Below, one piece after another: positions 1 through 64,000 of a DNA stretch of 64,000 bases. The first letter of the stretch is position 1. Every line of letters begins with the position of its first letter. The notes beneath the pieces were generated by a model. It was not told where the DNA came from, ran no database searches, and saw only the letters and a program-made list of their open reading frames with translations. The position numbers and the translations under genes were made by a program. Source of the stretch: a virus (Duplodnaviria; Caudoviricetes); the IMG/VR virus record IMGVR_UViG_3300048920_000392, positions 7,593 through 71,592 of that record; one strand, given 5' to 3'.

Positions 1-221
1 GCCCTGTTGTGGACGATCCACAGGAGGTCGGAGAACTCCCGCGGCGGATTCGGCATGGCACGCACTGCGGCGTGCGCTGCGTCAATCACCTGGTCGAACG
101 AGCGTCCGTAGGCGCTTCGCTCGCTTGTCGAATCACGTAACAGGCTGAGCAGGTGAGCCTTGCCGCTGGCACCAAGGCTCTCGACCAGTTCCTCAAGGTC
201 GATGTCGACCTCAACGTTCAT
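1..221 (-). CDS. Phage early-left hypothetical protein (runs off window)
   Basis: ATG at 221 opens a frame MNVEVDIDLEELVESLG... with no stop before position 1; immediately follows the stop of 224..562. Confidence 0.6.
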   Translation of the reverse strand, partial: MNVEVDIDLEELVESLGASGKAHLLSLLRDSTSERSAYGRSFDQVIDAAHAAVRAMPNPPREFSDLLWIVHNR

Positions 222-223
222 GC

Positions 224-562
224 TTACCTGGTGCACGCGTCACCTCCGACGTGCTGCACGAAACGGTAACCGATGCCCCGGACAGTCTTGATCGTGCGCA
301 CCACACCTGCCGCAGCCAGCTTGTCGCGGGCGCGGGAAATCAGGACTTCGACCACGTTGGATGCGGGTTCGCTGCTGCGTCCGGCATAGAGGGCGGTGTG
401 CAGGGCTTCGCGGGTCACCACGGCGCCAGCCGTGTTCACCAGCATGCCCACCAGCACCAGTTCGCCGGCTGTGAGGGGGATCAGCTTTCCGTCGACGATC
501 AGCGCGCGCCCATCCGGCTTCACCGTCAGCCCGGGGTCGGTGGAAACGGTGGCCTCGGTCAC
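224..562 (-). CDS. Stand-alone OmpR/PhoB-type winged-helix DNA-binding domain protein (no receiver domain)
   Basis: LTAGELVLVGMLV...VVTREAL...NVVEVLISRARDKL...IKTVRGIGYRF is a Trans_reg_C pattern; GTG start at 562 overlaps the upstream stop. Confidence 0.85.
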   Translation of the reverse strand: MTEATVSTDPGLTVKPDGRALIVDGKLIPLTAGELVLVGMLVNTAGAVVTREALHTALYAGRSSEPASNVVEVLISRARDKLAAAGVVRTIKTVRGIGYRFVQHVGGDACTR

Positions 563-1035
563 GGGCGCACCTCGACGAAGGCCAGGCCATAGATGACGCA
601 CTGCGCCCGGGCCGCCACGGGGGAGGTGGCTTCCGCCGACAGGGGGACGACGGTATTGGCCCGGGCACAGGCGTCGGGGGAAACGGCGTAGGAGCCGCTG
701 GACACTGCATCCACCGCGTCCAGGGCGAGCTGCCACCGGGCGGGTTCGAAGTCTGTCGTGAGGGCGACGCCGACGCCGGCGGCGCAGTCCGGTACGCGCC
801 CTTCCAAGGTGAAGCCGTTGAGGGTGGCCTGGGCAACAGTGGCGCGGAGGCCCCAGTCGTTTTCCTGGGCGAGTTCGTACACCGAGAGAGCGGCGCAGAT
901 TCGCGGGCTGGTGACGACCAGGTTGGTGGGGCGATGAGAGGCTGCCCCGACCGGCGCCGGCGCTTCCTGTCCAAGGTTCGGTGCGGAGGCCAAGAGCAGC
1001 ACTGCTGCGAGGCCGAGGAACTTCGGGAAGAACAT
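559..1035 (-). CDS. Secreted protein with degenerate SleB/Hydrolase_2-like N-terminal motif
   Basis: Signal-peptide-like MFFPKFLGLAAVLLLASA; CAALSVYELAQE...AVAQATLN resembles CLALNVYHEARGE...AVAQVTLN. Confidence 0.55.
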   Translation of the reverse strand: MFFPKFLGLAAVLLLASAPNLGQEAPAPVGAASHRPTNLVVTSPRICAALSVYELAQENDWGLRATVAQATLNGFTLEGRVPDCAAGVGVALTTDFEPARWQLALDAVDAVSSGSYAVSPDACARANTVVPLSAEATSPVAARAQCVIYGLAFVEVRP

Positions 1036-1099
1036 GATTTGCCCTCCTGGATACGCCGGCCTTCGTTGGAGGCCGCTACGCTCTTGGCTAGGCAAATGA

Positions 1100-1145
1100 A
1101 AGCACGCTTACATTCAGAATGCAAGCACGCTTATACAGCGTGCTT
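1100..1145. promoter_or_regulatory. OL-like triple operator (AAGC-NN-GCTT)
   Basis: AAGCACGCTT at 1100 and 1123, CAGCGTGCTT at 1136; same motif recurs between cI and cro. Confidence 0.75.
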
Positions 1146-1238
1146 CTATCCTTAACGGACAGGCTGAATGACCGTGGCGGTCAAGCCATGAGGATTTCCA
1201 AGGCCAGGCACCGGCACAGGGATAGGAAGGAGCGAGAG

Positions 1239-1592
1239 ATGGAACCGGCAATCGGCTTTATGTTGTTCTTGGCGGGAACGGTGTTGGTCACCGTCATTGC
1301 CGCAGTGCGCAAGCTGCCTTGGGTGCTCTTCCTGATCGGTTGTCCGATCATCGGATTCGTTGCAGCCATCCTGGTGTCGCTGGCGTCGGGGGGGAACGGC
1401 GTGGCCATGGCCTTGGCAGGATTCGCTTCCCTTGCCGCAATGCTGGTCGCGGCGCTTGCGATGAAGAGCCGCGCGCAGAAGCTGGCCGACGGTGATGCCG
1501 TCGTGGGATACAAGAAGTGTCCGTTCTGTGCGGAGCAGGTGCGCGCTGAAGCGGTGAAGTGCCGGTACTGCGCGGCCGACTTGCCGGCATAG
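1239..1592 (+). CDS. Multi-pass membrane protein with C-terminal zinc ribbon
   Basis: About three hydrophobic segments then KKCPFCAEQVRAEAVKCRYC; GGAAGGAG SD before ATG 1239. Confidence 0.8.
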   Translation: MEPAIGFMLFLAGTVLVTVIAAVRKLPWVLFLIGCPIIGFVAAILVSLASGGNGVAMALAGFASLAAMLVAALAMKSRAQKLADGDAVVGYKKCPFCAEQVRAEAVKCRYCAADLPA

Positions 1593-1652
1593 GCATCGCC
1601 GGCATTGCGCCGGCGAGCTTTTCCCGTCCTATGGACGAACGGGTAGGAAGAG

Positions 1653-2360
1653 CTAGACTTCTTCTGCGCTGCGCATCAGCGCCAGGCCCAGGACACGCCC
1701 GCCGATGTGTAACTGATCGGCCTCGTTCGGTGGCACAACCTCGCTCAAATACCGCTTATTCGTGCTGATTATGTGTAGCCCATCACGCAGCACCTGCAGG
1801 CGCTTGACGTAGGTCTGGCCGTGAAAATTGATCAGGTAGAGGCCGTCGCCGTCGAAGTAAGGGCGTGCGGTGTCCACGAACAGCAGGTCACCGTTCTTGA
1901 TGTCCGGATACATCGAGTCGCCGCGCACAGTGACCAGGCGCACGCGATCGCCTTCCGGCACGAAGCCGATCTGCTGCCGTAATTGCCACTCGGCAACATC
2001 AATCTCACGCACTACTTCAGGAAAGTCCTGATTCACCGCCCCATACCCTCCTGACGCTTCGCCTTCCATAACTCTGAGGCGAACGTACCCGGTGGGCGTC
2101 TCACTGGACGATCCAGTGGCGACTGATGAACCGCCATCGCGCTCAGGCGCAGTGCCGTCGATCAGCCACTCGATGCGGAAAGGTCGATACACACGCGCCA
2201 ACTTGACGGCGGTCTCGCCGCTGAGAGACTTCGTGCGCCCGTCCTCGAGCTGGTACAGCGCGGATGGAGTGATGCCTGCCCGGCGCGCGGCTTCGGCAGG
2301 CTCTTCGAAGCCAGACGCGGTGCGCGCGTGCTTCAGGCGGGAGGCAAGGGTGGTAGGCAT
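1653..2360 (-). CDS. cI: CI-like repressor (XRE HTH + S24 peptidase)
   Basis: N-terminal HTH (RLKHAR...AARRAGITPSALYQLEDG); C-terminal VRGDSMYP and YVKRL catalytic motifs; divergent from cro. Confidence 0.93.
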   Translation of the reverse strand: MPTTLASRLKHARTASGFEEPAEAARRAGITPSALYQLEDGRTKSLSGETAVKLARVYRPFRIEWLIDGTAPERDGGSSVATGSSSETPTGYVRLRVMEGEASGGYGAVNQDFPEVVREIDVAEWQLRQQIGFVPEGDRVRLVTVRGDSMYPDIKNGDLLFVDTARPYFDGDGLYLINFHGQTYVKRLQVLRDGLHIISTNKRYLSEVVPPNEADQLHIGGRVLGLALMRSAEEV

Positions 2361-2365
2361 AGTGT

Positions 2366-2428
2366 TAGCGAGCTTATGTGGTCGGCGTAGAAGCGTGCTT
2401 GCACGGTTCGAGTTAGCGCACTTATACT
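2366..2428 (+). promoter_or_regulatory. OR-like triple operator and PR promoter
   Basis: TAGCGAGCTT 2366, AAGCGTGCTT 2391, TAGCGCACTT 2414; TTGCAC (2399)-N18-TATACT (2423). Confidence 0.7.
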
Positions 2429-2434
2429 TGGGCC

Positions 2435-2671
2435 ATGAACATGCCCCGTATCAGCAAAGCCGACGCCATTGCCGCCTACGGCGGTAACGGTGCAGCCCTC
2501 GCCCGTGCACTGGGGATCACCCCGTCCGCGGTTTACCAATGGCCGGACGGGCCGATCGTCGACGAATGGGCGCTGAAACTGCGCTTCGTCCTCAAACCCG
2601 ACTACTTCGCCAAGCGCGCGGGCGACTCAGACCCCGACGCCGACCGGATTGTCCCGGTCGAGACCTGCTGA
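2435..2671 (+). CDS. cro: Cro-like repressor
   Basis: Short HTH (GNGAALARALGITPSAVYQW) divergent from cI. Confidence 0.88.
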   Translation: MNMPRISKADAIAAYGGNGAALARALGITPSAVYQWPDGPIVDEWALKLRFVLKPDYFAKRAGDSDPDADRIVPVETC

Positions 2672-2825
2672 TGAGGCCGCTGCTCGCGCGGCCTTCCCGC
2701 GCCGGCCACGAGGCCAGCGCGCGGCGCCGCCCGGGCAGCGCCACTGCCTTGAGTTCCTCTGACATCCCAGTCACCTGTCTTCCTATCCATGGCCGACAGC
2801 TTGCATCGCCTCCCGAGGTGCGTAA

Positions 2826-3431
2826 ATGAAGCCGGAACCTCAGTTCCAAGAACCGCGGTCGTCGGTGGTGTTCCGATACACCACCGAGAGCATCCGAAAC
2901 AGCCACCACACCGATGCCAGCTTCGCCCAGGCGGTGGCAGATCAGTACATGGCCACCGTTGCCCCGAATGAGCGCGTTATCGCGTTCCACGCGGGCACGT
3001 GCGCCGACTCTATCGAGAAGGCCCAGAAGGCGAACGCGCAGCTGATCGCGCGGTTCCGCACCGGCACGGTGAAACTGCCTGTCGACCTGGAGGAAGCATG
3101 GATTCAGGCGCTGCCGCAGCCGTGGAGCGACGACTGCGCCCGTGAGCTGGCCCAGCGGTATGGGTTCCTAGGCGCACGTGCGCCGCAGATGGAAGCGCAG
3201 GCCGGTGTGCTCGGCGTGGCCCGGATGTCCGTCGAATTCGGCCATACCCTCCAGGCGCTGTCCAACGTCCTCGAGGATGGGAAGGTGTGTCCGCAGGACA
3301 TCCCGGAGTTGCGCAAGGCGAGGCGGGAATTGGCCGATCTTCTGGCCGAGGTGCAGACCATGGCCTGCTACGTCGATGGCCACCTGCAGCAGATGCAGCC
3401 GATGCGGGTCGTCTCCGGGAGCGCACGATGA
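2826..3431 (+). CDS. Phage regulatory protein in CII position
   Basis: 201-aa ORF after cro; C-terminal LEDGKVCPQDIPEL...ELADL segment of the kind seen in CII-like/YmfL-like proteins. Confidence 0.55.
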   Translation: MKPEPQFQEPRSSVVFRYTTESIRNSHHTDASFAQAVADQYMATVAPNERVIAFHAGTCADSIEKAQKANAQLIARFRTGTVKLPVDLEEAWIQALPQPWSDDCARELAQRYGFLGARAPQMEAQAGVLGVARMSVEFGHTLQALSNVLEDGKVCPQDIPELRKARRELADLLAEVQTMACYVDGHLQQMQPMRVVSGSAR

Positions 3432-3757
3432 GCGCGCACGCGATCGAGCAGACGCTTCAGGTCATGCGCGCGCTGGAGCGAGACGGAATTGCGCTGAGCG
3501 AGGCTCGCAACGTGCTGCAGGTTCTACCCTACGCCGATGTGGTGATCTGGGCGAGGTCGCACGCCGGGCCGATCACCGTCGAAGCGCTTCGCAAACGCTT
3601 TCCGGTGTCCAAGGCGACCGGTTACCGCTGGTATCGAATGCTGGTGGCCGATCATCAGGAAGCTGCACCCAGGCTGGGCGATCGCCCGCTGCAGTTCGAT
3701 TCGCCGGCCGTTGGCCGTGCGAGGGCAGGGGACGTGGCGGGAGGCGTTGAGCGGTGA
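3428..3757 (+). CDS. Small HTH protein
   Basis: ATGA overlap with upstream gene; ITVEALRKRFPVSKATGYRW HTH. Confidence 0.7.
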   Translation: MSAHAIEQTLQVMRALERDGIALSEARNVLQVLPYADVVIWARSHAGPITVEALRKRFPVSKATGYRWYRMLVADHQEAAPRLGDRPLQFDSPAVGRARAGDVAGGVER

Positions 3758-4068
3758 GCCTGATGTCTTCTTTGGGGACGCGCCTCACCGATGCGCGCCC
3801 TGCGTCGTTCAGTGAGAGCGACGTGGTCGGTGTCGCCGCGGCGCCGCCGCGGGCGCACCGCCCACAGCACGCGCTGGTCGGGTATACGCAGACGAGGATC
3901 GTGATGATCTTCACCCGGTGGGCGGTGGAGCTGGATCAATTCCCGTCTGTTGAACAGATCACCAGCCGCTTCCGCGTGAGCCGAGCTACGGCCTTTCGCT
4001 GGCGGAGTGCGCTTGCCGAGACATATGGGCTCGACCTGGCGGCGTTGTCGAGCGAGCAGCGCGCATGA
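3754..4068 (+). CDS. Small HTH protein (paralog-like of upstream ORF)
   Basis: SVEQITSRFRVSRATAFRW HTH; translationally coupled on both sides. Confidence 0.7.
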   Translation: MSLMSSLGTRLTDARPASFSESDVVGVAAAPPRAHRPQHALVGYTQTRIVMIFTRWAVELDQFPSVEQITSRFRVSRATAFRWRSALAETYGLDLAALSSEQRA

Positions 4069-4931
4069 GTTTTGATGCTTTCGCATGGGCGGCGCGCCAG
4101 CGCGTATCCAGCACCCAGAAGCTCGTCCTGCTCATGCTGGCCGAGCGGCACAACAAGGACACAGGGCAGTGCAGGCCAAGCCACGACAAACTGGCAGAAG
4201 ACTGTGGGCTGACACGTCGGTCGGTGATCGACCAAATCAGCCGCCTGGCTGAAGCTGGATACATCACCGTTCTGTCGCGGGCGAACGGGAACGTGCGCCT
4301 GCCGAATCAGTACCTGCTGAATTTCCACGTTGGCATCCAAGCCGAGCCGAAGGCACCTGCGGATGACCCGTATTTGGTGGTGAATCAGATTCACCAGGGT
4401 GGTGAACCAAATGCACCGGGGGTAGTGAACGACGTTCCGAAGGTAGTGAACGACGTTCACGGGGGTAGTGAATCAGGTGCACAGGAACCAGGAATACAAC
4501 CAGGAATAGAACCAAAGAAGCAGAGGAAACGCGCGAGCGCGCCCAGCGCGCAGCCGCCCGATCTCGATTTCTCGTCCTGGCCTAACCCGCCGTCCTCCCA
4601 GGTGCTGGCCGATTGGCTGCAGCTGCGACGCCAGCGCCGCGCACCGGTTACGCCGACCGTGCTCGAGAGTTTCGGCGCTGAACTGCACCAAGCCAAGGCG
4701 ATGGGCTTCTCCGTCGACGACTGCCTCAAGAAATGCTGCAACCGCAACTGGCAAGGCTTCGAAGCCGCGTGGCTCGAGCGTGATGCACCCAACCAATCTC
4801 GTACCCACGGAGGAACCCATGCAGCCGATCACAACCTCTCTCCCGGCGAAAAGGTCCGAGCTTCGATCGCAAGGCGCCGCGATGCACGCGCCGCCGGCGG
4901 ATCAGGGCCCCTGTTCGATGGAGCTGATTGA
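4065..4931 (+). CDS. Replication initiator (O-like, N-terminal wHTH)
   Basis: KLVLLMLAE...CRPSHDKLAEDCGLTRRSVIDQISRLAEAGYI; internal iterons; C-terminal WLQLRRQRRAP...NWQGF domain. Confidence 0.88.
   Translation: MSFDAFAWAARQRVSSTQKLVLLMLAERHNKDTGQCRPSHDKLAEDCGLTRRSVIDQISRLAEAGYITVLSRANGNVRLPNQYLLNFHVGIQAEPKAPADDPYLVVNQIHQGGEPNAPGVVNDVPKVVNDVHGGSESGAQEPGIQPGIEPKKQRKRASAPSAQPPDLDFSSWPNPPSSQVLADWLQLRRQRRAPVTPTVLESFGAELHQAKAMGFSVDDCLKKCCNRNWQGFEAAWLERDAPNQSRTHGGTHAADHNLSPGEKVRASIARRRDARAAGGSGPLFDGAD
4376..4520 (+). repeat. Iteron array/origin inside replication gene
   Basis: Five about 22-bp-spaced GGT(A/G)GTGAA-N5-T(T/G)C(A/C)(C/G) units at 4376, 4398, 4421, 4442, 4464, followed by an A-rich CCAGGAA tract. 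Confidence 0.8.
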
Positions 4932-5523
4932 AGGCCTGTGGGTGGCGCTGGCCGACGTGTACGGCGGGCGCTTCACGCGCGACTTCGGTGTTGACCCATC
5001 GAAGGGCGCCGGCACCACCTGGGCTCGCGGCCTCGCCGGGTTGAACCAGGAGCAGATCGTTGCCGGCATCGAGGCATGCGTCGCCGGCGCTGATGGCTGG
5101 CCGCCGTCGCTGCCGACGTTCCGCGCGCGCTGCCTGGGCATCCCGTCACTGGCACAGGTCAAGCTGGAGCTGCGGTTGAACGGCGAGCGTAGCGGATTCA
5201 CCGTGCTGGTCTGGCAGTACATCGATACCCATCGCCTCGAGACGAGCAGCGCCGAGCAGGGCGATCACCTGCTGCGCGAAACCTACGAGTTCGTGCGCCA
5301 GGGCGTGATGGCTGGCCAGCTGACCGTGCCGCCGCCTGCCTTGAGGCTGGAGGCTGAGAAGACTGACCCGTTGCCGCCGAAGGAAAAGCTGGCGAAGCCG
5401 GAGACCGTCGCCGAAGCCGCCAGCGCCGTCGACGCAATGTTCGGTCGCCACCGTCCTGCCGCCCCCGATACCGACAGCAGGCCGGCGACCGGCAAGATGG
5501 CCGCCGCAGGGAGCGACGCATGA
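4819..5523 (+). CDS. Helicase loader, lambda P-like
   Basis: GGAGGA SD before ATG 4819; WARGLAGL...GIEAC...WPPSLPTF motif; follows the O-like gene. Confidence 0.7.
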   Translation: MQPITTSLPAKRSELRSQGAAMHAPPADQGPCSMELIEGLWVALADVYGGRFTRDFGVDPSKGAGTTWARGLAGLNQEQIVAGIEACVAGADGWPPSLPTFRARCLGIPSLAQVKLELRLNGERSGFTVLVWQYIDTHRLETSSAEQGDHLLRETYEFVRQGVMAGQLTVPPPALRLEAEKTDPLPPKEKLAKPETVAEAASAVDAMFGRHRPAAPDTDSRPATGKMAAAGSDA

Positions 5524-6044
5524 TCACGCCCGACGCGCTCCGCCAGTACCACCGCACCTTGGCACGCTACTGCCTGGCTGTTGCCGGCGAATGCACGGCG
5601 CCGGAGCTGCTCGAGCAGATGGGCATGGTGGCGCTCGATGCAGGCCATCCGCGCGAGGCGTTGATCGCATCCACAGCGGCCGTTGCCGGGCTGCTGCGCG
5701 AACTGGATGGCCTGGGCCACGTCGAACGGCGGAACAATAAGCACAGCCCTCGGGACGGCCGTGGTGTACCGGTGTGGGCAGCGCGCGGCGAACTCGTGGC
5801 GGTAGTGCCCCGGTCGCCGGCTGCGCACCTTGCCAACAGCGGCACGACCGATCAGGCCGCGCCATCGCCGTTCAAGACCCTATCCCTGGACCAGCGCCTG
5901 GCTTTCATGCAGATCGAGCTGGAGACGTGGATCAGTGAGCGAGAGCGCGAGCACGCTGCGGCGATGGAGAAGGCGCGGCAAGAGTGGGACGCCCTCCGGG
6001 AGCGCATGAAGCGGGTGCTGCAGGTAGTGGAGCCGCGCGCATGA
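5520..6044 (+). CDS. Hypothetical wHTH/coiled-coil protein
   Basis: Coupled ORF; VAGLLRELDGLGHVERR wing-like segment and C-terminal coiled coil. Confidence 0.6.
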   Translation: MITPDALRQYHRTLARYCLAVAGECTAPELLEQMGMVALDAGHPREALIASTAAVAGLLRELDGLGHVERRNNKHSPRDGRGVPVWAARGELVAVVPRSPAAHLANSGTTDQAAPSPFKTLSLDQRLAFMQIELETWISEREREHAAAMEKARQEWDALRERMKRVLQVVEPRA

Positions 6045-6541
6045 AGAAGGGAGCGCGCGCGCTGCGCTACTCCAGCACCGCCGACATGCCCGAGGGCATG
6101 CGCAAGCTTCTGGGCAAGGCGGGAAGTGCCGCCGGCGCGGATGCGACTACGGCAGGGCGCGCCTACAGGCCTGTGGCCGGCGCCGCGGGTGATGCAGGCG
6201 CTGCCGGCGGCAAGGTCGCGCGCGGCAGGCCACGCCACGTAGCAGGCGAAATGAACAGAACGGAGGCGGCCTACGGCCAAGAACTGGATCGCCGCCTGCA
6301 CGCTGGTGAGATTCAGTGGTATCGGTTCGAGTCGGTGAAGCTGAAATTGGCGAGCAACACGCACCTGACCATCGACTTCTTCGTTATGACCGCCGCCGGC
6401 GAGCTGGAGGCCCACGAGGTAAAGGGCTACTGGGAGGAAGACGCTCGGGTCAAGGTGAAGGTCGCTGCGGCGATGTACCCGTTCCGATTCTTGGCAGTTC
6501 AGAAGGACGGCAGCGGCTGGAAAGTGGAGCACTTCGCATGA
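6041..6541 (+). CDS. PD-(D/E)XK nuclease (DUF1064-like, Nin-region)
   Basis: MNRTEAAY...TIDF...HEVKGYWEEDARVKVKVAA motif. Confidence 0.75.
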   Translation: MKKGARALRYSSTADMPEGMRKLLGKAGSAAGADATTAGRAYRPVAGAAGDAGAAGGKVARGRPRHVAGEMNRTEAAYGQELDRRLHAGEIQWYRFESVKLKLASNTHLTIDFFVMTAAGELEAHEVKGYWEEDARVKVKVAAAMYPFRFLAVQKDGSGWKVEHFA

Positions 6542-7326
6542 ATCTGAATGTCGCAAACACCGCGGTACGCCGCGACGCCGACGGGCGATTTTCCCTCAAC
6601 GATCTGCACCAGGCGGCAGGCGGTCTGAAGAAGCACGGTCCCAGCTACTGGCTGGCGACGCAGTCGGCCGGTGAGCTGCTGGCGGAACTTCGATCTACCG
6701 GGATTCCGGTAGTTACCTTGGAGGGGCGCGGCGGCGGGACCTTCGTTGCCCGCGAGCTGGTGTACGCGTACGCGATGTGGATCAGCCCGGCCTTCCACCT
6801 GAAGGTCATCCGAGCATACGACCAACTGGTGATGGCACCGCCGGTGACCTCCATGGCTGCCCTCGCTGATCCCGCGACGCTGCGCGGCCTGCTGCTGGAC
6901 TATGCGGGGCGCGTTGAGGCGCTCGAGGCGGAAGTGCTGATTCAGCAGCCCAAGGTGCATGCGCTGGAACGGCTGGCGGACGCGGAAGGGACCTTCAACG
7001 TCACCGAGGCCGCCAAGCTGCTGCAGGTGCCGCCCCGGCGCCTGTTCGACTGGATGCAACAGCACGCGTGGGTCTATCGCCGGGCAGGTGGGCGCAGCTG
7101 GCTGGCATACCAGCCGCGCATCCAGTCTGGCGTGCTCAAGCACAAGGCGACGGTGATCCGGCTCGAGGATGGCACCGAGCGGATCAGCGACCAGGTGCTG
7201 GTGACCGCAAAAGGCCTGGCACGGCTGGCGGACCTGTTGAGCCGGGACCATCTCGCATGGGGAAACCGTGATCACCTCCAGGCCATGGCCAGCACCAGCG
7301 CGCGCTCGGTGGAGGTGGTGCGTTGA
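6538..7326 (+). CDS. Antirepressor, KilA-N + ANT/KilAC domains
   Basis: FSLNDLHQAAGG...GTFVARELVYAYAMWISPAFHLKVI; QPKVHALERL...NVTEAAKLL...QVLVTAKG. Confidence 0.9.
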   Translation: MNLNVANTAVRRDADGRFSLNDLHQAAGGLKKHGPSYWLATQSAGELLAELRSTGIPVVTLEGRGGGTFVARELVYAYAMWISPAFHLKVIRAYDQLVMAPPVTSMAALADPATLRGLLLDYAGRVEALEAEVLIQQPKVHALERLADAEGTFNVTEAAKLLQVPPRRLFDWMQQHAWVYRRAGGRSWLAYQPRIQSGVLKHKATVIRLEDGTERISDQVLVTAKGLARLADLLSRDHLAWGNRDHLQAMASTSARSVEVVR

Positions 7327-7595
7327 GTCCGATCGATCTTTCCGGCGTCTCAACAGACGACCTGCTGGCCGAAGTGGCGCGACGCTGTGGCACGGCTCGT
7401 CGCGGGCCGTCTGCTACCGGCGGTGCGCGCGGCGCGGCGAAGAAGCGGACCAAGCAGGAATGGGCCCTCGCCATGGCGGAAGAAGCGCGTCAGCGCTACC
7501 ACGACACCAGCGATCCGTCGGTGCGCGCGCGCGAGATTCAGGAAATCGGCAAGTTCGAGAAGCTGGCTGCGCGCTACAAGGCACGGGGCGAATGA
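7323..7595 (+). CDS. Hypothetical protein
   Basis: Coupled 90-aa ORF in early-right operon. Confidence 0.6.
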   Translation: MSPIDLSGVSTDDLLAEVARRCGTARRGPSATGGARGAAKKRTKQEWALAMAEEARQRYHDTSDPSVRAREIQEIGKFEKLAARYKARGE

Positions 7596-7668
7596 CGGCG
7601 AAGCACTGCACAGCAGCCACGGCCCCGGCACCGCTACCAAACAATAACAGCAACTTGGAGAACTCCCG

Positions 7669-7821
7669 ATGATTCCAACCTTCGCCAGCCTGGACGAGGC
7701 ATCCCATCATCTGTACCTGGCCGATGAGGCCGGCCCAATCCTCTGCGTGGTCGACGGCTCGACCTGGAAGGTGTGGCGCGACGGCTCTTCGCTGCTGGTA
7801 CCCGAGCCGGTGGCAGCGTGA
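7669..7821 (+). CDS. Small hypothetical protein (50 aa)
   Basis: GGAG SD, ATG 7669, MIPTFASLDEASHHLYL...; TGA overlaps the next GTG. Confidence 0.5.
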   Translation: MIPTFASLDEASHHLYLADEAGPILCVVDGSTWKVWRDGSSLLVPEPVAA

Positions 7822-8573
7822 ACGCGGTCTTCGTCACCGATACCGCCGCTGTACCTGGCTGTGCCAACTGCGGCGGCATCGCCAAGCTGCAGGCCAACCG
7901 CGCCCGCACGCGCATCTGGATCGGGTGTACCGCATGCCCGGCCAACACCGGCTGGTTCGATGGTGACGACGCCCCACAGCGCGCGCTGTCCGCGTGGGCA
8001 CGGTTGCCCCCCTTGGTTCCGGCACTGCCACCGACCGCGCGGCCGGCAGTTCCCGGGGTTGCGGTCGCTCGCGGTAGTGCGGATGGCCGCGATGCGCTGG
8101 AGCTGCTGGCGCGCATGCTGGTATCGGGTGGATATCGCATCCCCACCGAGGGACGCAGCACTCTGCCCACGCTGAGCAGCGCCGACATCGCCGCTGCTGT
8201 TGGGCTGATGCGGGATAGGGTGGCGAAGGACACAGTTGTGGCGGTGGCCACCCGCGCAGACGGTGCAGCTCTGGCGCGGCTGTCGTGGCCGGTGTACCGG
8301 CGGGTTGCTCGCGCGCTGCGCCACGATCCGATGGTGACGCTCAAGCACGACCAGCCCGCTGACCGCTGGCGCGTGCGTCTTGTGATCCACGACGCCGTGC
8401 GAGACCTGGTGTGGCCGGAACGGAAGGTGTCAGCTGGGCTCGCCGCGAAGGCCGCTCGTATGCGCAAGGGTGACTACCTGCGCGTCCACCGGCTGGCCTA
8501 CAGCACGTTGCTGGAGGCGCTGGAGAAGGGGCGCGACGAGTTCAGGGTCCGGCTATTTGCGATGCGCAGCTAG
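7818..8573 (+). CDS. Probable late regulator (Q position) with N-terminal Cys4 zinc ribbon
   Basis: CANC...CTAC N-terminus; helical basic C-terminus (AAKAARMRKGDYLRV); last early gene before morons and lysis. Confidence 0.55.
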   Translation: MNAVFVTDTAAVPGCANCGGIAKLQANRARTRIWIGCTACPANTGWFDGDDAPQRALSAWARLPPLVPALPPTARPAVPGVAVARGSADGRDALELLARMLVSGGYRIPTEGRSTLPTLSSADIAAAVGLMRDRVAKDTVVAVATRADGAALARLSWPVYRRVARALRHDPMVTLKHDQPADRWRVRLVIHDAVRDLVWPERKVSAGLAAKAARMRKGDYLRVHRLAYSTLLEALEKGRDEFRVRLFAMRS

Positions 8574-8688
8574 TTGTTCATCTCTGGCGCAAGTGAGCGG
8601 GCTGCATTTTCGCACCGAGCGGAACGGACGTTGCCGAGATATAGCGTATCTGCCGTAGCACCTACTCTGGGGTAGGTGCACGTACTCG

Positions 8689-9513
8689 TCAGGTATATGC
8701 CTCTCTAGCGCGTGCAAACCATTTTTCAGGGTTCGTCAACCTTCCGGTTTGTCTAAGCGTAGCCATCTGTCCCGCGAATTCTTCGAACTCATTTGCAGCT
8801 TGGGCTGCGGAACTGAGATCGGAGAGAAGTTCCGAGCGAAGCAGGGTAACGAGATTATCCGGAAACGAGGGGCGATCAGTGCCCTTGCTATATACCAACT
8901 GCAAGCGGATTTCTTCTAGCCGCTCAACCTCGGCCATTCGTGCTGTAACCTCATCCGGCTCTCGAACGCCAGTAAGAGAATTCCGAATTGCATGTTGCTT
9001 TTCGTTTAAATCTTTGACGATGCTCTTGGTGATGGCGCGCGATAAGTCGTGCTGCATGATGATAGTGCAGGGGTCAATGGCATCTTTGATGGTTGCCGGC
9101 GTCGATCCAATGCTCACCAAACTCTCATTGACTCTTTGAATGAGGTCGTACATCTCTTCATGTGGCGGAGGGCCGCTGATCCTTCCGGTCCGTGCGTACA
9201 TTGAAAGTGATGCTTTGCCTGTTATTTCCGCAACCATCTTGATCTGCGCAAGGAGGCGGCTAGCCTCGCTAATCTTGATGTCAAGGGTTGTGAGCTTGGC
9301 CTCCATGCCGAGGCCTTTTAAAGTTTCGAAACGTTCAATTGTGGCTGCAAAAAATAGAACCAAAGCAGCGCCCATGAGGGATAGGGCAGGTGTGACTCGC
9401 CAGTCAATGGCCGCGAGAACCCCAAGGAACAAGCAGATGCAGCCCGCGATCAAAAGTAATCCGGCCACCACGTTGTAAATCCGTTGCCTCCAATTCTGAT
9501 CCTGCTTGGACAT
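8689..9513 (-). CDS. Moron: membrane protein with two N-terminal TM helices and cytoplasmic helical domain
   Basis: Lower GC, antisense to the phage operon; hydrophobic residues about 13-58 followed by FETLKGLGMEAKL. Confidence 0.8.
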   Translation of the reverse strand: MSKQDQNWRQRIYNVVAGLLLIAGCICLFLGVLAAIDWRVTPALSLMGAALVLFFAATIERFETLKGLGMEAKLTTLDIKISEASRLLAQIKMVAEITGKASLSMYARTGRISGPPPHEEMYDLIQRVNESLVSIGSTPATIKDAIDPCTIIMQHDLSRAITKSIVKDLNEKQHAIRNSLTGVREPDEVTARMAEVERLEEIRLQLVYSKGTDRPSFPDNLVTLLRSELLSDLSSAAQAANEFEEFAGQMATLRQTGRLTNPEKWFARAREAYT

Positions 9514-9539
9514 GCTATTTCTCCTGAAATCCTGAAAAA

Positions 9540-9710
9540 TCATCCGCACATGTTCCGCATGCGGAAGAAATCATCCGCATGCGGAACCGCAGTTGCCGCG
9601 GGAACCATCATCGTGCCCTAATCCCTATCGTGGGCGGTCCTGCGGGTTCCGCACAGTATGGAGGCCGTAGGTCGGCTGGACTCGGGAGGTCCGCCGGCCT
9701 GCGGCCTTCG
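9540..9710. repeat. Palindrome-rich structured non-coding element
   Basis: TTCCGCATGCGGAA 9553, TCCGCATGCGGA 9574, inverted repeat 9580/9640, long hairpin about 9663-9706. Confidence 0.6.
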
Positions 9711-9739
9711 ATTTTTCCTGAGCCCGAGCACTCCCACGG

Positions 9740-10213
9740 TTACGCGACCTTGTCGTATGCGTCCAGGTGATGTCCGCTCTCCTGAGCCTCCCAGCCCAGC
9801 ATCGCCAGGCCGACCGTCTTCGGAATGGGCCGCTCGCCGCTGCGGTAGTACGCCAGCATGCGGCGGCTGATTCCAAGCGCGTCGGCGGCGGTGTCCAGCG
9901 ACAGGCCGTGGTGGTGCATCCATGCAACGACCTGCTGATGCGAGTATTCGCCGGTCTGCTCGATTGCCATGGCCCGCAGGTTGTCGCTGGCCAAGGTCAG
10001 ATCGTCGTCATTGGCAAAGATGACGCCGCGATTCCATTCATCTGGAGCGACGGCGCGGAAGACAGCCGGGTCGGTTAGCCTCGCAAGCGAGGGATGGTTG
10101 GCGATCACCTCGCTGAGGTCGACAACGGCATCAAGGCCGTCACCGAACTGCAGGCCGAGGCGACCCGTTGCCAGGGCCGCGACGTTTCGGATCACAAATT
10201 GCGGCTGGTTCAT
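9740..10213 (-). CDS. DUF2442 + XRE HTH protein (putative antitoxin)
   Basis: LGLQFGDG...VDLSE...FRAV N-domain; LSLDTAADALGISRRMLAYYRSGERPIP HTH. Confidence 0.85.
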   Translation of the reverse strand: MNQPQFVIRNVAALATGRLGLQFGDGLDAVVDLSEVIANHPSLARLTDPAVFRAVAPDEWNRGVIFANDDDLTLASDNLRAMAIEQTGEYSHQQVVAWMHHHGLSLDTAADALGISRRMLAYYRSGERPIPKTVGLAMLGWEAQESGHHLDAYDKVA

Positions 10214-10440
10214 GGGTTCAACTCCTGCCATTTGGCGGTGAGGGTTGGAATGTTCGCCCCGGCCCATGCGAGGGCTTCGGCCAGCTCGCGGGGCTTGATC
10301 GAACCGGACAGCACTGAGAGGGTCTCGATGACGATCAGGGCTTCACGGCCGTCGCGCATCCTTACGTGGAAGTGCGGCGGCTGATGATCAGCGGCGTACA
10401 TCGTGATGGTGCAGTTCTGGAGGCGGCTGATCGTCGGCAT
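10210..10440 (-). CDS. DUF4160 protein (putative toxin)
   Basis: MPTISRL...ITMYAADHQPPHFHV...ALAWA...KWQELN; 4-nt overlap with the DUF2442 gene. Confidence 0.88.
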   Translation of the reverse strand: MPTISRLQNCTITMYAADHQPPHFHVRMRDGREALIVIETLSVLSGSIKPRELAEALAWAGANIPTLTAKWQELNP

Positions 10441-10451
10441 GGGCACAGTAT

Positions 10452-10485
10452 AGTGCAACCATTGCACCAGTGCAACCATTGCACT
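10452..10485. promoter_or_regulatory. Tandem palindromic operators GTGCAA-CCA-TTGCAC
   Basis: Two exact copies 17 bp apart, directly upstream of the DUF4160 start. Confidence 0.7.
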
Positions 10486-10632
10486 TGATAGAAAGACAGG
10501 GGGCGACCCGATGCTGGCAGGCATCGGGCCGCCACCGCAGACGCGCGTATGAACCGCGTGCCATTGGCCAGGCCCTGCTGCTCTCCGGAGAGCGTGTCAA
10601 GTCTGGCCGAACGCAGTTTCATAGGCTGAGAA

Positions 10633-11397
10633 TTGAAGACGAGAACCATGTTTCCATGGCCTGGTGGGAAGACCAGGCTTGCGGCGCACCTGTTGCCGCT
10701 GATCCACGCCCGACCCCATACCTGCTACGTCGAGGCCTTCGCGGGCAGCGCGGCCATCCTGTTCCAGCGAGAGCCGGCCAAGGTGGAGGTACTCAACGAC
10801 ACCCACGGCGAGCTGGTACGGCTGTACCGCGTAGTGGCCAACCACCTTGACGAGTTCGTGCGGCACTTCCGATGGTCGCTGACCAGCCGGGAGATGTTCC
10901 GATGGGCACAGCTGCAGAACGTAGAGACGCTGACAGACATCCAGCGCGCCGCGCGGTTCTACTACCTGCAGAAGCTGAGCTTCGGCGGTAGGGTGCAGGG
11001 GCAGACGCTGGGGGTAGGGCCGACATCAACAAAGCGGATCAACCTGCTTCGGCTGGAGCAAGACCTGAGTGACGCCCACCTGCGGTTGCAGGGTGTGGTG
11101 GTCGAGCAGTTGCCATGGCAGCGGTGCATCGAGAAGTACGACCGGGCGGAGACCGTGTTCCTCCTGGACCCGCCGTACTGGGACACCATTGGCTACGGAA
11201 ACGACTTCCCCATCGAGCAGTACCAGCAGCTGGCCGAGGTAATGGCGGGCCTGAAGGGCAGGGCGATCCTGACCATCAACGACCACCCGGCGATGCGCGC
11301 GCTGTTCGATCGCTTTCAGTGCATCAGCGTGCCCATCCGCTACACGGTTGGCGGCGGCGCCGGTGCGGCGCGGACTGAGCTGATCTACACCACCTGA
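10633..11397 (+). CDS. DNA adenine methyltransferase (D12/Dam class)
   Basis: FPWPGGK, YVEAFAGSAAI, VLND and LDPPY motifs. Confidence 0.93.
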   Translation: MKTRTMFPWPGGKTRLAAHLLPLIHARPHTCYVEAFAGSAAILFQREPAKVEVLNDTHGELVRLYRVVANHLDEFVRHFRWSLTSREMFRWAQLQNVETLTDIQRAARFYYLQKLSFGGRVQGQTLGVGPTSTKRINLLRLEQDLSDAHLRLQGVVVEQLPWQRCIEKYDRAETVFLLDPPYWDTIGYGNDFPIEQYQQLAEVMAGLKGRAILTINDHPAMRALFDRFQCISVPIRYTVGGGAGAARTELIYTT

Positions 11398-11494
11398 CCG
11401 GGCTACGTGCTCGGCATACTTTTTGCCCGCCTCCAGACCGGATCAACCATCGCGCCCAGCCGGCCGCGAGGCGGGCACCTATCCCGGGATCACC

Positions 11495-12007
11495 ATGGCA
11501 CGCATCACCTCCCAACACGCAGGCGGCGCAAACGTCGTCGCATTCCTGGACATGCTGGCCTGGTCCGAGGGGACCAGCACCAGCCCGGCGACGAAGGACG
11601 ATGGCTACGATGTGATCGTGACCGGTTCGGATCGAAAGTCGGAAATTTTCACCGACTACTCCGTGCACCCGTTCTCGCGCGGCCGCAAGTCCAAGGTGAT
11701 CAACGGCAAGGGCCTGACGTCGAACGCGTCCGGGCGCTACCAATTCATGCTGAAGGACTATGCGCACTACCGGGGGCAGCTGCAGCTCCCAGATTTCGGG
11801 CCTATTTCGCAGGACCGTTGGGCAATCCAGTTGATTCGTGAGCGCCGCGCGCTGCCCCTGATCCAAACTGGACGAATCCCCGAGGCGATTGCCGCCGTCC
11901 GCAACATCTGGGCCAGCCTGCCCGGCGCCGGGTATGGCCAGTTTGAGCACAAGCTCGACAGCCTGCTGTCGGCATACCGCAAGGCCGGCGGGACACTGGT
12001 GTCGTGA
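11495..12007 (+). CDS. Endolysin, lambda R-type lytic transglycosylase
   Basis: AFLDMLAWSEGT...GYDVIV...SNASGRYQF...IWASLPGAGYGQ. Confidence 0.93.
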   Translation: MARITSQHAGGANVVAFLDMLAWSEGTSTSPATKDDGYDVIVTGSDRKSEIFTDYSVHPFSRGRKSKVINGKGLTSNASGRYQFMLKDYAHYRGQLQLPDFGPISQDRWAIQLIRERRALPLIQTGRIPEAIAAVRNIWASLPGAGYGQFEHKLDSLLSAYRKAGGTLVS

Positions 12008-12459
12008 CCGAGCCCGTGAGCACCATGAAAATCGCTGTAGGGACCTTCACCGCGGCAGTTGTGGCGCCTGCCACGGCTGATGCATTGCGTGAAGCTGAGC
12101 GCATCATCCTGGGCGTGCCCCAATCGGTACTGCTGGTGGCGATGGCCGGCGCGCTCATTGGTGTGTTGCTGCTGCCGGAGAAAGACGCCGAGCGGGTGGC
12201 CGCAGATGCTGGCCGGCGCCGGGGGCACCGCTTGCTGCAGACCGTCGCGCGCTGGCTGGCGCTGGGCGTGGCAGTGGTCGCCTATGCCATCGTGGCCGCA
12301 TGGGTCATCGCAGTCGCGGCATCCATTTTTACGTCCCTGGCCGGGGCGCCGCAGCTTCCGCTTGCAGGTCTTTCCGGGGTCATGATTCGCCGGCTGTTGC
12401 CTGGCTACGTGCGGCTAGTGGAGAAGGCCACGGGCACCATCGGAGGTGAAAAGCCATGA
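12004..12459 (+). CDS. Putative holin
   Basis: 3-4 TM segments; lies between endolysin and spanins. Confidence 0.65.
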   Translation: MTEPVSTMKIAVGTFTAAVVAPATADALREAERIILGVPQSVLLVAMAGALIGVLLLPEKDAERVAADAGRRRGHRLLQTVARWLALGVAVVAYAIVAAWVIAVAASIFTSLAGAPQLPLAGLSGVMIRRLLPGYVRLVEKATGTIGGEKP

Positions 12460-12938
12460 GCGGCCTGATTCGATTGGCGACAGCGCTGTGGGGCCTGATC
12501 GTTGACGCGCTCACCGAGGCGGTGGTCTGGCTGCGCAAGCCTGGTAGCAAGATCAAGGTGGTGTGCGCGGTGCTGGCCTTCGGATTCATGGTGGCCGGGC
12601 TCTCCGCGTATGAGAAGGAGCAGCGAATTCAGGACCTGAGCGCGCAGGTGGTGAAGGTACGCGCGGACTGGAAAGCCGATACCGCGCGCCTGCAGTCCGA
12701 TGTCGAGGAACGCGATACGCGTCTCGCCGAGGTGGCGGCGACGCTGCGGGCCGAAGCGAAGAAGCTGGAAGCCATGAAGGCCGAAAGCGCCGCTGCCCTG
12801 AACGGGTTGGCCATCAAGATCGAGGCGGCTGAGAAGGATGCCACCACCTGGCGCGAGCGATACCAGCAGCGGCCTGACAGCTGCAAAGCCGCGCTCGAGC
12901 TGCTCGACTCGGCCTGCCCGGCTCTGAGGGGATACTGA
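12456..12938 (+). CDS. i-spanin (Rz-like)
   Basis: N-terminal TM then long coiled coil with Cys near C-terminus. Confidence 0.75.
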   Translation: MSGLIRLATALWGLIVDALTEAVVWLRKPGSKIKVVCAVLAFGFMVAGLSAYEKEQRIQDLSAQVVKVRADWKADTARLQSDVEERDTRLAEVAATLRAEAKKLEAMKAESAAALNGLAIKIEAAEKDATTWRERYQQRPDSCKAALELLDSACPALRGY

Positions 12939-12939
12939 C

Positions 12940-13212
12940 ATGCGCCTCTTCGTTATCGCTGCGGCGTCTCTGCTGGCGGGTTGCCAGTCAGCTGCCCACA
13001 AACAGAACCCACCAGCGCCTGCCGTTATCAACGTGCAGGTGGCCACCTATGTGCCCATCGACGCCGCGCTGCGGAAGCGCTGCAGCTGGGAGCGAGAGGG
13101 TAAGCCCTCCGCCGTGTTCCAGGTCAGCAACGGCCGAAAGCGCTGCCTGCTGCAATACGAGGCCCAGCTCGATGGCATCGACGGCACGCAGGGCAAGCCG
13201 GTTCCACGTTGA
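12940..13212 (+). CDS. o-spanin lipoprotein (Rz1-like)
   Basis: Lipobox LLAGC; Pro-rich; follows i-spanin. Confidence 0.8.
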   Translation: MRLFVIAAASLLAGCQSAAHKQNPPAPAVINVQVATYVPIDAALRKRCSWEREGKPSAVFQVSNGRKRCLLQYEAQLDGIDGTQGKPVPR

Positions 13213-13216
13213 CTGA

Positions 13217-13249
13217 GAAAAGGGGGCGGCCTGTCTGATCACCGCCCCC
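13217..13249 (-). terminator. Intrinsic terminator
   Basis: GGGGGCGG...CCGCCCCC stem with A-run on the left (U-tract on minus strand), just after the YegP-like stop. Confidence 0.6.
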
Positions 13250-13256
13250 AAAAGGA

Positions 13257-13466
13257 TCAGCTGATCAATTCGTCCGCGTCGGAATCCCAGATCAGGGCGT
13301 CGGCGGCAATCGAACTGACCAGCCGCGCGCCGTGCACGCAGTCGGATCGCCTTTTGTAGCCCTCTGCGCTATCAGCAATGATCTTGCTGTTCTTTGCGAA
13401 GAGCCTCCACCTGTACTCGCCAGCGTTGTCCTTGTAGATCACGAACTGCTCGGGGTGTCCCGTCAT
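13257..13466 (-). CDS. YegP/DUF1508 family protein
   Basis: FVIYKDNAGEYRWRLFAKNSKIIADSAEGYKRRSDC. Confidence 0.88.
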   Translation of the reverse strand: MTGHPEQFVIYKDNAGEYRWRLFAKNSKIIADSAEGYKRRSDCVHGARLVSSIAADALIWDSDADELIS

Positions 13467-13559
13467 GCCGTTCTCCTTGTGACCGGAATGGTCAACGCGA
13501 CTGTATGTGACCTTCATCAGGCACAGCCATGCTCAGACCTGTGGATAAGCTGTTGATAT

Positions 13560-13640
13560 GTCGGGGCGGGGGCCCCTGGGCGCTTCCCGGTCCACCGGGG
13601 GGAATTCGGACCCCGGTAATTGAGCGTTTTTCGGCCTCTA
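13560..13640. other. Probable cos/packaging region
   Basis: Non-coding GC-rich symmetric segment directly upstream of a lambda-type small terminase; exact cut site not determined. Confidence 0.35.
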
Positions 13641-13729
13641 GGGTGCTCCACCACAGGCCGGTGATTTCCGCCGCTTTTCAGGGGAAAAGAGGGCTTTTAG
13701 CGACAGACGAGCTGCGCATCGGGTAGGAC

Positions 13730-14230
13730 ATGGCCGACATTCGAGACTTCACCCAAGGCTGGTCAGTCGCCCGCCTGGCGGACGAGTTCGGCATGGATCG
13801 GCGCACCGCTGCTAAGCGGTTGAGAGAAGCCGGCGTGCCGCCCGCAGCGAAGCGGAATGGCAACGATGTGTACCGCCTGGCTGACGCGGCGCCGGCGATG
13901 GTGCAGGTGCAGGCCGGGGCTGTCGGCGCTGACGGCGTGGTCGACCCGTGCGATCTGCCGCCGATGGAGCGCCGCGCCTTCTACCAATCGGAGAACGAGC
14001 GCCTGAAGGTCGAGACGACGACCGGCCAGCTGGTGCCGGCGGCGGAGGTCGAGGCGGATTACGCCGCGCTGGTGAAGAAGGTTGTGCAGTTCTTCGACAC
14101 GCTGCCGGACGTGCTGGAGCGCAAAGCCGGGCTCAGGCCTGAGCAGGTGGTGAAGGTGCAGGACGAATGCGATCGCGTCCGTCAGTCGATGTTCGAGGCA
14201 ATCACTGATGACGTACGCGACAGCGCGTGA
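13730..14230 (+). CDS. Terminase small subunit (Nu1-like/DUF1441)
   Basis: N-terminal HTH WSVARLADEFGMDRRTAAKRL; RAFYQSENERLK...GQLVPAAEV coiled coil. Confidence 0.9.
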   Translation: MADIRDFTQGWSVARLADEFGMDRRTAAKRLREAGVPPAAKRNGNDVYRLADAAPAMVQVQAGAVGADGVVDPCDLPPMERRAFYQSENERLKVETTTGQLVPAAEVEADYAALVKKVVQFFDTLPDVLERKAGLRPEQVVKVQDECDRVRQSMFEAITDDVRDSA

Positions 14231-16292
14231 GGTTCGGTTGGGCGTAGCGGAGATGATCCGGCCGCCCAGGCGCATCAACGTGAGCGAAGGCGCCAAGGCG
14301 CTGCACGTCGCCAACGCCAGCGGCGCCGCAGGCGCGTGGGACCCGACCGTGTCGCCGTACATGGTCGAGCCGTTGAACATGACCGGTAGCCGTCAGTACG
14401 AGGCAGTGGTATTCGTGGGCCCGGCTCGATCCGGCAAGACGATATCGCTGATCGACGCACGGCTGGCGTATCTGATCACCTGCAACCCGGCCGACACCAT
14501 GGTCGTGCAGATGTCCAAGGACGCGGCCGAGGACTACAGCAAGACGCGCATCGCCCGCGGCATCGCCGCCAGTCCTGAACTGCGGAAGCGGCTCAGTCCT
14601 CGCGCCCACGACGACAACATTCTGCTGAAGTTCTTTCGGTCGGGCATGTCGCTGCGGATGGGGTGGCCCTCGATATCGGTGCTGTCGGGCAAGGACATCC
14701 ATGACGTCCTGATGACTGACGTGGACAATTACACCGGTGATCTGGGCATTGACGAGTGCTTCGGCCTGGCGCTGAAACGAACGCAGACGTTTATGTCGGC
14801 CGGCATGGTGGTCGCTGAGTCCAGCCCGGCCACGGATTACACCGACGGGGCCTGGAAGCCGGCGCACGCTCACCAGGGCCCGCCAGCGGCCGGCATCGCC
14901 GCCTTGTACGCACGCGGCGACCGGCGTCGCTGGTACTGGCCGTGCCCGGAATGCGGTGAGCGATTCATCGCCGCGCCGGGGTACGAGGGCTTCGCGCTCC
15001 CGCCGATGGAAGAGCTGCTTGAGCGGGTACAGGTCGACGATATCCAGCAGATGGCGCGCCGGTACTCGCTGCTGCACTGCCCGCGGTGCGGCGTTGGTCT
15101 GGAACATCGCTGGAAAGACGATATGAACCAGGCCGGCGTGTGGGCGGCCGAAGGCCAGATCGTCTACCCAAACGGCACAGTGGTCGGAGAGGCGCTGGAG
15201 ACACGCATCGCGAGCTACTGGCTTGGAGGTGTGGCGGCCGCCTACCAGTCGTGGGAATCGTTGATAGAGCGCTACCTGCAGGCGTTGCGCACGTTCGCGA
15301 CGACAGGCGAGGAGCGCCCGCTCAAGACCACGCACAACGTCGATGGTGCAATCAACTACGTCCCGATGGCGGCGCGCTCTTCCAGCGATCCCAACGAGAT
15401 GAGCGAGCGCGCGGAAGGTTGGCCGGCCAACACAGTACCTGCCGGTGTTCGCTTCCTGATCGCGACGGTCGACGTGCAGGCAAACCGGTTCGTGGTGCTC
15501 GTCTTGGGCTACGGCGTAGGCGAGAACGGAGACCTTGAGCGCTGGGTGGTTGACTCCTTCACGCTGCGTACGTCCAAGCGTGAGGACGGATCGGGTGGCT
15601 TCTTGCCACTGGACCCCCCCAAGTACCTGGAGGACTGGGAGCGGTTGGTAGAGAAGGTGATCGGCCGCCGATACCCGCTGAACGATGAAACGGGCCGCAC
15701 AATGCCGGTGCGTGCGGTCGGCATCGACTGGGGCGGCAAATCGGGGACGTCGATTCGCGCGCTGGAATTCTGGCGTTCGTTGAAGGCGCGGCAGCTGCAT
15801 GCACGGGTCCGGTTGGTGAAGGGCGACGCCAACCGCAGCGGCGCACTGTTCCGCGAAACCTACCCCGATAGCCGCAAACGCAAGGACCGCAAATCCGGGT
15901 CCGCCGGTGACGTTCCACAGCTGTTGCTCAACGTCGATCGGCTGAAGGACACCGTTGACGCCAACATCAAGCGTGCAGAGCCCGGTCCGGGCTACTACCA
16001 CTTCCCCGATTGGCTGCCCGAAGCATTCTTCGCGGAACTGACCGCCGAGACGCGGACGCCAAACGGCTGGAAGAACCTGGCTGGACGCCGCAACGAAGCA
16101 TTCGACCTCACCGGCTACGCCGAAGGTCTTGCCTTTTGGCTCAAGGTCCCGGCCATCCGGTGGGACGCGCCGCCGCTGTGGGCGGCGGATTGGGACAACA
16201 ACCCTGATGTGGTCGTCGGCGATGCCGGCGCGGCCTTCGCGCCGCGCGCGCGCCCACGTCGCGTCATCCGCAGTAAGTACTTGGGACGCTGA
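14208..16292 (+). CDS. Terminase large subunit (gpA family)
   Basis: Walker A GPARSGKT, ESSP, zinc fingers CPECG/CPRCG, TVDVQ nuclease motif, RNEAFD. Confidence 0.96.
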   Translation: MTYATAREVRLGVAEMIRPPRRINVSEGAKALHVANASGAAGAWDPTVSPYMVEPLNMTGSRQYEAVVFVGPARSGKTISLIDARLAYLITCNPADTMVVQMSKDAAEDYSKTRIARGIAASPELRKRLSPRAHDDNILLKFFRSGMSLRMGWPSISVLSGKDIHDVLMTDVDNYTGDLGIDECFGLALKRTQTFMSAGMVVAESSPATDYTDGAWKPAHAHQGPPAAGIAALYARGDRRRWYWPCPECGERFIAAPGYEGFALPPMEELLERVQVDDIQQMARRYSLLHCPRCGVGLEHRWKDDMNQAGVWAAEGQIVYPNGTVVGEALETRIASYWLGGVAAAYQSWESLIERYLQALRTFATTGEERPLKTTHNVDGAINYVPMAARSSSDPNEMSERAEGWPANTVPAGVRFLIATVDVQANRFVVLVLGYGVGENGDLERWVVDSFTLRTSKREDGSGGFLPLDPPKYLEDWERLVEKVIGRRYPLNDETGRTMPVRAVGIDWGGKSGTSIRALEFWRSLKARQLHARVRLVKGDANRSGALFRETYPDSRKRKDRKSGSAGDVPQLLLNVDRLKDTVDANIKRAEPGPGYYHFPDWLPEAFFAELTAETRTPNGWKNLAGRRNEAFDLTGYAEGLAFWLKVPAIRWDAPPLWAADWDNNPDVVVGDAGAAFAPRARPRRVIRSKYLGR

Positions 16293-16293
16293 T

Positions 16294-16509
16294 ATGGCAT
16301 TCACGAAAGAGCAGGTGGCAACGCTGGAGGCGGCGATCGCATCCGGTGTGCTGACTGTCCGATACGCCGACCGCACGGTCACCTACCAGAGTCTCGATGC
16401 CATGAGACGCGTGCTCCGGCAGATGCGTGGGGAGGTGTCGGCCACCACCGGAGCAAAAACCCGTCGACGCACCATCCGTCTTTTCCAATCGGGGACCGGC
16501 AATGTCTGA
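16294..16509 (+). CDS. Head-tail joining protein (gpW-like)
   Basis: LEAAIASGVLTVRYADRTVTYQSLDAM. Confidence 0.9.
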   Translation: MAFTKEQVATLEAAIASGVLTVRYADRTVTYQSLDAMRRVLRQMRGEVSATTGAKTRRRTIRLFQSGTGNV

Positions 16510-17992
16510 TGCTGCCGAGGGTACTTACCGTGCAGCCGGCAACGGCCGTCGCCTGCGCATGTTCCGCCCCATGTCGCTGGGCCCGAATGCGGCGCTTCTC
16601 GGCCTCCCAACCCTGCTGGCGCGGGCACGGCACCTGGCCCGCAACGACCCATGGATGGTCAGTGCCCTCAACAAGAGCGTTTCCAACGGCATTGCCACGG
16701 GAATCCAGGCAAAGGCGATCTGGGGCACTCCGGAATTCAAGGCACGAGCGGCGAGCCTGTGGAAGCGCTGGAGCAAGTACAGCGATGCCGACGGCGTGCT
16801 GGACTGGGGCGGTTTGCAGGCGTTGGCATGGAGGGAATGGAAGGAGGCAGGTGAGGTGTTCGGGCGAATCCGGTTCCGCCGCGCGGAGGACGGCCTTCCC
16901 GTCCCCATGCAGGTCCAGCTGATCGAGTCGGAACAGTGCCCGCAGTACTTCAACAGCGTGGCGAGCAATGGAAACGCCATCCGCCACGGTATCGAGTTCG
17001 ATCGCATCGGCCGCCGCGTTGCCTACTGGATGTTCCGTGAGCATCCGGGTGATGCACAGATAGCGGTGGATGGGAACGAACTGGTCCGCGTGCCTGCCGA
17101 GCAGGTGATTCACCTCTACCGGCCCAGCCGCGCCGGTGCCATGCGAGGCGTGCCCAGTTCGGCTGCCACCCTGCTACGGATGTTCAACCTGGACAGGTTG
17201 GACGATGCGGTACTCGAGCGGCAGGCCATCGCCAACCTGTTCGCCGGCTTCTACACCGTCCCCGAGTCCCCCGACGGGGACGGTGACACGCATATGGTCG
17301 GCGACCTGCAGAGCGGCGAGGATGCCGACGGCACGCCGTTGGGCGGCTTGGAACCGGCGACCATGCAGGAATTGCCGCCAGGCTACGACGTGAAGTTCGC
17401 CGAGCCGCCGAGCGCGGGGTCGGACTACGCAGAATTCCTGCGCGGCCACCTGATGGCGATCGCGGCTGGTCAGGACGTTCCGTATGAGGTGCTGACCGGT
17501 GACCTGCGAGGGGTATCCGACCGCGCGCTGCGCCTGATCCTCAACGAGTTCCGGCGGGTCATCGAGCAGGACCAGTGGTTGTTCATGATCCCGATGTTCT
17601 GCCAGCGCATTCGCGATGCCTGGTTTGATCAGGCAGTGCTGGTGGGCGCGCTGAACGTACCCGGCTACGCCGAGCTGCGCGATGACGTCACCGAGACCCT
17701 GTGGGTGCCGGAGGGCTGGCCCTGGAGCCATCCCGTGCAAGACGTGGGCGCCGAATCCAAGGCCGTTCGCGCCGGCTTCAAGTCCCGTACGAAGGTGGTC
17801 CTGGGCGCTGGCGAAGACCCCGAGCAGGTTGATGCTGAGATCGCTGCCGACAACGATCGTGCCGACAGCTTGGGCCTGACGTTCGACAGCGATCCACGGC
17901 GCACCAACTCCAGCGGTACTGGCCAGTCCAGCAACAAGTCTCCCGGCGCCGGAAACGACGCCACCGATGAAGGAAATGATGATGACCAATAA
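16502..17992 (+). CDS. Portal protein, lambda family
   Basis: LLARARHLARNDPW...GIEFDRIGRRVAYW...RGVP...YEVLTGDL. Confidence 0.95.
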   Translation: MSDAAEGTYRAAGNGRRLRMFRPMSLGPNAALLGLPTLLARARHLARNDPWMVSALNKSVSNGIATGIQAKAIWGTPEFKARAASLWKRWSKYSDADGVLDWGGLQALAWREWKEAGEVFGRIRFRRAEDGLPVPMQVQLIESEQCPQYFNSVASNGNAIRHGIEFDRIGRRVAYWMFREHPGDAQIAVDGNELVRVPAEQVIHLYRPSRAGAMRGVPSSAATLLRMFNLDRLDDAVLERQAIANLFAGFYTVPESPDGDGDTHMVGDLQSGEDADGTPLGGLEPATMQELPPGYDVKFAEPPSAGSDYAEFLRGHLMAIAAGQDVPYEVLTGDLRGVSDRALRLILNEFRRVIEQDQWLFMIPMFCQRIRDAWFDQAVLVGALNVPGYAELRDDVTETLWVPEGWPWSHPVQDVGAESKAVRAGFKSRTKVVLGAGEDPEQVDAEIAADNDRADSLGLTFDSDPRRTNSSGTGQSSNKSPGAGNDATDEGNDDDQ

Positions 17993-19382
17993 GCCTGGGC
18001 TGTTGAGTCGGCTGTTCGGCCGCAGCAAGCACCCCGTCGTGGCCTCGCTCGCCACTGCCGCGCTCAACCAGCCCCTGCTGGTACATCCGGCGATGGGTGA
18101 GGCGTTGATTGGCGCCTACCTGGAAGGGGCCGTGACCAGCGCAGACACCGAACTGCGCACCGACGTTATCGCCGCCGAGAACATCGCAGTGCTGAACATC
18201 ACGGGTGGGCTGGTGAACCGGCCGATGCCCGGTCCCAGTGGTGGTGGTCCGGTGAGCTACGCCGCAGTGCGCGAGAAGCTGGACGAACTGCTCGAGGACG
18301 ACAGTGTCGGTGCCATCGTGCTGCGGATCGAGTCGCCGGGCGGCATGGCGTCTGGCTGCTTTGACTTGGTGGATCGCATCTACCAGGCACGTGGCCGCAA
18401 ACCCCTGCATGCGCTCATCGACGATTACGCGTACTCGGCGGCATATGCCATCGCCAGCGCCTGCGATGTGATCTGGGTGAGCCGTACCGGCGGCGCCGGG
18501 TCCGTCGGCGTGGTCGCGTACCACCACGATTGGAGCAAGGGCAACGAGCAAATCGGGGTCAAGGTCACCCCCATCTACGCGGGTGCCAGGAAGGTCGACT
18601 TCAACCCGAATTTTGCGCTGACGGATGAAGCGAAGGCGGAGGCCCAGGCAGACGTGGAGCTGCTCCACGACCTGTTTGTCAAGACGGTAGCGCGCAACCT
18701 CGGCCTGGGCGAAGAAGCTGTGCGAGCGACCGAAGCTGCCACCTACCGCGGGCAGTTGGCGGTCGATGCAGGCTTTGCAAGCCGCCTCGGCACCTGGGAC
18801 GAGCTGGTGGCCGAGCTTGGCCATCGCGACGTGCCGGCGCCCGTAGAGCACGCCACAGCAGCCGACGATGCTGCAGCAGAGCCGGAAGCCACGGCCCAGG
18901 TCATGGTGACCGCCGACGGGTTCAAGGTGGTCGCCGGCAATGGGCAGACCCTTCTGGAGCAGCTCGCGCATGAGCCGTCGCCGACGCCGGATGCTTCCCA
19001 CGCGGATGCGCCGCCGGCGGCTACCGCCGAAACGCTTGCAACTGCTGTTGCCGCCAGCGCGCTGCCTGCGGGGATCGGCCTGGCACTGATCCAGCGCGGC
19101 CCGCAGCAAGGTGAGGACGTGGCTGCGGCCTTGGAATATGCCACTGCGGTGCGCGACGCATGCGCCGCGGCGATGACCGGCGGCGAAAGCCTGGCGGGCA
19201 ACTACATCAAATCGAACACCGATCTGGCTGCGGTGCGTGCCCAGCTGATCGCCCTGAAAGCGGAAGAAGGGCGCACCACGCAGATCGTGACCACTCTCCC
19301 GGCGCCGGACGCCGAGAAACGCGCCGCCGCTGTGAAGGCGTCGCTCAATCCCACCACCATCTACAAAATGCGAGGCAACTGA
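17982..19382 (+). CDS. S49 prohead protease/scaffold (gpC-like)
   Basis: LRIESPGG, AYSAAYAIAS, GSVGV motifs; Ala/Pro-rich C-terminal scaffold region. Confidence 0.93.
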   Translation: MTNKPGLLSRLFGRSKHPVVASLATAALNQPLLVHPAMGEALIGAYLEGAVTSADTELRTDVIAAENIAVLNITGGLVNRPMPGPSGGGPVSYAAVREKLDELLEDDSVGAIVLRIESPGGMASGCFDLVDRIYQARGRKPLHALIDDYAYSAAYAIASACDVIWVSRTGGAGSVGVVAYHHDWSKGNEQIGVKVTPIYAGARKVDFNPNFALTDEAKAEAQADVELLHDLFVKTVARNLGLGEEAVRATEAATYRGQLAVDAGFASRLGTWDELVAELGHRDVPAPVEHATAADDAAAEPEATAQVMVTADGFKVVAGNGQTLLEQLAHEPSPTPDASHADAPPAATAETLATAVAASALPAGIGLALIQRGPQQGEDVAAALEYATAVRDACAAAMTGGESLAGNYIKSNTDLAAVRAQLIALKAEEGRTTQIVTTLPAPDAEKRAAAVKASLNPTTIYKMRGN

Positions 19383-20059
19383 TGGAAATCAACCGCGATG
19401 GCGTCCGCAACGCCCAATTCCTGCTTTCCGAGGCTGCAGGCGAACGCAGCCGGGAGCTGATCCACATTCCCGCCGGCCAGGGCATTCTCGCCGCGGGCAC
19501 CCTGCTGAAAGCCGACAACACGAAGGCAGGTAGCGGCGCTGATGCCGTCAAGGTGCTGTATGGCCAGGTCGACACCGGGAGCGATCCGGACAGCCTGGCC
19601 GTCAAGGGCGCGGCGGTCGCTCGCGACGCCGAGGTGCACGGCGAGCTGCTGGGTTGGGCCCCGGGCACCGGCAGTGATCAGCGCCTGCTGGCTGCTGCCA
19701 GCCTGGCCGAGTCGGGCATCATTGTGCGCTGGACCTCGCGTCCGATCAGCTCGAACAGCGCCCACCACCTGGTGTTCGTCGATGTGCCGCTGAATGCCGC
19801 GGCAGGTGAGCCCGCCGGTGAAGTTGTTGCCCACATCACCGATGTCTTCGGTGCATTGGTGACCGGCAGCTCGGCAAGCGTGAGCCTGGCCAAGGCGACG
19901 GGCGCAGGCGCCCTGAGCGGCGGCGGCGCCAAGGCCGCAGTCAACGGCGTGGTCACCTGGGATGCCGTCGAGTTCAGCGCGGCCGGAACGTACACCCTGA
20001 CCGCTACTTCCGCCGGCCTGGTCGCCGCGACCAGCGATGAGATCGTCATCACCGCCTGA
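19382..20059 (+). CDS. Head decoration protein (gpD-like) with C-terminal Ig-like domain
   Basis: FLLSEAAGERSRE...LAAGTLL...RDAEV; then HHLVF...AHITDVFG...GTYTLTATSAGL Ig-like segment. Confidence 0.82.
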   Translation: MEINRDGVRNAQFLLSEAAGERSRELIHIPAGQGILAAGTLLKADNTKAGSGADAVKVLYGQVDTGSDPDSLAVKGAAVARDAEVHGELLGWAPGTGSDQRLLAAASLAESGIIVRWTSRPISSNSAHHLVFVDVPLNAAAGEPAGEVVAHITDVFGALVTGSSASVSLAKATGAGALSGGGAKAAVNGVVTWDAVEFSAAGTYTLTATSAGLVAATSDEIVITA

Positions 20060-20085
20060 CCGCCTCCGGTCGTCGTTACACCTCC

Positions 20086-20113
20086 AGCCCCGCCAAGTGC
20101 GGGGCTTTCTATT
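20086..20113 (+). terminator. Terminator-like hairpin between decoration and capsid genes
   Basis: AGCCCCGC-caagt-GCGGGGCT followed by TTCTATTT. Confidence 0.6.
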
Positions 20114-20133
20114 TCCGCATGAGGAAGACACAC

Positions 20134-21168
20134 ATGGATCTGCAGACCCTTCTGGCCCTGGGCGTGCTGAGCTTCGATTCGCTCAACGCCCACATCAACA
20201 ACCTGCCGCGCGTCCCGACCCGTATCGCCGAACTCGGCCTGTTCAAGGAACAGGGCCTGGTCGGTACCGACATCGTCAAGATCGGCATCAACGGCACCAA
20301 ACTGGTACTGGTGCCCAACGTGCCGCGCGGCGCGCCGGCTCAGCCCAAGTCGCTGGAGCGCGGCAAGGTCAAGCTCTTCCAGACCGCCCACCTCCCGCAG
20401 CGCTCGACCATCATGGCCGACACCCTGCTCAACGTGTTCTCTCCGGAGACGGACCCGGAAGGGCAGAACGTGGCCAGCGTGATCAACGCGCACCAGCTCA
20501 CCCACCGCCGTGACCTGGATTACACCATCGAGTATCACCGCATGGGCGCGCTCAGCGGCAAGGTCCTGGACGCCGATGGCTCGGTCATGTGGGACCTGTA
20601 CAAGGAGTTCAACGTTCAGCAGATCGTGCTGGGTATGTCCCTGACCACGGCGAGCACCAAGGTCCGCGGCAAGGTTCTGACCATCAAGCGGGCGATCGAG
20701 AAGGAACTCGGCCAGGTGCCCCACAACGGCATCCACGTCTTCTGCAGCCCCGAGTTCTTCGAGGCGCTGATCGACCACGACAACGTGGTCGCCGCCTACG
20801 CACGTTGGCAGGATGGCGAAGCGCTGCGCGACGACCCCCGCCGTGGCTTCACCTTCGGTGGCGTCACCTTCGAAGAGGTGGTCGGCGGCCAGGTGGCCAC
20901 CGAGGAAGAAGACCGTCCCTTCATCCCGGCCGGTGAGGCACTGGCCTTTCCGCTGGACGTGCCGGACATGTTCATCACCCGCTTTGCGCCGGCGGATTAC
21001 ATGGAGACGGTGAAGGGTGTCGGCCTGCCGTACTACAGCAAGACCGAGCCGCTGCGGATGAACAAGGGCCTCGACCTGGAAAGCCAGTCCAACCCGCTGA
21101 ACATCAACACGCGGCCGCGCGCCGTCATCCGGCTGAAGGCTACGGGCGGCGGCAACGCCGGCGGGTGA
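20134..21168 (+). CDS. Major capsid protein (phage_cap_E family)
   Basis: RIAELGLF...LVPNVPRG...TIEYHRMGALSG...FAPADY...SQSNPL...TRP. Confidence 0.93.
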   Translation: MDLQTLLALGVLSFDSLNAHINNLPRVPTRIAELGLFKEQGLVGTDIVKIGINGTKLVLVPNVPRGAPAQPKSLERGKVKLFQTAHLPQRSTIMADTLLNVFSPETDPEGQNVASVINAHQLTHRRDLDYTIEYHRMGALSGKVLDADGSVMWDLYKEFNVQQIVLGMSLTTASTKVRGKVLTIKRAIEKELGQVPHNGIHVFCSPEFFEALIDHDNVVAAYARWQDGEALRDDPRRGFTFGGVTFEEVVGGQVATEEEDRPFIPAGEALAFPLDVPDMFITRFAPADYMETVKGVGLPYYSKTEPLRMNKGLDLESQSNPLNINTRPRAVIRLKATGGGNAGG

Positions 21169-21214
21169 TTAACCGGCCCGGTCTGCATCTGCAGGCCGGG
21201 CTCCCGGGGAAGCC

Positions 21215-21976
21215 ATGAGCCAGCTCAAGATCGAGGTCGACGCCGACAAGGCGCTCGACCGCCAGTTGACGGACCTCGAGAAAAGCCAGCTGCCGTACGC
21301 AGCAATGCAGGCCGCCAACGCTGTGGCGTTCGAGGTCCGGGAGCGGTGGAAACGCACCGCGCCCAAGGTATTCGACCGGCCAGCGCCGCTGACGGTGAAC
21401 GCGGCGATGTACCGCAAGGCGACCAAGAAGGACCCCTTTGCGGAGGTCTACATCCGCGACGAGGCCTTCAAGGGCACGCCGCCGGCGAAGTATCTGCTGC
21501 CCGAAGTCGAAGGTGGCCAGCGCCGCAAAAAGGGTTTCGAGCGGCTGCTGCAGTCACGAGGCCTGATATCGGCAAAGCAATACGCAGTCATGGGAAGAGG
21601 GGCGACCCCAGACGTCTACGGCAACGTTCCTGCCGGCCAGGTCAACCGCATCCTGTCCCAGCTGGGGGCCCAGCGGGACCACTACCAGAATCAATCCGAA
21701 GCCAGCACCAAGCGCCGGCGCTCCAAGAAGCGCCGCGGTGGCGAGTATTTCGTCATCACCAAGCGCCGCGGAAAGCTGCGCCCGGGTATCTACGAGCGAC
21801 TGAACACGGGCTTCGGCTCCGGTGTCCGGTCGATCTTCATTTTCACCGATGCGCCCAAGTACAAGCCGCGCTACGACATCTTCGGTATGGCCAGCGACAC
21901 CTGGCAGAAGCTGATGCCGTTCTTCCTGCAGCGCGAGCTGGAAAAGGCCATGCAAACGGCCAGACCCCTGCCATGA
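21215..21976 (+). CDS. Tail completion/neck protein (gpZ-like)
   Basis: QLPYAAMQAAN...VFDRP...KYLLPEVEGG, basic C-terminal half; position after capsid. Confidence 0.7.
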   Translation: MSQLKIEVDADKALDRQLTDLEKSQLPYAAMQAANAVAFEVRERWKRTAPKVFDRPAPLTVNAAMYRKATKKDPFAEVYIRDEAFKGTPPAKYLLPEVEGGQRRKKGFERLLQSRGLISAKQYAVMGRGATPDVYGNVPAGQVNRILSQLGAQRDHYQNQSEASTKRRRSKKRRGGEYFVITKRRGKLRPGIYERLNTGFGSGVRSIFIFTDAPKYKPRYDIFGMASDTWQKLMPFFLQRELEKAMQTARPLP

Positions 21977-22299
21977 GCCAGAAGTCGACACTGCAAAACA
22001 TGGACGCGCTGATGTTCGCCGCGTTCGCCGGCGCCGGCATTGCCGACGCCGCCACCTACCAAAACCCGGCGGGCCAGCCGGTGCCTTGCACCGCGCTGCT
22101 CGATGAGGGCGTGCAGGACTACGGCGACGACGATGCTCCGGTGTCGGCCCCCTATGATCGCGTGACGCTACAGCTGCGCGAGGTAGAGCCCCGTGTCGGC
22201 GGCATCGTGCGCATCACCGGTACCGGCGCGCGCCTGAAGCTGGAGAAGCGGCTGCGCGGCGACGCGTCGTCACAACAGTGGGTGGTGCTGCATGTCTAG
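21973..22299 (+). CDS. Head closure protein (FII-like)
   Basis: 108-aa coupled ORF in the neck module. Confidence 0.65.
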   Translation: MSQKSTLQNMDALMFAAFAGAGIADAATYQNPAGQPVPCTALLDEGVQDYGDDDAPVSAPYDRVTLQLREVEPRVGGIVRITGTGARLKLEKRLRGDASSQQWVVLHV

Positions 22300-22726
22300 C
22301 CCGCGCGCGAGGCTCCTGGCTGCCTTTGGCGATTGCCTGGGCCGCATCAGCACGACCAACGGATATCTCACCGACGCCGGCACCAGCTGGACCACCGAGC
22401 CGCAGCAGGTCGACGCAGCTGCCACGGCAGTGCTGACGGCAGTCATCGACAAGCAGCAGCGCGCCACCGACGCGGCGCTGGTGCGCACCCATCGGCTGAC
22501 GACCGTTGCGGTGATCGGCAAGGTGCCGGCGAGCCTGGAGAACTACCAACAGCGGCTCGACGATCTGGTCACCGACATCGAAGCGGCGATGGACGAGCAG
22601 CAGCAGGCCTTTCCGAGTGGCCTCCAGTACCCCGTGTACGTCGCCATGGAACCGCTGAGCCCGGACCCGGGCGCCGGCTGGATGGGCGTTGCGGTCACCT
22701 ACCAGTCCCACATCCCGAAAAAGTAA
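22292..22726 (+). CDS. Tail terminator (gpU-like)
   Basis: LGRISTTNGYLTDAG...LDDLVTDIEAAM. Confidence 0.7.
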   Translation: MSSPRARLLAAFGDCLGRISTTNGYLTDAGTSWTTEPQQVDAAATAVLTAVIDKQQRATDAALVRTHRLTTVAVIGKVPASLENYQQRLDDLVTDIEAAMDEQQQAFPSGLQYPVYVAMEPLSPDPGAGWMGVAVTYQSHIPKK

Positions 22727-22766
22727 TCCCGCCGCCCACGCGGCATCACCGACGAGGAACGCCAAC

Positions 22767-23528
22767 ATGGCAGAAGATTTCAGCTACTTGGGCAACGGCA
22801 TCATCCTGATCCGCGAATGGAACACCGGTGCGCCCTTCGACGAGGTCGGCAACTGCTCCGCATTCAGCGTGTCGCCCAAGACCAACACGATCGAGCTGGC
22901 CGACAACCAGAACCCGGGCGGTGGCATCGCCAACCGCGTGGATCGGGTGACCGGCTACGACGTTGCCTACACCTTCCACGACTTCAACAAGGACAACTTC
23001 GCCCGCACCACGCGCGGCGTGGCAACGACCGTAGCCGCCGGCGCTGTGCCCGACGAGGCGGTGCGCACCAGTAAGGGGCGTTTCGTTCCCTTGAAGTTCC
23101 CGGCCACCGAAATCACCAGCGTGAAGCTGGCGTCCGCCCCCGCCACTACCTATGAAAAGGACAAGGACTACGTGTTGCGTCGGGGCATGCTGTTCATCCC
23201 GGCTGATTCCACGATCGCCGATCCGGGCAACGGCTCTGCCGCCGCCAACGTCGTCGTCGCGTACAAGCACGGTGAGCTGGGTCAGGTTGAAGCCGGCGTC
23301 CGCCCGCAGCGCTTCTATGAAATGCAGTTCATCGGGACCAACGAAGCGCGCAGTGGCAAGCAGGTGCGCCTGGTCGCCCACAAGGTCAGCGGCGGCATGA
23401 TCGAGCAGCTGGGCCTGCTGGGCGACCAGTTCGGCGCGGGCTCTGTCACCGGTGCACTGGTGAAGGACGCCGACAAGGCCACCACCGACGACAAGTCGGC
23501 CTACTTCTTCTGGCAGCAGGAGAACTGA
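22767..23528 (+). CDS. Major tail tube protein
   Basis: SYLGNG...EVGNCSAFSV...FIGTNEARSGKQV; precedes the tail chaperones. Confidence 0.85.
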   Translation: MAEDFSYLGNGIILIREWNTGAPFDEVGNCSAFSVSPKTNTIELADNQNPGGGIANRVDRVTGYDVAYTFHDFNKDNFARTTRGVATTVAAGAVPDEAVRTSKGRFVPLKFPATEITSVKLASAPATTYEKDKDYVLRRGMLFIPADSTIADPGNGSAAANVVVAYKHGELGQVEAGVRPQRFYEMQFIGTNEARSGKQVRLVAHKVSGGMIEQLGLLGDQFGAGSVTGALVKDADKATTDDKSAYFFWQQEN

Positions 23529-23533
23529 CCGTC

Positions 23534-24019
23534 ATGGAAGAACTGCAGACGATCACACCCCCGCGGCGCAGCGTCGCGTTCCGCGGCGAGGTGCTCGTGG
23601 TGGGGCCGCTGCGGCTGGAGCAGCTCGCTCCCTTCATCACCGCCTCTCGCCCGATTATCGGGCGGGTGGTGCTCGCCTCCGGCCTGATGGGCCAGGCAGC
23701 GCCGGTCGAGGTGGGCGCGATCATTCTTGACCTGTTCGAGCAGGATTCCTTGGCGTTCGCACAGGCCTTGGCAGTGGTCACCGGCAAAGAGCCGGACTGG
23801 CTTGCCGCCGGCGAGCTGGACGAGGTGGCCACCTTGGTTGAGGCCGTGGTGGCGCTGAACAAGGATTTTTTCGTCCGCCGCCTGCCCGCGCTGCTGGCGG
23901 CGGCCAGGCCGGTGACCGCGCCACCCACGCCGCCGCCGGAAGCCGAAGCGCAACAGCAGGATGGGACGACCTCATCCAGTACCTCGTCGCCCGAGGCCAC
24001 AGCCGCAGCGACGTCCTGA
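23534..24019 (+). CDS. Tail assembly chaperone (gpG-like)
   Basis: Between tail tube and tape measure; contains T TTT TTC slippery heptamer at 23866. Confidence 0.85.
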   Translation: MEELQTITPPRRSVAFRGEVLVVGPLRLEQLAPFITASRPIIGRVVLASGLMGQAAPVEVGAIILDLFEQDSLAFAQALAVVTGKEPDWLAAGELDEVATLVEAVVALNKDFFVRRLPALLAAARPVTAPPTPPPEAEAQQQDGTTSSSTSSPEATAAATS

Positions 24020-24168
24020 CGTACACGCTGGCCCAGGTCCGGGCCTACACCGCCGCCGCTGCCCGGGATGATCGGCAGCGGCAGGTGGACCTGGCAATCG
24101 CCGTACGAATGGCAATGGGCGCCGATGCTGGCGCCTGGGCCACCTTCCTGAAACAGGAACCTGCCTGA
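23866..24168 (+). other. -1 frameshift extension giving the gpGT-like chaperone
   Basis: -1 frame is open from the heptamer to TGA at 24166-24168 (overlapping the tape-measure ATG); encodes GWDDLIQYLVARGH...YTLAQV. Confidence 0.8.
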
Positions 24169-26930
24169 TGGCCGAACCAACTGCCAATCTGCGCGTCCGC
24201 ATCGGCGCCGACTTCAACGACATCAAGCAGAGCCTGGTGCTGCTGCGCAAGGACCTCAACGAGGTCCGCAACACTGCCGGCCGACCGTTGCCGACCAACA
24301 ACGCGATCAACCAGCTGGGCGTGTCGGCGGGCCAGACCGCGCAGGCCATGCGGCAGCTGCCGGCGCAGTTCACCGACGTGTTCACCAGTCTGCAAGGCGG
24401 CATGCCCTGGTTCACGGTGCTGGTTCAGCAGGGCGGCCAGATCAAGGACAGCTTCGGCGGCGTCGGACCAGCGTTACGCGGTGTTGGCCAGGGTATTGCC
24501 GGGCTGATGACGCCTACTGCGGCATATGCCGCAATCGTCGGCGTCCTCGCCTACGCCTGGTACGACGCCGCGCGCAGCTCGGAGGCTTACACGCGGTCGT
24601 TGGTGCTTTCGCGCAACGAGGCGGCGGCCACCAGCGCGGTGCTCGCCGACCTGTCGGCACGCACCGCCAGCTCCCAAGAGGTGAGCGTCGGCAAGGCGCA
24701 GGCCGCGGCGGTGGCGATCGGGCAGAGCGGGCAGGTCGCGCGCGAGAACTTCGAGGCCGTGGCGCGTGCAGCTGTGGCCATGGAAGAAATCAACGGTGCC
24801 GCTATCGACGACACGGTGGCGGCGTACGCCAAGCTGGCCGGCGATCCGGTGAAGTACTCGCAGGAGCTGAACAAGCAGGTCAACTTCCTGACGGTCGAAA
24901 TCTACGACCAGATTCGCGCGCTGCAGGAGCAGGGACGGAACCAGGAGGCGGCTACCGTCGCCACGCGCGCGGCGGCGGATGCGACGGCCGAGGCGCTGGC
25001 CAAGGTGCGCGGCAGCCAGAACCCGGTGATTCGGGGCTTCAAAGAGCTGTTTGTTGAGGCCAGCAGGGCATGGGAGGCGATGAAGAACGGCCTTGGCTTC
25101 AGCTCGGCGGCTGTGGAAATGCAGAAGCTGTTGCAGGACAACCAGCGCGACGTCGCCTTCATGAACAAGGGCGTCGCCGATGGGATGGGCTACGCCTGGG
25201 TGTACCAGTATGAAAGCTCGATCAAGTCGCGGTCGGCCCGGATCAAGGAAATCGCCGCCCAGCAGCAGAAGGAAGCGAAGGACGCGCAGGTCACCGCGGC
25301 ACAGTCCACATCTCAGGAAGTGGCGCAGGAGCTGGACGCCATCATCGACGCGCAGGCGTCCAAGGAAGAGAAGAAGCGCCGCGAGGTCGCACGGGTGCAG
25401 GTGGCCGCCCAGGAGGCCATCGAGAAGGCCAAGGCCGCCGGCCTGACCGATGTGGTCACCGAGCTGGAAGAGCGGCGGCAGAAGGCGATCGCGGCGATTC
25501 AGGAAAAGTACGCCAAGAAGAACACGGGCGGTACCGGGTCGGCGACGCGGGGCGCCGGTCTGCAGGCGTTCAAGGATGACCTGGTGGAAGAGCAGGCGGA
25601 GATTGCCGCCAGCACCCAGACTCTGCGTGCGCAGTACGCGGCGCGCGAAATCACCGCTGAGCAGTACTACGGCAACATGCGGGAGCTGCTCACCCGCGGC
25701 GCGGCTGCGGAAGCCACGGCACTGCAGAGCCAGATCGACTACCTCCAGAAACAGACCGTTGCTGGCAAGGATGCGATCGGGGTCGGGCGTCAGGTTGGCG
25801 AACTGGAGGCGCGCCTGGCCAAGGTTCGCACCGAGGGGGCCGCCAAGCTCGAAGTCCTGGCCAGCGAGGAACGCGCGGCGGCCGCAAGCCGGGCCAACGC
25901 CATTGCTTCGTACGCCAATGCCCTAGACGCCAGCAACGACGCACTGGAGCGGCAGATGCGGGCGATGGTCGCCAAGGTCGGCATGGGCGATCGCGAGTAC
26001 GAAGTCCAGCAGCGCATCAACGACGCTTACGCCGACCAGGCCGACAAGCTGCGCGAGCTGCAGCTGCAGCTCAACGCCAAGCAGATCGACCAGGGCATGT
26101 TCGACTCCGAGAAGGCGGTGCTGCTGGAGAAGACGGGTGACCGCATTGAGGCCATCCGGACCGGCTACGCCGACCTGGCCACTGCCGAAGGCAACTGGCT
26201 GTCCGGTGCCACCTCTGCATGGTCGAACTATGCGCAGCAGGCCGGAGATGTGGCCGGCCAGATGCGCGACGTCGTTGGAAACGTCTTTACGGGCTGGGAG
26301 GAGAAGTTCGTCCAGTTCTCTACCAGCAGCAAGGTGAGCTTCAGCGACTTGGCTGATTCGATCATCAAGGACCTGGCCCGCATCGCCGCAAAGCAAGCAG
26401 TGACGGGCTTGGCAAACGTCGTCGCGGGTGCCTTCGGCTCGTACTTCGGTGGCGTGAACACCGCCGGCAATGCAGCCGTCACCAACGGTACCCAGGGCAT
26501 CAACCAGGACCTGTTCAACAAGCTGATGGCCGGTGGGAAGTCCGAAGGTGGCTACACGGGCCCGGGCGGCAAGTATGAGCCCAAGGGCATTGTGCACGCC
26601 GGTGAAGTGGTGTGGTCCCAGGCGGACGTGGCGCGCGCTGGTGGTGTGGGCATTGTGGAAGCCATGCGGCAGGGGTTCCGCGGCTACGCCGAGGGCGGTG
26701 TCGTCGGTGGCCTTTCCGCTCCGGCACCCGCTGGCGGCGCGGTCAACGTCACCGTGCGCAACGCTCCCGCCGGGACAACCGCGAGCGCTTCGAAGAACGA
26801 CAAGGGCGGAGTCGACATCGATGTGCTGCTGGGACAGGTCGACAGCTACATCGGAGGCCAGATCGCCACCGGCGCCGGCTCAACCTACACCAGCATCAAG
26901 GGGCGCTTCGGCGCCAAGGACAGCGTGTAA
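24168..26930 (+). CDS. Tail tape measure protein (lambda family)
   Basis: 920-aa Ala-rich helical protein; QFTDVFTSLQGG...QQGGQIKD; GGYTGPGGKYEPKGIVHAGE. Confidence 0.95.
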   Translation: MAEPTANLRVRIGADFNDIKQSLVLLRKDLNEVRNTAGRPLPTNNAINQLGVSAGQTAQAMRQLPAQFTDVFTSLQGGMPWFTVLVQQGGQIKDSFGGVGPALRGVGQGIAGLMTPTAAYAAIVGVLAYAWYDAARSSEAYTRSLVLSRNEAAATSAVLADLSARTASSQEVSVGKAQAAAVAIGQSGQVARENFEAVARAAVAMEEINGAAIDDTVAAYAKLAGDPVKYSQELNKQVNFLTVEIYDQIRALQEQGRNQEAATVATRAAADATAEALAKVRGSQNPVIRGFKELFVEASRAWEAMKNGLGFSSAAVEMQKLLQDNQRDVAFMNKGVADGMGYAWVYQYESSIKSRSARIKEIAAQQQKEAKDAQVTAAQSTSQEVAQELDAIIDAQASKEEKKRREVARVQVAAQEAIEKAKAAGLTDVVTELEERRQKAIAAIQEKYAKKNTGGTGSATRGAGLQAFKDDLVEEQAEIAASTQTLRAQYAAREITAEQYYGNMRELLTRGAAAEATALQSQIDYLQKQTVAGKDAIGVGRQVGELEARLAKVRTEGAAKLEVLASEERAAAASRANAIASYANALDASNDALERQMRAMVAKVGMGDREYEVQQRINDAYADQADKLRELQLQLNAKQIDQGMFDSEKAVLLEKTGDRIEAIRTGYADLATAEGNWLSGATSAWSNYAQQAGDVAGQMRDVVGNVFTGWEEKFVQFSTSSKVSFSDLADSIIKDLARIAAKQAVTGLANVVAGAFGSYFGGVNTAGNAAVTNGTQGINQDLFNKLMAGGKSEGGYTGPGGKYEPKGIVHAGEVVWSQADVARAGGVGIVEAMRQGFRGYAEGGVVGGLSAPAPAGGAVNVTVRNAPAGTTASASKNDKGGVDIDVLLGQVDSYIGGQIATGAGSTYTSIKGRFGAKDSV

Positions 26931-27286
26931 TGGCATCTCTCCCCGGCGTGGCGCTGGTCATGTTCGACGGCCAGCAGCGCACCTTCGATCCGTCTGTCCT
27001 TCGCACGGAAATGGAGCGGGGTGTGCCAAAGCAACGCCTGCTCAACACGCAGGTCCTGGTCAAACAGTCGATGTCGCTCTACTTCGCCAACATCGACGAT
27101 GCCGAGCAGTTCGAAGCCTGGTATTTCGGCGTGATTGGGCGGATTGACTGGTTCACCATGGTGCATCCCTACACGGGGGCGACGATCACCGCGCGGTTTG
27201 AGAATGGCGCGATCGGTGACCTGGTGCCGGAGGACAAGTTCGCGGCGGACTATCGCCGCGACCTGGTCGTGGAGTATTTGCGATGA
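26930..27286 (+). CDS. Distal tail protein
   Basis: SVLRTEMERGVPKQR...FEAWY...WFTM; coupled to tape measure. Confidence 0.75.
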   Translation: MASLPGVALVMFDGQQRTFDPSVLRTEMERGVPKQRLLNTQVLVKQSMSLYFANIDDAEQFEAWYFGVIGRIDWFTMVHPYTGATITARFENGAIGDLVPEDKFAADYRRDLVVEYLR

Positions 27287-27744
27287 GCTTCACCGAGCGC
27301 AAACAGCGTGTCACTGACAGGTCGGGGGTTCTCCTGTTTCTCGAGGTAAATGCGCCCTCGTTCAGCGGGCCGCTGCGAATCGTCAACGATACCCAGAACT
27401 GGACCAGCAACGGAGTGCTGTATCTGGGCGTGCCGTTTGGCTTCAAGCTGCCGGACGACACGCGGGGTCAGTCACCCCGGGCCCAGCTGGTGCTGGACAA
27501 CGTGGGCCGGGGTATTTCGGACGATCTGGAAGGGTTGCAGGCGAACGAGGTAGTCATGGCGCGCCTGATGGTGTCCGATCGGGTGAACCCCAACGCCATC
27601 GAGCGCGACTACTACCTGCCGATCACCGCAGTGACGATCAGCGGCGCCACGGCAACCGCGCAGTGTGGCGTCGACTACCTGATGCGGCAGCAGGCGGTGA
27701 AGCTGCGCGCCAACCCCTTCACCATGCCGGGGATATTCAATTGA
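27283..27744 (+). CDS. Minor tail protein (DUF1833/gpL-like)
   Basis: LFLEVNAPSFSGPLRIVNDTQ...PFGFKLPDD...LVLDNVGR. Confidence 0.85.
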   Translation: MSFTERKQRVTDRSGVLLFLEVNAPSFSGPLRIVNDTQNWTSNGVLYLGVPFGFKLPDDTRGQSPRAQLVLDNVGRGISDDLEGLQANEVVMARLMVSDRVNPNAIERDYYLPITAVTISGATATAQCGVDYLMRQQAVKLRANPFTMPGIFN

Positions 27745-28139
27745 TCCCTCTGGCGGACGTTGAGCGCTTCGTCGGGATTCCATACGACGAGGACGAGTTT
27801 GATTGTGCCGACCTGGTCGCGCTGGTGCAGCGTGATTTGTTCGGCCGTGACGTGAGCCTGCCGCAGCGGCGCGCGCGCGGCACTGCCGGTCAGGCGGTGA
27901 TCGGGCAACAGTCCCGTGAGTACGCCCGTCCGCGAATAGGAACGCCAAAGGATGGCGACCTCGTGCTGATGTTCGAGCACGCCCAGAAACGCCCCGGCCA
28001 TGCCGGGGTTTTCTTTTTCCTGGCCCATGAGGGCTGGGTCCTCCACACCAACGAGAGCAACGGCTGCAGCGTGCTGCACCGCGTTCGCGACCTGCCGGAA
28101 TTCGGCGCAAGGATCGAGGGTTTCTATTCATGGGTGTGA
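27741..28139 (+). CDS. Tail-associated NlpC/P60 protein (gpK-like)
   Basis: FVGIPY...FDCADLV...GDLVLM...GHAG...VLH; TTG start. Confidence 0.85.
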   Translation: MIPLADVERFVGIPYDEDEFDCADLVALVQRDLFGRDVSLPQRRARGTAGQAVIGQQSREYARPRIGTPKDGDLVLMFEHAQKRPGHAGVFFFLAHEGWVLHTNESNGCSVLHRVRDLPEFGARIEGFYSWV

Positions 28140-31100
28140 TGAAGCCGCTGCCCTCGCTGATCGTCACGCCGCACCCAGTAACCCTGGACGGCCAGCGCAC
28201 CCTGGCTGCAGAGCTGCGCACCGGCGAGAACCTCGGGGCCTTCTTGGCGCGAACTGTTCCGGACTACGAGGGCGATGTCTGGGAAGTACGCATCAACGGC
28301 GTGGTCGTCCCGCACGAGGTGATGCACCGCGTGCGGCCCAAGGGCGGCACCGTGATAGAGGTGCGTGGCGTGGTCGGCAAGACCGCGCTGCTCATCGTGG
28401 CGATGATCGCTCTGACCATCTTCACCGCCGGCGTAGGCACCGCGATGGTGGCGGCGGGCTACAGCGCAATGGCCGCCGGCTTGGCGCAGGCGGCCATCTA
28501 CGCCGTCGGTTCGCTGCTGATCAACAAGGTGTTGGGGCCCAAGCCCCCAAAGCCGACTGAGAGCGACGCCGCAGCGGTATTCAACCTGGGCGGGTCCCGG
28601 AACCAGGCGAGGCCATACGAGCCGCTGGCGCTCCTGCTCGGCAGCGTCCGGATTGCGCCGGACCTGGCCAGCAATCCCTACAGCTGGTACGAAGCCAACG
28701 ACCAGTACATGGCCATGCTGATGGCGCCCGGCCTCAACGTGGGTCGCATCGATGATCTGTACAACGGGGACGCCCTGCTTTCGGTGTATGAGGGCGTCCA
28801 GGTGTGGCACAGCGGCTTCCCGGGCATGCCGGAGCAGCAGATTCCGCTCTACAGCAATGCCGACACCATTTCCGGTGGCGCGTTGGAGGCGGAGAAGGGA
28901 CAGCCCAGCGCATGGGTGCAGCGCACCAGCTCGCCGAACACGATCCGCCTGAAGGTCGACATGGACTTCATGCTGTTCGACACCACCAGCAAGGGCAAGA
29001 AGAAGGACAACAGCGAGACGATCGAGGTCCAGTACAAGGTGGCCGGCGCCACCAACTGGATGCCTTTCGGCAGCTACCACATCACCAGCAATAGCCAGAA
29101 ACAGCAGCGCCGCAGCTACTCGCTCGACGTCCACGAGGGCCAGTACGACGTCCGGGTGCGCATCGCGGGCCGCAACACCGACGGCAAGGGGGCAACCAGC
29201 GATTTCACCTGGTCCACGCTCACCAGCATCCAGACCGACAACGCCAGCTACGCGGGGATTCCCCGCATCGGCGTGCGTATCAAGGCCACCGGGCAGCTCA
29301 ACGGGTCGCCCGACGAGATTCGATGCGTAGCCCATTCCAGCCCGGTTCCGGTCTGGAACGGCCAGACGTGGGTCATCGAGGAAACTAGCAATCCTGGCGC
29401 GCACATCCTGGCCTATGCCCGAGGCTTCCGTGATCCGGAGGGGCAACTGATCGCCGGCCTGGGGCTGACCGATGCGCAGATCGACGTCGCGGCGCTACAG
29501 GCGTTCATGCTGCACTGCGCCGCTGGCGGCCTGGCCTACGACAACCTGATCCGCGATGTCCGGAGCCACGATGACGTACTGCAGGCAGTGGCCCTGGCCG
29601 GCTTCGGCCAGGTCACCTGGGCCGCCGGCCGCCTTTCCGTGGTTTGGGCGGCCGACGGGCAGCCGCTGTCGGGCGTGGTCAACATGGCCACGATCAAGAA
29701 GGGGCAGTTCCAAGTCGACTACACCCTGGCCAACGCGGCTGATGGGATCGAGTTTTCCTACTTCGATCGCACCGACTGGTCCACCAAGACCCTGCGCGTC
29801 ACGGCACCGGGGGTAGAGACGATGCTCAACCCGGCGCAGCTCACGGGCGAGGGCATCACCAACGAGGCACATGCGGCCAAGATGGCCCGCTATCACCTCG
29901 CCCAGTCCCTGTATCAGTACAAGGACATCACCTACAGCACCGACATCGAGCACCTGAGCTATCGGCGCCTGTCGGTGCTCGCCCTGCAGCACGACCTCAC
30001 GCAATGGGGGTTCGGCGGACGCCTGGTGTCGGTGGAGCTGGAAGCCAGCGAGGCCATCCTCGAGCTGGACGAGCCAGTGCCGCCGGCGGCCAATGGAAAC
30101 GCGTTCATTGGATTGAGAATTCCGGGCGAGCGCGTGTACCGGGTGTTCCGGGTGCGGCCGATCAACGCCGAGACGCGCCGGATTCACCTGATGGACCCGT
30201 GGCCCGCCGATGCTCCGCTGCCAGGCAATACGCCGGAAAACCCAGCCCACGACACCATCTGGATTTACGATTTCAAGCAGACGCCGGGATATCGCGTCCG
30301 CGTGGTCGGGGTGGAGCCGGAATCCGACCTCAAGGGCGCGTCGGTTACGGTGGTGCCGGAAGGCCCTGAGTTCTGGCACTACGTCGAATCCGGCGAGTAC
30401 ATTCCCTCGCCGGGAGGCTCCCACCTGCAGACCCGGCCGATCACCAGCAACCTGCAGGTGACCGAGCAGCAGGTTGTGCAGGGCAACACGGTATTCACCG
30501 AGCTCACGGCCACGTTCGATATCACCGGGCCGGTTGATGACGTGGTGGTGCTGTCGGATATGGACGGCAATGGCGAGCTGGAGCAGGTGGCCACTACGCG
30601 CACACGGACGGCTACGTGGCGCATTCCTGGTGCCGGCGAGTACGCCATTGTGGTGCGGCCATACAGCCCTGACGGCCTGGCCGGTGAAGCGGTCAGCGTG
30701 ACCTTCAGGACGGTTGGCGCCGGCGCGGCGCCGGTGCTGGTCGACCACCTGTATATCAGCGAAGAGCCCGGCGGGGTCCGGCGCTACTCCTGGAGCTTCG
30801 ACACCGACACCATCCAGTCACCCGATTTCGTCGGGGTCCAGATTCGCTACATCGACGGCAGCGTGCCCACACCGAACTGGGCGGACATGACGCCGCTCGG
30901 GGGCGAGGCCGGATTCCACGCCGCGGCCTTCGATTCCGTGCTGCCGGTGGCTGGCAGCTGGACGTTCGCGGTCCGGTCGGTGAACACGGCCGGCGACCTG
31001 TCGCTGTCGATGCGTACGGTGCAGAAGGTGCTGTCCAAGAACCTTGGCGAGCAGACCATCGAGGTAGTGCAGCAGCTCACCAGACACGAGCAGGAAATCC

Positions 31101-32233
31101 TCAAGGCCATTGAGGACATCGACGAGAACGCAGCATCGATCGTTAAGCAATCCGTCGCGCAGTTCGACCTGCAGGACACGGCCCGCACGCACCGCGCCTA
31201 TCTCTCGCGGCTGGAAGAAACCAAGGTTGACGCCGATAGCGCGCGTGCGATCAGCCAAGAGGTGATCAGCGCCTCTGTCGGTGACCTCCGTTCCGCCGTT
31301 CAGGAAACAAAGAACGTGGTCGCCGGGATGAACGGCCGGTTGGAGGCGAGCTGGTCCTACAAAGCACAGGTCACCGAGAACGGCCGCTACTACATGGCCG
31401 GCATCTCCGCGGGCGTGTACGTGGATGGTGCCACGGTGCAGCGAGAGGTCATTGTGCTTGCCGAGACCTTCGAAATCCTGACGGATGACGCGTTCGGCAA
31501 CGCCTATCGACCCTTCATTGTGGATAGGGGGGTGGTCTACCTCGACGAGGCGCGCATCCGGAACGGTTCGATCACCAACGCCAAGATCGGGGAGGTCATC
31601 CAGTCCGCCAACTTCGTCTGGGACGTGGGGAGCGGCACCTATGCGGGCTGGCGCCTCAACAAGGACGGCTCCGCGCTCTTCGCCGGTGACGTGACCATCC
31701 GCGGCACGGTCATCGCCGATTCCATCACTGGCCTTTTCCAGCGGCGGAACACCTGGTCATGGGAAGGCACGATTTCGCCTGATGCCGGTGGCTTCACGCC
31801 GACCTTCGTGCTGGACGCGCCGGTCCGTGTCGGCGATGCCCACACGCCGCAGCTGCTGATCGAGCTGACCATGGACAACGGTGGTGACCACTCGCGCGAC
31901 GGTGTGGTCACGCTCGAGGTTTACAACGGGGCCGGGTGGCAGGCGGTGAGACAAAAGGTGTTCACCATGGCCGCCAGCACGAACGTGACCAACTTCATGA
32001 TCGTGCAGGACAGCCAGGCAACTGTGGCGCGCCAGTACCGAATTCGGATCAGCCGCGGCACCAATCGATGGGGCAGTTGGACCTTCAAGGGCGCCTACGT
32101 GACTATGCAAGGAGTTCGAAAATGGCCGAATCGGTTGCAGCGCTCGCGGCGCTGGTGCAGGACCTGGTCGACAAGGTGGCTCGATTCAAGAACGAGCAGG
32201 TCAACCTGTACACCAGCAGCGGCTCCATGGTGA
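28130..32233 (+). CDS. Tail tip/host specificity protein (gpI+gpJ-like)
   Basis: N-terminal ubiquitin-like/TM gpI-type region, NQARPYEP, SNPGAHILAY, FN3 repeats, ITNAKIG motif. Confidence 0.9.
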   Translation: MGVMKPLPSLIVTPHPVTLDGQRTLAAELRTGENLGAFLARTVPDYEGDVWEVRINGVVVPHEVMHRVRPKGGTVIEVRGVVGKTALLIVAMIALTIFTAGVGTAMVAAGYSAMAAGLAQAAIYAVGSLLINKVLGPKPPKPTESDAAAVFNLGGSRNQARPYEPLALLLGSVRIAPDLASNPYSWYEANDQYMAMLMAPGLNVGRIDDLYNGDALLSVYEGVQVWHSGFPGMPEQQIPLYSNADTISGGALEAEKGQPSAWVQRTSSPNTIRLKVDMDFMLFDTTSKGKKKDNSETIEVQYKVAGATNWMPFGSYHITSNSQKQQRRSYSLDVHEGQYDVRVRIAGRNTDGKGATSDFTWSTLTSIQTDNASYAGIPRIGVRIKATGQLNGSPDEIRCVAHSSPVPVWNGQTWVIEETSNPGAHILAYARGFRDPEGQLIAGLGLTDAQIDVAALQAFMLHCAAGGLAYDNLIRDVRSHDDVLQAVALAGFGQVTWAAGRLSVVWAADGQPLSGVVNMATIKKGQFQVDYTLANAADGIEFSYFDRTDWSTKTLRVTAPGVETMLNPAQLTGEGITNEAHAAKMARYHLAQSLYQYKDITYSTDIEHLSYRRLSVLALQHDLTQWGFGGRLVSVELEASEAILELDEPVPPAANGNAFIGLRIPGERVYRVFRVRPINAETRRIHLMDPWPADAPLPGNTPENPAHDTIWIYDFKQTPGYRVRVVGVEPESDLKGASVTVVPEGPEFWHYVESGEYIPSPGGSHLQTRPITSNLQVTEQQVVQGNTVFTELTATFDITGPVDDVVVLSDMDGNGELEQVATTRTRTATWRIPGAGEYAIVVRPYSPDGLAGEAVSVTFRTVGAGAAPVLVDHLYISEEPGGVRRYSWSFDTDTIQSPDFVGVQIRYIDGSVPTPNWADMTPLGGEAGFHAAAFDSVLPVAGSWTFAVRSVNTAGDLSLSMRTVQKVLSKNLGEQTIEVVQQLTRHEQEILKAIEDIDENAASIVKQSVAQFDLQDTARTHRAYLSRLEETKVDADSARAISQEVISASVGDLRSAVQETKNVVAGMNGRLEASWSYKAQVTENGRYYMAGISAGVYVDGATVQREVIVLAETFEILTDDAFGNAYRPFIVDRGVVYLDEARIRNGSITNAKIGEVIQSANFVWDVGSGTYAGWRLNKDGSALFAGDVTIRGTVIADSITGLFQRRNTWSWEGTISPDAGGFTPTFVLDAPVRVGDAHTPQLLIELTMDNGGDHSRDGVVTLEVYNGAGWQAVRQKVFTMAASTNVTNFMIVQDSQATVARQYRIRISRGTNRWGSWTFKGAYVTMQGVRKWPNRLQRSRRWCRTWSTRWLDSRTSRSTCTPAAAPW

Positions 32234-32631
32234 CCGTGACCGGCGCCGATGGCACGCCGGTGTCGGTGCCGAGTTGGGCCGCCGTCCAGGCGGCCTCTGG
32301 CTACGACATCAACGTGTTCGAACGGGCGACCCTGGGCCCCGGCGCGGTAATTACCCGCAACTGGCCGAACCAGCAGCTCGCCGCGCCGACGTCGGCGCAG
32401 GACTGGTACTTCACCTCCGCCGCCGGCGACACCGCACTCGTCCATCTGCTGCGCGTCCGAAAAGGCTCCGCACAGAAGGACCTGCTGGCCAGCGTGGTGA
32501 TCAGCGGCGGCGTGGGTGCACTCACCCTCAACCCGCATTCGTTGGGTTATGCGGAGGGGCTGGAGTTCATGGTTCAAACCGGCAGCGTGACTGGCTTCAC
32601 CGGCACGCTGCGCTACCTGTACCTGGTTTGA
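32122..32631 (+). CDS. Tail fibre adaptor/hypothetical structural protein
   Basis: GGAG SD before ATG 32122; N-terminal helix then VTVTGADGTPVSVPSW, as in tail-fibre N-termini. Confidence 0.65.
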   Translation: MAESVAALAALVQDLVDKVARFKNEQVNLYTSSGSMVTVTGADGTPVSVPSWAAVQAASGYDINVFERATLGPGAVITRNWPNQQLAAPTSAQDWYFTSAAGDTALVHLLRVRKGSAQKDLLASVVISGGVGALTLNPHSLGYAEGLEFMVQTGSVTGFTGTLRYLYLV

Positions 32632-32632
32632 T

Positions 32633-35600
32633 ATGACCGACATTCGATTGCGGAAAACCAGTACCGGCCGGCCGCCGGCCGGCGGCATGCTGTGGCAGAT
32701 GTTGCTGAACAACGTGGCAGTGCGTCGCTCCTGGGAGACCCTGGGGGTCCACAAGACGCTGCTGCAGTGGATCGCCGTGGACGGCTACAGCTTCGTCGAC
32801 AATCCCTGGCTGCCGACCTACAACATCAAGCTGGACATGAATGACCTCGCCACCTACCCGTGGGCGAAGGAAATCATCGTCGGCCTGCCCGGATTCTTCA
32901 ACGAGCACACGTCGCGCACCAGCTTGCCGTTGATGGCAGATTGGGCCGAGAAGTTCGGCACGCTCCAGTATCCGGCGAACGTCAAGGGCTTCTATTTCCC
33001 CGTGGAAATTGACCCTACCTGGACCACCGCGATCGAGGACATGCGTGATATTTGGCCGCGCCTGCCGCGGCCGCTGTATATCTCGGCCTATTACGGCAAC
33101 AACATCAACGGCGAGGTCGCTGCGCAGTGGCTGGCGCAGCTGCTGCCGCCCGATGTCACCCTGCTGTTTCAGGACGGCGTGGGCGCCTTCGGGTTCGAGC
33201 TGTCGCTGGCCCGGGAACGCGTGCACCAGCTCGAGCGGCACTTGGGCAAGGAGCGGGTGCACGTCATCTGCGAGGTATTCAAGATCAACCCCGCCTGGGA
33301 CGGCACCGACGGCACCTACTTCCTGAAGCTGTCGCCCAACGAGTATGCCGCGCGTGTTTCCCAATACACGAAAGTGAACAACGAGGGGCGCCTGTGGCTC
33401 TTCGATGGCCCGAACTACATCAGCTCCGACCTGATCCAGCGCGTGAACCGCGCCATCCCGGTTACGACTCCCATCAACCTGGGGGCCACGGCGAACGACG
33501 TGGGCGATATCCGTATGACCTGGCAGCGCACCAGCAGCCCCGACGCCAAGGTCACCGGCTACACCGTCAAGATTTACGACACCGCTGGCAACAAGGTTGT
33601 GCGCACCTACGACACCAGCAGCAGCGTGCCCGAGGCGTACTACCCGATCCAAGACTCGATCGCCGATTTCGGGTTCCCGCCGGCATTCTTGGTGTACGAG
33701 GTGGCCGAGAAGTCCACGGTGTTCCGGAGCGACTTTTCTGCGCTTTTTGTGGGCAATCTGGAAACCGTGCCTGACTGGGTGCGCCACCAGGTCGCTCTCG
33801 TCGGCGGCAGCTACATCGGCAATTTCTTCACCGACTTCACCGATACGGCCAATCCCGGCACCACGGGAGGCGAGGGCGGCCGCTTCGCTGTCGCCGCATA
33901 TACGTTGCAGCGTGCGACCGCCGGCGCTGCAGGGCTGGACCCGTCGCAGGTGGGGGTGCACAACCTGGCCGAGAGCGGCAGTTTCATGTCCAGGTCTGCT
34001 GCCAACGCCGTCGGCAGCACCCGCTACTGGTGGAACGACATCGACAATGCGCCTGGGCCGGTTCTGCTGGCCGCTGCCGCGCGCCTCGGTGCCACCCGCA
34101 TCACCAGCATGGTGTGGGGCGGCGGTGCCGACACGGACGCGCTGGACGCCTTTCCTGAGCGCTCCGAGCAGCTGCTCGTGGCCGCCCGCAACGCGATGAT
34201 CGGCGTGTTCCGGTATCTGAGGGATCACCACAGCAAGGGCAACTTCCGACTCTGGCTGCACCCACACCTGCGCGCCTTCTACGGCGCCTCGAGCCCGGGT
34301 GAGGTACGTGGCAATGCACATGCTCAGATGCGCGCCGCCCTGCTCAATGCGGTGCGCAACAACGGCGGCACCTTCCGCGTCGGCACCTGGGCGCCGGGAG
34401 CGGAAACCGCGGCAGGCTACTGGAACGAGAACAGCTCCTGGCTCAACCCCACCCCCTCGGCCGCGCACGCGGCCGCGCAGCAGCTGGGGCAGAGCATCGG
34501 CGCTGATACCTCGCTGATCCTGAGCGCGCCGGCGTGGGCCACGATGGGCATCGTGTCGGCCCCGGCAGTGCGGTGGCAGGTGAACGACGTTGTCGTGACG
34601 TGGCAGCCGGCCAGCTCGAGCACAGGCAGCTTCCGGGTCACGAACCATCGTCTCGACAACATGGCGCCGATCAGCTCGACCGTGCAGAGCGGGAACACGC
34701 TGGTCTTCACCGAAGCACAGCAGGTCGCCGCGTACGGGTTCGTCGCCGGCGGCGTGATCGTGACGATCGAAGAGTTCGACCCAGCGAGCGGGGTTCCTGG
34801 TCCGGCACTTCGGTTCGACAGGACGCGCGGCGACCTTCAATTCATTTTCGACCAGGGCACCCTCGGTGCGTGGCTGGACCCTTCCGATCCAGCGACCCTG
34901 TTTGTTGATTCCGGAGGCCTGGTGCGCGCCGAGGTAGGCAGCCGGGTGCTGATGGCGTTGGATAAGTCGGGCAACGGCCTTCACTTCGTCCAGCCCGATG
35001 CCGCGCGTCGCCCAGTTCTGCGCCAGGATGCCACCGGCAAGCGCTATCTCGAGTTTGACGGGGCGACTACTGCGCTCGCCACCGGGCGACAGATCGACTA
35101 TCCGTATTCGCAGGCGTCTGTGTTCGCCGGGCTTCGCTTCGACGCCGGGGTGGCCGATGGCGTCATCGTCGAGTCGAACCTGAATTCCGAGGCCGAGCGA
35201 GGAAGTTTCGGGCTGATGAAGCTGGGCGCAGGCCTGGCAATGCGTTCGTTTGGCTACTTCGGCGCCGTCGCCGCCTCGCCCGTGGCCACCGGCCATGTCA
35301 TCGCCTCCGCCGTAACGAGCATCGTCCCCAACACGGTCGATCTACGCGTCAACAAGACGCTCGCAGCGAAGTCCACGGCCCGGCAAGGCGCCTGGCCGGA
35401 GTACAACAACAGCGTCTTGAGTGTTGGATCACGCAACGCTGCGAGCGGGTTCCTTCGAATGGACCTCTACCAGCTTGTGGTGTTCGCCACCGCGGCGTCG
35501 GATTACTCCATCGGCGCGGCGGAAACCTACATCCAGTCGCGCCTTCCGGATTTCTCTGTTCTGGAAGAGCTCGGCGTGACCTTCAGCAGCTCGCGCAACA

Positions 35601-37834
35601 CGGACGGCGATGTTGTGGTCTCCTGGACCTTGGCCGCGCCGGCACCGGGAGCGACCTTCGTGTTCGAGGTCTTCCGCGACAACAACGTAGCCTGGAGCGT
35701 CACCACGCCGCTGCTGCGGGCGACCTTCCCGTTTGCGCAGGCCAAGCAGCTGTTCGGCGACCCGCCGCCCTCGAGCATCCGTTACCGGCTTCGTGTCGTG
35801 TCGGGTAGAACGTCGCGCGTGGTGGAAGACTACCTGCCGCTTCTGGGGAGCCCGGTCGAGCTCGCCGCGGCGCGCAGCAGCTGGGGCGATGTGGTTTTCA
35901 CGTGGAAGACCAACGGCGACGCCCACGCAGGAAAGACCTACGAGGTCATGATCACCAACCCCGACAATCCCGGCCAGGTGATCCGCACCCTCACGGTTTC
36001 GGGTTCAGGCCACTTCAGCGATGGCCGGGTGTTCTGCGACTACCCCAACGAGCTGAACGTTCCGGACGCCGTCTTGCACCGCGGCGATCAGTACACCTGG
36101 CAGTACCTCACTTGGCAGGTCAGGTGCATCGAGAACGATTTTCTCAGCGATGAGGTGACGATGGCCGTGCCCCTGGACAACAACGCCTTTGTCAAGAAGG
36201 TGGTCGCCATGGGGATCAACTCGCTGGTCGGTGGCATGTTCAACGACCTGTCGGATCGACTCAACCCCGGCGGTAGCGGCCGGGAAGGGCGCCGGGACCA
36301 GGTGGCGGCGTCCACCTTCCGCCTGTCGCTCGCCGGTGCGCTGGGCCTGCGGCCGGTTCAGGTGATGCCGGTGATGACCGTTGTCGGGTCCTCGCCGATC
36401 AACCCGATGCCGTATCAGGCCGGCTTCGACCTCAATAATCACTGGTGGGACCCGGTGGCGGGGCAGCCTGGGCCCAACCTGCGCTACGCGACGGACATAG
36501 TCCGCGCGCTGGGCCGGGCACCGGACTACTTCATCGAATCGGGTCCTGGCGAAACGACCGGTATCAGCTATGCGCCCGAGGCCGATCGTCCCGGCATCGT
36601 GGCCGCATGGAAGGCGTCGAACGTCGCCATGCGTGACTGGATGCGGGCGAACTGGGGCAATCCGACGCTGGAGATTTGGTTCCAAGGGCCGACCACTTCA
36701 TTCTGGGGCGAGGCGCCACCGGTGGAGACCAACTTCGCGGGCACCAAGCTGATGCGAGATGCGCAGATCGACATGGCGCGGAACATCCCAGGGTTCAAGA
36801 TCGGGTCCTACGTGCCTGACTCGAACCGCTGGGAGGTCTATCTCAACGAGATGGCGATCGGCATCGGGTGGGTCCACTACACCGTGGAGGAATACCACGC
36901 CACTGCAAAGGAAATGGGCGAGTCCATCGGGGGTAACAAGAACCTCGCATTCTCCCCGCCACCCTGGGCGAGCGTTGAAATGCCTGACCATCTGGACGCC
37001 GTCAAGCTGCCCAACGGAGATATCCGCTTCACCTGGGCCACCGAATCGCTGCAGTTCAAGGTCCGCGTCCACAACCCCAACGACAGCAGCGTGCTGGCCG
37101 AGGCCGTGGTCTCCGACAACGGCTATCTGTACACGCTCGCCGCGCAGGTGGCCCACTTCGGAAACGAGGCGGTCTACGTCCACCTGAGCGTTGCGCACTT
37201 TGACGAAGCCACGGGCGCTGGGCCCTACGGCACCTTCGTCGGCAGTGTGTACGGGGCAGCGCTGCAGGAGCCGACCGGGCTGGCGGCAGTGAAGAACGCC
37301 GCCGGCGACATCGTGATGCGCTGGGACGCGCGCGCGGGCCGCGATACCTACTTCCACCGCAACATCAGCGCTGTGGATATGACGGTGCTGACGGAGCAGG
37401 TGGTCAGGGGTGCCGAGTTCAATTTCACTTACGCGGCTCAGGTGGCGTCCTACGGCTATGACGCACTGTTCGCCTCTTTCGAGCTGTACGAATACGACGC
37501 TGCTCGCGGGGCCGTGGGCCCGAAGGTGGCGTGGAACGGGAACTCCGCTCGCGCCGCCGAGCCGAGCGGCGGCACGGCGACCAAGGCGGCAAACGGTGAC
37601 ATCGCGCTGGCGTGGGATGCCAACGGTGCTGCCACATGGCTCTTCGAGCTGGTGAACGTGAGCAACCGCACCGTCATTCGCTCCAGCGCCCTGACGGCAC
37701 CGGTGGAGCACTTCACAGCGGCCGAGCAGGTAGCCGTTTACGGGTACACCGTCGGGTACGTGGAATGGCGTGTGGTGGCGGTGAACGACGACGGCGCCGC
37801 TTCTCCACAGCAGGCTTTTGCCATCTCGCTGTGA
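32633..37834 (+). CDS. 1733-aa multidomain tail protein: GH-like TIM barrel, two SGNH-like domains, LamG-like lectin, seven FN3/Ig-like repeats
   Basis: TLLQWIAVDG...FYFPVEID...LFQDGVG; LVGGSY and MGINS SGNH block-I motifs; YLEFDG...SVFAGL...LYQLVVF; 7x GD(I/V)xxxW repeats. Confidence 0.8.
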   Translation: MTDIRLRKTSTGRPPAGGMLWQMLLNNVAVRRSWETLGVHKTLLQWIAVDGYSFVDNPWLPTYNIKLDMNDLATYPWAKEIIVGLPGFFNEHTSRTSLPLMADWAEKFGTLQYPANVKGFYFPVEIDPTWTTAIEDMRDIWPRLPRPLYISAYYGNNINGEVAAQWLAQLLPPDVTLLFQDGVGAFGFELSLARERVHQLERHLGKERVHVICEVFKINPAWDGTDGTYFLKLSPNEYAARVSQYTKVNNEGRLWLFDGPNYISSDLIQRVNRAIPVTTPINLGATANDVGDIRMTWQRTSSPDAKVTGYTVKIYDTAGNKVVRTYDTSSSVPEAYYPIQDSIADFGFPPAFLVYEVAEKSTVFRSDFSALFVGNLETVPDWVRHQVALVGGSYIGNFFTDFTDTANPGTTGGEGGRFAVAAYTLQRATAGAAGLDPSQVGVHNLAESGSFMSRSAANAVGSTRYWWNDIDNAPGPVLLAAAARLGATRITSMVWGGGADTDALDAFPERSEQLLVAARNAMIGVFRYLRDHHSKGNFRLWLHPHLRAFYGASSPGEVRGNAHAQMRAALLNAVRNNGGTFRVGTWAPGAETAAGYWNENSSWLNPTPSAAHAAAQQLGQSIGADTSLILSAPAWATMGIVSAPAVRWQVNDVVVTWQPASSSTGSFRVTNHRLDNMAPISSTVQSGNTLVFTEAQQVAAYGFVAGGVIVTIEEFDPASGVPGPALRFDRTRGDLQFIFDQGTLGAWLDPSDPATLFVDSGGLVRAEVGSRVLMALDKSGNGLHFVQPDAARRPVLRQDATGKRYLEFDGATTALATGRQIDYPYSQASVFAGLRFDAGVADGVIVESNLNSEAERGSFGLMKLGAGLAMRSFGYFGAVAASPVATGHVIASAVTSIVPNTVDLRVNKTLAAKSTARQGAWPEYNNSVLSVGSRNAASGFLRMDLYQLVVFATAASDYSIGAAETYIQSRLPDFSVLEELGVTFSSSRNTDGDVVVSWTLAAPAPGATFVFEVFRDNNVAWSVTTPLLRATFPFAQAKQLFGDPPPSSIRYRLRVVSGRTSRVVEDYLPLLGSPVELAAARSSWGDVVFTWKTNGDAHAGKTYEVMITNPDNPGQVIRTLTVSGSGHFSDGRVFCDYPNELNVPDAVLHRGDQYTWQYLTWQVRCIENDFLSDEVTMAVPLDNNAFVKKVVAMGINSLVGGMFNDLSDRLNPGGSGREGRRDQVAASTFRLSLAGALGLRPVQVMPVMTVVGSSPINPMPYQAGFDLNNHWWDPVAGQPGPNLRYATDIVRALGRAPDYFIESGPGETTGISYAPEADRPGIVAAWKASNVAMRDWMRANWGNPTLEIWFQGPTTSFWGEAPPVETNFAGTKLMRDAQIDMARNIPGFKIGSYVPDSNRWEVYLNEMAIGIGWVHYTVEEYHATAKEMGESIGGNKNLAFSPPPWASVEMPDHLDAVKLPNGDIRFTWATESLQFKVRVHNPNDSSVLAEAVVSDNGYLYTLAAQVAHFGNEAVYVHLSVAHFDEATGAGPYGTFVGSVYGAALQEPTGLAAVKNAAGDIVMRWDARAGRDTYFHRNISAVDMTVLTEQVVRGAEFNFTYAAQVASYGYDALFASFELYEYDAARGAVGPKVAWNGNSARAAEPSGGTATKAANGDIALAWDANGAATWLFELVNVSNRTVIRSSALTAPVEHFTAAEQVAVYGYTVGYVEWRVVAVNDDGAASPQQAFAISL

Positions 37835-37895
37835 CGCTCTTGTGTGATACGCGTCACAGACCCGTTGCGTTCAGCTTTCATTGCCGTTTTGGCCT

Positions 37896-37924
37896 ATTGA
37901 CGTCGATATCAATATTTGTATAAT
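37896..37924 (+). promoter_or_regulatory. Near-consensus sigma70 promoter with overlapping palindrome
   Basis: TTGACG (37897)-N16-TATAAT (37919); ATTGA-N8-TCAAT palindrome 37896-37913. Confidence 0.75.
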
Positions 37925-37990
37925 ATGCGGCTGTCTACATACGATCTCTGATCAAGAACTCCCCCTCCCATGTTGGCGCGGAGTACACTC

Positions 37991-38305
37991 ATGACCACGA
38001 AAAATATATTTGAAATGCTCACCGACGACCCGGTCGAGTACAACATGAAGTCCCTCAAGGCCAAGCTTGCCATAGCCTTGGTCGAGCTCATCAAAGAGCA
38101 GGGCCTGACCCAAGCGTCAGCTGCTGAAAAGCTGTCCGTCACCCAACCGCGCATGAGTAACCTATTTAGGCTTAGATTGGAGAAGTTCTCAATCGATGCC
38201 TTGTTGGTCATGCTTGTGAAAAGTGGCTACAAGATTGACACGACGTTCGATCCGGCAAACGTCCGCGTGCCAATTTCCATGGAAGTAAAAAGGGCGATGC
38301 TGTAA
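37991..38305 (+). CDS. XRE HTH antitoxin-like protein (HigA/HTH_37 type)
   Basis: NIFEML...KAKLAIAL...GLTQASAAEKLSVTQPRMSNL...FSIDALL. Confidence 0.88.
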   Translation: MTTKNIFEMLTDDPVEYNMKSLKAKLAIALVELIKEQGLTQASAAEKLSVTQPRMSNLFRLRLEKFSIDALLVMLVKSGYKIDTTFDPANVRVPISMEVKRAML

Positions 38306-38328
38306 CAGCCATCGCCCTTTTGTCCCGA

Positions 38329-38748
38329 CTACTTCCTGCCCGCCTTCCCAGCCTTCGTGCTCTTCTTTGCTTCTCGCGCCGCCTCCCTCTTCGTTGCTTC
38401 AACTGCTTTGAGCCTGCTGATAACGGTCTCAATCAGTTGCTTGTCCGTGCCGGTCGCCGTCTTCTTCCCGACATAAAGCACATAAAGGATCCCTGCATCC
38501 TTCATGTTGAAGACACATCGATAAGCCGGACTGCCTTGGATCTTCAGCTCCATTGCCACCATACCGCGGGGCAGTGAGAGATGACTAATCTCCAGCTCGG
38601 CTTTTGCCCCACTTTGAAGGGCCGTAAGCGAGTTGGCGATTTGATCGCGCGGTCCAACCGGCAAAGCTTTCAAGTCCTTAAGGGTTGAGCCTTCGAACTT
38701 GATTTCACGCTGATGATCAGCGGGTTCCGTTACATCGCTTGGGGGCAT
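38329..38748 (-). CDS. RelE/HigB (Gp49-like) toxin homolog
   Basis: IKFEGSTLKDLKALP...MELKIQGSPAYRCVF...LYVLYVGKKT...RLK. Confidence 0.8.
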   Translation of the reverse strand: MPPSDVTEPADHQREIKFEGSTLKDLKALPVGPRDQIANSLTALQSGAKAELEISHLSLPRGMVAMELKIQGSPAYRCVFNMKDAGILYVLYVGKKTATGTDKQLIETVISRLKAVEATKREAAREAKKSTKAGKAGRK

Positions 38749-38924
38749 GGTAATTACCTCGTTGGGTTGGGTATATCCGGATGCTTGTCATGATCTTTTC
38801 CCTAGTTGGTTGCCTGAAATCAGGCGAGCGCCACGCAAAATTGCGCGACTCGTTCATATTATCACTGTTTGTATAAAATGAAAATAGCGTGACAGGGCGC
38901 TGCCGGATGTCAGGTTTGCCTAGC

Positions 38925-38939
38925 GGGGGGGGGGGGGGG
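38925..38939 (+). repeat. G15 homopolymer followed by GC hairpin
   Basis: 15 consecutive G, then GGCGGGGGTG...CACCCCGCCCCC. Confidence 0.9.
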
Positions 38940-38994
38940 CGGCGGGGGTGGCGGCAAACACACCCCGCCCCCGTGGAAAAGCGGTAATCAGGCA

Positions 38995-39927
38995 ATGTGC
39001 TTTTCAGCCCAAATCAAGGCCGACTACCAGAAGCTGGTGCGCGAGTTCGGCGCAGTGGTCTCGCTCGACGAGTTCGCCGTGTTGTTCGCAGAAGACCCTG
39101 GCAAGAAGCGGCCAAAGACCCCCAAAGCCATGGACGACGCTTTTGCCGCCGGAAAGAGTCCGGCCGAGCGGGCCATCTGGGCCTCCATTCAGCTCTGGAA
39201 TGCCCGAGACGCAACAGCATTCGAGCAGGAGCTGTTCACCCAGAAGACCCGCCTGGTCACCGCTGAACGCGCGCTGCAGACCAAGGTCACAAAGAAGGCC
39301 CAGAACGACGTTCGCGTGGCAACCAACAAGGTCGCCCGCGCCCAAGGCAAGTTGGCCGACCTGCGACGGACCGACCAGGTGGCGAGGGATTCGCGAATCT
39401 ACCCTGGGGTGTACGGCACCGTCATCGTGTCCGAGGGCGGCAAGCGGGTGGTGAAGCCGATGCGCTACCAGTGTCGGCTGGCGGGCAAGCCGGCGAGCTA
39501 TGACCAGCGTTACCCCGGCACGTACAACGCAAGGCGCGACAGCCTGGAGGGGTTCTGGCGGCCGGCCTTCGGCCACACGCACGCGCTCATGGTGGTGGAT
39601 ACGTTTTACGAGAACGTGGAGGGCCCGGACGGCGGCAACCAGGTTGCGCAGTTCACACCCCGGACCGGAGATCCCATGCTGGTAGCATGCCTGTGGTCAC
39701 ACTGGGTCGATCCCGCCGGCGAGGAACCTGATCTACTTTCCTTCGCCGCGATCACCGATGACCCCGAGCCCGAGGTCGCCGCGGCTGGCCACGATCGGAC
39801 GATCATCAACATCAAGCCTGAGCACGTCGATTCCTGGCTCAACCCTGACCCGGCCGACCTTGGCGCACTGTATGCCATCTTCGACGAAAAGCGGCACCCG
39901 TTCTACGAGCACCGGTTGGCTGCGTAA
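38995..39927 (+). CDS. SOS response-associated peptidase (SRAP/HMCES family)
   Basis: N-terminal MC, YNARRDSL, FYE, SFAAITD, GHDRT motifs. Confidence 0.92.
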   Translation: MCFSAQIKADYQKLVREFGAVVSLDEFAVLFAEDPGKKRPKTPKAMDDAFAAGKSPAERAIWASIQLWNARDATAFEQELFTQKTRLVTAERALQTKVTKKAQNDVRVATNKVARAQGKLADLRRTDQVARDSRIYPGVYGTVIVSEGGKRVVKPMRYQCRLAGKPASYDQRYPGTYNARRDSLEGFWRPAFGHTHALMVVDTFYENVEGPDGGNQVAQFTPRTGDPMLVACLWSHWVDPAGEEPDLLSFAAITDDPEPEVAAAGHDRTIINIKPEHVDSWLNPDPADLGALYAIFDEKRHPFYEHRLAA

Positions 39928-40156
39928 GAGGGTAGCCCGAGCCGGCTGACAGCGCAGGTCTCAGGGGCGATGTGCTGGGGCCCTGTTCGCCAGTGTGCCT
40001 GCTCCTACCTCCCGGTGATAGCCCGCAGGCAGAGGCGGACTTTGGGCTCTGCCGCCCCCAGGCCCGAAAACTGGACTGGCGGAAGGGATCAGTTGATCAT
40101 CTGTCGAACGGTGGCTCGGTGTTCACCGACGGTTTGATCTTGGGCAGGGGGAAAGG

Positions 40157-40894
40157 ATGACACTGGCTTGGGCAACACTGGTCGAAGGGACGGAAACCCC
40201 TGCAGGCGACGGAATCACCGGCGCTTTACGCTGTGTCATAGAAATTGAGGATGGAGAACAAGTCGCGGCGGTCCTGAAAAGGGACACGCCAGACTTGGTG
40301 TTCGCGGAGGCACTCTGCGGCATGTTGCTAACGAAATGGGGCCTGAAGGTCCCCGCGCCGTATCTTGTCAATGAGCCGGATCGGATTTCATTTGCGAGTG
40401 CCGACGTAGGGTATCCAAATCTCAAGAAGGCACTTGGTCTCGACAGTCAGAGTCTCTCTGCGGAGGAGGCTGACGAGTTGACGCGATTGGCTTTCGATGT
40501 CGTGATGTCGTTCCCCACCACTTCGCTGGCAATCGCCCTCGATGAGGCGATAGATAACAGAGATCGCAATTTGGGGAACATTCTTTGGGACGGTTCAGAA
40601 GAAGCGTGGATTGACCATGCGTTCGCGCTTGGCAACGGCGTTGCAATGCCGGATCGGAACATTCTGTGCGAGATCGCAACCTTCAACGGGCTCGCCGATC
40701 AGAGCAGCCAGGCGGCCATAGCAAGATGGGCCTCCTTGGACCGCGACGCCGTTGCCGACGCAGCTGGTGAGATCGGCGGATTGCACGATTGCACTGCCTG
40801 GCAAGACTTGGTCCTACGGCGCCTTGATACCCTCGGCATGCGGATTCTGGCGCGCTTTCCGCAGCCCCACGATCTCTTAGGCCATACTCCATGA
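40157..40894 (+). CDS. HipA-like (PI3/4-kinase-fold) Ser/Thr kinase
   Basis: AVLK, AEALCG, DNRDRNLGNILW, WIDHAFA. Confidence 0.85.
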   Translation: MTLAWATLVEGTETPAGDGITGALRCVIEIEDGEQVAAVLKRDTPDLVFAEALCGMLLTKWGLKVPAPYLVNEPDRISFASADVGYPNLKKALGLDSQSLSAEEADELTRLAFDVVMSFPTTSLAIALDEAIDNRDRNLGNILWDGSEEAWIDHAFALGNGVAMPDRNILCEIATFNGLADQSSQAAIARWASLDRDAVADAAGEIGGLHDCTAWQDLVLRRLDTLGMRILARFPQPHDLLGHTP

Positions 40895-41757
40895 ATACAA
40901 TCTTGACCGAAACAGGCAGCGGCACAGACAGCAGGGCAATGCACCCCTGGCGCCCCCTGTTCTGGGAGCCAGTGTCTGGAACTGGGGAACGAATCCTCGC
41001 CGGGATCATCTATTCTTTTGACGGTGCCCACGGAGTGTCGCGTCTGATCCGTGACGAGGTGCTGGACGGGATGTTTGGCAAGCAAGCAGGCGGAGCTCGG
41101 AAACTGATCGAGCACTCCCTAAAGTCATTCTTGGCAATGGCAAATCAACGTGAAGATGGCCTTGGCCAGCTTGATCGTCCATTCATGGGCCTCTTCCCGG
41201 GCGGAGTTCGCCTGACCAGTGCCGCAACCGTACCAGCGTTGCTCAGGACGGCGGCATTGCTGTATTCCAGCATGGCTAATCTGGCTAAGCTTGAGGAACT
41301 CGACCAGTCCGATACGCCTCTTCCGGAAGAGATAAATAGGCGTTTCAGCACCGAGGTGCGCGACATCGTAATTGGGCTGCGGCCGGAATTCGCAGACTAC
41401 TTCGGCCGTACCGCGCAGCTGGTTCAAGGCGGTCAGCGTGTGCGCTTCGGGTTCTGCTCGCCCGGTGCCGTCATGCATTTCAGCGTCTTGCATCCTGCCC
41501 GTGTCAGCGCGAGCATTCGAGACGCACGAGCCCGCTTGTTCGAACTACAACGTGCGCGCGAACACACCGGAATTTCAAATGCTGCCCTCATCGGTGCAGT
41601 GAGCCGCAACGATGATGCGACTCTTGATAGACGGCAGCGTCAGGCGGTAGATGTGGCGAGGCAGGAAATCGAGGCTGAGGCCGACGCGGCCAGCCTCCAT
41701 TTCTATCCGGTTACCTCTGCCCAAGAAGGCGCGGAGCGCGTTCTTCAAGCAGCGTGA
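40891..41757 (+). CDS. Kinase-partner protein (DUF3037-like N-terminus)
   Basis: 4-nt overlap with kinase; PLFWEPVSGTGERILAGII N-terminal motif. Confidence 0.65.
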   Translation: MNTILTETGSGTDSRAMHPWRPLFWEPVSGTGERILAGIIYSFDGAHGVSRLIRDEVLDGMFGKQAGGARKLIEHSLKSFLAMANQREDGLGQLDRPFMGLFPGGVRLTSAATVPALLRTAALLYSSMANLAKLEELDQSDTPLPEEINRRFSTEVRDIVIGLRPEFADYFGRTAQLVQGGQRVRFGFCSPGAVMHFSVLHPARVSASIRDARARLFELQRAREHTGISNAALIGAVSRNDDATLDRRQRQAVDVARQEIEAEADAASLHFYPVTSAQEGAERVLQAA

Positions 41758-41785
41758 CAATGAAATGAACTTCTGCGCGCTCCTC

Positions 41786-43036
41786 TCAGCAGCGCGCGCG
41801 CGGCAGCTCTAGGACCGAAGTAGTGTAGTTGGGGGACAGCATGTGCTGCCGCATGCCCCATGCCGGCTTGTCCTTCCAGCCAGATGCGCCAAGTCCGGCC
41901 ACGCCGCGTCCGAACTTCCGGTTGATCTGATCGAGGGTCGCCATCAGCGCATCGTTTCCAGCAACGGCCGGGCCGAACAGATCGGCCTGCAGGTCGTGGG
42001 GCTTGGCCAGGTCCAGCAACGCGACTCCGGCCTTCTTGTACCCGATGCCGTCTCTCAGCAGGCCGCGGAGGAGCTGTCTCACGGTCCCGAGCACGAGCAT
42101 GGTGTCCGAGGTCGCTGCCGGCAGCACGACCGATCGTGTCGCGTTGTGCTGCGGCAGTTCGGGCCGGAAGGTGTCGGAATGTGCAAACACCCAGAGGCCG
42201 GAGGCCACCAGCCCACGCGCGCGCAGCTTCTCGCAGGCCCGGACCGCAAAGGTGGCCAGCGCCTGGGCAATCGCGTCGTGGTCGGCCACCCGATCCGCGA
42301 ACGAGCGGCTCACCATGATCTGCTGCCGATCCGGTTCCACTTCCTCCAGCTCCATGCACGCATGCCCCTGCAGCTCCCGCTGAGTCCGCGCCAGCGTCAC
42401 GCCGAAGGTGGCAAGGATGTCGTCGGGTGGCGCGTCACGCAGGTCGGCGGCGGTCCTGATGCCCAAACGCATCAGCTTGGGCGCCAAGCGTCGCCCAACA
42501 CCCCATAGGTCCTCCACTGGAAACCGGCGCAGCAGTTCCTCCCGTTTCACCGGGTCGCCTAGGTCGACAACGCCATCGGCCGACTTCGCTGCCTTGTTCG
42601 CCAGCTTTGCCAACGTCTTCGTCGGGCCGATACCGATGCAGTTCGGAATACCGGTCCACCGGTGCACCCGCGCGCGCAGCTCCCGCGCAAAACGCTCCCT
42701 GTTCCGAACGCGCTCTAGGTCGATGAAGCTCTCGTCGATGCTGTAGACCTCAACGCGCGGCGCCGCATCGCGTAGCACGGATACCACACGACCGCTCAGG
42801 TCCCCATACAGCCCGAAGTTGGCGGAGCGCAGCTGCAGGCCGTGGTGCCGCACCAGGTGCTTCAGCTCGTGCGCGGGCTGGCCCATCTTGATGCCCAAGG
42901 CTTTGGCTTCTGCCGATCGGGCGATCGCGCACCCGTCGTTGTTGCTCAGCACCACCAACGGTTTGCCGCGCAGAGCCGGTTGGAAGACCCGCTCGCAGCT
43001 GGCATAGAAATTGTTGCCGTCAACGAGCCCGAACAT
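41786..43036 (-). CDS. umuC: Y-family DNA polymerase V catalytic subunit
   Basis: LVDGNNFYASCE, SNNDGC, YSIDE, GIGPTKTLAKLAN, WGMRQHMLSPNYTT. Confidence 0.96.
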   Translation of the reverse strand: MFGLVDGNNFYASCERVFQPALRGKPLVVLSNNDGCAIARSAEAKALGIKMGQPAHELKHLVRHHGLQLRSANFGLYGDLSGRVVSVLRDAAPRVEVYSIDESFIDLERVRNRERFARELRARVHRWTGIPNCIGIGPTKTLAKLANKAAKSADGVVDLGDPVKREELLRRFPVEDLWGVGRRLAPKLMRLGIRTAADLRDAPPDDILATFGVTLARTQRELQGHACMELEEVEPDRQQIMVSRSFADRVADHDAIAQALATFAVRACEKLRARGLVASGLWVFAHSDTFRPELPQHNATRSVVLPAATSDTMLVLGTVRQLLRGLLRDGIGYKKAGVALLDLAKPHDLQADLFGPAVAGNDALMATLDQINRKFGRGVAGLGASGWKDKPAWGMRQHMLSPNYTTSVLELPRARC

Positions 43037-43502
43037 GGCCGCGCCTCCGCTGGATCTGGCGGACGACGCCGACTACGGCGAACACCTCGACCTCGGTGCC
43101 CTGCTCGAGCACGATGGGCGGGAATTCCGGGTTGGCCGAATGCAGCTCCAGGTGGTGCTCGAACGCCTTGAGCACCTTGCACGTGGGCTGGTTGCCGTCC
43201 CAGATGGCAATGACCAGGTCGCCGGGCTGCGGTTGCACGGATCGGTCGACCACGAGGATGTCGCCGTCGCTGATGCCCACGCCGAGCATGGACCAGCCGT
43301 CGGCGCGGTACAGGAAGGTGGCGGCCGGGTTTCGGACCAGGAGGCGGTGCAGATCAACTGCCTCATCCATGAAGTCGTCGGCCGGGGAAGGGAAGCCCAG
43401 GCGGGCGCGCGCGCCGGCCAGGGGGACGAAATGCGCCGGGCCGTCGATGGCCGCGGGACCGATCAACGTGGCGATCGTGTGGGGAATGGGTAGGGACTGC
43501 AT
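43020..43502 (-). CDS. umuD: Pol V accessory subunit (S24 peptidase)
   Basis: GFPSPADD, GWSM, DGDILVVDRS, TCK. Confidence 0.94.
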   Translation of the reverse strand: MQSLPIPHTIATLIGPAAIDGPAHFVPLAGARARLGFPSPADDFMDEAVDLHRLLVRNPAATFLYRADGWSMLGVGISDGDILVVDRSVQPQPGDLVIAIWDGNQPTCKVLKAFEHHLELHSANPEFPPIVLEQGTEVEVFAVVGVVRQIQRRRGHVRAR

Positions 43503-43552
43503 GGCGGGAACTCTGGCTGGGCGTTGTCTCATGACGAGAGACGGCCCGAATG

Positions 43553-43568
43553 TTAGTACAATTACTAA
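43553..43568. promoter_or_regulatory. Xanthomonadales-type LexA (SOS) box
   Basis: TTAG-TACAAT-TACTA(A), matches TTAG-N6-TACTA; about 50 bp upstream of umuD. Confidence 0.85.
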
Positions 43569-43660
43569 CTGACTGGATGACCGGTTCACGCCGATGCCTG
43601 TTCAGCGGCCCGGCGGCTACGTATCAGGCTCTGCGACGAGGCGCATTCAGAATTGAGGCC

Positions 43661-43882
43661 ATGGGAAAGACTGTCGAGGAAAAGGCCCGCTGGGCAAGGG
43701 GCAAGGCGGCCGGGCTGTGGGCCCGGGTAAACGCCTTGGACGCAATCACCGGTGGCGACTGGCAGGCCCGCGCGCGCCGTCGGCGTGCTGCCGGCCGACT
43801 GGTCCAGGAAGCGGCACGCTATGAGCGCATGGCCACGTGCTTTGAAGGCCCGGAAGCATGGGCCGATGACAGCCCGTTCTGA
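43661..43882 (+). CDS. Small basic hypothetical protein
   Basis: GAGG SD before ATG 43661; 73 aa; divergent from umuD. Confidence 0.5.
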   Translation: MGKTVEEKARWARGKAAGLWARVNALDAITGGDWQARARRRRAAGRLVQEAARYERMATCFEGPEAWADDSPF

Positions 43883-43970
43883 CGTTGGGGAGTCGCCTAT
43901 GGGCACATCAAGCGGCAATTTGATAGCGCGTTAAGGCAAGATGCGACCTACCCAAGGAGTGGATAGATCG

Positions 43971-44684
43971 ATGTCGGACGTTACAGCGCACGCCAGCCCA
44001 GTGAGTGCTAGCAGCAGTGGCATTGCGCCCACCGCTTCCAGCGGGCCTAGTTCTCCTTCGTCTAGCCCACTGGTCGGCGTGATTGCCACACCAAGTCAGC
44101 CCACTCCGGCAGCACCTCTGCCTGCTGGCGATTTGCCTTGGTCAACCCTCATTCCTGTCGCCACCCTGGTCTTGGGTTTCCTGCTGAAATGGCTGCAGGA
44201 TTGGTCGATGGAACGTAGAAGGGAGAGGGGGCAGGAGCGGCTGCGTCGTGAATTACGTGCGGACTCGCTGCTTGAGCGCCGCATCGAGATAGAACGGTCC
44301 AATCTGCTCGCCCTGCAGCCGATCCTCTCAAGGTTATCTATTGCCGCGGCTGAATTTCACCACGCGAGGCAGATCCGATTTGGAAACACTGGCACGTGGA
44401 GCGCCAGTGGCCTGCCCCAGACGCTTTACGACAATCGGCGGGAAGCCTACGAGCACCTGCTGCCAATCCGCGCCCGGCTACATACGATCGACATCATGCA
44501 CAGGTTGGACGAACTCACGGACCTAGGCCAAGCGTGCGCCGTCGCAACAGGTCCTCAAGCCGCCATAGTTGCCCTTGCCGATCACACTGAATGTGTGAGA
44601 TTGCTCCATGGGGTGGTCGGAACCAAGATTCGAGAGTTGGAATTCCAGCTACTGGATATGGTCAGGCGTGCCAAATCAGCCTGA
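43971..44684 (+). CDS. Moron: single-TM protein with Ser/Pro-rich N-terminus and helical C-domain
   Basis: GGAG SD; WSTLIPVATLVLGFLLKWL TM followed by RRRERGQERLRRE. Confidence 0.7.
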   Translation: MSDVTAHASPVSASSSGIAPTASSGPSSPSSSPLVGVIATPSQPTPAAPLPAGDLPWSTLIPVATLVLGFLLKWLQDWSMERRRERGQERLRRELRADSLLERRIEIERSNLLALQPILSRLSIAAAEFHHARQIRFGNTGTWSASGLPQTLYDNRREAYEHLLPIRARLHTIDIMHRLDELTDLGQACAVATGPQAAIVALADHTECVRLLHGVVGTKIRELEFQLLDMVRRAKSA

Positions 44685-44735
44685 TCCCCGGACATTGCTC
44701 TTTGCCATCAGGGCATCTGGATATGCAGGGGAGCG

Positions 44736-46061
44736 TTAACCCACCCGACGACGTGTGATCGACGCCACGGACGCGGGTTTGGACGTCAGAAGCTTGAAGA
44801 GGGCCGCGAGCGCGGCGCGCTTCTCCGCTGCGTACTCGTGCATGTTGTAGTGGCGCTTCTGCACTCCGCCCAGGCCATGTGACTGCAGCTGGCCGCGGGC
44901 CTCTTCGCTTTGGCCGACGGCGGCCAGCCGGGTCTCGATGGTCCGACGGAGGTCGCCGGGAGTGAAGGGGGCCCCTTCTAGTTCACCGGCTGTATCCATC
45001 GCCGCCACAATGGGATCGAGCACGCCTCGGAACACGTCGTAGCTGGCCGGCGCATCCCCGTGGCTGATGGTGAACAGGTACGGCCCGAGCGCATCGCCGC
45101 GCATGTCCTGCAGCGCCGCCATGGCTGTTGGGATCAGCGGCACGAAGTGCCGCCGGGGCTTCTTGCGGCGGCCCTTGGTATCGAGCAGGCACACAGTCCT
45201 CGAGTCGGCATCGAGCCCGTCGACCTGCAGGCGTGCGAGCTGTGCAATGCGCTGTCCGCCGGTGAGCAGGTGGAATCGCAGCATGGCCGCGCCGGCACCA
45301 GGTGCGGTGCTGATCCGACGCCAGTAGCCGCGCAGCTCCGCCAGCGACAGAGACCGCTCTCGGGCGTTACTCCCACCTTCGATGGTGGCCAGGTCGCGCG
45401 CTGGATTCGTGGAAATGTTCAGATCGCGCAGCGCGGCGATCGACCGGGCATCTTGCCGCGCCCGGATAGCAGCAGCGTACGCGGCCCGGATGTAGGACCG
45501 AACCTTACCCGCTTCTCGCAGCTTTCCGGCCGCGACAACGCGGGCGACAACCGGTAGCAGATCCTCCAAGGTGAGGTCATCGGCGGGTCTGGACCAGAGT
45601 GCCGGCCATGGCAACTTGATGTGTAGATCAATCGCCGTCTCGGTCCCGCGCGCGCTGACCTTGCCCTCGGCGCGCAGGCTGTCGACATAGGCCTGCATCA
45701 GCGCGCCCAGGCTTGCCTCCGCCTTCGTCGCGCGTGCGACCTCCGCCGCGCGCGCCGCTCGTTCGGCCTCGCGCTTCTCGGCTTCGATCGCACCACGCAG
45801 GTCACGGTCGCCGCGCTGGTAGCGTTGCGAGAGCTGCGCCGCAATCGCGCGCGCGTCCGTCAGGGAAATGCCCGATCCGATAGGCAGGCGATCGCGCGAG
45901 CCGTCGGGTGCGGTGTAGCGGTAGTAATACGCTGCCTGCGTTCCGACGAGCTTGCGCACCTGCAATCTGCCGGCACCACGTGGCGCCGGATCGGCCGCCC
46001 ATTCGCCTGGCGCCATTGCTGCAATGCCTTTTGCGGTAAGTACTCCGGTCTTCGTCGCCAT
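44736..46061 (-). CDS. int: Prophage tyrosine integrase
   Basis: Arm-binding N-terminus, TGGQRIAQL, DLRRT, QSH...RHY catalytic residues; next to att. Confidence 0.93.
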   Translation of the reverse strand: MATKTGVLTAKGIAAMAPGEWAADPAPRGAGRLQVRKLVGTQAAYYYRYTAPDGSRDRLPIGSGISLTDARAIAAQLSQRYQRGDRDLRGAIEAEKREAERAARAAEVARATKAEASLGALMQAYVDSLRAEGKVSARGTETAIDLHIKLPWPALWSRPADDLTLEDLLPVVARVVAAGKLREAGKVRSYIRAAYAAAIRARQDARSIAALRDLNISTNPARDLATIEGGSNARERSLSLAELRGYWRRISTAPGAGAAMLRFHLLTGGQRIAQLARLQVDGLDADSRTVCLLDTKGRRKKPRRHFVPLIPTAMAALQDMRGDALGPYLFTISHGDAPASYDVFRGVLDPIVAAMDTAGELEGAPFTPGDLRRTIETRLAAVGQSEEARGQLQSHGLGGVQKRHYNMHEYAAEKRAALAALFKLLTSKPASVASITRRRVG

Positions 46062-46199
46062 CGGTGCCCGTTCGGTGCCCGTTTGTTCGTGGATGGGGGT
46101 GGACAATGGTGGGCGATGGTGGTCGCACAACGTGAGAAAAACAACGACTTAGCGTTAAGAAACGCGGGCCGTGGAAGGCGGTGGAGCGATCACACCTGC

Positions 46200-46244
46200 C
46201 TCATAATCCTTTGGTTCCAGGTTCGAATCCTGGTGGGCCCACCA
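46200..46244 (+). repeat. att site: 3' half of a tRNA with CAT anticodon (Ile2/Met type), anticodon loop to CCA
   Basis: CTCATAA-TCCTT-TGGTT-CCAGGTTCGAATCCTGG-TGGGCCC-ACCA; the 5' half of the tRNA is absent here. Confidence 0.9.
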
Positions 46245-46357
46245 CATTGAAGTCCGACGACGTCCAGGGTTGTCCGAGCGAAGCGCGGAAACGCAAGGAA
46301 TTGAGCGATCTGCCGTCCGTCAGCGTCCATCTGCGTCCACTTGCATCCGGCAAGAAA

Positions 46358-46422
46358 GTGAGTCAGGCTGTGAGCCAAGGGTCGGGAATTTCCTACCCCG
46401 ACTCACTGGCGGATGACTCACA
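46358..46422. repeat. Probable integrase arm-type sites GTGAG(T/C)C
   Basis: GTGAGTCA 46358, GTGAGCCA 46370, inverted GACTCAC 46400 and 46416; GTGAGTCAGG again at 59836. Confidence 0.5.
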
Positions 46423-47636
46423 TGCTCACCGACACCAAACTGCGCGCACTGAAGGCAAAGGACCGCCCCTACCGGGTCGCGGATTCCAATGGCCTTTGCA
46501 TAGAGGTGCGACCGTCCGGATCCAAGGCATGGCGCTACCGCTACAGGTACGCCTCCAAGGCGAGCATCGTCACCATCGATGAGTACCCGTCGATGTCGCT
46601 GCAGCAGGCTCGGGCCGAGCGTGACAAGCTGCGAGCGTTGCTGCGAGGCGGGGCTAACCCGGCTCACGTCGCCAGGGCCGAGCGAGCGGCTCACGCTGAC
46701 CGTGTTAACAGCACCTTTGGGGCCATCGGCCTGGAGCTGCTAGCCAAGCGGGCCAAAGAGGGGCTGTCCCCAGGCTCGGTAAAGCGCGAGCGGCGCCTGA
46801 TTGAAAAGGATTTGGCGGCAATCGCTGCTATGCCTATCACCGACGTAACCGCCCCTATCCTTTTGGCGGCCCTGCGTAAGCTTGAGCAGCGGGGTGTGGT
46901 CGAAACCGCCCATCGAGCGCGGTCCCATGCTGGCCGGGTCTTCCGCTATGCCCTGGCAACCGGGCGTGCCGAACGGAATCCTGCAGAGGACTTGGCCGGG
47001 GCGCTCGAACAGCCCAGGACTAAGCACTTCGCAAGCCTCACAGACCCCGAACAGATCGGCGAACTGCTGCGGGCCCTGCATTCCTACCAAGGCTCTCCAG
47101 TCACCCAAGCGGCCCTTAGGCTTGCCCCTTTGCTCTTTGTGCGCCCCGGCGAGCTTCGTGCCGCCAAGTGGGCTGACATTGACCTAGATGCCGGGGAGTG
47201 GCGGTACGTCACCAGCAAGACGAAGACCCCCCATATCGTCCCCCTGTCCGACCAGGCCGTGCAGGTGCTTGCGGAGCTGCAGCCGCTGACCCGGCGCAGT
47301 GAGTACGTGTTCCCGGGCGTCCGGAGTGCGTCTCGGCCCATGAGTGAGAACACGATCAATGCCGCCCTGCGGAACCTCGGCTTTGACGGAACAACCATCG
47401 TCGGCCACGGCTTCAGGGCAATGGCGCGGACGGTGCTGGACGAGGTGCTGGGGTTCCGTCCGGACTACATCGAACACCAGTTGGCGCATGCCGTACGCGA
47501 TCCACTGGGGCGGGCGTACAACCGCGCCACCCATCTGCCTGAGCGACGCAAGATGATGCAGGCATGGTCTGACTACCTGGACACCCTCCGTGAGAACGGC
47601 CGCAAGGTCGTCCCGCTGCGGAAAAACCGGGCCTAA
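46422..47636 (+). CDS. int: P4-family tyrosine integrase
   Basis: MLTDTKLRALKAKDRPYRVADSNGL, LFVRPGELR, HGFRAMART, QLAH...AYNRA. Confidence 0.96.
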   Translation: MLTDTKLRALKAKDRPYRVADSNGLCIEVRPSGSKAWRYRYRYASKASIVTIDEYPSMSLQQARAERDKLRALLRGGANPAHVARAERAAHADRVNSTFGAIGLELLAKRAKEGLSPGSVKRERRLIEKDLAAIAAMPITDVTAPILLAALRKLEQRGVVETAHRARSHAGRVFRYALATGRAERNPAEDLAGALEQPRTKHFASLTDPEQIGELLRALHSYQGSPVTQAALRLAPLLFVRPGELRAAKWADIDLDAGEWRYVTSKTKTPHIVPLSDQAVQVLAELQPLTRRSEYVFPGVRSASRPMSENTINAALRNLGFDGTTIVGHGFRAMARTVLDEVLGFRPDYIEHQLAHAVRDPLGRAYNRATHLPERRKMMQAWSDYLDTLRENGRKVVPLRKNRA

Positions 47637-47748
47637 AGGCTCACCTACAAGGGAGGAACGAAAAAGTAGAGGCACAGAAACAAAGCGGCCGAGAAAGGGG
47701 CTGGAACCCCTAGCTCGGCCTACCAAAACCGACTATTAGGAGTCGATC

Positions 47749-48051
47749 ATGGATCGCAGCATTATAGAACCTGCGCGTGAACGGGCGCGCTTGACCTCGA
47801 ACACCCCCGGCAGCGCCGGATCCACCGGGTGCCACCCGCCCCTCCGCCTTTGGGGCGAACGCAAGCAAACGCAGGCGAACGCAGCCCCTCCCTCCCGAAG
47901 CCTGCAGCTCTGGCTGGCCACCCACGGGGAGTCCAACCTGTACTGGGCGTGCGCACTTTTGTTTGCTACTGGTGTGCTGCTTGCACTCCTTGGCGTGCCG
48001 GTAGCAACGCCCTATCTGGTCATGGGGGGGCTGTGCCATGCGAATCAGTGA
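47749..48051 (+). CDS. Small hypothetical protein with C-terminal TM
   Basis: AGGAG SD; LYWACALLFATGVLLALLGV hydrophobic end; overlaps the next start. Confidence 0.45.
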   Translation: MDRSIIEPARERARLTSNTPGSAGSTGCHPPLRLWGERKQTQANAAPPSRSLQLWLATHGESNLYWACALLFATGVLLALLGVPVATPYLVMGGLCHANQ

Positions 48052-48700
48052 CCTCTCCGCATCAACTGATCCGATTGACCGCCTTGTGGCGATGGGCGTC
48101 CCTGTGCGGGCACTGGTCGCTCTAGAGCTTGGCGGGGTTGAGTGGCTTGCCCTTCATCGGGACGAGCGCTTCCGCCTCTGCTACTACGACGAGAGTGGAG
48201 CTGTAGCCACCCAGGACGTGGATGCCGTGGGGCTTGTGCTGAGAGCTCAGGAATTGGGCTGGACGGCCATGCGAGATTTGGAGCCGAGCTCCAGTCCCTG
48301 GCTCTTCGACCAAGCCTCCTACCACCTCCGCCATGGGGTCCATTGGTACGCATCGGCCTTCGACGGGACCGACGAAATGCTGCCTTTAGGCTTCCCGGAG
48401 AGGGAGCTGAAACGCGCCGCCAGGGAGCAGGAGCGGCAGATCGCAGCTGACCTGAAGGCTATGGAAGCCAAAGCGAAGGCTGCAGCCCGCGCAGCGAAGG
48501 CTGCGGCCCGTGCGCGCAAGCGGGAGGATAAGGGGGCCCGCGCATGGCTGATCGAGTACAGCGCGCAGTGCCAGCTGGATAAGGCAAAATCAAACGGCAC
48601 TCCCCTCTCAAGGGCACAGGCTCTGAGGGTGGCGCGGAAGCTGGTTGACGGCATTGCCGACAGGGCAGGGCGACTTGAGCGGAAGGTAATCGGCGCATAG
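48038..48700 (+). CDS. Hypothetical protein
   Basis: 220-aa ORF with coiled-coil C-terminal half. Confidence 0.6.
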   Translation: MRISDLSASTDPIDRLVAMGVPVRALVALELGGVEWLALHRDERFRLCYYDESGAVATQDVDAVGLVLRAQELGWTAMRDLEPSSSPWLFDQASYHLRHGVHWYASAFDGTDEMLPLGFPERELKRAAREQERQIAADLKAMEAKAKAAARAAKAAARARKREDKGARAWLIEYSAQCQLDKAKSNGTPLSRAQALRVARKLVDGIADRAGRLERKVIGA

Positions 48701-48721
48701 CCGAGACAGGGAGCACGAGCG

Positions 48722-49492
48722 ATGGCACGAAAGCCAATTGACACCGAAGGCGGGCACACCCTGCTAACAGCTGCAGAGTGGTTAGCAGTCGAGTACGTGT
48801 TGGACTACATTCGACCGCCTCCGGGTCGCGAGCGTTCTACGACTTCGTACTCAGTCCTCGCTCGTCTCCTTGCCGTGCGTTCCGGCCGGGCGCTGTGGGC
48901 ATTGAACGCCATTCGTTCCCGTCGCGCGGAAGACTCCGTGGTGGAAGCGCTGTCCAACAATTTCAGCGGTTTTCCGGACGTGGATGAGGTGATAGGCCTT
49001 ATGACAGCCGTCGAACGTGCACGCACAGGCTTTTCCACGGCGGCAGTAAGTCAGACGGAGCGCAAGCGCAAATCGAAGGCGGTCGCCGCTGCGGCGAGAG
49101 TCATCGCCGAAGCGCTTGGGCATCCGGCTATTCAAGGCGACCTTCAGTCTGCGCGTTACATGCTCAAGGAGGCTGGAGGGAATTTGGAGCGTCTGCCCTC
49201 GCGCCTGAACCAGGAGACTTTCGAGTCCTTGGCGATAGTGGCGGACGCGATGGTGGACCTGCCGAAATTTGATGGGCAAGCAGACTCTCCAAGCGCGCCC
49301 AAGCTGTACTTTCTGCGGCGCATGACGCTGCACTGCGTAGGGTCTTACGGGCGGCCCATGCGCTCTCTCGTCTTGGCCTTGGCCGCGCTCTTCTTCGATG
49401 TCTCAGACATGACTACCAATGACTTGGCCAACTTCGCTCCATCCGGGGGGAAGAAAAGGACTCCTAAGGGCGGAAAATCCTCCCCTCAATAA
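48722..49492 (+). CDS. Hypothetical protein upstream of alpA
   Basis: GGGAG SD; 256-aa helical ORF. Confidence 0.65.
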   Translation: MARKPIDTEGGHTLLTAAEWLAVEYVLDYIRPPPGRERSTTSYSVLARLLAVRSGRALWALNAIRSRRAEDSVVEALSNNFSGFPDVDEVIGLMTAVERARTGFSTAAVSQTERKRKSKAVAAAARVIAEALGHPAIQGDLQSARYMLKEAGGNLERLPSRLNQETFESLAIVADAMVDLPKFDGQADSPSAPKLYFLRRMTLHCVGSYGRPMRSLVLALAALFFDVSDMTTNDLANFAPSGGKKRTPKGGKSSPQ

Positions 49493-49590
49493 TTTAAAGA
49501 GAAGCCTGTGTGTTTCTTCAATTATGCACAGGGTCTGGCATCTTCAATCTGTCCGAAACCGTCCATCCCGGTGCGGTGTAGGGCAATGAG

Positions 49591-49809
49591 ATGCTGCAGA
49601 AATCTCAGCAAGAGATCCCAGAGACCGGCTTCCTTCGGTTGCCAGAAGTCCTCCGGCTTTACCCAATCTCCAAGTCCACTTGGTGGGCTGGCGTAAAGAT
49701 CGGACGCTACCCGCAGCCTTTCAAGATCGGCGAACGCGCAACCGCATGGCGCGCAGAAGATATCCGCGCACTCATAAGCAGCGCCTCCACGAATGGAGCG
49801 CAGCCATGA
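49591..49809 (+). CDS. alpA: AlpA-family regulator/excisionase
   Basis: FLRLPEVL...ISKSTWWAGVKIGRYPQPFKIGERATAWRAEDI. Confidence 0.92.
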   Translation: MLQKSQQEIPETGFLRLPEVLRLYPISKSTWWAGVKIGRYPQPFKIGERATAWRAEDIRALISSASTNGAQP

Positions 49810-50084
49810 GCCAGTACGATTTCAGCGGCCTCACGGCAGAACAGCGCCGGGTGATGGACGCGGGCGGATGGACAGCTGACGGCACACAGGCGGCCCCGTC
49901 CCGCCCTGCTACGCAGACTTTGGTGAGTCGGGGACTTCTTGAGTCCTACACGGCCACCCACGACGACGACCACGGCTCTTACAGGGTAACGGAGTACTTC
50001 GCGCCTCTGGAGGTACGGGCTGCCTGGCTAGCCTTCAAGTCGCGTCTTCCGCAGCAAGCGGAGACGGTGGAGGAGGAGCCGTGA
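49806..50084 (+). CDS. Hypothetical protein
   Basis: Coupled to alpA by ATGA overlap; 92 aa. Confidence 0.6.
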   Translation: MSQYDFSGLTAEQRRVMDAGGWTADGTQAAPSRPATQTLVSRGLLESYTATHDDDHGSYRVTEYFAPLEVRAAWLAFKSRLPQQAETVEEEP

Positions 50085-50605
50085 ACACATGCGACGTCAC
50101 TGACCTTGTTCCTCACCCTCCCTCCGGCCTTTTGGCATGTTTGAAGTCAGGGCGCGTCTTTAACTCTGACGGCGTGGAGGTCGGTATCCAGACATCTGAT
50201 ACCTACGTCAGGATCATCCGCAACGCGACGGCCGCCTGTCCTCGCATCACGTGGTACGCGCATCGGGTGGTGTGGGAGGCCGCACACGGACCGATCCCTG
50301 AGGGAATGCAGATCGATCACCTAGATTGCGACGCGGGCAACAACGCGCTGTCCAATCTGGACCTCGTAACCCCTGCGGAAAACCGAGCCAGACAGGCCCA
50401 GAGAAATCTCCAGCGCTACGGATGCCGATCCACGTACTGCAAGCTCCTGCCGGAGCAAGTGCTAGCGATACGCGAGAGCGCGGACACCATCGCCAGCAAC
50501 GTGTGGGCCAGACGCCTGGGGATCGCGCAGCGCACGGTGAGGCAGATACGCGCTGGTCTGACTTGGATACACCTCCTCGGTGTGCAGTCCAAGAAGAAGC
50601 CGTAA
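50081..50605 (+). CDS. HNH endonuclease with C-terminal HTH
   Basis: YAHRVVWEAAHGPIPEGMQIDHLDCDAGNNALSNLDLVTPAEN; KLLPEQVLAIR...LGIAQRTV. Confidence 0.92.
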   Translation: MNTCDVTDLVPHPPSGLLACLKSGRVFNSDGVEVGIQTSDTYVRIIRNATAACPRITWYAHRVVWEAAHGPIPEGMQIDHLDCDAGNNALSNLDLVTPAENRARQAQRNLQRYGCRSTYCKLLPEQVLAIRESADTIASNVWARRLGIAQRTVRQIRAGLTWIHLLGVQSKKKP

Positions 50606-50674
50606 CCGGCTATCCACCTATCGCCCTTGGGGGGTGTATGAAACGACCGGATAACTGCCGTCTGGCACGTCCTA

Positions 50675-51118
50675 TTGGCCGAGGTAAGGGCGATGGGAGG
50701 TGACCATGTGCAACGAATTTCCGAGAAGAAGCGGCCCCAGGTCAAAGGCAGGGGAAAAGGCCCGCCCTTCCTCTCCATTGAACACCGCATTGCCGATTCC
50801 CATGAGTTCGGGTGCCTTTCCGGGCACGCTGCCAAGCTCCTCCTTGAGCTTGCCCGGCAGTACCGTCCCGGGCGCAACGGGGACATCAGTATCCCGTGGT
50901 CGCTTCTACGGAATCGTGGGTGGCGCAGCCAGGGAACCGTCATGGATGCCAAGCGCGAGCTGCTTGAGGCGGGCTGGATCATCGAAACTCGAAAGGGTGG
51001 CAGGAACAGTTGCGGGCTCTACGCGCTCACCTACTACCCGATTGATGAGTCCCACAAGCATCAAGAGCCGGCCACCCATGTGGCGCCTCATCTGTGGCAG
51101 CAACGGCGCGAACTGTAG
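50675..51118 (+). CDS. wHTH protein, probable replication initiator
   Basis: LSGHAAKLLLELARQY...NGDISIPWS...TVMDAKRELLEAGWI; stop lies in the first iteron-like repeat. Confidence 0.65.
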   Translation: MAEVRAMGGDHVQRISEKKRPQVKGRGKGPPFLSIEHRIADSHEFGCLSGHAAKLLLELARQYRPGRNGDISIPWSLLRNRGWRSQGTVMDAKRELLEAGWIIETRKGGRNSCGLYALTYYPIDESHKHQEPATHVAPHLWQQRREL

Positions 51119-51270
51119 TCGCTATTCGGAGCAACTTGGTCGCTATGCGGAGCAGTGGGTCGAATCCTTGCTCCGCATGCAGACCAAGTTGGTCGCTATG
51201 CGGAGCAGTCAGCCACTTATCCACACCCCCTATTGGTCGCTATGTGCACACCTATCTAGATATCTACCAA
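51116..51270. repeat. Iteron-type origin with DnaA box
   Basis: TTGGTCGCTATGCGGAGCA at 51136 and 51189, variants at 51116, 51233 and inverted at 51169; TTATCCACA at 51217; AT-richer tail. Confidence 0.75.
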
Positions 51271-51313
51271 GCGGAGCGGCCTGCGCACTGGTTGTGATGG
51301 GCTTCTCTGGCCA

Positions 51314-52258
51314 TTGCTACCGGGAGGCCCACCCTTGGACCTGACTCGAACGCGAACAGAACCAGCCATTGCAGGCGGCGTGGATGCTACTAGCACTGCT
51401 ACTAGCATCGATACAACATTGCTAGCAGCATCGGAGAGCAAACTCCCGTCTCGGCCAAGGAAGGGAGGGCCGTGGCAGGAAGGTTCAACCAACGTGGACC
51501 GGGCGTCCCGGGCGGTGGCGGCTGCTTACGGCTGCGGAGCCTGCATGGCGATGGTCTGGCATGCAAGTTGGGTGGAGGTCCCCATAGCCGAGGACGGGAC
51601 AGTGGACCCTGCCGGTTTGGCCATCCACACCCGTGGCGCGGTTGTCCACGACGCTCGAAAGTACCTTCCCAGGGGACGACATGCCCGAGCAGCTGCCTTG
51701 TCCGCTTTCGATGCGGACAAAAGGCGGACAGTGGAAGCGTTCGACAACGCGACAAACATGCGTGCCGACGCGTCAAATCCTGATATGCACGCGTCGAGGA
51801 CGAGGCGCGTCCATGCTTGGAGCAACAAGACCTCCCCAGGCGTTGTGGTGATTCCTGCGGTTCGTCCGGTTCGACCGGTCCTGATGGCGCTCGCGGACGC
51901 CGGCCTGGACGGGCCGCTGGAGGACTGGCTGATGCTCTATGCCGCCCAGCAGCTTTGGCGGTGGCCGCAGGTTGAGCTGTACTTGGTCGCGCTTGGCCAC
52001 GAACGTCACCACGCCCGAGAGGCGGCTGCGCGGCTACTGGGTCTTGGGCGTAGCTACAGGGACGGGGCAGCGAGCGAGGGTGTTAGGGAGTCTGCGTACC
52101 GCAACAGAGTTCGCGCGATTGAGCGGGTCCTCTGGGACTGGCTGGAGCGAGCGAGCTACGCGCTTTTGGAAGAGCTGGGCGAAGCGGGGGACCGCGACTG
52201 GAACGCGGGCGACGGTCTGTTGAGCCCTGGCGCAGGCAGGCCAGTCGCCGGGGCTTAG
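51314..52258 (+). CDS. Hypothetical protein, possible late-gene activator (true start probably downstream)
   Basis: C-terminal HTH-like LLGLGRSYRDGAASEGVRESAYRNRV; N-terminal part runs through non-coding-looking repeats. Confidence 0.45.
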   Translation: MLPGGPPLDLTRTRTEPAIAGGVDATSTATSIDTTLLAASESKLPSRPRKGGPWQEGSTNVDRASRAVAAAYGCGACMAMVWHASWVEVPIAEDGTVDPAGLAIHTRGAVVHDARKYLPRGRHARAAALSAFDADKRRTVEAFDNATNMRADASNPDMHASRTRRVHAWSNKTSPGVVVIPAVRPVRPVLMALADAGLDGPLEDWLMLYAAQQLWRWPQVELYLVALGHERHHAREAAARLLGLGRSYRDGAASEGVRESAYRNRVRAIERVLWDWLERASYALLEELGEAGDRDWNAGDGLLSPGAGRPVAGA

Positions 52259-52418
52259 CGAGATATCCCGGTACTGCTGCCGCTTTCCGGGCTGGGAGCT
52301 ATTTACACCCGCCAAACGGTGAAAGTAATAGGGGCTCCAACTACCCAAGGGCGAGCCCCGGCGGCGACCACTTCGGTGGCGCCGCCTTCCCTTCTTCGCG
52401 CATGTCACGCACCGCTCC

Positions 52419-52451
52419 GTGAGTACTCAGTGAGTCCTCGGTGAGTACTCG
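52419..52451 (+). repeat. Three tandem 11-bp repeats upstream of the ejection operon
   Basis: GTGAGTACTCA / GTGAGTCCTCG / GTGAGTACTCG. Confidence 0.8.
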
Positions 52452-52488
52452 GCAAGCGATGCGCAACTTGAGCATAGGACAGCAATTC

Positions 52489-54183
52489 ATGAATTTCAGC
52501 CCACGAAACTTTTTCGGCCGTATGACCCCCGGCTGGCAGGATATGAGCGAGCAGGATCAAGGCGCTCTTACGCGTCGCGGCCTACTGGCAGCCGGTCTGG
52601 GGATGCTCAGCGCCAAGAATGGTGGCAACTTCGGCGCCTCTCTCAGCGACGGCATCCAGTCGGGGTTGCTCGCGGTCGATCAAAGCGTTCAGGGGATGGA
52701 GAACGCCCGATACAAGAAGGAAATACTTGCCCGAACCCGGCAGGGCATGGAGCGCAACGCCGCCATCGAGCAGGCCCAGCAGGGCGTGCTGAATTCTGAC
52801 GGCTCGATCAATAGCGAGAAGTGGGCGGAGCTGGCTCGGTACGACCCGGATGGCGCGCTGGACCTCCGCAACAAGGCGCAGCCCCAGGCCAAATGGGACC
52901 CGATGGAGATCGCCTACAAGAATCCGCGCACTGGAGAGCCCGGATATCTCAACGTGCTGCGCAACCTGGCAACCCAAGAACTGAGAGACCTGCAGGGCAA
53001 CGTCATCAGTGAAGGCTTCCTATCTCAGGATCCACTCGGTACGCAGCCGCAGATGCCGACAAGCGGTTTCTTGTCGAAGGACATGGTTCCGACGCTGGAA
53101 CAGGCCGTAATGCAGGTGGAGTCCGGCGGCAATCCGGCGGCGGTGTCGCCCAAGGGGGCTATGGGCACGATGCAGACCATGCCCGGCACGCTGGTTGATC
53201 CGGGTTACGGGGTCGCTCCGGCACGGGACAGCTCGCCGGGAGAAATGGAGCGCGTGGGCAAGGATTACCTGCAGGCCATGTTGAAGCAGTACGGCGACCC
53301 GCAACTGGCGCTCGCCGCCTACAACTGGGGGCCGGGGAACGTGGATCGGGCCATGAAAACCCATGGCGGAAACGTCGATGCGGTCCTCGCCAACGCACCG
53401 GCAGAGACTCGGCACTATGTTCCCAAGGTCTTGGCACTCGCTCAGGGTGGGCAGGACTCGCCCCAGATCGGATGGAAGCCTGCCAAGGCAGACAAGGAGC
53501 GCGAGAGCTACCGCACGCTCAAGGTCGACGAGATTGCATCCCTTGGCCTGCCGTCTGGAACCGTAGCCCAGATGGGGCCAACCGGCCAGATCCAGATTGT
53601 TAACAAGCCCCGCGACATGCCGGCAGGTGGTGCGAGACAGGTCATCGACAACGGCGACGGAACCACGACCTACATCCCGGCCGGTAAGACCAGCGAGGGC
53701 GAGCGCAACGCATCCGGCTTCTTCAATCGCATGGTCGAGGCGAACAACGAGATGCAGCGCCTGGAGGGGGCGGGATACGACCCGACGAATCGTCGCGACT
53801 ACTACACCGCTGGCGGCGAAGTCCTTAACCCGCTTGCCACTGACGAGGGGCAGCAATACCGCCAGGCTCAGAACAACTGGGTGCGTGCGAACCTCCGAAA
53901 GGAATCCGGCGCAGCGATCGGTAAGGATGAAATGGAGCAGGAACGGCGGACGTACTTCCCGATTCCCGGCGACTCGCCTGCGGTGATCGCACAGAAGGCC
54001 CGAGCCCGTCAGGTAACTGAGCGTGGCATGCGTTCTGCTGCGGGTAGCGCACTGCCGGCTCCCGTACCGCAAGGGGCGAATGCGGCGCGAGGTGTGAACA
54101 GCCCTGCGCCCGGCACCGTGGAGGGTGGCTATCGCTTTAAGGGGGGTAACCCCGCTGACAAGAAGAATTGGGAGCGCATCTGA
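52489..54183 (+). CDS. Virion DNA-ejection protein with SLT lytic transglycosylase domain
   Basis: QVESGGNPAAVSPKGAMGTMQTMP, ALAAYNWGPG, ETRHYV; Gly/Ala-rich LLAAGLGMLS N-terminus; C-terminal GGYRFKGGNPADKKNWE. Confidence 0.85.
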   Translation: MNFSPRNFFGRMTPGWQDMSEQDQGALTRRGLLAAGLGMLSAKNGGNFGASLSDGIQSGLLAVDQSVQGMENARYKKEILARTRQGMERNAAIEQAQQGVLNSDGSINSEKWAELARYDPDGALDLRNKAQPQAKWDPMEIAYKNPRTGEPGYLNVLRNLATQELRDLQGNVISEGFLSQDPLGTQPQMPTSGFLSKDMVPTLEQAVMQVESGGNPAAVSPKGAMGTMQTMPGTLVDPGYGVAPARDSSPGEMERVGKDYLQAMLKQYGDPQLALAAYNWGPGNVDRAMKTHGGNVDAVLANAPAETRHYVPKVLALAQGGQDSPQIGWKPAKADKERESYRTLKVDEIASLGLPSGTVAQMGPTGQIQIVNKPRDMPAGGARQVIDNGDGTTTYIPAGKTSEGERNASGFFNRMVEANNEMQRLEGAGYDPTNRRDYYTAGGEVLNPLATDEGQQYRQAQNNWVRANLRKESGAAIGKDEMEQERRTYFPIPGDSPAVIAQKARARQVTERGMRSAAGSALPAPVPQGANAARGVNSPAPGTVEGGYRFKGGNPADKKNWERI

Positions 54184-56603
54184 TGGCAGGTCCGTGGGAA
54201 AAGTACCAGCAGGAAGTGGAAGTTGCCGCGTCACCTCAAGGCCAGCCCGACCAAGGCACGAGCAAAGGCCCGTGGGCCAACTACGCGGCTCAGGCTGGCT
54301 CGGCTGACAGTGAGATGCCGATCACTGACCTTCCTGCCGTGCAGGCCCAGCGGCCTGACTTCAGCGGTGTAACGGCTACTGTTGACTCCACGGCGCAGAA
54401 GGTCGCGCCCGATGGCTGGACGTATGGCGTTGGCCGCGACGCGGCGTTCGGCGTGCGTTCGGCGATACAGGGCGCTGGAAGTCTAATCGGGGCCGCTGGC
54501 GGCGACGCCTTCAACAACTACATCGCCAATCCCATCGCGAGGGCCGTCGGGTTGCAGGAGGCGCGGCCGTATCGCGAGGAAGCGCAGGCATTTGCCAATA
54601 CCCTCGGCCTCCCCCAGGCGCAGACGTCGGGCGACCGCGTTATGGGGGACGTCGGCGAGGGCCTGACCGGCACTGCCTTGACGTTGGGGGCGGGTGGCTT
54701 GGCGAGTGCAGGGCGTGGTCTTGTACAGCGGACCGGGCAGTTCTTCGCTGCAAACCCCATCCTCCAGACGGCAGCGACCACCACCGGGACGCTGGCAAGC
54801 TCGGGAGTTAAAGAGGCTGGCGGCGGACCTGGCGCTCAAGTGGCGGCTGGCCTTGCGGCCGGGTTCGCGCCTGGCACGCTCGCAGCACTCGTTCCGGGCA
54901 TGCGCGGCGGCATCGTGCCGGCTGCTGTGGCCCAAGGGACGCGAGGAGCACTGAGGGGGAGGAACGCGGTTGGCGCGCCGGTCACCTCTGCAGACATTCA
55001 GCAGACCGTGGGGGACTTCGCAGCCGTTGGCGCAACTCCTAGCGTGGGGCAGGCTACTGGTGGTCGTTTCCCCCAGGCCGTCGAAACGATGCTGGGGAAC
55101 GTCCCGGGCGGTGCGGGCCCCATTGCCCAGCTTGGTGCTAAGCAGTCCGCCGCAACAGGACAGGCGGTCGAACAGTACGCAGTGGGGCTGTCTCCGCGTG
55201 GCCGACCAATGAGTCCTGAGCAGGCGGGCCGCACCATCTTGGAAGGTGTTGAGGGCAAGTCTCCCGTAGCGTTCGTACCCAAGACCGCAAAGAAGGCGGA
55301 GGAGCTTTACGACCGGGTTTCGAAGCAGATCGCCCCTGGCGCGCGAGTGCCCGTAGAGAACACCAAGCAGGCGCTATCCGATCTTAACGCCTCCATCGAA
55401 GGTGCGCCCAATGTTGCAAAGCTCTTCCAGAACGCCAGGATCCAGGGCATTGAGGCTGCCTTGGGAAAGGATATCGGCGGTGCGGAGGCGGCTCTGCAGC
55501 GGCCTGAGGTGCGCCAGCAGGCAGATGAGCTTAGGCAGCAGTTGAATGCCCAAGCACAGCAGGCCAGGGCGGAGAACACGCGCCTCCAGACACTGGGGAT
55601 GCGTGCCTCACAACCGGTCGCGAGTCCTCAGCAGATTGACGAACAGGTTAAGACCGCAATCGCAGGGATGGCGGACAACCAGATCCCGTATCAAGCACTG
55701 ACCAAGCTGCGGACGGTCGTGGGGAAGGAGCTAGACAACTACTCCCTGGCGGACAACGTGCCTCGGGACAAGTGGAAGGCGCTCTACGGTGCGCTGACAC
55801 GCGATATGGAGGCCGCCGCGACCACCCCGGAAGCCCGGCAGGCTTGGAAGCGCGCAAACGCCTACTACGCTGCCCGAAGCAACCGCATCGACTCTATCGC
55901 CCACGTGGTGGACAAGAGCGGCGGTCCGGAAGCCGTCTACAAGGCGGCATTTGGCAACACGAAGGAAGGCGCCACCACCCTGCACGCGGTCATGCAGTCG
56001 CTTCCCAAGGAGGCGCAGCGGGAGGTGTCAGCGTCGTTTATCCGCCGAATGGGCCGGGCGACGGGCAGCCAGCAGAACGCCGACAACGACGTTTTCAGCA
56101 TGGAGACGTTCTTGACCAACTGGGCAAACATGAGCCCGGAGGCCAAGCGGGTGTTGTTTGACCGCCACGGAATGGGCTTCCGCCAGGATATGGACAAGAT
56201 CGCGCGGATGACAGAGAAAATCCGGCAGGGAAGTGCAGTGTTCCGCAACCCGTCTGGCACGGGTCGGCTCATCTCGCTCATCACCCAGTCGGCGGGTACG
56301 GCGAGTAGCGCGGCAACTGCAGCGATGTCCGGTAGTCCGCTCCTGGGGGCCGGAATCGTAGCTGGTTCGGCTTCATTGGCCGCGGCATTCAACGGTCTGG
56401 GCCGACTCATGACCAGCCCTGGCTTTGTGCGCTGGGTGGCGAAGAACGGGGAGAAGCCAGTCGGTGAATTGGTCGCTCAGACTCAGATGTTGCGGCATGT
56501 CGCCGAGTCAGAAGAAAACGACGACGTAGCCGAGCTGGCAGATCAGCTCGAGGCTATGAAGCAACAGCAAACCCCGCGTAGACAAGCACTACCAATGCGA
56601 TGA
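54183..56603 (+). CDS. Large DNA-ejection/transfer protein (P22 gp16/gp20-like class)
   Basis: MAGPWEKYQ start, Gly/Ala-rich amphipathic region, long helical C-terminus ending NPSGT...LMTSPGFVRW. Confidence 0.75.
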   Translation: MAGPWEKYQQEVEVAASPQGQPDQGTSKGPWANYAAQAGSADSEMPITDLPAVQAQRPDFSGVTATVDSTAQKVAPDGWTYGVGRDAAFGVRSAIQGAGSLIGAAGGDAFNNYIANPIARAVGLQEARPYREEAQAFANTLGLPQAQTSGDRVMGDVGEGLTGTALTLGAGGLASAGRGLVQRTGQFFAANPILQTAATTTGTLASSGVKEAGGGPGAQVAAGLAAGFAPGTLAALVPGMRGGIVPAAVAQGTRGALRGRNAVGAPVTSADIQQTVGDFAAVGATPSVGQATGGRFPQAVETMLGNVPGGAGPIAQLGAKQSAATGQAVEQYAVGLSPRGRPMSPEQAGRTILEGVEGKSPVAFVPKTAKKAEELYDRVSKQIAPGARVPVENTKQALSDLNASIEGAPNVAKLFQNARIQGIEAALGKDIGGAEAALQRPEVRQQADELRQQLNAQAQQARAENTRLQTLGMRASQPVASPQQIDEQVKTAIAGMADNQIPYQALTKLRTVVGKELDNYSLADNVPRDKWKALYGALTRDMEAAATTPEARQAWKRANAYYAARSNRIDSIAHVVDKSGGPEAVYKAAFGNTKEGATTLHAVMQSLPKEAQREVSASFIRRMGRATGSQQNADNDVFSMETFLTNWANMSPEAKRVLFDRHGMGFRQDMDKIARMTEKIRQGSAVFRNPSGTGRLISLITQSAGTASSAATAAMSGSPLLGAGIVAGSASLAAAFNGLGRLMTSPGFVRWVAKNGEKPVGELVAQTQMLRHVAESEENDDVAELADQLEAMKQQQTPRRQALPMR

Positions 56604-56733
56604 GCAGGACGGGAATAGCAACAACCAGCGACACGAAGGCGAACCCGTAACCGGCATCTTTGCGGTCGTCAGATTTAGCCCCCTCCTCCCACGACTGGGG
56701 CAGGGGGTACTGGGTGTTCTTCCAAGCATCCAT
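56554..56733 (-). CDS. Small single-TM protein antisense to ejection genes
   Basis: MDAWKNTQYPLPQSWEE...GFAFVSLVVAIPVLLIALVVLVYAGFAV. Confidence 0.6.
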   Translation of the reverse strand: MDAWKNTQYPLPQSWEEGAKSDDRKDAGYGFAFVSLVVAIPVLLIALVVLVYAGFAVAS

Positions 56734-56837
56734 TGCAGTCAGTCCCAAGGGTTGGCGACGCCAGCATACACCCGCCCCGGGCGACGAAATCTCACCAATA
56801 AATGAATGGGCTAAACCAATAGCCCAAGGAGAGGCAT

Positions 56838-57545
56838 GTGGCACAACGCAACTTTTTGGGCCGGACGACCGGCAGGGTCGGGGAGCGGTTCCTGTCGGGC
56901 TCGAACAACTACGACCCACGGACGGGGCAATACCGGAACGTGATGCCGGGGCTTATTGGTCGCGCGGCGCAGACGGTGATTGGTGCCTTTGGCGGTCCGC
57001 TAATCGGGGCGATAGCGGGCAGGGGCATCAGCAAGATGGTTGATAGGTACGGGAAAGACCCCGGGTTTGTGCAGGCGGAGTCGATTCCTATCCCTATGGA
57101 CTGGCGCGCCCCTCAAATCACTCGAGGTGAATTCGCTGCTCCTTCGGCCACGCCGCCCACTACCGCCAACCTCAGCCTTGGCGCTCAGTCCCCCGGTGGA
57201 GATTGGGCCGGCTACCTGCAGGACGCTGGCTCGGCCAACAACTTTGGCAATCAGGGCTTCATGCGCCCGGGGTCGTTCACCAACTGGTCGCCCACTAGCG
57301 GCTGGGGCAAGCAGCTCATTGCCCAGCAGCCAACGCCCGGATCACTGGGCGGCTTCGGTAACAACGTAGGCGGCTTCCTGAGCGGCGGAGCGGGTGGGGC
57401 GAGATCTCCAGTTGCCTCGGCAGGCTCAAGGGCTGGCCTTACCCGTGCTGGCGGCTCTGCTGCCGGCTGGGTTAACGCACTGAACACCGGAGAGGTCCTG
57501 GGCAAGTTCCAGGGCGACCCCGAGAAGTACACCCGAGCAACCTGA
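56838..57545 (+). CDS. Small Gly-rich DNA-ejection/pilot protein (gp7-like class)
   Basis: AGGAGAGG SD; GAFGGPLIGAIAG hydrophobic glycine zipper; Gly/Ser/Asn-rich; 235 aa. Confidence 0.6.
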   Translation: MAQRNFLGRTTGRVGERFLSGSNNYDPRTGQYRNVMPGLIGRAAQTVIGAFGGPLIGAIAGRGISKMVDRYGKDPGFVQAESIPIPMDWRAPQITRGEFAAPSATPPTTANLSLGAQSPGGDWAGYLQDAGSANNFGNQGFMRPGSFTNWSPTSGWGKQLIAQQPTPGSLGGFGNNVGGFLSGGAGGARSPVASAGSRAGLTRAGGSAAGWVNALNTGEVLGKFQGDPEKYTRAT

Positions 57546-57560
57546 GGGGGGTTTAGGGCT

Positions 57561-57803
57561 ATGCAGGGGAAGTCGAAGACTGCAGGGGTTTGTGAGGCGC
57601 TGAGCCCTGCGGCAGTGCGAGGAATCGCCGCTGTGTTGCTTCAAGCCAATGCAGGAAGGCGGGTCCACTTCGGTGGGCTCGACCTCACTGAGATGGCTGG
57701 CAGGTACCTCGAAAGGCATGTCCAAGAGGTGGGGTTCGACGCCGCAGACAAGACGTTCCGCAAGCAGGGATTTGCATTGGTAACAGATGAAAACAATAGG
57801 TGA
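57561..57803 (+). CDS. Hypothetical protein
   Basis: 80-aa ORF between ejection genes and terS. Confidence 0.5.
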   Translation: MQGKSKTAGVCEALSPAAVRGIAAVLLQANAGRRVHFGGLDLTEMAGRYLERHVQEVGFDAADKTFRKQGFALVTDENNR

Positions 57804-57808
57804 GAGCT

Positions 57809-58099
57809 ATGCCATTCGTTCCAGGGCAATCGGGCAACCCTAGCGGGCGGCCCAAGGTGGATTTCGAGGTCCGGGAGCTGGCCCGGGAACACGGCCGAGA
57901 GGCTATTGAGCGCCTGGTGGAGATCATGCGGGGGGACAACCTTTCCCTCGCCCGGGCGGCCTGTGAGGCGCTGCTGGATCGCGGCTTTGGCAAGCCGGTC
58001 CAGTCGGTTGGCCTGGATCCAGACTCCGTGCCTGTCCAGGGCATCACGGTGACCTTTGTCCAGCCCGACCCTGCTGAGCCGGAGACTGACCGTGACTGA
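57809..58099 (+). CDS. Terminase small subunit-like (DUF5681 motif)
   Basis: MPFVPGQSGNPSGRPK...VRELAREH...EALLDRGFGKPVQ. Confidence 0.8.
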   Translation: MPFVPGQSGNPSGRPKVDFEVRELAREHGREAIERLVEIMRGDNLSLARAACEALLDRGFGKPVQSVGLDPDSVPVQGITVTFVQPDPAEPETDRD

Positions 58100-58400
58100 C
58101 GACCAAGAGCCAATCTCTACTGTAGATACGGATAGCTCAGTGGAGCCTTGGGACGGGGTCACCTACGTGATCTATGCCGCCGAACGGCAGTGCCTGCCTG
58201 AGGACTTTGAAGGGCGCCTAGAGGTCGCGCGGCAGGCCATAGGAGAACCCTGGCGGGCCTTCGACCTCCACGACCCGCTCTGTCCTAGGGCGGAGGGCAG
58301 GGACTGTACCTGCGGACTGGTGAGCGTCTTCACGAACGACCGGTGGGTGGCGTATGTGGACGCGTTCCATGCCGTGCAGGCGATTCATGGCCTGCAATAG
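58092..58400 (+). CDS. Hypothetical protein with H/C-rich motif
   Basis: GTG start overlapping the terS end; HDPLCP...CTCG. Confidence 0.5.
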   Translation: MTDDQEPISTVDTDSSVEPWDGVTYVIYAAERQCLPEDFEGRLEVARQAIGEPWRAFDLHDPLCPRAEGRDCTCGLVSVFTNDRWVAYVDAFHAVQAIHGLQ

Positions 58401-58710
58401 AAGCGGAACTTAGGGAGCGCTTTTACGGTCCACGTCTCTAGCCACGCTTGTCCGACGTCTCCCGGTGCTAGAATTCGCCGCTTTCTGCAGCACTTATGCC
58501 AAACAGCCGGCCCGCGCGCCCCTCTGGGGCCCTTCCGCATTTAAGTGAAGGCTGAACGCAAGGTCCGTTGACAGGCTCTCTCAGGCCACGCGACAGCGAT
58601 CTGGGACACTGGGGCCTTGAAGTTGAAAAAGTTATCCACAGATCTGTACACAGATTGGTGCTAGCCTTCCTCTGGGGAAGTAAGGCACCACGTGCCGAAG
58701 GAGGTGCGAC

Positions 58711-59178
58711 ATGCAAAATAACGTTTTTAGTGTCGCCAACGCTTTTATAGAATTGGCTAAGCGTGACCATGTGCCGATCAGCAACATGATGCTGCAAAAG
58801 TTGCTGTACTTCGCGCAAGGGCACAGCTTGGGTCTTCGTGGCGAGCCACTTGTTGATGAGGCTCCGGAGGCTTGGACATATGGGCCAGTCTTCCCTGACG
58901 TCTACCATGCTTTCAAGGGTTATGGTGGCGGTCCCATAAAATTCGCCCACACTTATTACGACCCAAATGAGGGGGGCTATGTCCTGCCTCCTAGGGTTGA
59001 TAATGATGCCGACCGAGCGATGATCGAGGCGGTATGGAACGCCTATAAGAACCGCAGTCCGGTTGAGCTCTCCAACATGTCGCATGTTAAGGACGGCCCG
59101 TGGGACAAGGTGTATGGCACATACAGAAATGCTGACATCCGAGATAGTGACATGCAGGCTTTCTTCAAGGCGCGCTAA
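58711..59178 (+). CDS. Panacea (DUF4065/SocA-like) antitoxin
   Basis: LQKLLYFAQG...EAWTYGPV...LSNMSH...GPW; GGAGG SD. Confidence 0.92.
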   Translation: MQNNVFSVANAFIELAKRDHVPISNMMLQKLLYFAQGHSLGLRGEPLVDEAPEAWTYGPVFPDVYHAFKGYGGGPIKFAHTYYDPNEGGYVLPPRVDNDADRAMIEAVWNAYKNRSPVELSNMSHVKDGPWDKVYGTYRNADIRDSDMQAFFKAR

Positions 59179-59190
59179 CAGGGTCGGTCT

Positions 59191-59757
59191 ATGGGTCACA
59201 AGGACAGTGGTAGCGGCTCCTCTCCGCACGTTGCCTCGTTGGACGAAACGGTCAGCAGGCTCGCTGACACGATCTCCCATGCGCCTGCAAGCGATCACGC
59301 GCCATCCGCTGATGCGGAACTGAAATTCTTCGGCAAGAGCGATAAGGCCAAGGAAAAGCAGCGCGGCCGGAAGGTCAAAAATGACCGTCTACAGCAAGAC
59401 ATGGATCTGCGTGAAAAGCACGCCGAAAAGGCGGTGGGTCTTGCTCAGGTCGCCGTCGGCTGTTGGATTTTCCTGTTCGCGTTTGCAGGCTGCATGAATC
59501 TCGCACAAGGTAAGCAATTTTTAACAGACAAGGCGCTGGTCACCCTCACTGCGGGTGCGACCGTGAACGTCATCGCAGTGTTCTTAGTGGTGGTGAAGGG
59601 TCTGTTCCCGCCGCCGATGGCTCGACCTGCCAAGGCGAAGAGGGGAGTCAAGCGCAGGAAAGTAAAGGAAGCTTCGGAGAGTCAGATGACCCCGCCGAGC
59701 AGTGGCACCAGGAAAGCCACACTCCGAGCGGCAAATGGGCGCCAGACCGGGCAGTAG
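59191..59757 (+). CDS. Two-TM putative toxin partner of Panacea
   Basis: QDMDLREKHAEK then TM1, LTDKALVTLTAGATVNVIAVFLVVVKGLFP TM2; basic tail. Confidence 0.75.
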   Translation: MGHKDSGSGSSPHVASLDETVSRLADTISHAPASDHAPSADAELKFFGKSDKAKEKQRGRKVKNDRLQQDMDLREKHAEKAVGLAQVAVGCWIFLFAFAGCMNLAQGKQFLTDKALVTLTAGATVNVIAVFLVVVKGLFPPPMARPAKAKRGVKRRKVKEASESQMTPPSSGTRKATLRAANGRQTGQ

Positions 59758-59940
59758 CTCCGAGCGGGGAAGGGGTTTCCAAGGGCTAAGGAACCGTTAG
59801 GCAACAGTTACATAACGGCGTGATGCGATTCAAAGGTGAGTCAGGGCTGATACCGCGGCTCCCCTGGTGCTTCTGGCGCTCGCGCGGAACGCCTACTACC
59901 AGTCTCGGAATGTGAGATCCCCGTCCGTATGCTGCCGGGC

Positions 59941-60237
59941 ATGCTCCCTCCCGACTTCCGATGGCGATCAGTGGCCAGCCGCCCCGACGGGCTGCCGGAC
60001 GCGCTGCTCTGTGATGGCGTGGAGGTACTGCGCCTCAGCCAGCGGGTAGACGACCACGTGTGGTGGGTCTGGGTAGACAGACACATCCCCTCCGACAGGC
60101 CGAAGGGCCGGACATGCACCAGCTACGAACGGGGCGTGGTCGGCTCGGAGCTTTGGGCGATCCGGCACCAGGGCCGTCTACGCCTTGAGGTACAGCAGCA
60201 GCGCCGGCTTCGCGACGCACTTAAGAGGCCGGGATAG
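59941..60237 (+). CDS. Phage-associated hypothetical protein
   Basis: MLPPDFRWRS...WWVWVDRH...ELWAIRHQGRLR; Trp-rich 98 aa. Confidence 0.65.
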   Translation: MLPPDFRWRSVASRPDGLPDALLCDGVEVLRLSQRVDDHVWWVWVDRHIPSDRPKGRTCTSYERGVVGSELWAIRHQGRLRLEVQQQRRLRDALKRPG

Positions 60238-60380
60238 CTGTATCGATAGTCCGAAATTACGCAAACGGCTTCAAATGCGTTGCGGCACTAGTGGATTCGA
60301 GTCCCAGAATCAACGCCGGACGACAATGGAATCTACTTTGGTTAGGCTGCGCGCGACGAATCTCATAAGCGGGTGCGGCA

Positions 60381-60617
60381 ATGAGCGAACACGATGGCCA
60401 GATACCATTTGAACTCCGGGCGATAAATGCCGATGCAGTCGGAGAGCTACTGGGAATTGCAGGCCGCACCGTCCTGGAAACGGTGGCGTGTAGACCCGAC
60501 TTCCCCGTGAGGGTGTCCATGCGCCCAGCCACGTGGGTGGCAGGCGAAGTGTTGGCTTGGCGAGACGCTAACCGAGCCGGTCGGCGAGTTCGTCGGCGTC
60601 GGGTTGATGGCGAGTGA
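60381..60617 (+). CDS. AlpA-like/excisionase-like HTH protein
   Basis: INADAVGELLGIAGRTV...RPDFPVRV...WVAGEVLAW. Confidence 0.75.
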   Translation: MSEHDGQIPFELRAINADAVGELLGIAGRTVLETVACRPDFPVRVSMRPATWVAGEVLAWRDANRAGRRVRRRRVDGE

Positions 60618-60692
60618 GTGGGTCTACCTAGGCGGCGCTAGACAGGGCGGCACAGCCCCGCGATAGTTCAGCTTCGCCAAGCGGGCTACTCA

Positions 60693-61307
60693 ATGAGCAT
60701 CCTCAACGTAATCCTTAGCCCGGACAAGCTGCTGGTCGCGGTCGATACCTTGGCCCAAGACGCGGCGACGGGGGAGCTTTCTACCGGCGCCAAGCTGCTG
60801 CTAATCCCCCAGCACAACTTGATTCTGGCGACCCGAGGCTCGGCCCAGTTCTTCTTGAGGCTTTACGAGCTAAGCCTCCAGGCTAGCTTCCGCGCGGACT
60901 TCACCATGGAACAACTCCTGGCAGAGTTCGGCTTGGTCATCGAGAAGTTGTGGCCTGCTTATGAGACGGCGGCGATTCAAGCCGGCATCCCACGCGACGT
61001 TCTTCATAGCGAGCTGGTTCTCGGTGGATGGTCACCCAAGAGCGGCAGAATGGTTGCTACCGCCTACGCCAAGAGTGCTAACGCAAAACCAGTCGTCGTG
61101 CAGCCTCTAGAGGGCGGCTTAGCTTCGCCAGGAGACCCGCTGAGAGATAGGCCGGCCAACTTCGACCCCGCCTGGGTGCTGGATGCTGGGCGGCTGCAGG
61201 CCGCGCACGAGAATGCCCATGTTGGACGTGTGGTGTCGGGCGGCAAGCTGCTCTGTGCCACCCTCACGGCTAGCCAAGCAGTCATATCCGACCTTGGCGA
61301 TTTGTAA
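60693..61307 (+). CDS. Proteasome-beta-like Ntn-hydrolase fold protein (candidate)
   Basis: After Met removal Ser1, Asp17, Lys33, Gly48; C-terminal SGGKLLCATLT resembles the beta-subunit SGG strand. Confidence 0.6.
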   Translation: MSILNVILSPDKLLVAVDTLAQDAATGELSTGAKLLLIPQHNLILATRGSAQFFLRLYELSLQASFRADFTMEQLLAEFGLVIEKLWPAYETAAIQAGIPRDVLHSELVLGGWSPKSGRMVATAYAKSANAKPVVVQPLEGGLASPGDPLRDRPANFDPAWVLDAGRLQAAHENAHVGRVVSGGKLLCATLTASQAVISDLGDL

Positions 61308-61346
61308 CACCGTTCCGTCCAGTGCTCAAAATCCCGCGTCGTAGCT

Positions 61347-62276
61347 TCAGGCCAGCTTTTTGATGGCGTCGGCCAGATGTTCCGGCGCAAGGTGGGCGTA
61401 GCGTCTGGTCATCGCCAGCGAGCTGTGCCCCAGCACCTCAGAAACCGTGTGCAGCGATACCCCGGCCTGCACCAGCCAGGACGCGCATGTGTGTCGCAGA
61501 TCATGCCACCGAACGTGCTCCAAGCCGCAAGCCTCACGGGCTGTCTTCCACGACGCCCGCACCCCGTCATCCGAGACACCCAGCGGCAATCGCTGGGCCA
61601 CGCTCAGCACCTTCGGGTGCAGCGGCACCAACTGCAGCGTCCGCGTCTTGCTGGTCCGATCCAGCCGGAGAAAGCCATCCTTCACGTCGTGATGGGTCAG
61701 TCGCAGCAGGTGCCCCCGCCGAATCCCCGTATACGCCGCCAAGCGCACGTAGTTACCCGCCAGAGGGTTGGGGCATGCCCTCGCTAGCGCCTCGACCTGC
61801 TCGGTCGTCAGGAACGTCTCGCGCGGCTTCTCAGGCAACAGCGCAATCGCCGCTGGCCTTTCCAACCAACCCCATTCCCGCCATGCCATCCGCGTGATCT
61901 GCCTCAGAATCCGGCCCTTGTGGTTCACCGTGGCCGGAGCCTTGCCGATCTCCGCAGCTTTGATCTCCGCCCACACCTGCGACGCCTCCGATAGCTTCCT
62001 GCCGCTGATGTACCGCTGCAGTTTGGCGGCGTGAGCCATGGTCTTCTTCGCTGAGCGAAGCCGGGGCACATGGTCAATCAGCCACTTCTCCAAAGCGTGG
62101 CCGATTAGGCGCTCAGGTTGCTTCCCGGCGGCCTTGTCCTTGTTCGCCGAGAGGAGCTTGACCTCGTAGGCTTTGGCTTCCTTGAACGTCCAGTGGCGAG
62201 AAGTCTTTCTAACCGTTCGTCCACCGTATCCAACGGTAACCTGATAGCTTCCATTGGGTCGCTTTGTGACTGGCAT
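61347..62276 (-). CDS. int: Tyrosine recombinase/integrase (third element)
   Basis: AYTGIRRGH, KTRT, WHDLRHT, LGHSSLAMTRRYAH. Confidence 0.93.
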   Translation of the reverse strand: MPVTKRPNGSYQVTVGYGGRTVRKTSRHWTFKEAKAYEVKLLSANKDKAAGKQPERLIGHALEKWLIDHVPRLRSAKKTMAHAAKLQRYISGRKLSEASQVWAEIKAAEIGKAPATVNHKGRILRQITRMAWREWGWLERPAAIALLPEKPRETFLTTEQVEALARACPNPLAGNYVRLAAYTGIRRGHLLRLTHHDVKDGFLRLDRTSKTRTLQLVPLHPKVLSVAQRLPLGVSDDGVRASWKTAREACGLEHVRWHDLRHTCASWLVQAGVSLHTVSEVLGHSSLAMTRRYAHLAPEHLADAIKKLA

Positions 62277-62455
62277 GTTTGCACCTTGCATTTGGCCCAC
62301 CAGATGTGCAGGTCAGCGGGGTGAATTCGATCCGACTTCGCGCCTTGCCCGAGTCGGTAAGCGGTGAGTGCCGCCGCATCGATGGCTCGCCGCAGGGTTT
62401 TGGTCGAGCAGGCTGAGAGTTCCGCTGCCTGCGCCAAGGTCAATAGCTTTACCAT
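62105..62455 (-). CDS. Excisionase-like HTH_17 protein overlapping int 5' end
   Basis: LLTLAQAAELSACSTKTLRRAIDAAAL...RIHPADL. Confidence 0.8.
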   Translation of the reverse strand: MVKLLTLAQAAELSACSTKTLRRAIDAAALTAYRLGQGAKSDRIHPADLHIWWAKCKVQTCQSQSDPMEAIRLPLDTVDERLERLLATGRSRKPKPTRSSSSRRTRTRPPGSNLSA

Positions 62456-62474
62456 GATGCTCAAGCCCTTCTCC

Positions 62475-62846
62475 TCAAGTCCGGCTGCGTCGTTTCTCGT
62501 ATCTGGCGAGCCTTGCAGCAGCTTCAGCTATGCGGGGTGATCCTGGCTCGGTAGCGTAGCCCCTGAGCGGCCCTCGTTTCCACTGGCTGGCTCCATGGAT
62601 CGCTAGGTAGAGGGATGCTTTCTCGTACAGCTTCTTCCCCATGAAGTTGCGCGGCTCGAGCGAGTACTCGGTGGCTTTTGCGTTGAACTGTGAGGTGCTA
62701 ACGCCGCAGTAGAAAGCGGCCTCCTCCACGGTCAGCCAGTCTTTGCCTGAGAGATCTGCGCGCGAGAGGCCTAATTGAAATCGGAGGGAAGCTAGTTCGA
62801 CTTCGAGCGACTTTAATGTAGAGATGAGCCCCGGGCCTTCCGCCAT
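62475..62846 (-). CDS. HTH (excisionase-like) DNA-binding protein
   Basis: DWLTVEEAAFYCGVSTSQF...KKLYEKASL. Confidence 0.75.
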   Translation of the reverse strand: MAEGPGLISTLKSLEVELASLRFQLGLSRADLSGKDWLTVEEAAFYCGVSTSQFNAKATEYSLEPRNFMGKKLYEKASLYLAIHGASQWKRGPLRGYATEPGSPRIAEAAARLARYEKRRSRT

Positions 62847-62982
62847 GACTTCGCTCCCAATCTGAAAATTGAAACAAATTGCATTCTTAAGAATACGGCG
62901 TAGTGAGACTCTAGCTTATCTGGGGATGTCCCGCGATCAGATGACGCGTGCCCCGCTTCTATGCAGCCATTAGAGGTTAGCC

Positions 62983-63360
62983 GTGAGAAGAATCGCGATA
63001 CTCGAAGGTCATCCAGTTGCTGCCATAGGCCTTAAGGTGCTGATAAATGCGGCTGCGGGTCTGGAGCTGTCTGGGCTGCATACTGATGGCGGTTCGCTTT
63101 TTTCATCCATTCAAAAGCAACCAGTAGAAGCAGTAGCAATTGACCTTGATGTCTCGCATGGACGCCTTCATGGACCAGGGCTCATTGAGCTGCTAAGAGC
63201 TGCGTTCCCCAACTTAGACATCATCATTGTGGGTGGCGTGGATGCCGCGACTAGGCGTGAGTGCTTCAAGGCTGGGGCGACGGCCGTGCTGGATAAGGCG
63301 AACGATTGCAGTGTGCTGCTGGCCCATCTATCCGGCAGTCCGTCGACGTTGACGGATTAG
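62983..63360 (+). CDS. Receiver-only (CheY/NarL-type) response regulator, atypical
   Basis: RIAILEGHP...AIDLD...GATAVLDK; no output domain. Confidence 0.8.
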   Translation: MRRIAILEGHPVAAIGLKVLINAAAGLELSGLHTDGGSLFSSIQKQPVEAVAIDLDVSHGRLHGPGLIELLRAAFPNLDIIIVGGVDAATRRECFKAGATAVLDKANDCSVLLAHLSGSPSTLTD

Positions 63361-63397
63361 GGGCGCTCGCGACGGCAGCTTCTATTGTCCAAAGGTG

Positions 63398-63432
63398 AAA
63401 AAGCAGAGGGCCGGCGATTTCCGGCCCTCTGT
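63398..63432 (-). terminator. Intrinsic terminator of autotransporter
   Basis: GCAGAGGGCCGG-cgattt-CCGGCCCTCTGT with A5 on the left. Confidence 0.75.
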
Positions 63433-63452
63433 TGCGGCACTTCCTCTTGGTA

Positions 63453-64000
63453 CTACCAGCTATAGCTCATACCCAGCTGCGCACTCGTCTGGTGATAGCC
63501 ACTGGTCTGCTGCCGGGCCAACCCCGCCCAGGCGCCCAACCCATTGGCAAACTTAAACGACGCACCGGCACTCACTTCCGCACGGCTGCGCGGAATGCGC
63601 GCATCCACACGCTCATCGTCCATCCACACCTGCGACTCGGCCCAGGTGTGCAGCCAGTTGGCGGCGATGTACGGCTGCACATCGGTCGCGCCGTCGCCCC
63701 AGCGCGTCACCCCGGACAAACGCAGGCCTATACGGCCATACAAGCCATCGGCGTCCTGCGTGTTCACCACCGTGCCGTTGGCCTCGGTGTGGCGAAGGTC
63801 GTCCCAACGGTTGTAGCCCACTTGCAGCTGCGGCTCCAAGAAGATCCCGCCGTTCTGAGAACCACCGACTCGGAAGGCGTAGCCCGTTTCGATGGCGCCC
63901 TGCCAGCCGCGACTGTCGTACCGCTCGGTAGCCAGGCCCACACCTTCGACGCGATTGCGGAACTGGGCGCGCTGCAACGAGCCGTCCAAGTAGAAGCCGG
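63453..64000 (-). CDS. Autotransporter beta-barrel C-terminus (partial, host gene)
   Basis: IETGYAF...LEPQLQV...GRIGLRL...QPYIAANW...QLGMSYSW terminal aromatic. Confidence 0.92.
   Translation of the reverse strand, partial: GFYLDGSLQRAQFRNRVEGVGLATERYDSRGWQGAIETGYAFRVGGSQNGGIFLEPQLQVGYNRWDDLRHTEANGTVVNTQDADGLYGRIGLRLSGVTRWGDGATDVQPYIAANWLHTWAESQVWMDDERVDARIPRSRAEVSAGASFKFANGLGAWAGLARQQTSGYHQTSAQLGMSYSW

Follow-up and report, generated by a model that had tools for sequence, protein, structure and literature searches.

We identified, in a 64-kb window of viral DNA (the whole 64,000-nucleotide stretch analysed), a compact mobile Stenotrophomonas island, adjacent to tRNA-Met, that probably represents a new type of phage parasite bringing its own DNA-delivery parts. 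With moderate confidence, we assign it to a satellite family that has not been described before. Its members would be PICI-like elements of Lysobacterales that exploit temperate, short-tailed phages of the P22/PBR31-like or SU10-like type. We infer that the island depends on a helper and that its proteins are loaded into virions.

The delivery parts are encoded by two adjacent genes (coordinates refer to the window, and features lie on the plus strand unless stated otherwise). The first (52489-54183; longest ORF from 52441) encodes a 564-aa protein resembling internal virion protein B, the gp20 slot. As initially annotated, it has an intact SLT lytic transglycosylase domain (PF01464, 1.4e-17), with the catalytic motifs ES, GxMQ and AYNxG all read in the translation. 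The second (54183-56603) encodes an 806-aa protein resembling ejection protein C, the gp16 slot; its longest ORF, from 54168 (811 aa), overlaps the stop codon of the SLT gene, and the two genes are translationally coupled. Over its C-terminal 300 residues, the 811-aa protein matches proteins annotated for ejection or injection in the podophages VSN-002, Pan3 and RHph_Y1_10. The pair is preceded by a conserved non-coding element of ~105 nt (52292-52395) with a promoter-like TTTACA-N16-AGTAAT and a GC-rich hairpin. This element was present in 7 islands and was undetected in the prophage loci examined, which counts against the satellite reading and makes helper control of the pair's expression speculative. 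SLT domains are also part of type IV secretion systems, and the island could be read as a conjugation-mobilised integrative element in which the SLT protein is a VirB1-like wall-opening enzyme of the transfer apparatus; one homologue indeed carries the database name 'large polyvalent protein associated domain'. We consider this highly improbable, as Pfam and NCBIfam searches gave no match to a relaxase, coupling protein or type IV secretion gene and both large proteins have homologues within phage structural modules.

We termed the family of the SLT protein SLT580 and that of the 806/811-aa protein E811. In complete P22/PBR31-like prophages of Lysobacterales, SLT580 and E811 fill the gp20 and gp16 slots. 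The order in four of these (G393, G164, G326 and G337) is terL, P22-type portal, scaffold, coat, gp10-like, 'DNA ejection' phrog_598, SLT580, E811 and tail fibre. SLT homologues occupy the B slot both in P22-like prophages and in the SU10-like phage L086, and in SU10-like prophages of Lysobacterales E811 forms the end of the structural module. Homologues of both proteins were found in the late-structural-module position, between head-completion and tail-spike genes, that is typical of podovirus ejection proteins, which was not the case for the 314-aa and 235-aa proteins described below. Genes for terL, portal, scaffold, coat, tail and lysis were present in G393, G164, G326, G002c15, L062, L063 and L085. 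The occurrence of both ejection genes in complete prophages raises the alternative that the island is the remnant of a defective temperate podovirus that has lost its head, tail and terminase genes and is now decaying. Two further observations favour a remnant and count against a satellite: the E811 tree interleaves island and prophage copies, and the ejection genes of the G213 and G318 islands contain in-frame stop codons. The lack of an attR within the window points the same way.

A decaying remnant is nevertheless improbable given the recurrence of the element. The initial annotation had named full podoviral prophages at homologous loci as the observation that would speak for a deletion remnant. 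Some homologous loci are indeed such prophages; the island layout, however, is conserved across genera. Stenotrophomonas, Pseudoxanthomonas and Luteimonas together contributed at least 12 further loci with the compact capsid-less layout and intact ORFs, among which E811 identity was as low as 38%. These include close matches (G001, G002, G384, G470, G460, G430 and L084) and more distant loci (S. sepilia L053/L054, Pseudoxanthomonas L055, Luteimonas L061 and G256). The layout stays constant while cargo and replication modules vary, the small initiator of the wHTH-plus-iteron type being replaced by primase-helicase modules in Luteimonas L061 and G256. Its order, with int, alpA, HNH and rep followed by the ejection genes, matches that of no full prophage seen. 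Among sibling islands, dN/dS, computed at saturated dS, was 0.06-0.15 for the SLT gene and 0.07-0.12 for the 806/811-aa gene, close to the value for the integrase (0.04-0.09). Independent deletion remnants would not be expected to combine purifying selection with cross-genus conservation of layout. These comparisons support the island as a member of a recurrent, selected, capsid-less element family. The full layout was found in 6 of the 147 species genomes searched, with the island-type terS in a seventh, and Stenotrophomonas sp. BIGb0135 carries a 99%-identical island together with a resident P22-like prophage.

The left half of the island carries integration and regulation genes and a candidate replication module. 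Domain matches bore out the P4-type int, alpA and HNH genes of the initial annotation. The 407-aa tyrosine integrase (46413-47636) has Arm-DNA-bind_3, Phage_int_M and Phage_integrase domains and is 80-99% identical among sibling islands. It is followed by three small or medium ORFs of 100, 220 and 256 aa (47749-49492), the first two of which are kept in sibling islands, and by a 72-aa AlpA-family regulator or excisionase-like protein (49591-49809; PF05930, 2.3e-7), in line with the AlpA/Stl-type regulators of PICIs; AlpA was also found in L053. The gene for a 174-aa HNH_3 endonuclease (50081-50605) belongs to the core set of the island family. Its cluster, c3, was seen in 6 contexts, HNH_3 genes also occur in L053 and L055, and in the SU10-like phage L085 an HNH_3 gene lies upstream of terS and terL.

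A wHTH Rep with an iteron origin had also been proposed. The iterons were found, and the Rep frame was corrected to a 147-aa candidate replication initiator (50675-51118) with a winged-helix-like fold in a mediocre model. A 214-aa frame overlapping it (50700-51344) was judged spurious. The iteron cluster (51103-51251, no strand assigned), a candidate replication origin, has the core GTCGCTATG; the repeat TTGGTCGCTATG occurs in three exact copies at 51136, 51189 and 51233, besides degenerate and inverted copies. The core recurs with similar spacing at the same place in 6 islands. Domain searches found no primase or helicase match in the window, and distant family members carry Toprim/AAA_25 helicases. 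The next gene (51314-52258) encodes a conserved 314-aa protein of a narrow family seen only in islands of this kind; its fold model was poor and hhalign showed no relation to gp7-like proteins.

Downstream of the ejection genes lies a gene (56838-57545) for a 235-aa Gly-rich protein, E235, with a glycine-zipper-like hydrophobic stretch. The initial annotation had described three coupled internal virion proteins. The SLT/806-aa pair stands, with homologues in ejection slots. For the 235-aa protein no link to ejection proteins could be detected, and its assignment as an internal virion protein is not supported. In the SU10-like phage L085, two small genes separate an E235 homologue from the terL downstream of it. 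E235 is followed by a putative packaging block (57561-58400) that consists of an 80-aa ORF, a 99-aa terS-like protein with a DUF5681 match (57800-58099) and an overlapping 114-aa ORF. The lone terS reported initially is present as this terS-like gene, and we regard its product as a putative small terminase from homology and from the position of DUF5681 homologues, which in phages PBR31 and phiAX1 immediately precede terL. An E235/small gene/terS-like block also lies immediately upstream of terL in a SU10-like phage, whose terS tail resembles that of the island. Against a satellite, the island terS-like protein is unrelated to the terS candidate found in those P22-like prophages whose gene order is closest.

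The proposed PanAT pair was recovered as variable cargo (58711-59757), comprising a 155-aa Panacea-domain antitoxin (PanA, 58711-59178; PF13274, 1e-21) and a 188-aa partner ORF. In G001 and G002 the slot behind the packaging block holds other genes, and cargo elsewhere includes TIR/SEFIR and PIN genes (L055) and a HipA-like pair (G256). Such defence-type cargo would suit a mobile defence island, moved by another route, in which co-opted ejection homologues sit in the envelope as decoys or blockers of podophage DNA entry or as an abortive trigger. Entry exclusion is known to target ejection proteins (PMC10461980), and purifying selection is compatible with any function. However, an active lytic transglycosylase together with a membrane-channel protein would probably be harmful in an uninfected cell, the pair is accompanied by a terS-like block that shows synteny with the packaging module of a phage, and a replication origin and AlpA suit an inducible, packaged element. 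We therefore consider a defence island unlikely.

The left boundary is an attL formed by the 45-nt 3' part of tRNA-Met(CAT) (46200-46244), a junction common to the island and the siphoviral prophage on its left. The complete tRNA-Met lies left of that prophage and only the 45-nt 3' fragment is found at the island edge, so the two are integrated in tandem. The prophage is lambda-like, with terS, terL, portal, protease, major head, tape measure and J proteins, and the initial judgement that it is unlikely to be the helper of the island is reasonable. In G001, G002, G384 and S. sepilia a complete tRNA-Met immediately precedes the island; the tRNA-Met 3' end is the island site in 5 genomes, a site-specific integration like that of PICIs. 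The right end initially placed at 59850 proved too short. No att repeat was found at ~59850 or elsewhere within the 64-kb window, and a right arm (59929-62846, no strand assigned) recurs in sibling islands. The arm contains o102, o78 (a small ORF with a suspected HTH and no family match), o204, a second tyrosine recombinase (61347-62300, minus strand) and o123. The recurrence of o102, o78, o204 and o123 indicates that the island probably extends to 62846 or beyond; the segment 60044-62295 is missing from the G002 island. In G001 and G002, a candidate 18/19-nt repeat lies 19-23 kb from the tRNA, past chromosomal-looking genes including an autotransporter. Syntenic islands with intact att ends, which had been proposed as a check, were recovered as to synteny; no attR was found in the window.

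No island ORF tested matched a capsid, portal, terL or tail gene in Pfam, PHROGs or NCBIfam, as the initial annotation had stated. The island and its siblings also lack the scaffold, coat and lysis genes of a complete P22- or SU10-like podovirus. With a core of ~12-14 kb free of capsid, tail and lysis genes, the island resembles a PICI of ~10-15 kb, yet it carries two virion-internal protein homologues.

Ejection proteins enter procapsids ahead of the DNA, so the island proteins would load into helper and satellite particles alike; a selective benefit is for this reason hard to see. In the satellite model, helper induction or infection would trigger excision of the island and its replication from the iteron origin, and the conserved upstream promoter element would drive expression of the ejection-gene pair and the E235-o80-DUF5681 block. 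The small-terminase-like protein, perhaps with the HNH nuclease, would steer the helper large terminase towards concatemers of the island; a 40-kb head would be filled by about three island copies. The cognate gp20/gp16-like pair would be built into helper procapsids and form the trans-envelope channel in the next cell, and the payoff would be delivery independent of the helper's pair, for example through escape from SieA-type entry exclusion or an altered range of enterable cells. In P22, gp16 and gp20 need to be a cognate pair, virions take up foreign gp16, and the pair sets sensitivity to SieA exclusion (PMC10461980). We propose only tentatively that widespread podovirus satellites give helper-built particles their own cognate pair, uncoupling DNA entry from the helper's apparatus, so that SieA-type exclusion is bypassed or other cells become reachable, perhaps also for contaminated helper particles.

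Gram-negative PICIs such as EcCICFT073 are similar in their ~10-15 kb size, a terminal int gene, AlpA, accessory or defence cargo and the absence of capsid and tail genes; their origin-containing replication module and small-terminase-type packaging gene have candidate counterparts in the island. In window-type islands no primase or helicase was recognised. The PICIs known so far act on capsid size or divert packaging through TerS, Ppi or Rpp, and their helpers are siphoviral. We know of no PICI reported with ejection or internal virion proteins, and a literature search found no published precedent for a satellite with ejection proteins. The adjacent, coupled island genes resemble P22 gp7/gp20/gp16 in that SLT580 and E811 fill the gp20/gp16 slots after a gp7-like gene in P22/PBR31-like prophages. 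In contrast, the island pair sits in a capsid-less element, window-type islands have no gp7-like gene, and the link to P22 runs through Lysobacterales prophages and the three annotated podophages rather than through P22 proteins directly. As in T7 gp14/gp15/gp16, where gp16 does so, one of the pair bears a cell-wall hydrolase domain.

Capsid-forming PICIs (cf-PICIs) likewise encode some virion parts themselves, with HNH and terS. However, they borrow nothing but tails and make their capsid, portal, protease, connectors and terL, while the island, in which a major capsid, portal, protease, connectors and terL of its own were undetected, would borrow all but part of the ejection apparatus. The 16.8-kb P4-like Pseudomonas satellite prophage AH14b has int, AlpA and homologues of a few helper virion/assembly genes, and is packaged as ~trimers in helper-size heads (PMC4936722). 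Its helper, unlike that proposed here, is a siphovirus; the shared genes are tail-assembly and lipoprotein genes, not ejection genes, and the satellite proteins were not found in virions (PMC4936722). With P4-like satellites the island shares a P4-type integrase that has an arm-binding domain, regulators of the AlpA family, integration next to a tRNA and hotspots of defence cargo. In contrast to these satellites, whose helper type is a myovirus, Pfam, PHROG and NCBIfam searches of the island ORFs gave no match to Psu, Sid, Delta, Ash/Eps or the alpha primase-helicase.

Phage satellites known so far either make capsids of their own or interfere with capsid size, packaging specificity or late transcription. 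If the satellite model is true, genome delivery, rather than capsid assembly or packaging alone, would be a new target of molecular piracy, and podoviruses in Lysobacterales would have a documented satellite family. The islands would offer a natural system for studying ejection-protein recruitment into procapsids, co-evolution of gp20/gp16-type pairs and the effect of swaps on exclusion and host range. They are common enough to count in Stenotrophomonas gene flow, with defence and toxin-antitoxin genes as cargo.

From position 46245 of the window, we found an island whose plus-strand genes encode a 407-aa integrase comprising an arm-binding, a central and a catalytic domain, a 72-aa AlpA-family protein, a 174-aa HNH_3 nuclease, an SLT-domain protein (PF01464, 1.4e-17) that retains the ES, GxMQ and AYNxG motifs, an 811-aa ORF (806 aa if read from its ATG codon at 54183, a start that overlaps the stop codon of the SLT gene), a 235-aa ORF, a 99-aa DUF5681 protein, and a 155-aa Panacea-domain antitoxin with a 188-aa ORF behind it. 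The island ORFs that were tested against Pfam, PHROGs and NCBIfam matched no family of capsid, portal, large-terminase or tail proteins. Since the domain matches, the SLT motifs and the missing head and tail families all agree with it, the gene list of the initial annotation is real.

The SLT and 811-aa genes form a putative ejection pair, and we searched for their relatives in phages. In the 811-aa protein, the C-terminal 300 residues were found to match proteins of three podophages: the product of the last injectosome gene of Sphingopyxis phage VSN-002, a protein annotated 'ejection protein' in Pseudanabaena phage Pan3 and one labelled 'putative injection protein' in Rhizobium phage RHph_Y1_10. 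In the family searched, 13 of 400 genomes carried 811-aa homologues. The 15 neighbourhoods that we mapped fell into two classes, complete prophages and capsid-less loci with the layout of the window. One prophage (G393) has the PHROG order terL, P22-type portal (phrog_156), scaffold, coat (phrog_283), gp10-like head closure, phrog_1644, 'DNA ejection' (phrog_598), a member of the SLT family bearing a peptidase or endolysin domain, a member of the 811-aa family and a tail fibre; three others (G164, G326 and G337) have the same clusters in the same order. Prophages of this type have head genes similar to those of PBR31, a temperate Xanthomonas podophage with internal proteins A, B and C listed in the ejection slot of its record. 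Protein A matches the phrog_598 cluster, and proteins B and C have no BLAST similarity to the island proteins. A second prophage type (G002 contig 15, G087, Xanthomonas campestris L062 and Stenotrophomonas maltophilia L063) encodes terL, a major head protein and an SU10-type adaptor, and here the 811-aa homologue is the last gene of the structural module. A Logan phage contig whose portal, capsid and adaptor are SU10-type has, in the same slot, a trio of 297, 477 (Peptidase_M15) and 583 aa, the 477-aa protein sharing its N-terminus with the island SLT family. Because homologues occupy those slots in complete prophages and phages, homology and position would place the SLT and 811-aa proteins in the ejection-protein families that local podoviruses carry in the gp20 and gp16 slots, respectively. 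Against PDB sequences, the 811-aa protein returned only noise.

Upstream of the ejection pair lies a 314-aa gene. Its product aligned with gp7-like proteins and internal protein A at an hhalign probability of 0.04%, had no PDB sequence match, and gave an unusable AlphaFold model (pLDDT 38). It belongs to a narrow family confined to islands and, by the hhalign comparison, is unrelated to gp7-like proteins.

The capsid-less layout was found to recur. Six genomes (G001, G002, G384, G470, G460 and G430) and a metagenome contig (L084) contain islands with full synteny, all without head genes, in the order int, o220, o134, HNH, initiator, o314, SLT gene, 811-aa gene, 235-aa gene, o80, DUF5681 and o114, then variable genes. 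The DUF5681 gene occurred in 10 of 147 Stenotrophomonas species genomes; seven of the ten copies were of the island type (99-100 aa), and synteny was inspected for six of these seven. More distant islands retain the plan with other parts. The S. sepilia island consists of int, DUF6387, HTH_17, AlpA, P22_AR_N and HNH_3, then proteins of 247, 484, 772 and 233 aa. That of Pseudoxanthomonas mexicana has HNH_3, a gp7-like 255-aa gene and proteins of 508, 847 and 226 aa, followed by TIR/SEFIR and PIN cargo. The Luteimonas terrae island carries int, an AAA_25/DnaB-like helicase and proteins of 241, 525 and 937 aa, and a second Luteimonas island (G256), at tRNA-Lys, carries a Toprim-AAA_25 primase-helicase and a HipA-like cargo pair.

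We compared the window with five sibling islands at a dS of about 1-2 and found dN/dS values of 0.07-0.12 for the 811-aa family, 0.06-0.15 for the SLT family and 0.04-0.09 for the integrase. These results bear on whether the island is a decaying prophage remnant. Full podoviral prophages, which the initial annotation had named as the sign of a deletion remnant, do make up one class of the homologous loci; the second class is a recurrent capsid-less layout, not a one-off remnant. With this recurrence and the selection on its genes both against it, a remnant is improbable. In a maximum-likelihood tree of 16 proteins of the 811-aa family, the islands did not form a single clade: the main island group took in the prophage on G002 contig 15 (support 95/94), and two prophages clustered with the Pseudoxanthomonas island. 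This interleaving suggests that islands and phages exchange these genes. Island copies of the ejection genes in two genomes (G213, C7:182281-184260; G318, C33:307582-309570) have in-frame stops, all TAG, and the SLT-family gene of G318 is split into two ORFs. These copies may be decaying, CAG/GAG-to-TAG decay in a GC-rich genome being the likeliest source of the stops.

We then analyzed the genes downstream of the ejection pair. Acetobacter phage phiAX1 and Xanthomonas phage PBR31 both encode homologues of the DUF5681 protein, in genes of ~100 aa abutting terL, which is followed by portal, scaffold and coat. The second most distant homologue of the 235-aa protein (43% identity) was found in an SU10-like Logan phage contig (L085), in the order 235-aa homologue, 54-aa gene, 89-aa terS-like gene and terL, and the C-terminal 23 residues of the 89-aa protein resemble the tail of the island DUF5681 protein (E 0.006). 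Because of this order, the island block of 235-aa gene, o80 and DUF5681 appears to mirror the start of a podoviral packaging module. By homology and position, the two lines of evidence support the proposal of a lone terS in the island. The same placement, upstream of terL, argues against the 235-aa protein being a third internal virion protein, as had been thought. This protein was negative against gp7-like proteins by hhalign, found nothing in tblastn against isolated phages or in PDB, and had only weak viral leads (0.86) in the protein atlas. The DUF5681 ORF shares 44 nt, in a different frame, with the 114-aa ORF that follows (57800-58400), an arrangement kept in G001, G002 and G384; the two may be separate genes or a single frameshifted product.

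A non-coding element of ~105 nt lies between the 314-aa and SLT genes (52292-52395; also L004:8125-8228 and L005:8143-8246). It is nearly invariant in seven islands, while the flanking genes are 30-40% divergent in protein sequence, and was not found in the prophage loci compared. It contains a promoter-like TTTACA-N16-AGTAAT and a GC-rich hairpin, for which no covariation supporting RNA structure was seen; Rfam and promoter/terminator scans of the island gave nothing meaningful. We conjecture that it is a helper-responsive late promoter. In the window, three tandem copies of an 11-nt repeat (CTCNGTGAGTN) lie downstream of the element, at 52415-52450.

The island also has a candidate origin. 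The Rep of the initial annotation is a 147-aa frame (50675-51118), a small candidate initiator with iterons beside it; the longer 214-aa ORF (50700-51344) is the wrong frame, its translation being S/P/R-rich junk. Modelled with AlphaFold on nine homologues, the 147-aa protein shows a helix-helix-helix-hairpin core (pLDDT 60-86); its Foldseek matches to winged-helix proteins, including plasmid initiators, are weak (E about 0.04 at best). Directly downstream, TTGGTCGCTATG occurs in three exact copies plus degenerate and inverted ones, and its core GTCGCTATG is found in 3-4 copies with similar spacing at the equivalent position in six islands.

The window spans bases 7593-71592 of a 71.6-kb IMG/VR virus record and is most closely related to Stenotrophomonas genomes; identity of the large island protein is 99% with Stenotrophomonas sp. 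BIGb0135 (G001) and 87% with a Stenotrophomonas MAG (G002). The left end of the island is marked by the final 45 nt of tRNA-Met(CAT) (46200-46244). Between this fragment and the complete tRNA, which is located upstream of the window, there is a lambda-like siphoviral prophage (1-46244; terS, terL, portal, protease, head, tape measure and J), so prophage and island sit in tandem at one tRNA. In G001, G002, G384 and one S. sepilia contig, a complete tRNA-Met directly precedes the island integrase. The siphoviral prophage uses the tRNA-Met site too, with the 45-nt repeat and a 464-aa integrase beside the junction; two unrelated elements thus occupy one att site. Its cargo includes a HipA-like kinase and DUF3037-like pair (40157-41757), and since homologues (c46, c47) occur in the cargo region of the G256 Luteimonas island (L039/L040), this cassette seems mobile between prophages and islands.

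On the right, the end first placed at 59850 was not upheld: no att repeat lies there, and o102, o78, o204 and o123 further right recur in sibling islands. Exact and fuzzy searches for an attR matching the tRNA-Met 3' end found none anywhere in the window, and short-word BLAST of the attL region against 58300-64000 gave only 9-14-nt matches, at chance level. G001 and G002 have an 18/19-nt copy of the tRNA end, 22.8 kb and 19.3 kb from the tRNA, respectively; the DNA leading up to this copy contains a gene for a 1136-aa autotransporter, apparently chromosomal. In the window, this pertactin/AC_1-type gene starts on the minus strand (63453-64000, cut by the window end; full length at L013:7657-11067), so the 'virus' record extends into probable chromosomal DNA. 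For an empty-site comparison through the right-flank gene, the surrounding synteny was lost in other Stenotrophomonas genomes. A 2.25-kb stretch (60044-62295), present in the window and G001 and missing from the G002 island, could be a nested mini-element. It holds o78 (a small ORF with a suspected HTH and no family match), a 204-aa ORF and a minus-strand 317-aa tyrosine recombinase, and terminates at GGCCCACCA (62294-62302), identical to the 9 nt at the 3' end of tRNA-Met. The G001 recombinase aligns in two overlapping pieces and may be frameshifted. We rejected the 204-aa ORF as a terL fragment: it has a weak N-terminal PHROG match, no Pfam or NCBIfam support, and is intact in sibling islands.

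Given its gene content, homologies, recurrence and selection, we favor, with modest confidence, a PICI-like satellite of podoviruses as the most likely reading of the island. We infer that a helper would trigger excision, that the island would replicate via its iterons and that the ejection pair and packaging block would be expressed late. The putative terS would then direct headful packaging of island concatemers into the heads of the helper, a route reported for the 16.8-kb satellite AH14b (PMC4936722), and the gp20/gp16-like pair would be incorporated into procapsids. A conjugatively mobilised element is very unlikely, since Pfam and NCBIfam searches returned neither a relaxase nor a type IV secretion gene. 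As candidate helpers, G001 has a resident P22/PBR31-like prophage on a separate contig, with its own A/B/C internal proteins only remotely like those of the island, and G002 has an SU10-like prophage whose 811-aa homologue is ~50% identical to that of the window. A second DUF5681 gene, sought as a mark of a resident helper, was found in none of G001, G002 and G384; the helper need not be resident.

The work on P22 offers a rationale for carrying such a pair. There, gp7 can be exchanged but gp16 and gp20 must be a cognate pair to function, P22 particles accept gp16 of foreign origin during assembly, and changing or replacing the pair overcomes SieA entry exclusion (PMC10461980). Compared with P22, window-type islands have exactly the gp20/gp16-like pair and no gp7-like gene. 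A weak point of the satellite reading is that ejection proteins enter procapsids before DNA, so those of the island would not be specific to satellite-filled heads. A defence island deploying these proteins against incoming podophages is unlikely, if less so than a remnant.

Full-text literature searches for satellites with ejection, injection or internal virion proteins returned no report of a satellite encoding them. To our knowledge, P4-like, PICI, cf-PICI, PLE and PICMI elements do not encode such proteins either. The comparative evidence behind this probable satellite is strong.
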